Shown here: positions 1 through 28,712 of the stretch, in pieces
How positions within the stretch are numbered: position 1 is the first letter of the stretch
Layout of the letters: each line of letters begins with the position of its first letter
Source of the DNA: a virus
Taxonomy: Duplodnaviria; Caudoviricetes
Virus record (IMG/VR): IMGVR_UViG_3300025141_000549
Location: 1-28,712 of that record
Reading direction: 5' to 3' (one strand)
Length of the DNA stretch: 28,712 bases
Translations under genes and position numbers: made by a program
Notes under the pieces: model-generated
Databases searched by the model: none
Told to the model about the DNA's origin: nothing
The model's input: only the letters and a program-made list of their open reading frames with translations

Positions 1-471
1 TACGCTGTCGTCAATTTTCAGGGTCTGGCAGATGAGTATACCATTTTCAGTCTGTCCAATAGTACCACCGCAAACCGTATTATACGGCTAAAAAACAACT
101 TCGCAGGGGCCAGACATCGTTTTACCTGGCAGCGGTATGATGGAACCACCAGCAAGACCGCTGAAAAGGATACCGACCTGGCCACCTTCACTAACTATAT
201 TGTCACGGTGGTAGACACTGGCACGCTGGCCACTGTGTACGTGAATGGCGCAGGCGATGCCACTGGCACTGATGTGAACGTGGGTTCCATTACACTGGAT
301 CAGGCCACATTGGGTGCGCACCGTGACGGCAGTGCGGCCACAGACAGCGACAACTTAAGCAATGGATATTTGGGCGAGCTGGCAGTATTTGCAGGCGCCC
401 ACAGCACACTTGAGCGCAGGCGTCAGGAATTGCGCCTGGCGGCCATGTGGGGAATACAGCTGGTAGCTTAA
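1..471 (+). CDS. 5'-truncated tail-associated protein, LamG/concanavalin-A-like beta-sandwich C-terminus
   Basis: Frame 1 is open from base 1 to TAA at 469-471 (the track shows only 208-471). VYVNG...ITLDQATLGA...YLGELAVF...STLERRRQELRLAAMWG resembles LamG-like C-termini of phage tail proteins. Confidence 0.6.
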   Translation, partial: YAVVNFQGLADEYTIFSLSNSTTANRIIRLKNNFAGARHRFTWQRYDGTTSKTAEKDTDLATFTNYIVTVVDTGTLATVYVNGAGDATGTDVNVGSITLDQATLGAHRDGSAATDSDNLSNGYLGELAVFAGAHSTLERRRQELRLAAMWGIQLVA

Positions 472-472
472 T

Positions 473-2644
473 ATGCTTACACTATCCACGGCTAATCAGG
501 CCAACATTGAAGACAACACGCTGACGCCATCAGTCTGGGTGCGCCTGCCCAATGTGACGGGTGCCAAGTGGTCCAACCATGACCTGGACGGATATGAACC
601 ATTTCTGCATAAAATGGCACCCATAGTCAGGGAAGTGGACCCATACGGGGGCCTGGGCACTTTTGGGGGGTTCTGGTTTGAACTTCAGCGCCCACCAGGT
701 GGTTTCCTGGTCACCAGGACCAAGATTGATTTTGAAGTGGTGGAAGTGGGTGTGAAGTATGGGTCAGATGCTGAGATTGTCAGGGGCACATTTCTGGTGG
801 ACAAGGTCAGCTATGCCAAGGGCATCCTTCGGGTGGACTGCATCAACCACACTGGCATCAAGGCCCACCAGTATCCACAGACACAGGTGAACGCCACAGA
901 ATATTCCACCTACAACATCCCTGCTGAGAATGACGGGAAATGGATACCTGCCACCTTTGGGGCGCCATACAGGCCCCTGGGGCGATTGGTGGACCACGGG
1001 ATGGACAACAGGGCCAAGTGGACATTCAATGAAGCGGTGACGGGCCATGCAGCCATTGGAGCGCAGAACGGCCAGGGCTGGTGCCAGGCTGCTAAGGACT
1101 ACCTGACTGTACTGGCAGGGGAAACAGCCACCACGGGTGTCACGGCTGGATATATCGAAACAACAGACAGCAGTAAAGAGCTATTTAGCACTGACATCAT
1201 AAAACACCCATTGACTGCTGAATGGAAGGCAGGCAGAGGAACAGATGCAGAACTATCCATCAACCAGGACACCAGCGACTATGCTGAACTGGTCAACCCT
1301 GCTGCCACCAGTCCAGGTGGTAGTGACAACGGGGACCTGCTGCGCCTACGCCTGCCAGACTTTCCCTACCCCCATGGTTACCATTCCCATTCCACCTATT
1401 TCATAGGTAAAATTGAACGGTTCAGTGGACTGAACCAGGGTGGCAGAACCCTTGAACATTTTGACTATGGGGTGGAAATAGTAGATGGCACCCAGACACC
1501 AGACGCAGCTTTACGCCCCATCATCACGGGCGCTGACACAGACTTCAACAATGTGGACGGCGCTGATTCTGAAACAGATATTGGGTGGATTCCAACACCA
1601 TACCAGGAAGCCTGGTCTGATGATAATGACAAGGGAAACCTGATCTTCTCCACCAGCAGGCTGGGTGGCAGGTATATGAACATTCTGTGCTGGGAAGAAG
1701 AAGCTGCAGGGGCGCCTGATGACAGCCAGTGGTTCAAAATCTACTATGCGGCCATTGGGGTGCAGGTGTGGGTCCCCACCAAAGAAGCCAATTACCACGG
1801 TGACCTGGTAGGATTTGATGATGATGGGAGCGGCACATATACGGGAAGCGCCAACAGCCTGATTGAAACACCCTGTGATTTGCTCTATTTTCTTCTGGTG
1901 GAACTGTGGGGCCAGAGCATGAACATTGCGGCGGTGACGGCTGCCAGGACTGCCTATGGGTCATATATCCTGGGTGGCCAGCTTCTGGATCCTATCCCTG
2001 CCGAAAAACTACTGGATGAACTGGCCAGGAATGGCAAGTCTTATCTATTCATTGACGCCAATGGGGACTGGAAGCATGTTGTGTGGGAGATTCCAGGGGC
2101 CACGCCAGACAAGACTTTTGACCAGAACCACGGGGACTTCAGGACTGGTGGTGGTCTGGAAGTGTCCCTGGACCACAGTGTGTCAGACGAATTATACAAT
2201 CAATTCCACATCCTTTATGAATGGGATGAAGGGCTGGGGAAATACAACAAAACTGAATCTGTGGATGAATCGAGCGCAGCAGCAGACGGCGGGACCTGGC
2301 TGACGAACAGCCAGTCCAACTGGAATATCACCAGGAAGCTGACAGTGGAACTTCCCTGGGTGGTAGATGATGACACTGCTGACAGTTATAGAATTTTTCT
2401 AATTTACAAACACGCTGACAGGAAGCGCATTGTGACGGCCCACATGGGGTTCAACGCACTGGAAATGGAACTGGCAGACACTGTCAGATTCAGCCATACA
2501 GACCTGGATGAAACGGCCAATGGGGGCAGTGACGGCCATGACTACAACATTGTGAGCATAGAAGAAGACCTGATGGCTGGCACCATAACACTGGTGGGCT
2601 TCCAGGCTGACCTTCCTTATACTGCATTGACTGACCCAACCTAA
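473..2644 (+). CDS. Large tail tip/baseplate hub-like protein (723 aa)
   Basis: Long acidic, beta-rich ORF in the tail module. C-terminal pattern SQSNWNITRKLTVELPWV...ALEMELADTVRF resembles phage tail-tip proteins. Confidence 0.65.
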   Translation: MLTLSTANQANIEDNTLTPSVWVRLPNVTGAKWSNHDLDGYEPFLHKMAPIVREVDPYGGLGTFGGFWFELQRPPGGFLVTRTKIDFEVVEVGVKYGSDAEIVRGTFLVDKVSYAKGILRVDCINHTGIKAHQYPQTQVNATEYSTYNIPAENDGKWIPATFGAPYRPLGRLVDHGMDNRAKWTFNEAVTGHAAIGAQNGQGWCQAAKDYLTVLAGETATTGVTAGYIETTDSSKELFSTDIIKHPLTAEWKAGRGTDAELSINQDTSDYAELVNPAATSPGGSDNGDLLRLRLPDFPYPHGYHSHSTYFIGKIERFSGLNQGGRTLEHFDYGVEIVDGTQTPDAALRPIITGADTDFNNVDGADSETDIGWIPTPYQEAWSDDNDKGNLIFSTSRLGGRYMNILCWEEEAAGAPDDSQWFKIYYAAIGVQVWVPTKEANYHGDLVGFDDDGSGTYTGSANSLIETPCDLLYFLLVELWGQSMNIAAVTAARTAYGSYILGGQLLDPIPAEKLLDELARNGKSYLFIDANGDWKHVVWEIPGATPDKTFDQNHGDFRTGGGLEVSLDHSVSDELYNQFHILYEWDEGLGKYNKTESVDESSAAADGGTWLTNSQSNWNITRKLTVELPWVVDDDTADSYRIFLIYKHADRKRIVTAHMGFNALEMELADTVRFSHTDLDETANGGSDGHDYNIVSIEEDLMAGTITLVGFQADLPYTALTDPT

Positions 2645-2656
2645 AGGACCAGCCCC

Positions 2657-3427
2657 ATGGCAAATCTACCAGTAAAAGACCAAGCAGCAGCCACTAAATA
2701 CCTGAAGACGTCTGGCGCAGGCACTGACGGTGACCCACATATCCCAGAACACCTGGAAACGAACAGCGCAGCCATCCTGACGGCCCTGCAGATCATTGAC
2801 AACATAGTCAGTGGCAGTGAAGCCCAGGTGGATGTGGTGGCTTCCCTGCCTGCTGGAACCAATGCCATAGGTAAGCTGGCAGCCAATAGTGGTGTAGATA
2901 TTGGTGACGTGGACGTCCTGTCCAGCGCACTGCCATCTGGTGCAGCCACTGAAGCCACCCTGGCTGCCCTGGAAGAAACCGTGGAACCCGTCAAGGCATC
3001 CACAGACATCACGGTGACAGCAGACCTGCAGGTGGCTGGGGAAGTGCTTTTTGACACCACAGCAGTGGCCCTGGCCAAGGCGGTCAGTGAAGTGGGTGAA
3101 CTTATCAGCATCAACCTGGTCTTCCTGACGGACCAGGCATTTGACTTTGACCTGTATGTCCTGAACACGTCAACAACTATCGGGGCAGCAGGTGGCGCCC
3201 CAACAATCACTGCAGCCAACCTTCAGCCATTGATAGTGGCTGACTGGAAGGTCAAGTCTGGAGCATTCACAAATCCAGTCACTGGCCTTTACAGCGTGAC
3301 CCTGCCATTGATGGGGCTGCCCTATGTGGCCAAGACGGCTGAACAGAACATCCACCTGGCTGCTGTTACCAGAAGCGCCACCACGCCCACAGACACCACT
3401 GTGAAGTCTACGGTTTTTGGTAAATAA
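2657..3427 (+). CDS. Putative virion structural/tail protein
   Basis: AAAGGA RBS. Ala/Thr/Val-rich, with SLPAGTNAIGKLAANSGVDIGDVDV, a motif recurrent in phage structural proteins. Confidence 0.55.
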   Translation: MANLPVKDQAAATKYLKTSGAGTDGDPHIPEHLETNSAAILTALQIIDNIVSGSEAQVDVVASLPAGTNAIGKLAANSGVDIGDVDVLSSALPSGAATEATLAALEETVEPVKASTDITVTADLQVAGEVLFDTTAVALAKAVSEVGELISINLVFLTDQAFDFDLYVLNTSTTIGAAGGAPTITAANLQPLIVADWKVKSGAFTNPVTGLYSVTLPLMGLPYVAKTAEQNIHLAAVTRSATTPTDTTVKSTVFGK

Positions 3428-3438
3428 GGGGAAGCACC

Positions 3439-4506
3439 ATGGCAATGCAGAAGCAGGGAAGTGGACTGGTCAGGGGCTATGACCTGGACGGTATTATTGA
3501 CACCCTGGGTGAAGACACAGACATCAGCAGTTTCACGGCGGGGGACCTTCTGAAGGCCAATGACGGCACCACCCTGGGGAAGCTGGCTATAGGGGCAGAA
3601 GGTGAAGTCCTGACGGTCAGTGGTGGCGTCCCTGCTTGGGTGGCTGCTGCTGGTGGGGGTAATTTTATTGCCAGTGATGGGACCACGGTGATAGGCGCAG
3701 GTGACGCAGTGGCCCTTGACCATGCAGATGGACCAGGTACCACCGTTTTGACATTAAATGCTGATGGTGATGGTGGGACTACTGATTCTGATGCCATCTT
3801 CAGGCTGAGAAATGTCAACGACTCTTACCCAGGGGACCTGTTCGCAATAGGGGCTGAGCACGTAGGCAGTTCAAGTTATAGTTACGGCTTCACAGAATAC
3901 AGAGGGATCCACCAGGGCACTGGGGCAACCCTGGCCGCGATCCGGATCGGGCTAACCTCTGCAGCATTCAATCGACTTGAAATAACAGGCGCTAGTACCA
4001 TAGACTTCAACGCCACTGTAATGGCATCTAATTATCAACTTGGCTCTGGGACAACTTTTACTGGGTACAATGAAGGACAAGGTGGTAGCAGTACTGGCAC
4101 GGTTAGGATTTATTCTGGCTTTGGCGGCGGTGATGTAGCACTTGGCACAGCATCAGGCCCTGATGATATATGGAGCCTGGAGAACCACAAATTTAGCAGT
4201 ACACTGGAGCAGGACGTCAATGACGCTGGTGTGGCTGCCAGATTCAATCAGCAGGGTGCTGGTGGCATTTTAGAAGTAGAAGACAATGGGACCACTGCAT
4301 TTCTGGTGGATGCCAACGGCAGCACCAGGGCAGGGAAGGCATCCCTGGCCACCACGGCCACTGATGGGTTTTTATATATCCCATCCTGTGCAGGTGCGCC
4401 CACAGGGGTCCCATCAACAGTGACGGGAATGCTTCCCCTGGTAGTGGATGACACAAGCAACCAGTTGTATTTCTATGATGGCGCCAGTTGGGTGGCTGTC
4501 AATTAG
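3439..4506 (+). CDS. Tail fibre / receptor-binding-like protein
   Basis: GGGGA RBS. Fibre motifs GDLLKANDGTTLGKLAIGAEGEVLTVSGGVPAW and C-terminal DDTSNQLYFYDGASW; Gly/Thr/Ala-rich. Confidence 0.65.
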   Translation: MAMQKQGSGLVRGYDLDGIIDTLGEDTDISSFTAGDLLKANDGTTLGKLAIGAEGEVLTVSGGVPAWVAAAGGGNFIASDGTTVIGAGDAVALDHADGPGTTVLTLNADGDGGTTDSDAIFRLRNVNDSYPGDLFAIGAEHVGSSSYSYGFTEYRGIHQGTGATLAAIRIGLTSAAFNRLEITGASTIDFNATVMASNYQLGSGTTFTGYNEGQGGSSTGTVRIYSGFGGGDVALGTASGPDDIWSLENHKFSSTLEQDVNDAGVAARFNQQGAGGILEVEDNGTTAFLVDANGSTRAGKASLATTATDGFLYIPSCAGAPTGVPSTVTGMLPLVVDDTSNQLYFYDGASWVAVN

Positions 4507-4519
4507 GGAGAATAAGACC

Positions 4520-4900
4520 ATGCCACAATATCAGAAGTTATCCCAGGGCGCCTATGGCACAGGGGGCAGCATAGCCTATAACCAGCCGGAAACGGTGGAC
4601 ATCAGGACCCAGGAACAGGTAGACCTGGGGGAACCTGAAATCCCTGAAATCAGATATTACTGCACAGCCAGTGTAAGCGTGGAAGTGGTATTTGACACTG
4701 GAAAGGAAATCCTGCGCCAGGCTGAACGGGTGCGCCTGGTGGGTGAAGACGGAAAGGACTACAAAACAGGATCCTGGACGGCTGAAGACATTGCCAAGGC
4801 AGTAGGTCAGGCGGTCCTGGACGCAGATACCCAGTTGAAGGATAATTGGGGAAACGGTGACCCTGTGAACCATGGCAGCGCCACCACTATAATTTCATAG
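4520..4900 (+). CDS. Hypothetical protein (possible fibre-associated)
   Basis: Start moved from track 4448 to ATG 4520, which follows a GGGAG RBS directly after the fibre stop. Confidence 0.6.
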   Translation: MPQYQKLSQGAYGTGGSIAYNQPETVDIRTQEQVDLGEPEIPEIRYYCTASVSVEVVFDTGKEILRQAERVRLVGEDGKDYKTGSWTAEDIAKAVGQAVLDADTQLKDNWGNGDPVNHGSATTIIS

Positions 4901-4910
4901 GGGGCAGAAG

Positions 4911-5264
4911 GTGAAATTGGAAGCCAAGCCAGACTTTAGCAATGTGGTGATTATTCCCATGGATGACGCAGACCTGCGCACCATGAAGAAGGGCGCCATG
5001 GCCATAGGCAAGCTGCAATTAGAACTGGGGAAGGTTCAGGCCAGGATAGACGCTGAAACCATGAAACTGAGAGAAGCAGAAGACAGACTGAGACAGACCC
5101 ACTGCCTGCATGGTCTGGACCAGATAAGCGTGGAACAGGAAGTGGCCATTAGATTTGAGAAGCCACCACCTGGGCGCCAAGCAGGCCCACCCAGGGAACA
5201 GTTGGCCACTGGATCAACCAATGGTGCAGTGGAAGACCCAGAACTGGGGAAGAAGAAATCATGA
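4911..5264 (+). CDS. Hypothetical coiled-coil protein
   Basis: GTG start after GGGGG. Central heptad-like helix; stop overlaps the next ATG (ATGA). Confidence 0.6.
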   Translation: MKLEAKPDFSNVVIIPMDDADLRTMKKGAMAIGKLQLELGKVQARIDAETMKLREAEDRLRQTHCLHGLDQISVEQEVAIRFEKPPPGRQAGPPREQLATGSTNGAVEDPELGKKKS

Positions 5265-5668
5265 AGGACTACCTGGTCTTGGTGGTAGAAGACGACATGC
5301 CCCAGGCCCTGGTCATTAAGCGCCTGATAGAAAAGTCAGGTGCAGACCTGGTGTCTGTGGACATTGCGGATTCCCTGGAAGCAGCCAGGCGCCTGATGGC
5401 GGTGAAGGAATATGGGGCAGTGTCCCTGGACTTAGGACTTTCTGAGAGTACGGGCACCATGACGTTTCAGGCGATACGGGCCATATCCAGTGCATATATC
5501 GTGGTGTTTTCTGGCCAGGAGAAAGAACTACAGAAGGTTTCTGCATTGCATGATGAACGGGCTGTGGTTATTCGGAAGCCAGACAGTGTCAGCGCAGCCA
5601 GGCACATAGTGGACCAGGTGGCCACAGAATCAGTGGCAGGGGCTTTATTGTTTGGGGCTGCGGGATGA
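5261..5668 (+). CDS. Single-domain response regulator (CheY-like receiver, no output domain)
   Basis: VLVVEDD (E10-D12), phospho-acceptor D57 in VSLDLGL, S84 in IVVFSG, K106-P107. ATGA overlaps with both neighbours. Confidence 0.88.
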   Translation: MKDYLVLVVEDDMPQALVIKRLIEKSGADLVSVDIADSLEAARRLMAVKEYGAVSLDLGLSESTGTMTFQAIRAISSAYIVVFSGQEKELQKVSALHDERAVVIRKPDSVSAARHIVDQVATESVAGALLFGAAG

Positions 5669-6153
5669 CATGCGATGCAGGTGAAAGGCGGCCCAAAAAA
5701 TCTGAGTCTGGGGAATTAATCAGCCAACTGGTTAATAGTTACGGCAAAGAAGTCAAAGACATGCAGAAGGCCCTGGCAGACGGGAAGACGGCCAGGGAAT
5801 TAATGGAAGGCAGGCTGGCAGATTTGGAAGGCAGACTAAATGGCTTCCTGCGCCAGTGGGATGGGGACGGCGCCAACAGTGATGGATGGCGGGACCTGCT
5901 GCGCCAATTAGACGTGGACAGGAAGAAGGACCTGGAAGATGACTGGGCGAAGACCAGGGCCAGGCTGGAGCGCATAAAAGTCATCATGGACAAAGAAGGT
6001 GGAATGGATGCGATATACTACGCCAAAGAACTAAAGGGTGCCCAGACAAAAATGGTAGTGGACAGGATCAAATTTACCCTGGTGATGCTGGGCACTTTGG
6101 GTGGTGTCCTGACGGTCCTGGCTGCTCTGTATTCAGCGCTTGTTCCTGAGTAG
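5665..6153 (+). CDS. Coiled-coil protein with C-terminal TM helix (holin-like)
   Basis: Charged helical body, then a hydrophobic stretch FTLVMLGTLGGVLTVLAALYSALV. Sits at the end of the late operon. Confidence 0.5.
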   Translation: MTCDAGERRPKKSESGELISQLVNSYGKEVKDMQKALADGKTARELMEGRLADLEGRLNGFLRQWDGDGANSDGWRDLLRQLDVDRKKDLEDDWAKTRARLERIKVIMDKEGGMDAIYYAKELKGAQTKMVVDRIKFTLVMLGTLGGVLTVLAALYSALVPE

Positions 6154-6159
6154 GGTCAC

Positions 6160-6432
6160 ATGAAGACCACATTTTACGTCTTGGGCATCTTAGTGGTCAG
6201 GGCGGTCCTGGTGAAGGCTGGGTTGGAGATTTTACCCTGGGACGTCATCCAGCCACTTCTGCAACAGATTATAGGGGAAGTTGATGTGGGCCAAATGATA
6301 AACACTACCCTGGCTGGATACCTGGCAGGCTCGACACTGCACAGGCAGCCCAAGTATGCAGCCAAGGCAGTGGTCAACCAGCATCTTCCCAATGCGGTGG
6401 CCACCATCAGGAACCTGTGGCGCAGGAATTAG
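6160..6432 (+). CDS. Small membrane protein, holin candidate
   Basis: Hydrophobic N-terminus (FYVLGILVVRAVLVKAGLEILPW), second weak hydrophobic segment, basic C-terminus (IRNLWRRN). Confidence 0.5.
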   Translation: MKTTFYVLGILVVRAVLVKAGLEILPWDVIQPLLQQIIGEVDVGQMINTTLAGYLAGSTLHRQPKYAAKAVVNQHLPNAVATIRNLWRRN

Positions 6433-6674
6433 TCCTGCTGTGAGCAGAAACGACACACCAGGAATGCCAGGCGGTCTTCCATCATCACCCTTCCACATGT
6501 GGGGCACCTGGGCACCCCATGCCCAGATTCCATGTCCTCTAATATCCTGCGCAGCCCTTCCTTCTGCGATTCCAGACCCATTAATTGGGCAGGACTTCCC
6601 ATACTATCATTTGACGGGTGGGCTTCTTCCAGTGCCTTCATTATGTCCAATATACGTTCAACTGTAATATTCAC
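6429..6674 (-). CDS. Hypothetical protein with C-terminal zinc ribbon
   Basis: GTG start after GAAGAAGGG. CPTC...CRFC; converges on the late operon with overlapping stops. Confidence 0.6.
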   Translation of the reverse strand: MNITVERILDIMKALEEAHPSNDSMGSPAQLMGLESQKEGLRRILEDMESGHGVPRCPTCGRVMMEDRLAFLVCRFCSQQD

Positions 6675-6693
6675 GGTGTGCCCTTCTTCCTGA

Positions 6694-6779
6694 ATAAGTG
6701 AAGGCCCTGGGTGGTGTGGCGCTCTACCACTGTGGTTATCAAAACCAGGGAACGGTGCCCACCCAGGGCGCTTACTTAT
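6694..6779 (-). other. Intergenic structured element (long stem with internal hairpins)
   Basis: Perfect 11-bp inverted repeat GCCCTGGGTGG (6704-6714)/CCACCCAGGGC (6759-6769), extended by ATAAGT/ACTTAT. Internal GTGG/CCAC and TGGTT/AACCA hairpins. Confidence 0.6.
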
Positions 6780-7264
6780 CTTTTTGGTGCCAGCAATGAC
6801 ATCATGTCTGGGACCTGAACACCAGCATTAATGAAGTCCACTTCCAGAAACATGGACGGGTTGATGGTTCCTGGGACTGTTTCCCTGAGTGCGTGGACAC
6901 GGCCCAGTAGGGCGGCCAAGGTGTTTTTACTACCAACAACACCCCAGTGGCCACTTACCCAGCCAAGGTCTTTCCCAGGTGCCACGCAGCCCAGCAGGTC
7001 CTTCATGGTGTTCCCCGCATGCACTTTTATCAGGGAGCGCCCAGGCACTTCCAGGATGTGTAAGCATTCATAGCCACCCCTGTTGTAGGTATCAAGAACA
7101 ATAGAATACCTGCCCTCTGGGATGCAGGATTCCCTGGGAAGGTTCAGCGCCCAGGGACGTTCTACTGTGTAGCATTCGAATTCTTCCATTTGCCAGCGCC
7201 CGAAGGTCCCCATTGGGGTATAGGCGAATCTTTCCAACCTGAATGTCAATTCGTCTTCTTTCAT
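6776..7264 (-). CDS. DUF5675-like protein (putative L,D-carboxy/transpeptidase-type cell-wall enzyme)
   Basis: Signature GTFG...CYTVERPW...SCIPEGRY...VPGRSLIKVHAGNT..DLLGCVAPG. Start reassigned to ATG 7264 after GAAGGAAGGG. Confidence 0.75.
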   Translation of the reverse strand: MKEDELTFRLERFAYTPMGTFGRWQMEEFECYTVERPWALNLPRESCIPEGRYSIVLDTYNRGGYECLHILEVPGRSLIKVHAGNTMKDLLGCVAPGKDLGWVSGHWGVVGSKNTLAALLGRVHALRETVPGTINPSMFLEVDFINAGVQVPDMMSLLAPKR

Positions 7265-7266
7265 GA

Positions 7267-7620
7267 CTACCCCTTCCTTCGTTTGTTCCCCAAGTGCCAA
7301 CCGTCACAGACTTTGCACTTGTAGACGTCCAGCCCTGGTGATGAATTGCGCCTGGCATGCCTGGCGCTTCCCCTGGTTGGGAACCAGGCCTTGCGCCTGC
7401 AGCTTCGGTAGATAAAATCTTCATTTCTCTGGTAGGCGGTCCCTGTCGGTCCCCCTGTCACTTCCAGTGCCACCATGGTCCCAGGCATGGGCTGGTTGGT
7501 TTTTCTACTCTTAGCCTTCGCAATGGCCCCAGATGGGTCCTGGGCTGTATAGGTCCCCAATAATTCACTGGGGTGCCCTGGATGGCTTCCAAATACATCA
7601 AATTTAGGAATGGCGCCCAT
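7267..7620 (-). CDS. Hypothetical protein with C-terminal Zn-binding motif
   Basis: ATG 7620 after AGGAAGG. C-x-x-K...YKCKVCDGWHL pattern typical of small phage Zn proteins. Confidence 0.55.
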   Translation of the reverse strand: MGAIPKFDVFGSHPGHPSELLGTYTAQDPSGAIAKAKSRKTNQPMPGTMVALEVTGGPTGTAYQRNEDFIYRSCRRKAWFPTRGSARHARRNSSPGLDVYKCKVCDGWHLGNKRRKG

Positions 7621-7735
7621 CCTTCCTGCCCAGTACCTTCTTCCTAAAAGCGCAGATGATACATTCACCACCCCTGTGCTTGGTCTTCCTTCTACAGACT
7701 CCACAGGGCCTGCGTTTCTTTTCTAAACGTTTCAT
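7604..7735 (-). CDS. Small basic Zn-finger protein (43 aa)
   Basis: ATG 7735 overlaps the upstream stop (ATGA). CGVC...CIIC, Lys/Arg-rich. Confidence 0.5.
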   Translation of the reverse strand: MKRLEKKRRPCGVCRRKTKHRGGECIICAFRKKVLGRKDGRHS

Positions 7736-7926
7736 GGCAGCATCCCCTTCCAGTGCATAACTTCCACGGCCAGCTTCATGGCCCGATAGTGAGCCACCCA
7801 GATGTGGCCCATGATATAGATGGCGGCAGTGACACACAGGGCATATGCTATCTGGTCAGGCATCCTGGCCAGTCTTCTGCGCCATTTATCCCTGGTGTAT
7901 AGGTCTATCCTTCTGGCGTACTTCAT
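7732..7926 (-). CDS. Small membrane protein (64 aa)
   Basis: ATG 7926 after AGGGG. One TM-like stretch IAYALCVTAAIYIMGHIWV. Shorter than the track call 7732-8052. Confidence 0.5.
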   Translation of the reverse strand: MKYARRIDLYTRDKWRRRLARMPDQIAYALCVTAAIYIMGHIWVAHYRAMKLAVEVMHWKGMLP

Positions 7927-8059
7927 AGGCACCCCTACAGATTCTGGCCAGGTCATCTGACCAATTCTGGCCACGGGCCTGCTGGAGGACCCAGACCACC
8001 ACTTCAATGTCTGGGTGTCCTTCGGCACGGGCCTGTTGTAATATGGATTCAAGGTTCAT
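7886..8059 (-). CDS. Hypothetical protein, 57 aa (not in ORF track)
   Basis: ATG overlaps the RecT stop (TGATG). Reads MNLESILQQARAEGHPDIEVVVWVLQQARGQNWSDDLARICRGAYEVRQKDRPIHQG, with genome-typical codons. Confidence 0.55.
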   Translation of the reverse strand: MNLESILQQARAEGHPDIEVVVWVLQQARGQNWSDDLARICRGAYEVRQKDRPIHQG

Positions 8060-9153
8060 CAGTCTGGCATCCCATCAGTGTCAACGGTTCCGTCTGTGGG
8101 CAGGTCCAATTCTTTAGGCGGTTCATCTTCCCACATGGCCTGGCTGAATTCTTCCTGCTCTTTGGCAGTCCATTCAGCGTCTTCAGCCATCTGCTTCAGG
8201 TCAGCTTCCATGGCCAGTGTTTCAGGGTCAGGCCCTGCCATGGCCTGGTTGAATTCTTCCTGTTCTGCCTGTGCCTTCTCGACATCAGCAGCCATCTGGT
8301 TCAGATCGGCTTCAAAGTCACGCAGGTCAGAGACAACACCTTTGGCCTGCTCTGTGTTTTCAATATCATCCACGCTGACCATGTCGTGAGCCTTCAGGAC
8401 GTCCATGAAGCCATCTTCTGACCTGCCACGCAGCCCCTGCAGCCATGGCACAAACTTCTGGCCTTCTGCAGTCTTTATCCATGGCACAGGTTCAGGTGGT
8501 GGTGCCTGTTCGTCTGTGGGCTTCTCTGTGGACGCCACAGGGACATCTGGTGTCTGGGTGTTGACCACTTCAGCATGGACTTCCAGGACTTCCCCTGTTT
8601 CTTCGTCCACGCTGGCCCCCATTTCTTCTGGTGTGTAGATGCCAGCCAGAACATCGGCGAAGGTGGGACGGAAGGCGCCAGAGATACTACGCCACATCAG
8701 CATAGTGGCAGGCTGGCGTTTGTACTGGCTGCCCGTCTTATTAAGCAGGCCCATCCTGTCAGCGTCTTCAATCGTGAAGCAGAAGCTGAAGGGTTCCCTG
8801 TTCCTGCGTTTAACGGTACAGCATGCCTGCTGATCTGAGCGGTCCACCTTCCAGTTTTCTAATTGCCCTGTGCGTTCTGCCAGCGCCACCATAAGCTGTG
8901 GGCTAATAGTGGGTTTCCCCTGGATGACATTGATGGACCCAAAGGCTTCCATAGCCCCCAGTCCCAATTCCTGACCCTTCAGGATGATGGCCACGGCTGC
9001 TTCCTTCGTCCTGACGGACGGTGGGATCATCCCAGACTTGACCAGGGTGTCCCCAAGTGTCATCAACTGGTCCATCTGGCCCACTATGTCCAGGATGGAC
9101 ATCTGTGGCCTAATGGTGGGTGATTGCTGTCCCTCATGAATCTGCATGGTCAT
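8059..9153 (-). CDS. recT: RecT-like single-strand annealing protein
   Basis: LVKSGMIP...GQELGL..MEAFGSINVIQGKP...FTIEDADRMGL...QPATMLMWRSISGAFRPTFADVLAGIYTPEE; long acidic tail. ATG 9153 follows AGGGGG. Confidence 0.8.
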   Translation of the reverse strand: MTMQIHEGQQSPTIRPQMSILDIVGQMDQLMTLGDTLVKSGMIPPSVRTKEAAVAIILKGQELGLGAMEAFGSINVIQGKPTISPQLMVALAERTGQLENWKVDRSDQQACCTVKRRNREPFSFCFTIEDADRMGLLNKTGSQYKRQPATMLMWRSISGAFRPTFADVLAGIYTPEEMGASVDEETGEVLEVHAEVVNTQTPDVPVASTEKPTDEQAPPPEPVPWIKTAEGQKFVPWLQGLRGRSEDGFMDVLKAHDMVSVDDIENTEQAKGVVSDLRDFEADLNQMAADVEKAQAEQEEFNQAMAGPDPETLAMEADLKQMAEDAEWTAKEQEEFSQAMWEDEPPKELDLPTDGTVDTDGMPD

Positions 9154-9186
9154 ACTGTGCCCCCTGTGGTGTGATGGTGTCCTGTG

Positions 9187-9214
9187 AATATACAATTACT
9201 GTAGTGAACGTCAA
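9187..9214 (-). promoter_or_regulatory. Sigma70-like promoter for recT
   Basis: TTGACG-N16-TATATT on the minus strand. Same hexamers, spacing and internal CTACAG as the promoter at 10966-10993. Confidence 0.7.
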
Positions 9215-9432
9215 CCTGTTTCTTCTGGATCCCACCCGTCATCAATCGGGTCCACCTTGGCCACCCCGTAGACGTTCACAGGCAACGATCCATAGGTGTC
9301 CACGACTTCAATGGCTTCCTGTTTGGTTAGGCCATGGATGGCCACCAGGTCATCTGCTGTCAGTGACGGGTGGTGGACCACATCCATGGCTGCCTGCAGC
9401 CTGGCTGCTTTCTTTAACCTGATACGTGACAT
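9211..9432 (-). CDS. Hypothetical protein (N-terminus shared with the upstream gene)
   Basis: AAAGGAAGG RBS; begins MSRIRLKKAARLQAA. Confidence 0.6.
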   Translation of the reverse strand: MSRIRLKKAARLQAAMDVVHHPSLTADDLVAIHGLTKQEAIEVVDTYGSLPVNVYGVAKVDPIDDGWDPEETG

Positions 9433-9437
9433 GGTGT
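9386..9437. repeat. 52-bp direct repeat, copy 1
   Basis: 51/52 identical to 9682-9733; covers the start and first ~15 codons of the ORF. Confidence 0.95.
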
Positions 9438-9728
9438 GCCTTCCTTTATGTCCTGCCAGTGTTCGCCGTCAAGCAGGGCCTGGGCTGTGGTCACCACTGC
9501 GTCCCAGTGGGGCTGACAGATCAGGTGGACCCAGTTTTGACCATCCACGTCAATGCCCTGCCTGTTCAGCATGTTTTCAATGGCGCCAGCAATTATGTGT
9601 TTCTGCTCTGGCAGGGGTGCGAAGTGGCCACCATTGGCCAGGATCCGGACACGGTGGGCCTGATACACAATGGCCACCTGAATGGCTGCCTGCAGCCTGT
9701 CTGCTTTCTTTAACCTGATACGTGACAT
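9414..9728 (-). CDS. Hypothetical protein
   Basis: AGGAAAGGAA RBS; begins MSRIRLKKADRLQAA. Confidence 0.6.
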   Translation of the reverse strand: MSRIRLKKADRLQAAIQVAIVYQAHRVRILANGGHFAPLPEQKHIIAGAIENMLNRQGIDVDGQNWVHLICQPHWDAVVTTAQALLDGEHWQDIKEGTPCHVSG

Positions 9729-9733
9729 GGTGT
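9682..9733. repeat. 52-bp direct repeat, copy 2
   Basis: 51/52 identical to 9386-9437. Confidence 0.95.
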
Positions 9734-9758
9734 TCCTTTCCTGAGAGTGATGGCCCGT

Positions 9759-10031
9759 TCAGTGCCTGGGCTGGTGCTGGCTGATTGAACTGTTAATGAT
9801 GGCCCCAGAGTCATCCATCATAATCCACTGCTCCATAATCACTTCACTGCTGTCTGCTTTGGTGGTGACGTCCACCATGAAGACATGGGTGGCAGTACAC
9901 CAGTTGGCAGCTTCTTGGTCCCCACCTTCTCTGGGTGGGAAGACGTCTGGGTCTCTGGGTGGACTCAATGTCATAGTGATGGTGTGGTCTGACATCAATG
10001 AATGTACGGTCTTCATCTGTGCGCTGTTCAT
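9759..10031 (-). CDS. Hypothetical protein
   Basis: ATG 10031 directly after the conserved leader CACACCACCACAGAAGGGAAGACGCC. Confidence 0.6.
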   Translation of the reverse strand: MNSAQMKTVHSLMSDHTITMTLSPPRDPDVFPPREGGDQEAANWCTATHVFMVDVTTKADSSEVIMEQWIMMDDSGAIINSSISQHQPRH

Positions 10032-10039
10032 GGCGTCTT

Positions 10040-10133
10040 CCCTTCTGTGGTGGTGTGAATGTCTGGGTGGACTTTGGACCACCCCTGTCCTTTAATGCCC
10101 CCGAAGGGGCACCCATCAGGATTATAGTGGCAA
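10040..10133. repeat. 94-bp perfect direct repeat, copy 1 (gene end + UUCG hairpin + leader/RBS)
   Basis: Identical to 10647-10740. Confidence 0.97.
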
Positions 10134-10442
10134 TTCGGACGGGTTCAGGGCATCAACACGCAACTGACAGGCTTCTGTCCACTGCTTCTGCAGGTCAATC
10201 ACAATGCGTTTCAAGGGGCTATGGACGCCACTACCACCCTCCATGTCATTTAAGGAGTCTTCGAAACCCTCATTGTTTTTGTGGTGGTCATCCAGTATGC
10301 GCCAGACCAATTCAGCTTCTTCAATAGTCCAGACGGGGGCCACGGGTGGGTCCTCTCTGACTTCCTGTTCTATTTGTGCCTTCATGGCCCTTGCGTCTTC
10401 TACGTCTGCCACGTTTGGGTTTCTGTGTTCTGTGCGGTTCAT
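10122..10442 (-). CDS. Hypothetical acidic protein
   Basis: ATG 10442 after the same leader; ends LPL* inside the 94-bp repeat. Confidence 0.6.
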   Translation of the reverse strand: MNRTEHRNPNVADVEDARAMKAQIEQEVREDPPVAPVWTIEEAELVWRILDDHHKNNEGFEDSLNDMEGGSGVHSPLKRIVIDLQKQWTEACQLRVDALNPSELPL

Positions 10443-10636
10443 AGCGTCTTCCCTTCTGTGGTGGTGTGATTGTGTTCCACGATTTTCCACGCTTCAACTT
10501 CGGTAATCTCGTTCTTGGCAACTCGTTCCAGTATTTCAATAGGCATCCCATCGAGCGATTTTAACCCCACACATTTATGCAAGTCAAAATCATATCCAAT
10601 GGCTTGACATCGGGTGCATTTATAGTGGTGTGCCAT
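10439..10636 (-). CDS. Small Cys-containing hypothetical protein
   Basis: ATG 10636 after the leader CACACCACCACAGAAGGGG. CTRC...HKC; stop overlaps the next ATG. Confidence 0.55.
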   Translation of the reverse strand: MAHHYKCTRCQAIGYDFDLHKCVGLKSLDGMPIEILERVAKNEITEVEAWKIVEHNHTTTEGKTL

Positions 10637-10646
10637 GGTTCTGTGC

Positions 10647-10740
10647 CCCTTCTGTGGTGGTGTGAATGTCTGGGTGGACTTTGGACCACCCCTGTCCTTT
10701 AATGCCCCCGAAGGGGCACCCATCAGGATTATAGTGGCAA
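10647..10740. repeat. 94-bp perfect direct repeat, copy 2
   Basis: Identical to 10040-10133. Confidence 0.97.
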
Positions 10741-10911
10741 CGGTTTTTTGGTCACCCGTTCATTCCTGATGATGTCTTGACCTGCCCATGCCTTGAATTC
10801 GGTCACCCATTTATTTAATGACACCATATCTGGGAATGTGACACTGCATGTCACTTCCATGGTCTGGCCTACGATGTCAGCATCTTTTTCATAAGTGAGA
10901 AGGAAAAGCAT
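10729..10911 (-). CDS. Hypothetical protein, first gene of the leftward operon
   Basis: GAAAGGA RBS; ends LPL* inside the 94-bp repeat. Confidence 0.55.
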   Translation of the reverse strand: MLFLLTYEKDADIVGQTMEVTCSVTFPDMVSLNKWVTEFKAWAGQDIIRNERVTKKPLPL

Positions 10912-10965
10912 TTTAAATCCTTTCTGTTGCGGTGAAGTGTTGGCCTGCTCTGTCCTACACCATGA

Positions 10966-10993
10966 AATATACAGATTCTGTAGGCACCGTCAA
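10966..10993 (-). promoter_or_regulatory. Leftward early promoter with palindromic operator candidate
   Basis: TTGACG-N16-TATATT. Palindrome TACAGA-T-TCTGTA at 10970-10982 overlaps the spacer and -10. Confidence 0.7.
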
Positions 10994-11022
10994 GGGGAAA
11001 AATACACCAGATACATTTTTTA

Positions 11023-11051
11023 TTGCCATTTAATAGGCACCCCTATATATT
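11023..11051 (+). promoter_or_regulatory. Rightward early promoter
   Basis: TTGCCA-N17-TATATT, preceded by an AT-rich tract; divergent from the leftward promoter. Confidence 0.65.
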
Positions 11052-11097
11052 GGGTGGTGTGGGAACATGGACACACTACATATAGGGAGCAGATGAA

Positions 11098-11415
11098 ATG
11101 ACACTGGGAGAAATCCGAAAAGACTTAGCAGCCATAGACCAGGACACACTGAAGGAACTGCAGGACCTGGTGTCTGAAGTGGAAGACATCAACGGCCCCA
11201 GACCCTGGGTGACGGAAGACAGGAATGTCAAGCTGGTTGACTGGTATAAGACACAGGACAGGGACAAGCTGGCCACGCATCTGGGCATAGGGCCAAACTA
11301 CTTGTCCAACATCATCCATGGAAACGTGAAGCCTTCAGACCGCATTGTGTCTGCTCTGGCTGGCATGGTCAGGCGCTCCACGGGCTGCGCCATTGTGACG
11401 TTTCCTGACTACTAA
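11098..11415 (+). CDS. XRE/Cro-like helix-turn-helix regulator
   Basis: RDKLATHLGIGPNYLSNIIHGNVKPS is a typical XRE HTH; first gene of the rightward operon. Confidence 0.75.
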   Translation: MTLGEIRKDLAAIDQDTLKELQDLVSEVEDINGPRPWVTEDRNVKLVDWYKTQDRDKLATHLGIGPNYLSNIIHGNVKPSDRIVSALAGMVRRSTGCAIVTFPDY

Positions 11416-11424
11416 ACCAACACC

Positions 11425-11488
11425 TGGGGTGGTGGGATTCCCTCTGGACTGCGGGTGTGCCCCCTGCGGTCCCTGCCCTGCCACCCCA
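11425..11488 (+). other. Intergenic long hairpin
   Basis: TGGGGTGGTGGG/CCTGCCACCCCA outer stem and GGACTGCGGG/CCTGCGGTCC inner stem, with G-U pairs. Confidence 0.6.
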
Positions 11489-11649
11489 TGGCTTACAATG
11501 GGGGTATTGTGCCAATTTCAAATGAACCACTACCAAAACACGCCAGGGACCTGTTCACAGCCATTAATGGTATCAAAGACAAGCACCAGGTGGTCAGGAA
11601 GCATAAGAAGGAAGCGCCTGTCAGGGCAGGACACCAGGGCAGACGCTGA
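11488..11649 (+). CDS. Possible small basic protein
   Basis: Fills the gap before the replication gene, but has no clear RBS. Confidence 0.3.
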   Translation: MAYNGGIVPISNEPLPKHARDLFTAINGIKDKHQVVRKHKKEAPVRAGHQGRR

Positions 11650-11736
11650 AAAATTACGTGACAAGACCAGAAGCCTGGGGCATATTAAACGGAAACCTAC
11701 CACAACACATCCATCACAGAAGAAGAAGGGGGCACA

Positions 11737-12651
11737 GTGATGATTCATGCATTCCACCATGGACTGGCAGTGGCCACTGGTGTGCCAGCAGCAGTCATCC
11801 ACCAGGAAATCCTGCGTTGGTGTCAGTACAATCAGAAGGACGAAAACGAAGACCTGCGCCATAACGGTATATATTGGATGTACACCACCCACAGCAGGCT
11901 TCACAAGCACCTTCCATTCTACAGTATCAGCACAATTAAACGCTCCATGGCCACCCTTCTGGATGCAGGATTGATCCTGACACGGCCAAGGGGGCTGGAT
12001 AATCCCAAGTCATTGTTATATCACGCCTTACCCCATGACACCAGCTTGGGTCAAAATGACACCACGAAAACTGAACCACCTGGTATCAAAACGACACCAC
12101 TGAAGGGTCAAAATGAACCAGATGGTGGTGTCAAAATGAACTCACTGAACATAGGTAACAACATAGGTAAACAAGAAAAGCTGGCGGGTGCGCCTGCGCA
12201 CGAAGAACAGGCTGAAGACGGTCGTACGCATTCCATGAAGCCCATGGGTGTGGTCATCAGGTTCTATGACAGGCTGGGGAAGGAACCAGAAGCCAGGTGG
12301 CTGGGGAAGGATGAACAGCGGGCTGCGTCACTGATGCTGGCAGGATTCAATCCAGACCAGATTGTGGGGGTTATAGACAAACGCAGGGACATTCAGGGAA
12401 TGCACTACCTATCCCTGGACCTGATGCAGGAACTGTACCCACACCTTGAACTGGATCAGGGAGCACTGGACGCCACCAGGAAACAGTTGGCTTCCTATGA
12501 CGAAGTGGAACCTGCAGAACCAGAAATGGCCATGGCTGCGATTCAGGACATAAAGGCGCAGTTGACACCTAATGACCAGCCTGAACCCGAAGAACTGACT
12601 GACAGGGAAGCGTCTGAACGATACGGAAACGGGAAGGACCTACCATGGTAA
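11737..12651 (+). CDS. Phage replication initiator (N-terminal winged helix)
   Basis: HAF...AVATGVPAAVI...GIYWMYTT...LPFYSISTIKRSMATLLDAGLI is a typical phage initiator N-terminus; internal iterons; GAAGGGGG RBS. Confidence 0.75.
   Translation: MMIHAFHHGLAVATGVPAAVIHQEILRWCQYNQKDENEDLRHNGIYWMYTTHSRLHKHLPFYSISTIKRSMATLLDAGLILTRPRGLDNPKSLLYHALPHDTSLGQNDTTKTEPPGIKTTPLKGQNEPDGGVKMNSLNIGNNIGKQEKLAGAPAHEEQAEDGRTHSMKPMGVVIRFYDRLGKEPEARWLGKDEQRAASLMLAGFNPDQIVGVIDKRRDIQGMHYLSLDLMQELYPHLELDQGALDATRKQLASYDEVEPAEPEMAMAAIQDIKAQLTPNDQPEPEELTDREASERYGNGKDLPW
12051..12170 (+). repeat. Iteron cluster, probable replication origin
   Basis: TCAAAA(T/C)GA-type repeats at 12051, 12086, 12108 and 12131, then AACATAGGTAA twice (12148, 12160), all inside the initiator gene as in lambda O. 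Confidence 0.75.
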
Positions 12652-13814
12652 CGTATGCGTCTTTTTTCTCTGGGATAGGCGGTTTTGACCTTGGCTTTGA
12701 TAGGGCTGGAATGGAATGTAGCCTGCAGGTGGAAATGGATGACAGGGCACGGGGTATCTTGACCAGACACTGGCCAGATGTCCCAAAACTACAGGATGTG
12801 CGTGATGTCACAACCACAGATTTTGGAGCAGCAACAGTTGCAGTTGGGGGATTCCCCTGTCAAGACGTTTCACTTTCTGGAAAGCGCAAAGGCCTGGCTG
12901 GAGAACGGTCGGGAATGTGGTTTGAATTCCACCGAATTCTTCAACAAAATACACCAGACTGGGTGGTCATTGAGAACGTCCCTGGCTTATTATCAAGTAA
13001 CGGGGGCAGGGACCTTGCCACCATCCTTCACGGGCTGGGGAAATGCGGGTATCTATGCGCCTGGCGAGTCCTTGACTCTCAATTCTTCGGAATCCCACAA
13101 CGGCGGCGCAGGGTCTTCATTGTTGGGCATTTTGGAACAGGAAGTGCCGCCGAAGTACTTTTTGAGTCAGAAAGCATGTCGAGGGATTCTGACAAGGATA
13201 GAAAGAAGGGAAAGCAGGCCCCCACGCTTACTTCTTCAGGCGCTGGAATGTCAAGGTGCGGTGGCGGGGCAGGAGCAGAAGCAGGATTCTACGTGACAGT
13301 GGCACATGGCATCAATGAGCAAATAGACACGGGAGTCTGTCCCACAGTGAAGCCAGGGACACAATCAGTGGTGGCTGGGTCCATGGTCACATATTCCACG
13401 CCTGCCATCGGTATAGTGAAGGAAGATGATGTGGCAATGACCATGCAGGCAGCATCAGGTGGACGGGGTGAATCACAGAACCCCGCTTATGTGGTCCAGG
13501 CGCAGCCAATAACAGATGGCAGGGCCATTCCTGATGGTCACACCCTTGGCGTCAGAAGATTGACACCTGTGGAATGCTGCAGGCTTCAAGGGTTTCCAGA
13601 TGACTGGAATGACGGCCAGCCAGACGGTCCCAGATATAAACAACTGGGGAATGCGGTGTCTGTGCCTGTGGCGCAGTGGATAGGCAGGCGCCTGGTGGCA
13701 GCACAGGTGAAGCTGGACCTGGAAGCCTTCCCTGCCCCAAGTGGAACCATTGGTGGCATGATGGATGATGCCACGATTGACATAGCCACCAATAGGGAAG
13801 GCTTGACGGGGTGA
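12645..13814 (+). CDS. DNA (cytosine-5)-methyltransferase
   Basis: Motifs I FSGIGG, IV GGFPCQDVS, VI ENVPG, VIII QRRRRVF, IX RRLTPVECCRLQGFPD and X LGNAV. Confidence 0.95.
   Translation: MVTYASFFSGIGGFDLGFDRAGMECSLQVEMDDRARGILTRHWPDVPKLQDVRDVTTTDFGAATVAVGGFPCQDVSLSGKRKGLAGERSGMWFEFHRILQQNTPDWVVIENVPGLLSSNGGRDLATILHGLGKCGYLCAWRVLDSQFFGIPQRRRRVFIVGHFGTGSAAEVLFESESMSRDSDKDRKKGKQAPTLTSSGAGMSRCGGGAGAEAGFYVTVAHGINEQIDTGVCPTVKPGTQSVVAGSMVTYSTPAIGIVKEDDVAMTMQAASGGRGESQNPAYVVQAQPITDGRAIPDGHTLGVRRLTPVECCRLQGFPDDWNDGQPDGPRYKQLGNAVSVPVAQWIGRRLVAAQVKLDLEAFPAPSGTIGGMMDDATIDIATNREGLTG
12778..13296 (+). CDS. Nested alternative-frame ORF, M.EcoHK31I beta-subunit-like
   Basis: 172-codon +1-frame ORF wholly inside the MTase, ending SSLLGILEQEVPPKYFLSQKACRGILTRIERR...LLQAL. 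Start uncertain. Confidence 0.6.
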   Translation: MSQNYRMCVMSQPQILEQQQLQLGDSPVKTFHFLESAKAWLENGRECGLNSTEFFNKIHQTGWSLRTSLAYYQVTGAGTLPPSFTGWGNAGIYAPGESLTLNSSESHNGGAGSSLLGILEQEVPPKYFLSQKACRGILTRIERRESRPPRLLLQALECQGAVAGQEQKQDST

Positions 13815-13815
13815 T

Positions 13816-14298
13816 ATGGTCAACAGTAGAACGTCTTTTCATGAAGGCAGCCCCCGTCAGCGCATATTATCAGAAGGCCATGATGATGTGGGCATGGCGG
13901 GTGAAGTGGCCTTCCTGGAATGGGCTGGGGAACTGGGATCCGGCCCGAACATCCACAAATTGACCCCTGGTGGTGACGGGGGCTGGGACGTGGTGACGCC
14001 AGTGGGAACAGTGGACGTGAAGACAGCCAGGCGTCCCTTCTACCTGTTCAGGGAATATGCCAGGGCGGTCCAGGCAGACATTATGGTCCTGGCGCACTAC
14101 AGGGGTAAAGGTAAGCCTGTCAGGTTCATGGGATGGGAATGGTCCTTCGTCCTACTGGCCTGTCAGGTGAAAGAACACGGCCATGGCATAAAGAACCATC
14201 AACTGAAGCAGGACATGCTACAGCCCATGGCAAAATTGAAGCTATTGATGCAGGGCCTACCATTATGTGACAAGTGGGCAGACATTCACCAGGAATAG
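13816..14298 (+). CDS. Putative PD-(D/E)XK nuclease-fold protein
   Basis: GMAGEVAF...DGGWDVVTPVGTVDVKT fits E...D...DxK; starts 1 nt after the MTase stop. Confidence 0.55.
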   Translation: MVNSRTSFHEGSPRQRILSEGHDDVGMAGEVAFLEWAGELGSGPNIHKLTPGGDGGWDVVTPVGTVDVKTARRPFYLFREYARAVQADIMVLAHYRGKGKPVRFMGWEWSFVLLACQVKEHGHGIKNHQLKQDMLQPMAKLKLLMQGLPLCDKWADIHQE

Positions 14299-14311
14299 AA
14301 GGGGGACTGAC

Positions 14312-14533
14312 ATGGGTGGTATATTCAAATTTATTGGGAAGAACGCTGGGAAGGTCATTGGGACAGTCACGGGCCTGCCCATTGCGGGGGCTATAGGTGG
14401 CGCAGGTGTAGAAGCAGCGACAGAAGGAACGCCACCTGTGGACACGCTGGAAGGTGCAGTGGTGGGTCTGGTATTCGCCATCCTGACAGTGGTCAAGCAG
14501 TATAAGGCAGCGCAGAAACGGGGTGATGCCTGA
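14312..14533 (+). CDS. Small Gly-rich membrane protein
   Basis: ATG 14312 after GAAGGGGG. Amphipathic N-terminus, TM stretch AVVGLVFAILTVV, basic tail. Confidence 0.6.
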   Translation: MGGIFKFIGKNAGKVIGTVTGLPIAGAIGGAGVEAATEGTPPVDTLEGAVVGLVFAILTVVKQYKAAQKRGDA

Positions 14534-14730
14534 TGAAGAACAGCATGAACCCCCACAGGGTGGCCACTATAGGCGCCATCAATAAGCGAATACGTGCAGA
14601 CTTAGCCACCCTGGCCACCTTTAAAGGCCTGAACTTCCCATCCATAAGTAGTGACGTCCAGGCCAGGGTAGATAGTGACCAGCAGGCAGTCAGGGACCTG
14701 GGTGGCACACCAGAAGTGGCGGTGACTTGA
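14533..14730 (+). CDS. Hypothetical protein
   Basis: TGATG coupling on both sides. Confidence 0.5.
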   Translation: MKNSMNPHRVATIGAINKRIRADLATLATFKGLNFPSISSDVQARVDSDQQAVRDLGGTPEVAVT

Positions 14731-14945
14731 TGGGATCCGGCAGAAATATGGGATGCCGTCAGAAGGTCTTGCGCCCAAGTGAAGTGCCTGAGAAGATGAC
14801 AGCCAGGAAGAAGTTGAAGGTGCGCAGGGCCAAGCGAAGCGCTGAGAACCTGAAGATGAACATGAACAGGGGGCTGGGTCAGGCACTGCTGGCCATGGCT
14901 GGCTTCGGGGAAGGGTCTACTGATAAACCACGGGGTGACAAGTGA
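14730..14945 (+). CDS. Small basic hypothetical protein
   Basis: TGATG overlap at the start and GTGA overlap at the end. Confidence 0.45.
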   Translation: MGSGRNMGCRQKVLRPSEVPEKMTARKKLKVRRAKRSAENLKMNMNRGLGQALLAMAGFGEGSTDKPRGDK

Positions 14946-15289
14946 GATTCCAAAACCCCAGCACCACGCATGTTGGGCCACCTGGGGCACAACATCTTCC
15001 TGTCCAGGTGGAACCCACAGATCAGATGTACACAAATCGCCATGAACATTCGAGCAGGCAGGCGGGTGGGAAGATAAAGGCCACCTGTGAAGCAAGAATG
15101 GCCAGGTGGCAGGCCAGGGAGCAGGAACACAGGCTGGCAGCCATGCAGAAGCACAGAAGGCTTCCTGTGGGCACCAGCGCCTGTATCAGGTGTGGTGGCA
15201 CTGGGGTCCAGGTGGAAGTCAGATACAATGACGATAAAGACAGGTTTAGGACTGGATTTATAACAGACTGTGAATGTAACACAACATGA
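14942..15289 (+). CDS. Hypothetical protein with DnaJ-like Zn motif
   Basis: CIRCGGTG...CEC near the C-terminus. Confidence 0.5.
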   Translation: MRFQNPSTTHVGPPGAQHLPVQVEPTDQMYTNRHEHSSRQAGGKIKATCEARMARWQAREQEHRLAAMQKHRRLPVGTSACIRCGGTGVQVEVRYNDDKDRFRTGFITDCECNTT

Positions 15290-15394
15290 ATGGGGGCAGG
15301 GTATGGTAAAAATACCACCTGACGTCACCTGGTGGACCAACTACAGACTGGAAGGCCAGATGGCCAGCCTGTGGAGCGCACAGGGTAAAACACC

Positions 15395-15964
15395 ATGAAA
15401 ACAAATAAGCCCAAGAAGAAGGGCCTACGGTGTGGATCGAAGACCAGAGCGGGTGGGAAGTGCCAGCGGTTTGCCCTGCGAGACAAGAAACGCTGCAGGC
15501 TTCACGGTGGTCTGGCCAAGACGGGACCTGATGCCAATGCCTTCAAGCATGGCAGATATAGCAGGTTCAAGGGTGACTTCTTCCAGAAGGTTCAGGAAGC
15601 CAGGGAAGACCCTGACCTACTGAGTCTAAAGGATGAAATCCACCTGATTGACGCCCAGATGCAGGCCAGGCTGAATGACTTTAACCCACTAAATGCCACC
15701 CACGTTGACGCCCTGTCCCTGCTGATAGGCCAGCGTCTGGCTTTGGTTCAGTCAGAGCGGAAGCGCCAGGTAGAACTGGCAACACAGATGACCCATGAAC
15801 AGGCAGCCACCATGGTGGCCATAGTAGTGGCTGCTGTGAAGGCCAACATAGATGACCCAAACACTATCCAGTCCATCATTACAGACCTGCGCAGACAGTT
15901 ATCTGGCCCAGTTGATAGACCAACTGGAAATGGCGGGAACCCTGCCAAAGCCATCCCTGCGTGA
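15395..15964 (+). CDS. terS: Terminase small subunit (HGGxSTG-type)
   Basis: CGSKTRAGGKC...RCRLHGG...NAFKHGRYS; directly upstream of TerL. Confidence 0.8.
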   Translation: MKTNKPKKKGLRCGSKTRAGGKCQRFALRDKKRCRLHGGLAKTGPDANAFKHGRYSRFKGDFFQKVQEAREDPDLLSLKDEIHLIDAQMQARLNDFNPLNATHVDALSLLIGQRLALVQSERKRQVELATQMTHEQAATMVAIVVAAVKANIDDPNTIQSIITDLRRQLSGPVDRPTGNGGNPAKAIPA

Positions 15965-17336
15965 GTACATAGAAGAAGCCTGGCCTGTCCTGGAACCTGG
16001 CACCACGTTTGTGCCTGGATTCCACATTGACGCCATTTGTGAACACCTGGAAGCGGTGTCTGTTGGCCAAATTCGTCAGCTTGTCATCAATATGCCACCC
16101 AGGCACATGAAATCCCTATTAGTGTCTGTGATGTGGCCCACATGGGACTGGACCAGGACCCCGTCTTCCAGATGGATATATGCTTCATATTCAGCAGACC
16201 TGTCCACCAGGGACAGCCTAAAGTGCAGGCGCCTGATACAGTCCAACTGGTACCAGAACAACTGGGGCAGCATGTTCAGGATGACGGGTGACCAGAACGC
16301 CAAGAAACGATTTGAAAACACTGCCACGGGCCACAGGCTGGCCACTTCTGTGGGTGGTATCGGTACAGGCGAAGGTGGGGACAGGGTGGTGGTGGATGAC
16401 CCACATAATGTTCTGGAAACGGAAAGCCCTGTGAAGCGCCAAGCGGTCCTGGAATGGTGGGATGGCCAGATGTCCACCAGGCTGAATGACGCATCTACTG
16501 GGGCCTTCGTTATAGTCATGCAGCGCATTCATGAACGGGACTTGGCTGGACACGTCCTGGACAGGGAAGAATATGAACACCTGGTGCTGCCTGCAGAATA
16601 TGAACCCACCACCATGGTGACCAGCCTGGGATGGGAAGACCCCAGGACCGAATCTGGGCAGCTATTATGGCCAGAAAAGATGCCCCAGGAAGCCCTAAAT
16701 GCTCTGAAGGCCAAACTGGGCAGCCACAGGGCGGCAGGACAGCTTCAGCAGCGCCCTGTCCCCAAAGAAGGCGGGGACTTCAAGGCTGAATGGTTTGGGA
16801 TTGTAGGGGCTGCGCCTGTGGCAGCGTCCAAAGTCAGACACTGGGACCTGGCAGCCACAGAACAGAAGGCCAATGAAGACCCTGACTGGACGGTGGGCTG
16901 CCTGATGTCCAGGGCGCCAAATGGCATTCACTACATAGAAGACGTCAGGCGGTTCAGGGGGTCACCCCATGAAGTGGAACAGACCATAAAACAAACGGCT
17001 GAACTGGATGGGAAGGGTGTGATGATAAGCCTGCCCCAGGACCCAGGCCAGGCGGGGAAAGCACAAGCTGCGTATTACGTGAAGGCCCTGGCAGGCTATA
17101 CGGTCAGAACAGCGGTTGAAACGGGCAGTAAGGAAGTCAGGGCTGAACCCGTGGCTGCCCAGGCAGAAGCAGGAAACGTGAAACTGGTCAAGGGGCACTG
17201 GAATAAGGATTTTATAGACGAAGTCACATTCTTCCCATTTGGCGCCCATGATGACCTGGTGGACGGCATGTCTGGTGCCTTTACCAGGCTACTACAAAAG
17301 ACTAAAATACGAAGGCCTGAAATAAGGGGGCTATAG
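15852..17336 (+). CDS. terL: Terminase large subunit
   Basis: Walker A-like MPPRHMKS, Walker B VVVDDPH, VMQRIHERDLAG, nuclease WDLA...HDDLVDG. Start could instead be ATG 15930. Confidence 0.95.
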   Translation: MTQTLSSPSLQTCADSYLAQLIDQLEMAGTLPKPSLREYIEEAWPVLEPGTTFVPGFHIDAICEHLEAVSVGQIRQLVINMPPRHMKSLLVSVMWPTWDWTRTPSSRWIYASYSADLSTRDSLKCRRLIQSNWYQNNWGSMFRMTGDQNAKKRFENTATGHRLATSVGGIGTGEGGDRVVVDDPHNVLETESPVKRQAVLEWWDGQMSTRLNDASTGAFVIVMQRIHERDLAGHVLDREEYEHLVLPAEYEPTTMVTSLGWEDPRTESGQLLWPEKMPQEALNALKAKLGSHRAAGQLQQRPVPKEGGDFKAEWFGIVGAAPVAASKVRHWDLAATEQKANEDPDWTVGCLMSRAPNGIHYIEDVRRFRGSPHEVEQTIKQTAELDGKGVMISLPQDPGQAGKAQAAYYVKALAGYTVRTAVETGSKEVRAEPVAAQAEAGNVKLVKGHWNKDFIDEVTFFPFGAHDDLVDGMSGAFTRLLQKTKIRRPEIRGL

Positions 17337-17337
17337 A

Positions 17338-17565
17338 ATGACCACTGAACACCCAGTAGGTGAAGAAGAACAGTATGACGCAGCGGCACTAATGCAGGCA
17401 GCACTATTGTATCTGTGCCAGGGGAAGACCACCACCACCATAGAACTGCCCATGGCGGTCCTGTGTGATGTGGTGGGGAAGGAAGACCTGGTGATGGGAG
17501 TTGCCAACAGGGAAGGCATAGACTTCCTGATCCTGGCCAGCCAGCCGAAAGGGAAGAAGATTTGA
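17338..17565 (+). CDS. Hypothetical protein
   Basis: AAGGGGG RBS; starts 1 nt after the TerL stop. Confidence 0.55.
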   Translation: MTTEHPVGEEEQYDAAALMQAALLYLCQGKTTTTIELPMAVLCDVVGKEDLVMGVANREGIDFLILASQPKGKKI

Positions 17566-17569
17566 CTGA

Positions 17570-17598
17570 TTGACCTGGTGGGGGCAGCGTGATATATT
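17570..17598 (+). promoter_or_regulatory. Sigma70-like promoter upstream of the portal gene
   Basis: TTGACC-N17-TATATT with extended -10 (TGa). Confidence 0.7.
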
Positions 17599-17629
17599 TG
17601 AACCACACACACATCAAAGGACCAGAACC

Positions 17630-19039
17630 ATGCCAGTCACCACCATTCATAATGATTATGAAAAACAGAAGACCAAGTGGAAGCGCTGCAGACATGCAGT
17701 GGAAGGGTCTGACGCCATTAAAGACGAAGCAGCCACCTATTTGCCTGTGCCATCTGGAATGACAGCGTCTAACCCTAAATATATGTCATATAAGACCAGG
17801 TCTAAATGGTTCCCTGCGACATCCAGGACACTGGAAGGACTGGAAGGTGAAGTCTTCAGGAATCCACCACGTATAGATGATGCAGATGCACTGGAAGACG
17901 CACTGAAGGACGTGACCCTGACGGGCCAGACATTCAACCAATACGCCAGGCAGGCCCTACAACACAGGTTGGTGGCTGGGAGATTCGGGACACTGGTGGA
18001 ATGGTCAGATAAACTGCAGCGCCCGTATCTGATAGGGTACACAGCGGAAAACATCATTAATTGGCGCAGCATCACCACGGGTGAAGGCCAGAAGCTGACC
18101 ATGGTGGTCCTTCAGGAACTGGTGGGCCAGGAACCGGAAGATGAATTCGACACCCAGCAGATTGTCCAGCTTCGGGCACTGACTATTGACCAGGCCAGTG
18201 GTGTCTATGTGTCCAGGATATACCAGACGAAGGAATTGATGGTGGACGGCACAAAATCAGTGGAACCCACCCTGGTGTCAGAATCGGTCCCCACAATGCG
18301 GGGTGAAGCCCTGACCAAAATACCCTTTATTTTTCACGGTGTTAGTGAGAATAGCAGCGCCATAGAGAAACCACCCATGCTGGACCTGGTGGACTTGAAC
18401 ATTGCAGACTTCAGGAACAGTGCCGACCTGGAACACGGGCGCCACTTTTGCGGCCTGCCGTTCTATTACATATTCGGTGCCACTGAACTGGAAGATGATG
18501 AAGCTGAACTGGAAATTGGAAGCAGTGCTGCATTCACGTCATCCAATGCAGACTGCAAGGCAGGCATTATTGAATTCAGTGGGCAGGGCCTGGGAGCATT
18601 GGAGAAGGCCAGGGAAGAAAACAGAACAGAAATGGCCCTGATGGGTGCCAGGTTGATGGAAGAAGCCAAGAAGACTGGGGAAACGGCTGAAGCGCTGGCC
18701 AGGCGCCAGAGCGGGAAGTTGTCTGTGCTTCAGGCCATGGTGGAAGTCCAGAATGAAGCCCATGAAGACGAATTGAACACCATGCTGATGTGGCTGGGGC
18801 AGACTGACGCAGACGCCACAGTGCATCTTAATAAAGATTTCACGGTATCGAAGCTGGAACCACAGGACCTTCAGGCCCTGGTGGCTTCATGGCAGGCAGG
18901 CGCCATCAGCAGCAGGACCCTGTTTGAAAACCTGCAGAATGGCGAGATAATCAGCCAAGACAGGGGCTACGAAGAAGAACAGGCCCTGATAGACGAAGAA
19001 GCACCAGTGATGGAACCCAGCCTGGGACTGGCCGGATAA
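17630..19039 (+). CDS. Portal protein (DUF4055-type)
   Basis: YLPVP...Y..YKTRS.WFPATSRTLEGL.G.VF, YTAENIINW, KPPMLDLVDLNIADFRNSADLEHGRHFCGLP. ATG 17630 after AAAGGA; the track's TTG start is the -35 box. Confidence 0.92.
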   Translation: MPVTTIHNDYEKQKTKWKRCRHAVEGSDAIKDEAATYLPVPSGMTASNPKYMSYKTRSKWFPATSRTLEGLEGEVFRNPPRIDDADALEDALKDVTLTGQTFNQYARQALQHRLVAGRFGTLVEWSDKLQRPYLIGYTAENIINWRSITTGEGQKLTMVVLQELVGQEPEDEFDTQQIVQLRALTIDQASGVYVSRIYQTKELMVDGTKSVEPTLVSESVPTMRGEALTKIPFIFHGVSENSSAIEKPPMLDLVDLNIADFRNSADLEHGRHFCGLPFYYIFGATELEDDEAELEIGSSAAFTSSNADCKAGIIEFSGQGLGALEKAREENRTEMALMGARLMEEAKKTGETAEALARRQSGKLSVLQAMVEVQNEAHEDELNTMLMWLGQTDADATVHLNKDFTVSKLEPQDLQALVASWQAGAISSRTLFENLQNGEIISQDRGYEEEQALIDEEAPVMEPSLGLAG

Positions 19040-19042
19040 ACC

Positions 19043-21577
19043 ATGCCAATAGCAGATGACTTGGCTGATGAATTCACAGCCAGGGACCTTCAACTGAACC
19101 GCCTGGCAGAATCTGAGCGCAGGAAGATATTTTCAGCCATCACCAAGCTGGAAGGCGAATTGATAGAAGCCCTGCGGAAGGTGGACCCCACAAAGGTGGC
19201 CAGGGAAACCTTCAGAAGGCGAAGGATGAAGGCGCTGCTGGACCTGGTCAGCCCCATCATCAGGAATGGATATGGGGCCATTGGACGTGAGCAGAAGAAG
19301 GTCCTGCGTCAGGTGGCCAGACTGGAAGCTGACCAGGCCACCAAAATCATCAATAATGCTATAGGTTTTGACGCCATGAACATCACGCCAGAGCCTGAAA
19401 CGCTACGGGCACTGGCTGATGACACACTGGTGGAAGGTGCAGTGGTGCAGGCATGGTGGAAGAAGAAGGGTGATGACACCAGAGAAATGTTTGCCAATGA
19501 AATGCGTGCTGGCTTATTCGCACAGGAAGACTTCAACAGTCTGATGCAGCGGGTAAGGGGTACCAGGGCCAATAGGTTCCAGGACGGCATCACAGGCATT
19601 CAGAGACGAAGCGCAGAACGCATTGTAAGAACGAGCGTGAACAGTGTGTCCAATAATGCCAGGGAACAGACCTTCAGTGAGAATGAAGACATCATGAAGG
19701 GAGTGCAGGCCCTGGCAACCCTGGACACCAGAACCAGTCCCATCTGTATGGCACGGGCGGGGTCAGCCTGGAACTTGAACACCAGGAAGGCCCTGCCTGA
19801 GTCACCCAGAAAAGAAGATTACCCTGGGCCACCACCATGGCACTGGCGCTGCAGGACGGTCATGAATCCTGTATTGAAATCCTATGAAGATTTGCTTGGG
19901 AGCCAGGGAAAGCAATTTGACAAGGCACTGGAAGACCTGGGACCAGGCACCAGGTCCAGTATGGATGGCCAAATCGCAGGGGACACCACATTCCATGACT
20001 GGTTTGAACGCCAGGGAGAAGGGCGCCAGAAGACCCTGCTGGGAGCAGGGCGCCTGAAGCTGTACCAGGGCGGGAAGCTGAAACTGAAGGACCTGGTTGA
20101 CCAGCGTGGACATCCACTGACCATAGACCAACTGATTGACCTGGATGGTGGGGGCGGTGGGACAGGAAGCAGCGGTGGGGGTGGCGGTATTGACTTTGAA
20201 GCGGCCAGGGCTGCTGTCTTTGAGAGACACCCGAAATTGGCAGAACTTGGGGACAGCTTATACATGGAAACTGACATTGAAGCCAGTGGGGTGGCGTCTA
20301 TACTGGAAGACATGGAACAGATAGATGCTAATATATTGAAGGCGCTAAAAGACAATAATATCCAGGTTTATATCGGCGAAGGCCCAGTGACTGGGATTGA
20401 TGACATGGGCCACTTGAAGGGAGTCCAGCCCAGGGGGTGGCCACCTGGGTCAACATGGGACCAAGTGGGGGGATTGTTTAATCCACAGAATAACAGGGTA
20501 GTGGTGGGAACAGGAATGGTGGATGGGTCAAAAAGTACCATCCTTCATGAAATGGGGCATGCAGTTGACAGGTTATTGGACGACCTAAGTAATCGCAGGG
20601 TGGGATGGCTGGAAAGTGACCATATTAGACTATTCCCCAAACTTAACCAGTATTTACAGCAGGGCGGCCCTGGTGGGCGGGTGGGGATGGCTGAAATGTT
20701 TGCAGAAACATTTGCAGAATATCACCTGAAGTCTAAAAAGTGGTTCATAGATAAATATGACGCCGATTATGCGACCCATCTGAAGCACTACCTTGAAGGA
20801 ATTGGTGCTCCTGTTGCCAGGCGCCAGGCGCCCTGGGTACCTGCAACCACCATAAAAGAAGTGCATGATAGAATGGGTAGAATTTTTACCAGGGGTGGCA
20901 GGTTGGGTGTGGAAGGTGACCTGGACACTATGAATGAAATCCTACATGGACTGGAAGACACCCTGGGGAAATATGGTGTGGCTATTAATGAATTGCAATA
21001 CCAGAAGCGGGGGCAGAAGTCTATTGGTAGGGCAGGTGGACAGATGGGTGGGAAAGCAGGCACCATGTGGCTTCAAAAGACATTTGTAAAGCAAGGGAAG
21101 AAGAAACGGATAGAGCGGATGAAGGGTGAGCATGAAAAATGGGAGAGAATCCACAAAGACAACATTAGGCGGTCTGAGCAGGGTATTAAGGGAATGCGTG
21201 ATGGGATAAAGGCTGGGAATATAAGGAATAGTGCTGCTGACCTGGCGAAGATGGAAGCAAGGCACAGAAAGCTGGAAGGGTTGCGGTATTGGATAGCAGC
21301 AGAAGAAGCCACGGGTGACCCATTATACGGAATAACAAAACATGAAGCCTACCACCTGCTTGACTATAGCCAAGGGTGGACAGTCAGCACAGAACTGATG
21401 AAACGGCTAAGGGCTGAAGTGCCAGAACATATTCTGGCGCAGTTTCCAGGGGAATATGGATCAAGTAGTGCCAGGGAAATGTTCACAGAACTGGGAACAG
21501 CCATTGACCTGGGGCTTGAAGTCCCAGAACAAATGAAAGCAGTTTTTCAGGATGTTGTGGGGGTATTTGAAAAATGA
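19043..21577 (+). CDS. MuF-family minor head protein with C-terminal tandem zinc-metallopeptidase domains
   Basis: MuF motifs ATLDTRTSPICMAR and PPPWHWRCRT; poly-Gly linker; HEMGH...EMFAETF; then HEAYH...EYGSSSAREMFTE. Confidence 0.88.
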   Translation: MPIADDLADEFTARDLQLNRLAESERRKIFSAITKLEGELIEALRKVDPTKVARETFRRRRMKALLDLVSPIIRNGYGAIGREQKKVLRQVARLEADQATKIINNAIGFDAMNITPEPETLRALADDTLVEGAVVQAWWKKKGDDTREMFANEMRAGLFAQEDFNSLMQRVRGTRANRFQDGITGIQRRSAERIVRTSVNSVSNNAREQTFSENEDIMKGVQALATLDTRTSPICMARAGSAWNLNTRKALPESPRKEDYPGPPPWHWRCRTVMNPVLKSYEDLLGSQGKQFDKALEDLGPGTRSSMDGQIAGDTTFHDWFERQGEGRQKTLLGAGRLKLYQGGKLKLKDLVDQRGHPLTIDQLIDLDGGGGGTGSSGGGGGIDFEAARAAVFERHPKLAELGDSLYMETDIEASGVASILEDMEQIDANILKALKDNNIQVYIGEGPVTGIDDMGHLKGVQPRGWPPGSTWDQVGGLFNPQNNRVVVGTGMVDGSKSTILHEMGHAVDRLLDDLSNRRVGWLESDHIRLFPKLNQYLQQGGPGGRVGMAEMFAETFAEYHLKSKKWFIDKYDADYATHLKHYLEGIGAPVARRQAPWVPATTIKEVHDRMGRIFTRGGRLGVEGDLDTMNEILHGLEDTLGKYGVAINELQYQKRGQKSIGRAGGQMGGKAGTMWLQKTFVKQGKKKRIERMKGEHEKWERIHKDNIRRSEQGIKGMRDGIKAGNIRNSAADLAKMEARHRKLEGLRYWIAAEEATGDPLYGITKHEAYHLLDYSQGWTVSTELMKRLRAEVPEHILAQFPGEYGSSSAREMFTELGTAIDLGLEVPEQMKAVFQDVVGVFEK

Positions 21578-21762
21578 GTGCTACAACACAATGCGGGGTC
21601 TGTGTCTATTATGAAGGATTAATGACCTGTAAGGCTTTCCCAGACGGCATCCCACACCAGATCATGGCTGGGGAATTTGACCACAATAAACCATGGCCAG
21701 ACAAGGGGAACAGGGCGGACAATGGTGTGACGTTCAAAGATGCAGAGAAGGCCACCAGGTGA
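21574..21762 (+). CDS. Small Cys-rich protein, candidate MuF immunity
   Basis: ATGA-coupled to MuF; CxxC...CKAFPDGIP..I..GEFDH..P....DNGVTF. Confidence 0.7.
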   Translation: MSATTQCGVCVYYEGLMTCKAFPDGIPHQIMAGEFDHNKPWPDKGNRADNGVTFKDAEKATR

Positions 21763-21768
21763 TTATCA

Positions 21769-21796
21769 TTGACTGGTTATATAAAAATTGTATTAT
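21769..21796 (+). promoter_or_regulatory. Internal promoter in an AT-rich patch
   Basis: TTGACT-N16-TATTAT with AATTG before the -10, as in the 9187-9214 promoter. Confidence 0.55.
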
Positions 21797-21822
21797 ATAG
21801 CAGTGTATTTAAGGGGGACAGA

Positions 21823-21984
21823 GTGAAAGCGTACAGGCTAAATAATGGTAGTCTATTGGTTCCGAAAGTTGCAACAGATGGAGAAGTGCTAGGTGATGGG
21901 ATGGTTGAAGTAGCGCCTGGGAGTCAGGAGTTTGAAGACTGGAAGGATGAAGCGGTAGATATTCCTGACGAATTCAGGCAATGA
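21823..21984 (+). CDS. Small acidic protein (53 aa), second candidate immunity
   Basis: GTG 21823 after AAGGGGGA; the track's TTG start is the -35 box. ATGA-coupled to the first GT. Confidence 0.65.
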   Translation: MKAYRLNNGSLLVPKVATDGEVLGDGMVEVAPGSQEFEDWKDEAVDIPDEFRQ

Positions 21985-22598
21985 ACAACACCCTGCCCAT
22001 ATCGGTCATTGTTCCCCTGGTGCGCAACACCCTATTCACCACGGTGGGTCTTCCTGCCCTGCAGGCCAATAATGTCTGTGAAGTCATTTGGGACACAGGC
22101 CCTGGGAATGCCAATGTGAGAAGGAACAGGGCAGCAGCGCAGGCCACGCAGCCCTTCCTGTTCTTCCATGATGATGACGTCATCCTGCTTCCCTATGCCC
22201 TGCGCAGGCTTCACAGCCTGCTTGACAGGTCCCCACCAGAAACCACCATGGCATATTGTGACTTTATGGTGGTCAATCACCCCACTATCACCAATCAAGT
22301 CAGGAGACCTGGCCCATGGGACGCTGAACGCCTGAAGAATGAAAACTATATAAGCATGATGTCCCTGGTCAAGACTGCTGTGTTCAGGGCTGTGGGTGGC
22401 ATGGATGAAGACCTGGAACGATTCCAGGACTGGGACCTGTGGCTGAGACTCGCAGAACTGGGGCCTGGTGTGTATGTTCAATCGAAACGCCAGGAACCAC
22501 TGTTCAGCGCCCTGTATGTAGGCGGGGGCATCACAATCAATGACTGGCAGCAGACGAAGGCAGCCAGGCAGTGCATCCTGGACAAACACCAGGAATGA
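21981..22598 (+). CDS. Glycosyltransferase family 2 (GT-A)
   Basis: ISVIVP, RRNRAA, FLFFHDDD (DxD), VGGMDE...QDWDLWLRL. Confidence 0.88.
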   Translation: MNNTLPISVIVPLVRNTLFTTVGLPALQANNVCEVIWDTGPGNANVRRNRAAAQATQPFLFFHDDDVILLPYALRRLHSLLDRSPPETTMAYCDFMVVNHPTITNQVRRPGPWDAERLKNENYISMMSLVKTAVFRAVGGMDEDLERFQDWDLWLRLAELGPGVYVQSKRQEPLFSALYVGGGITINDWQQTKAARQCILDKHQE

Positions 22599-22706
22599 CA
22601 CACCACAGTATTGCTTGCAGGCTGTTCTGGGCACAATAGAAGACCCCAGCCAGGTCTTATAATAGTATGGATTTGTGCTTGAGTATCCAAAAACAGGGAA
22701 TGACCA

Positions 22707-23525
22707 ATGGAGAAACCTGAAGTGGACATCATTATGCTGTCCCACAATCAGACTGACCTGACGGTCAAGTGCATTGAGACACTGGGCATGGCCACAGAAG
22801 ATACCAGGTTCAGGCTGATATGGATTGACAATGGGAGTGAACACGCCCACAGGTTGGCGGTCCTGGACAAACTTAATGAACTGCAAATAAACTTCATTTG
22901 CCACATGAATGATGACAACTGGGGCTTCCCCAAGGCGGTCAACCTGGGGCTGGCGCTATCCACGGCGCCATATATGGTCCTATTGAATGATGATGTGGAA
23001 TTCCGCCAGGTCTATCTGAACCCAGTGAAGCCACTGCCAACCATTAAGGGATATGAAGCCATGCCCACTGCGCCACCTGTCCCAAGGCAGAACCCTGCAG
23101 TGTTCGCCAGGATGGTTGAACATATCGAGCGCACAGGGGCACACCTGGCAGCCACTTTGTCCACGTCAGGATGGCAGAATCGCACCAGCCTGGCAGTGGA
23201 AAGTCTGGCCAGGGATGCAGAAGACGGCGCAGTGGTCCTGCCCAGGGACCACCACCCAGCGTTCTTCTGCACCATGCTGACCAGACACGCCATTCAGCAT
23301 GTGGGGTATTTGTCAGAAGCCATGGGTGAAGGCTTCGGTGAAGATGATGACTACAATGAACGGATGGAAGACCTGGCCCTGAAGCGCCTGTTGTGTCTGG
23401 ACTGTCACGTCATTCACCACCACAGGTCCACCTGGAAGGCATTGAAGACCACCACAGAAATTGCAGCCAGCCAGGCTGAGTCCATGAAGGTCCTGCAGAA
23501 TAAGTATGGAAGACAGGTGTGGTGA
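22707..23525 (+). CDS. Glycosyltransferase family 2 (GT-A)
   Basis: VDIIMLSHNQ, WIDNGS, NWGFPKAVNLGL, VLLNDD, VGYLSE...GEDDDY, HHHRST. Confidence 0.92.
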   Translation: MEKPEVDIIMLSHNQTDLTVKCIETLGMATEDTRFRLIWIDNGSEHAHRLAVLDKLNELQINFICHMNDDNWGFPKAVNLGLALSTAPYMVLLNDDVEFRQVYLNPVKPLPTIKGYEAMPTAPPVPRQNPAVFARMVEHIERTGAHLAATLSTSGWQNRTSLAVESLARDAEDGAVVLPRDHHPAFFCTMLTRHAIQHVGYLSEAMGEGFGEDDDYNERMEDLALKRLLCLDCHVIHHHRSTWKALKTTTEIAASQAESMKVLQNKYGRQVW

Positions 23526-24130
23526 TGGTACTGTGTATGCTGTCCAGGGGCATAGGGCCACTGGCCCCAACCATTGAAGCCATGCAGCAGGCATTCAGGC
23601 ACGGTTGGGGGTTTGAAGCCATCCTGGGTAAAAAACTGGTTGATGCCAAGAACCATGCGGTGCATATTGCAATAGATCGAAACCAAGACCTACTATTGAT
23701 GGAAGATGACATCCACGTCCCTGGAAGGACCTGGGTGTCCTTCAGGGCGACCCTGGGGGTCAGTGATGCGATACTGGTGGCAGAAACCAAGACCAGGACG
23801 GGCAGGTCTAATATCTGGACAGGCCCAGAGTCTGGCAGGTTCCTGTTTTCTGGCAGCCACTTTGTCAGGATACCAGTTGACGTCCTGAAGCGCTTGAAGC
23901 AGCCAATATTCAGGTCCTGGAATTTTGCCAGGACAATAGACGGGGAAGACATGATTGACAGGGGGCCAGCGAAGCATGGCAACCATTCAGACGTCTTCTT
24001 TTGGTTCCACGCCATGAAACTGGAGCCAAAACCACAGGTGGCCATAGTTGGGGAATGTGACCACTTGAAGCACCCCTGGAACACAGGGGAAACCAGCCAC
24101 GCTGACCCTTATGTGGCAGAATGTTATTAA
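23525..24130 (+). CDS. Divergent GT-A-fold glycosyltransferase-like protein
   Basis: DAKNHAV, LLLMEDDI (DxD-like), HSDVFFW, CDHL; TGATG coupling to the previous GT. Confidence 0.6.
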   Translation: MVLCMLSRGIGPLAPTIEAMQQAFRHGWGFEAILGKKLVDAKNHAVHIAIDRNQDLLLMEDDIHVPGRTWVSFRATLGVSDAILVAETKTRTGRSNIWTGPESGRFLFSGSHFVRIPVDVLKRLKQPIFRSWNFARTIDGEDMIDRGPAKHGNHSDVFFWFHAMKLEPKPQVAIVGECDHLKHPWNTGETSHADPYVAECY

Positions 24131-24135
24131 ATCAC

Positions 24136-24202
24136 GCCAGGTGCGACACCTGGCAACCTTATCAGACAAGTCCTGGGCGCCCCAGGCAGGGTGCGACACC
24201 CT
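24136..24202 (+). promoter_or_regulatory. Triple hairpin leader upstream of the scaffold gene
   Basis: GCCAGGTG-CGA-CACCTGGC (24136-24154), CCTGGG-CGC-CCCAGG (24172-24186), AGGGTG-CGA-CACCCT (24188-24202). Confidence 0.65.
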
Positions 24203-24223
24203 AAAGACGGGGGGATATTTAGA

Positions 24224-24961
24224 ATGGCACTACCACTTGAAATTTCAGCGCTTGAAGATGTTGACGAATCCCTGCGAGAACACTATGAAGAAGCAGGGGA
24301 CGGTTTCCGGTTATCAGGCATACCAGACACGTCCACCCTGGAAGGAACCCTGAAGAAGGAAAGGGATGCCAGGAAGGACCTGGAAAAGTCACTGAAGCAA
24401 TTTGACGGGGTTGACCTGGAAGACTACCAGAAACTGTCAGCAGAAGCCAAGGCACGGGAGAACAAGAAGCTGCTGGATGCTGGGAAAGTGGATGAACTAC
24501 TGGAACAGCAGAAGACCCAGTTGACTTCAACATGGGATAAAGAACGGGACACGCTGACAGTAGAGCGGGACACGCTGTCAGTCCAGGTCAAAGACCTTCT
24601 GGTGAACGATAAGCTGAAGGCTACGGCCCTGGGAATGTCTGCCCATGAAAGTGCCCTGGACGACATCATTAAACGGGCTGACGGCTGGACGATTCAGGAA
24701 GGCCAACCAGTCCTTCTGGACCAGGAGAATGCCCCAGTATTAAAGAACGGGGTCAGGATAACCATGGACCAGTGGGTGGAAGACTTGCAGGTGGTAGCGC
24801 CACATCTATTCAAACAATCAAATGGTGGTGGCGCCCAGCCTGGGTCTGGAAACGGACAAGGCGGTGGAACTGGTAGGAAGCGTTCTGATATGTCCATTGC
24901 ACAGAAAACAGTGTACATAGAAGAACACGGCCAGGAAGCATATGGGAAGCTGCCCCAGTAA
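24224..24961 (+). CDS. Capsid scaffolding protein
   Basis: ATG 24224 after GGGGGGA. Coiled-coil, APHLFKQSNGGGA, Gly-rich linker, C-terminal RSDMSIAQK..YIEEHGQEAYGKLP; precedes the MCP. Confidence 0.85.
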   Translation: MALPLEISALEDVDESLREHYEEAGDGFRLSGIPDTSTLEGTLKKERDARKDLEKSLKQFDGVDLEDYQKLSAEAKARENKKLLDAGKVDELLEQQKTQLTSTWDKERDTLTVERDTLSVQVKDLLVNDKLKATALGMSAHESALDDIIKRADGWTIQEGQPVLLDQENAPVLKNGVRITMDQWVEDLQVVAPHLFKQSNGGGAQPGSGNGQGGGTGRKRSDMSIAQKTVYIEEHGQEAYGKLPQ

Positions 24962-24979
24962 AACGGGAGCAGTTGAATC

Positions 24980-25948
24980 ATGGCAATCGGAACCAGTGCA
25001 AATGTCCAGATAGAAAATGAATTTGTCCATGCTGGATGGACGGAAGTGGTAGCAGGCACCATTGACGGCTTCAACCAGGCATCCAATGGCGCCATCAGAT
25101 TCATAACTGAAGATGCGGTGGGTGACTATCAACGGGAAGACTTCTTTGGGGAAATCGCCACCCTGGTGGAACACAGGGACCCAACAGCGGTGTCAGCCCA
25201 GACAGCGGTGCCACTGACTGAACTGCGTAAGTCGGCGGTAAGAGTCCCCAGGCGCCTGAAGCTGGTTCAGAACACCCTGGACAGTTTCAAGAAGCTGGGC
25301 ATGTCGGAAAACGAATTTAACTTCGCACTTGGGCAGCAGTTGGCAGCTTCCAGCATGCAGAATATGTTGGACACGGCCATCCTGTGTCTGGACGCAGCGC
25401 TTGACGGCCAGACCACCCAGGAACATGACGCCACGGCGGGAACCATCAACATTGAAGACCTGGTTGATGGCCTGAACAAAATGGGTGACCAGTCCAGTGA
25501 CATAATCCAGTGGATTATGCACAGCAAGGCTGCCCATGACCTGATGAAGGACCACATCACAAACGCCATAGACGGTCCTGCCAACATGGTCATCATGAAC
25601 GGCAGCAACGCCAGCCTGGGGCGCCCCATTCTTCAGCGGGACGCCAGCGCTCTGTTCAGGGATGCGACCACGGACAACTACGTGACCCTGGGACTGACGG
25701 CCAATGCGGCGGTGGTTCAGCTTCTGTCACCCCCAAAAGTCCTGTCCAAACTGGTTGAAGGGCTGGACAATATCGTGATGTCCTACCAGGCAGAATGGGA
25801 CTTCATGCTGTCCCTGCGTGGTTTCACCTGGGACGAAACAAACGGCGGTGCTGCTCCAACTGATGCTACCCTGTCCACCAGTACAAACTGGGACAAGATA
25901 GCCACAGACGCACAGAATCTTGCTGGGTGCCACATCATTTCATTGTAG
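24980..25948 (+). CDS. Major capsid protein
   Basis: 322 aa after the scaffold. FNQASNGAI...GDY, WIMHSKAAHDL, LGRPIL..D, GFTWD..NGGAAPTDATL....NWDK. Confidence 0.9.
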   Translation: MAIGTSANVQIENEFVHAGWTEVVAGTIDGFNQASNGAIRFITEDAVGDYQREDFFGEIATLVEHRDPTAVSAQTAVPLTELRKSAVRVPRRLKLVQNTLDSFKKLGMSENEFNFALGQQLAASSMQNMLDTAILCLDAALDGQTTQEHDATAGTINIEDLVDGLNKMGDQSSDIIQWIMHSKAAHDLMKDHITNAIDGPANMVIMNGSNASLGRPILQRDASALFRDATTDNYVTLGLTANAAVVQLLSPPKVLSKLVEGLDNIVMSYQAEWDFMLSLRGFTWDETNGGAAPTDATLSTSTNWDKIATDAQNLAGCHIISL

Positions 25949-25951
25949 GCT

Positions 25952-26078
25952 ATAAGGAAGCGCACATGGCCTGCAGTGAATGATATGACGGGGAATGCAG
26001 GGGGTGTTCTGTGGTTTGCCCCCATTCCCCAGGGCACCCCTGCCCCCCGTCAATCCTATCCATAAGGAAGCGCACATG
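25952..26078 (+). promoter_or_regulatory. Duplicated RBS+ATG flanking a 5-codon uORF and a long hairpin
   Basis: ATAAGGAAGCGCACATG at 25952-25968 and 26062-26078; uORF MACSE* at 25966-25983; hairpin 25986-26052. Confidence 0.7.
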
Positions 26079-26558
26079 AAGGTCATTGTTTACAGAACCA
26101 ACAGGGACCAGGACCAGGATTTTGAAGACGAAGTCAGACTTGAACTGGAAGCCCAATTCCCTGCTGCCAAGGTTAGGGTCTGTAACCCTAAATATTTCAC
26201 TGAATCCACCATGGAAGCGGCTGACCTGGTTTATGTGAAGCCCGCTATTGTGTCGGTCAGGAATGCTTATGTGGCAGCAGGCATAGAAGTCAGGACAGAT
26301 GGGGCCAATGCTGGCCCAGTGGTGATTCCCCTGTCCCCAGAACTGGATCCAGATGAAGAAGTGGTCTTATTTCAGGACCCATATGAAGAAGACATCAACA
26401 GGCTGGTGGCCAAGACCACCAAGGGCCTGAAGGACGCCCTGTCCAGGGTTTTTGACGTGGACCTGATACGGGCCACCATAGAAGCTGAGAAGGCAGGACG
26501 GGCCAGGAAGTCCTGCCTGGAAGTCTACGCAGCCAAACTGGCCACCCTGGGAGAATAG
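26076..26558 (+). CDS. Hypothetical protein after the MCP
   Basis: ATG 26076 after TAAGGA; C-terminal helical motif IEAEKAGRARKS. Confidence 0.7.
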   Translation: MKVIVYRTNRDQDQDFEDEVRLELEAQFPAAKVRVCNPKYFTESTMEAADLVYVKPAIVSVRNAYVAAGIEVRTDGANAGPVVIPLSPELDPDEEVVLFQDPYEEDINRLVAKTTKGLKDALSRVFDVDLIRATIEAEKAGRARKSCLEVYAAKLATLGE

Positions 26559-26561
26559 ACC

Positions 26562-27110
26562 ATGGCACTTGGTTCACAATACGCTGACCTGGACGCCACG
26601 GCAGGCGCAGCCAGCGCCAATTCTTATTGCACAGTGGCAGAAGCCGATGACTACCATGATGGCATGGTGTCCACACACAACACAGACTGGACTGGCGCAG
26701 CCACCGATGAACTTAAAGAAGATGCACTGATGTGGGCCACTTGGCTTCTGGATGCCTGGGTGACCTGGACGGGTGACAAGGCAGACGTCACATTCACGTC
26801 AGGAATCCCAGACCAGCCACTGGCATGGCCCAGGTCCAATGTGATAGGTCCAGAAGGTGAGCAGTGGAGCGCCACGGCCATTCCAGTGTGGCTGAAGATG
26901 GCCACGGCTGAACTGGCCAGAAATCTTTTAGCCAAAGACCTGACGAAGGAACCACTACGGGGAATCAACAGCCTGCAGGTGGGTTCCATCCAGATTGATT
27001 TTGACACCATGAAGTCCAAACGGGTCCTTCTTAAATCGGTCAAGGCATTCATTAGGAACTTCGGGACAGTGGAAGAATCCAAATTTGGGCGGTCAGTCGT
27101 AAGGGTGTAA
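26562..27110 (+). CDS. Head-tail adaptor (DnaT-like family)
   Basis: ANSYCTVAEADDY, KEDALMWAT, QPLAWPR, IPVWLKMATAELA. Confidence 0.8.
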   Translation: MALGSQYADLDATAGAASANSYCTVAEADDYHDGMVSTHNTDWTGAATDELKEDALMWATWLLDAWVTWTGDKADVTFTSGIPDQPLAWPRSNVIGPEGEQWSATAIPVWLKMATAELARNLLAKDLTKEPLRGINSLQVGSIQIDFDTMKSKRVLLKSVKAFIRNFGTVEESKFGRSVVRV

Positions 27111-27111
27111 A

Positions 27112-27513
27112 ATGTCGATAGCCACAGACGTCCAGGATATTCTACAGGAAGTGTTTCAAGACACCCTGCAGGACACCAGCCTGACTACGGACACCAGGGA
27201 CATCCTGCAGGAAATATTTAATGACACCCTGGTGGGTGAAGGCATAGCCCAGGTGATGACCTACCATTCTGTGGATGTGGGCCAGACCTATGACCCAGAA
27301 TCAGGTGACTACACAGCAGACACGGGAAGCGCTGCGACATATACGGCCCCAGGATTAAACGGTATAACCCAGGTGATGACCTACCACAGCGCATATATTT
27401 GGGCCAATGAAACCTATGACCCAAAAACAGGCCAATATACGTCCAGCCCAGGTGACGGCGCCCTGTGGTTTAATGATGAAGACAACAGCCACTGGGTAGG
27501 ATGGGGATTGTAG
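27112..27513 (+). CDS. Head-closure N-terminal-like protein with internal duplications
   Basis: Two copies of DILQE.F.DTL and two copies of GI.QVMTYHS...TYDP..G.YT. Confidence 0.55.
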   Translation: MSIATDVQDILQEVFQDTLQDTSLTTDTRDILQEIFNDTLVGEGIAQVMTYHSVDVGQTYDPESGDYTADTGSAATYTAPGLNGITQVMTYHSAYIWANETYDPKTGQYTSSPGDGALWFNDEDNSHWVGWGL

Positions 27514-27514
27514 C

Positions 27515-27787
27515 ATGGCAACAGTGAACACCACCACGGCCACCATCAATGCTGTCCTTCTCGCCAGGGGGTCTGTGGGCATATCTTCTGAGCAGCCAGA
27601 ACCACCTGGTGGCAATGCGGACACTGAGAAACAGATTGTGATACCAGGAAATGAACTGACAGGTGCCAGCATCACACCCAAACTGGATGACTTCATTGTG
27701 GATGCTGACAGTAACACCTGGCTGGTCACGGGCATCAGCATTGACCCCATGAACGCAGCGTGGACCCTTCAGGTTAGGAAGGTATAG
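27515..27787 (+). CDS. Head-closure/stopper-like protein (C-terminal beta part)
   Basis: ITPKLDDFIVD...WLVTGISIDP..AAWTLQVRK; lies between the adaptor and neck genes. Confidence 0.6.
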   Translation: MATVNTTTATINAVLLARGSVGISSEQPEPPGGNADTEKQIVIPGNELTGASITPKLDDFIVDADSNTWLVTGISIDPMNAAWTLQVRKV

Positions 27788-28251
27788 TGGCCAGCAAGAA
27801 GTCAGCGGCACTTGACATTGAAACCACCAAGTGGGTGGCCTGGGTCAACACGTTTGTGGCTAAGAATGCCCAGCTACAAAGCCAGGTGCTACGCAGAACA
27901 GCGTTTGAAGCGCTTGTCAGGATAACCAAAAGGACGAAGGTGGACACAGGCAGGGCCAGGGCTGGCTGGCTGGTGTCTTCTGGAACATTCAATGTCCCAG
28001 TGTCGATTCAGGGTAAAAACGTCACACAGGAGGCCATAGAGCATGGCAGGGCTGAAGGTGGCGTGAAGCAGGATGTGGCTGGGGACGTCAAGCAGGTGGT
28101 CATCAGCAACGGGGTCCCATACATAGTCCACCTGGAATATAGTGCAGACGGCGCCATGGTCAGGCCCACCCTGCGGGAATTGCATGAATCAAAACTGTTT
28201 ACTGGACCCATAAAGGCTGCCATAATAGTTGCAGCAGGCAGGTCATTCTGA
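27787..28251 (+). CDS. Neck/tail-completion protein (HK97 gp10-like)
   Basis: TKVDTGRARAGW, ISNGVPYIVHLEY, GAMVR. Confidence 0.8.
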   Translation: MASKKSAALDIETTKWVAWVNTFVAKNAQLQSQVLRRTAFEALVRITKRTKVDTGRARAGWLVSSGTFNVPVSIQGKNVTQEAIEHGRAEGGVKQDVAGDVKQVVISNGVPYIVHLEYSADGAMVRPTLRELHESKLFTGPIKAAIIVAAGRSF

Positions 28252-28691
28252 TGGCCACTGACGATTTCAAAAACTTCAGGATTTCATTCTGGAACAGGGT
28301 ACACGCCCAACTGGCAGGGTCCTATTCTGTGAAATACGAAGGGCTGGACTTTGATACTGATGCCCAGACCCAGTGGATGGAGCCAAACATCCTGAATGGG
28401 AACAGCTTGTCCAGGCGGGCCAGCACCAGGAATGAATCATGGCTGTGCCAGGTGGACATCTACAGTAAGACGGGACGCAACCAGGCCACGCCAGTGTCCA
28501 TCTGGGACCTGGTGGGAGCGGTTAGGGATGCATTTGACCAGGTCACCTTCGCCCTGCAGGACTGGGATGGCACGGGTGACCCCACTGTTGGGTATGTCAT
28601 TTGTGGGCCTATGGATGCCCAGCCACTACAGACAAATGATGACCACCTGATGCGGGTGGTGTGTACTTTCAACTGTCGCATCAATGCTTAA
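28251..28691 (+). CDS. Tail terminator protein
   Basis: Size and position after the neck gene; VKYEGLDFD...W...CQVDIY pattern. Confidence 0.65.
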   Translation: MATDDFKNFRISFWNRVHAQLAGSYSVKYEGLDFDTDAQTQWMEPNILNGNSLSRRASTRNESWLCQVDIYSKTGRNQATPVSIWDLVGAVRDAFDQVTFALQDWDGTGDPTVGYVICGPMDAQPLQTNDDHLMRVVCTFNCRINA

Positions 28692-28712
28692 TGGGGGCAG
28701 GACAGGGGTGCC

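Follow-up and report, generated by a model that had tools for sequence, protein, structure and literature searches.

The locus described here raises the question of why a phage head protein should end in two different zinc-peptidase domains, and what the two small genes that follow it are for. It lies in a 28,712-nt stretch of a caudoviricete genome (hereafter the window; positions 1–28,712 of IMG/VR record IMGVR_UViG_3300025141_000549, which is 36% complete), and its features are summarized in Table 1. The MuF protein of 844 aa is encoded by ORF 19043–21577 (+), which follows the terminase (15852–17336) and portal genes and thus sits in the packaging module. No integrase was found among the ORFs scanned with profiles. 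The whole locus is covered by one contig of run X1, possibly the source.

Table 1. Coordinates of the features distinguished at the MuF locus (positions in the window)
Feature	Position	Strand	Evidence
Portal gene	17570..19039	+	phrog_145, E 1e-113; directly 5′ of the MuF gene
MuF head-morphogenesis region (carrier), aa 1-368	19043..20146	+	phrog_241, PF04233, GC3
Exchangeable cassette (linker, domain 1, domain 2, 62-aa gene, 53-aa gene)	20131..21985		Sister contigs, GC3
Gly/Ser linker, aa 369-382	20147..20188	+	Sequence
Domain 1, PPEP-like ATLF zinc peptidase (predicted), aa ~394-590	20222..20812	+	PF07737, PPEP-1, alignment A2
Domain 2, ATLF/M34-fold zinc peptidase (predicted) with long helical-hairpin insert, aa ~596-844	20828..21577	+	Homologues, model
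62-aa protein with the motif CxxC..CxAFPxGIP..H; candidate guard, paired with domain 2	21574..21762	+	Overlaps MuF stop; family profile
Sigma-70-like site TTGACT-16-TATTAT, weak	21769..21796	+	10/12 matches; 5′ of the 53-aa gene
53-aa protein of 'GD-hairpin' type; candidate inhibitor, cognate to domain 1	21823..21984	+	Family profile, co-occurrence

The N-terminal region of the protein matches phrog_241 over aa 4-368 (E 1e-94). The Pfam profile Phage_Mu_F (PF04233) reaches 27.4 bits (E 6e-6), just under its cut-off of 29.6, and TIGR01641 (E 4e-8) also stays under its cut-off. The GC3 of this region (0.62) resembles that of core genes. Two HExxH motifs are present in the protein, compared with about 0.03 expected from its composition. 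A first-pass annotation, made from the nucleotide sequence alone, had located the linker, HEMGH, EMFAETFAEYHL, HEAYH and EYGSSSAREMFTE, all at the correct positions. It had also placed the protein among MuF polymorphic toxins (Jamet et al. 2017, PMC5576092), in which the MuF gene follows that of the portal, a toxin forms the C-terminus and a small ORF lies 3′. This assignment is borne out, as far as sequence can tell, by the MuF N-terminus, the site in the packaging module, the predicted ATLF toxin at the C-terminus, the 3′ ORFs of fewer than 150 aa and the variable tip.

Domain 1 matches the Pfam ATLF profile PF07737 with 72 bits (cut-off 27.4) and PPEP-1 with E 3e-13, so that the PPEP/ATLF identity proposed for it from the order of its motifs was upheld. 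Its residue set comprises H502, E503 and H506 of HEMGH (aa 502, position 20546), Y537, and E551 within EMFAETFAEYHL (aa 551-562); Y537 and E551 are invariant in 74/74 rows of alignment A2, in which these residues were no selection criterion. By its profile match, HExxH, Glu ligand and Tyr, domain 1 is a predicted ATLF/M34-like peptidase. The sequence match extends to PPEP-1, -2 and -3 (PMC12828418; PDB 6r54, 6fpc, 9g0j), with which domain 1 shares the S-loop Pro-Arg-Gly-Trp, the pocket Trp, HExxH, the third ligand Glu and the oxyanion Tyr. P463, R464 and W466 of the S-loop, as well as W472, align with the PPEP-1 loop; roles in the S-loop and S1–S1′ pocket have been described for the corresponding PPEP residues (Pro, Lys/Arg, Trp/Tyr, Trp; PMC12828418).

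Unlike PPEPs, domain 1 lacks the diverting-loop histidine that lines the P1′ pocket and is present in 39/44 bacterial relatives; its Pro-Pro specificity is therefore uncertain. Its Tyr-to-Glu spacing is longer, and it departs from the PPEP residues at two positions of the pocket. The PPEPs themselves are enzymes of Firmicutes, either secreted or anchored to the wall, for which the parts of PMC12828418 drawn on here mention no inhibitor, whereas domain 1 is an internal part of a head protein. The domain-1 type is found on several other carriers. It is fused to PAAR in 7/28 metagenome proteins scanned, to VgrG in 3/20 and to an eCIS core in 1/20, and the partner of all these fusion types is again of the 53-aa family. 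The protein of locus L130 has MuF and domain 1 in common with the window protein (42% over 599 columns) and then continues into a different tail.

The HEAYH motif of domain 2 (aa 767; 21341–21355) and EYGSSSAREMFTE (aa 804-816) provide the residue set H767, E768, H771, Y805, E812 and E816. A homologue search gave 57 matches, and the residues H, E, H, E and E are invariant in 50/50 alignment rows. The structural model built from the alignment has a pLDDT of 94.8; a single-sequence model (pLDDT 54) was dropped in its favour. The best fold matches of the model were lethal factor (Z 10.0, rmsd 3.7, 159 residues aligned), PPEP-2 (Z 8.3) and PPEP-3 (Z 8.0). The second HExxH domain of the first-pass annotation is thus genuine, and the model, together with the catalytic residue set, identifies it as a predicted ATLF/M34-fold peptidase. 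Foldseek returned nothing at E ≤ 0.001 in the PDB and viral libraries. Domain 2 has no match in Pfam and no significant match in a sequence search of the PDB; a profile-profile comparison with the domain-1 family gave 87% over 61 columns. A tandem duplication as the origin of the two domains was ruled out, because BLAST detected no similarity between them. The Z of 10 against lethal factor is a middling score.

The tandem arrangement had been singled out as unusual. It is indeed uncommon, with a second HExxH in 3/27 distinct viral domain-1 proteins, but not unique, since phage proteins with multiple peptidase copies are already in print (Iyer et al. 2017, PMC5512222). The phage-delivered polyvalent proteins described there may contain more than one zincin-like peptidase, with MuF as a hub domain, and several zincin-like MPTase domains occur in about 8% of the proteins that have one. 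With at least two predicted effector domains in a single late-module polypeptide, the window protein belongs to this group as well.

The 53-aa family follows the domain-1 toxin type across different carriers, as expected of a predicted cognate immunity protein. Its members accompany domain-1-type proteins in 80/92 assessable clusters of the training loci (fused in 12) and domain-1-type peptidases in 42/46 held-out genome clusters, where the 62-aa family is found in 0/46; conversely, the 120 loci retrieved by means of the 62-aa motif contain no match to the 53-aa family. Only 10 of the 57 loci obtained in partner-motif scans were true 53-aa-family matches, and in this reverse search all ten had an HExxH gene directly 5′. 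A family profile built without the window's protein, and with loci L263 (possibly a copy of this phage) and L334 excluded, still matches it with E 1.7e-6. The protein shares 22/42 residues with the product of a gene 3′ of another MuF-domain-1, and its six nearest relatives are all partners of members of the 9-row clade that contains the window's domain 1. The distances of domain 1 and partner correlate across the family (Mantel rho 0.70), which was not counted as co-evolution because it reflects shared kinship; within the window's own row they are uncorrelated (rho 0.10).

The 62-aa protein matches its family profile with E 6e-15, and its motif is present in about 1600 viral stretches. At loci scoring at least 100 bits on the domain-2 profile, the 62-aa family lies over the stop codon in 10/10, and the 53-aa family is absent from all of them. 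The gene 5′ of a 62-aa family member ends in HExxH in 48/78 cases, compared with 0/197 control ORFs. The family also follows 6/92 domain-1-type clusters, and at locus L157 a second zincin is present and a 62-aa-family gene is absent. It is not limited to one toxin domain: among 73 distinct 5′ genes, 25 carry non-zincin tips (9 HxHP, presumably JAB-like, and 16 others), including ADP-ribosyltransferases and a zeta-like kinase. This is hard to reconcile with a dedicated active-site inhibitor. The proposal of two partner genes for two domains therefore stands for the pairing at family level and for the gene order, but not for a domain-2-specific 62-aa family.

Pfam matched 0/74 and 0/55 members of the two families. 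The 53-aa family has no match in Pfam, NCBIfam, PADLOC or PHROGs, only repeat-driven noise in the PDB, and a mere lead in an Atlas search (0.81). For the 62-aa family there is no match in Pfam, NCBIfam or PADLOC; its window member gave one weak PHROG match (phrog_33375, function not known), itself alone in a word-based homologue search, five weak matches in a phage tblastn search and viral clusters without names in the Atlas (0.95).

The order of the parts is nested – domain 1, domain 2, the 62-aa partner of domain 2 and the 53-aa partner of domain 1 – and the same nesting is seen in locus L129. At 20130, contigs of runs X3 and X4, from near-identical sister phages, part from the window and agree with each other in their alternative letters, and one X4 contig rejoins it at 21986, these borders being covered by single contigs at a depth of about 3 with no contig joining both. 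The four parts therefore appear to have been swapped as one block. That the cassette is not covered in runs X3, X4, X5, X7 and X9 was not counted as evidence. The GC3 values of domain 1 (0.49), domain 2 (0.47) and the small genes (0.56 and 0.37) compare with 0.59–0.66 in four flanking or core regions.

The pairing with partners is what distinguishes the locus from known systems, as MuF-ATLF toxins and phage proteins with several peptidases have already been described. Jamet et al. (2017, PMC5576092) reported a metallopeptidase in 20% of 191 MuF toxins, and their Table S5 contains at least 31 MuF-ATLF proteins of 406–642 aa with a single named domain; the parts of the text drawn on here name no partner family for peptidase tips. 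In contrast to those entries, the window has two peptidase types and two nested partner genes. Domain-matched partner genes are likewise not described in the sections on polyvalent proteins considered (PMC5512222). In the MuF system Apk2/IapK/Aph1 (PMC12226406) the toxin is also followed by two immunity genes, one of whose products binds it, but both guard one (p)ppApp synthetase domain, whereas in the window each seems to have a domain of its own. A lethal-factor-like polymorphic toxin is similarly combined with an immunity gene in Tox-ALFMPTase with Imm-SuFu family 2 (Zhang et al. 2012, PMC3482391); it is listed for PVC and T2SS delivery with SuFu immunity, unlike the partner families described here, which have no Pfam match and whose carriers include MuF, PAAR and VgrG.

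We hypothesize, with a probability of roughly 58%, that the locus is a virion-carried polymorphic toxin cassette composed of two proteases, a 53-aa inhibitor of domain 1 and a 62-aa guard of domain 2. Both peptidase domains would probably be packaged with the DNA on MuF and delivered to the next host as proteases, and the small proteins, one as the predicted cognate inhibitor and the other as the predicted guard, would probably keep them inactive in the producing cell. An ancestral unit of MuF-domain-1 and the 53-aa gene may have gained a unit of domain 2 and the 62-aa gene at the end of domain 1. Domain 1 may favour proline-rich sites, PPEP-style. The enzymes, in few copies per virion, would act on host proteins, probably cytoplasmic, and their effect could be a tuning of early infection or lysogeny, not outright killing. 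A wider proposal is more speculative, and we consider it doubtful: that a PPEP-like, proline-directed protease with a small inhibitor forms a hitherto undescribed toxin-immunity pair, common to phage heads, to the spikes of type VI systems and to contractile injection systems; that in the bacterial inhibitors a Pro-Pro tail acts as a decoy and blocks the active site; that the 62-aa zinc finger guards broadly and can silence several unrelated MuF payloads; and that phages stack units of payload and guard, injecting two proteases together to cleave defence proteins of the host in the opening minutes of an infection.

It is conceivable, if unlikely, that only the 53-aa protein is an inhibitor, and that the 62-aa protein assists MuF tips in general, for instance as a zinc-binding chaperone or a loading adaptor on MuF or the linker. 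Its family does stand behind tips of zincin, HxHP, ADP-ribosyltransferase and zeta-like type, 51/77 of the proteins encoded 5′ of it match MuF in Pfam, and three conserved Cys and one conserved His hint at a metal site with a structural role. A general helper would, however, hardly be exchanged along with the tip block, nor be missing from 19/28 distinct C-terminal MuF-type zincins and yet present in all ten domain-2-type loci. Hybrid genes, in which a GD-hairpin-like N-terminus is joined to the 62-aa type behind domain-1-type tips, also speak against it.

The other alternatives to the toxin cassette concern what the peptidases cut, or whether they cut at all. Autoproteolysis has often been proposed for the peptidases of polyvalent proteins (PMC5512222), and at locus L128 a domain-1-type domain and its partner share one polypeptide with a prohead protease and a capsid domain; the peptidases might thus be self-processing and act on MuF or further head proteins, either as the head matures or once injected, with the small proteins doing no more than delay the cut. 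This appears improbable given that nothing C-terminal of domain 2 is left to release, that the whole block is replaced in sister phages, that the same domain-1 type occurs at PAAR and VgrG tips, and that a tip is absent from most MuF proteins (PMC5576092). The characterised substrates of PPEPs have their genes beside that of the protease (PMC12828418), as with the adhesins of PPEP-1 and PPEP-2, and adjacency can therefore mean substrate. A Pro-Pro tail ends 33/44 bacterial members of the 53-aa family, and HExxH is kept in the forms fused to domain 1, as a substrate or activating subunit acting as a switch would allow. Such a role is nevertheless very unlikely here, as the window protein and its clade have no such tail (0/8). 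Moreover, 11 loci have two matches to the 53-aa family and 9 ORFs a lipobox-like stretch; duplication and a lipoprotein-like character behind injected tips are in keeping with immunity. The least credible option is that one of the domains, or each of them, serves as a binding module for proteins and has no activity, comparable to the PPEP homologue CD1597, which lacks Pro-Pro activity (PMC12828418). The two altered pocket positions of domain 1 would agree with this, but divergent homologues retain the catalytic Glu, the zinc ligands and the oxyanion Tyr.

Peptidase tips are common in MuF proteins, yet the literature, in the parts drawn on here, assigns them neither partner nor target. The locus and its relatives lead to two widespread small-protein families without a Pfam model, for which a matched-versus-crossed prediction is testable. 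Through them, PPEP-like enzymes, which are known as secreted switches of adhesion, would come to include predicted injected effectors with a likely natural inhibitor; they also point to strain-level exchange of payload and guards as a unit. Should the inhibitors be confirmed, it would become possible to express the proteases and to find their host targets, and the role of MuF toxins in infection would be directly testable.

The 53-aa ORF starts with GTG at 21823; an alternative of 71 aa would begin with TTG at 21769. The shorter form is favoured by a purine-rich, ribosome-site-like run just 5′ of the GTG and by the lengths of homologues. It is also favoured by a 1-base insertion behind 21810 in one X2 contig, which shifts the 71-aa frame and leaves the 53-aa frame intact. 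The sigma-70-like site upstream is one of 15 found (9.5 ± 3.1 in shuffles), and it sits in the record's most AT-rich 60 bases (GC 0.28).

The two-peptidase MuF protein of the window is genuine and represents a variant of the MuF polymorphic toxins; its interest lies in domain-matched partner families and strain-level block exchange and not in the tandem itself. The virus record comprises 28.7 kb and is 36% complete; the two read sets that match it best carry a marine metagenome label and may be its source. Residues 4-368 of the 844-aa protein matched MuF (phrog_241, E = 1e-94; the Pfam match lay slightly below the cut-off), and two HExxH motifs were observed against approximately 0.03 expected. 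The motifs quoted in the first-pass annotation were each located at their assigned positions. The parts of the cassette are nested in the order D1, D2, partner 2 and partner 1. Further 3′ lie two glycosyltransferase-like genes, of which one exceeds the Pfam cut-off and which possibly serve capsid glycosylation, then an unassigned gene, scaffold and capsid.

Coordinates of features in the window and in related loci (L-numbers)
Feature	Position	Remarks
Three long ORFs (723, 256 and 355 aa)	473-4506	no match in Pfam or PHROG
RecT-like gene (weak)	8059-9195	early region
C5 cytosine methyltransferase gene	12645-13814	early region
844-aa MuF ORF	19043-21577	3′ of terminase and portal genes
Domain 1 (D1)	aa ~394-590	PPEP-like ATLF zinc peptidase
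Domain 2 (D2)	aa ~596-844	ATLF/M34-fold zinc peptidase
62-aa gene	21574-21762	partner 2
53-aa gene	21823-21984	partner 1
Two glycosyltransferase-family-2-like genes and a third, unassigned	21981-24130	within head module, between toxin cassette and scaffold
Loose end, run X9	19800	single contig, short
Loose end, run X7	24218-24253	single contig, short
L021, hybrid gene	3872-4111	after D1-type tip
L128, fusion polypeptide	3619-8631	D1-type domain and its partner domain
L150, fusion polypeptide	1389-5666	D1-type domain and its partner domain
L129, three-domain protein	1-2589
L273, 53-aa family gene	3400-3618	C-terminal Pro-Pro tail
L467, very long protein	2425-6534	D1-type domain

D1 gave a Pfam ATLF match over residues 409-565 (72 bits, cut-off 27.4) and aligned with PPEP-1 (E = 3e-13). 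Conserved in that alignment are Pro, Arg and Trp of the S-loop, the Trp of the pocket, HExxH, Y537 as oxyanion Tyr and E551 as third ligand; residue roles follow those given for PPEPs in PMC12828418. The 73 relatives were chosen by loop motif and HExxH, so the invariance of these two is by construction, because both served as selection criteria. Y537 and E551, which were not criteria, are invariant in all 74 alignment rows. The D1 of the window has no diverting-loop histidine, a residue that 39 of 44 bacterial relatives retain. D1 is predicted to work in a PPEP-like manner, yet it lacks two features of PPEP membership.

D2 had no Pfam match. An exhaustive search found 57 other matches, 18 of them with a MuF Pfam match; exactly one HExxH is present in 56 of the 57, and two in none. 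H767, E768, H771, E812 and E816 are invariant across 49 homologues and the query, with Y805 conserved to at least 90%. The alignment-based model (pLDDT 94.8) has a long helical hairpin inserted ahead of the catalytic helix; its top fold match among 48,161 chains was lethal factor (Z 10.0, rmsd 3.7, 159 aligned), followed by PPEP-2 (Z 8.3) and PPEP-3 (Z 8.0), and Foldseek returned no match at E ≤ 0.001. BLAST detected no similarity between D1 and D2 and their profile match is limited to 61 columns; the domains are therefore predicted to be separate acquisitions of one fold.

The locus L130 shares MuF and D1 with the window (42% over 599 columns) and then continues with a different tail, suggesting a later gain of D2 with its partner by a protein that already had D1. 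The GC3 of both domains is below that of core genes. The cassette is exchanged as a block: in near-identical phages from runs X3 and X4 (two studies), contigs diverge from the window at 20130 with identical alternative letters, open in frame across the 30 letters shown, and an X4 contig re-enters at 21986 after 236 unlike letters, the evidence being single contigs at depth ~3, none spanning both borders. These borders bracket exactly both domains and both small genes. The loose ends of runs X9 and X7 possibly represent other organisms or other variable points.

The 53-aa ('GD-hairpin') family is paired with D1-type peptidases. Its profile derives from small genes 3′ of such peptidases, and a test version that excluded the window as well as its copies L263 and L334 recovered the 53-aa ORF of the window with E = 1.7e-6 among 27,684 ORFs (best non-family match 0.12). 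The encoded protein shares 22 of 42 residues with the product of a gene that starts across the stop codon of a different MuF-D1. The family is present with 80 of 92 assessable D1-type clusters (90% identity) in the training loci, fused in 12, a count that is partly circular; the remainder of the 128 clusters are short of flank or copies of the window. Among 80 later-fetched genome loci, it occurs in 42 of the 46 clusters new at <90% identity, and the 62-aa family in 0/46; no 53-aa member was found among 120 loci collected by the 62-aa motif. Reverse scans gave true matches in 10 of 57 loci, each immediately preceded by an HExxH gene (8 distinct; 5 new, three of these five with a Pfam ATLF match). 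Other carriers to which D1-type domains are fused are PAAR (7 of 28 scanned metagenome proteins), VgrG (3/20) and eCIS core (1/20). Cognate immunity typically shows itself as a partner that follows one enzyme from carrier to carrier, and the distribution of the 53-aa family would fit this pattern.

D1 of the window falls in a starred 9-row phage clade, whose members are partnered by the six closest 53-aa relatives; in the window's own row, D1 and partner distances are not correlated. The 53-aa family gave two matches each in 11 loci, and 9 ORFs have a lipobox-like stretch. A Pro-Pro tail is present in 33 of 44 bacterial copies versus 0/8 in the clade of the window. In bacterial partner genes (L220-L298) this Val-Pro-Pro-Trp/Phe-like tail is similar to a PPEP substrate and occurs together with a diverting-loop histidine in their peptidases.

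The 62-aa family (motif in ~1600 viral stretches; E = 6e-15 for the window protein) has three conserved Cys and one His. In 48 of 78 loci the gene upstream of it has an HExxH ending, versus 0/197 control ORFs; a MuF Pfam match is present in 51/77 upstream genes. The D2 profile scored at least 100 bits in 10 of 79 motif loci (7 distinct), and in all ten the 62-aa gene overlaps the stop codon and the 53-aa family is absent. Only 9 of 28 distinct C-terminal zincins carry the family. Of the upstream genes (73 distinct), 9 have an HxHP domain as their tip, presumably JAB/MPN-like, and 16 have other non-zincin tips, including ADP-ribosyltransferases and a zeta-like kinase; the family also lies behind 6 of 92 D1-type clusters. 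These associations count against a dedicated D2 role. The HxHP tips (L015, L019, L020, L024, L042, L045, L061, L062 and L080), which lack a Pfam match, possibly form an unlisted class of MuF payload. Some D1-type tips (L021, L126, L135, L138, L139, L154 and L158) are followed by a single hybrid gene, in which a short N-terminus that resembles the GD-hairpin (not significant against the profile) is joined to a cysteine-rich 62-aa-type domain.

According to PMC5576092 and PMC12226406, the head contains one to three copies of MuF, which binds both portal and DNA, and delivery of MuF tips together with DNA is proposed there. Both proteases would be packaged and delivered, each restrained in the producer cell by its own partner; D1 may favour proline-rich sites, and the target would be a cytoplasmic host protein. 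We give this whole reading, two delivered proteases each checked by its partner in the producer, a probability of roughly 0.58. The 53-aa protein is quite probably an inhibitor of D1; for the 62-aa protein, inhibition of D2 has about even odds.

Table S5 of Jamet contains MuF-ATLF proteins (at least 31 rows, 406-642 aa). PMC5512222 describes phage polyvalent proteins with multi-copy peptidases, and PMC3482391 SuFu immunity paired with lethal-factor-like toxins; PMC9503650 and bioRxiv 10.1101/2024.03.15.585006 also belong to the prior art. A term search of the PPEP phylogeny (PMC8610288) found none of phage, PAAR, immunity, inhibitor or MuF. In the search listings and opening lines of abstracts from literature outside subscription, no description was found of a nested two-peptidase MuF cassette or of either partner family, which the supplements of PMC5512222 and PMC3482391 may name; the two families had Pfam matches in 0/74 and 0/55.

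The tandem, singled out as unusual in the first-pass annotation, is less so, since a second HExxH recurs in 3 of 27 distinct viral D1 proteins (L129, L130 and L157), and L026 has a duplicated zincin. L157 carries the 53-aa family only. In L129, D1 and the second zincin precede a gene of the 62-aa family, then a 91-aa gene without assignment and one of the 53-aa family; a further stretch, without Pfam match, which we take to be RelA/SpoT-like, brings its domains to three, alongside three small partner genes. The L128 fusion also contains prohead serine protease and capsid domains. In Zooshikella genomes (L467, L471 and L478) the very long protein additionally has membrane-localisation and ADP-ribosyltransferase domains, and the locus stops before the partner position.
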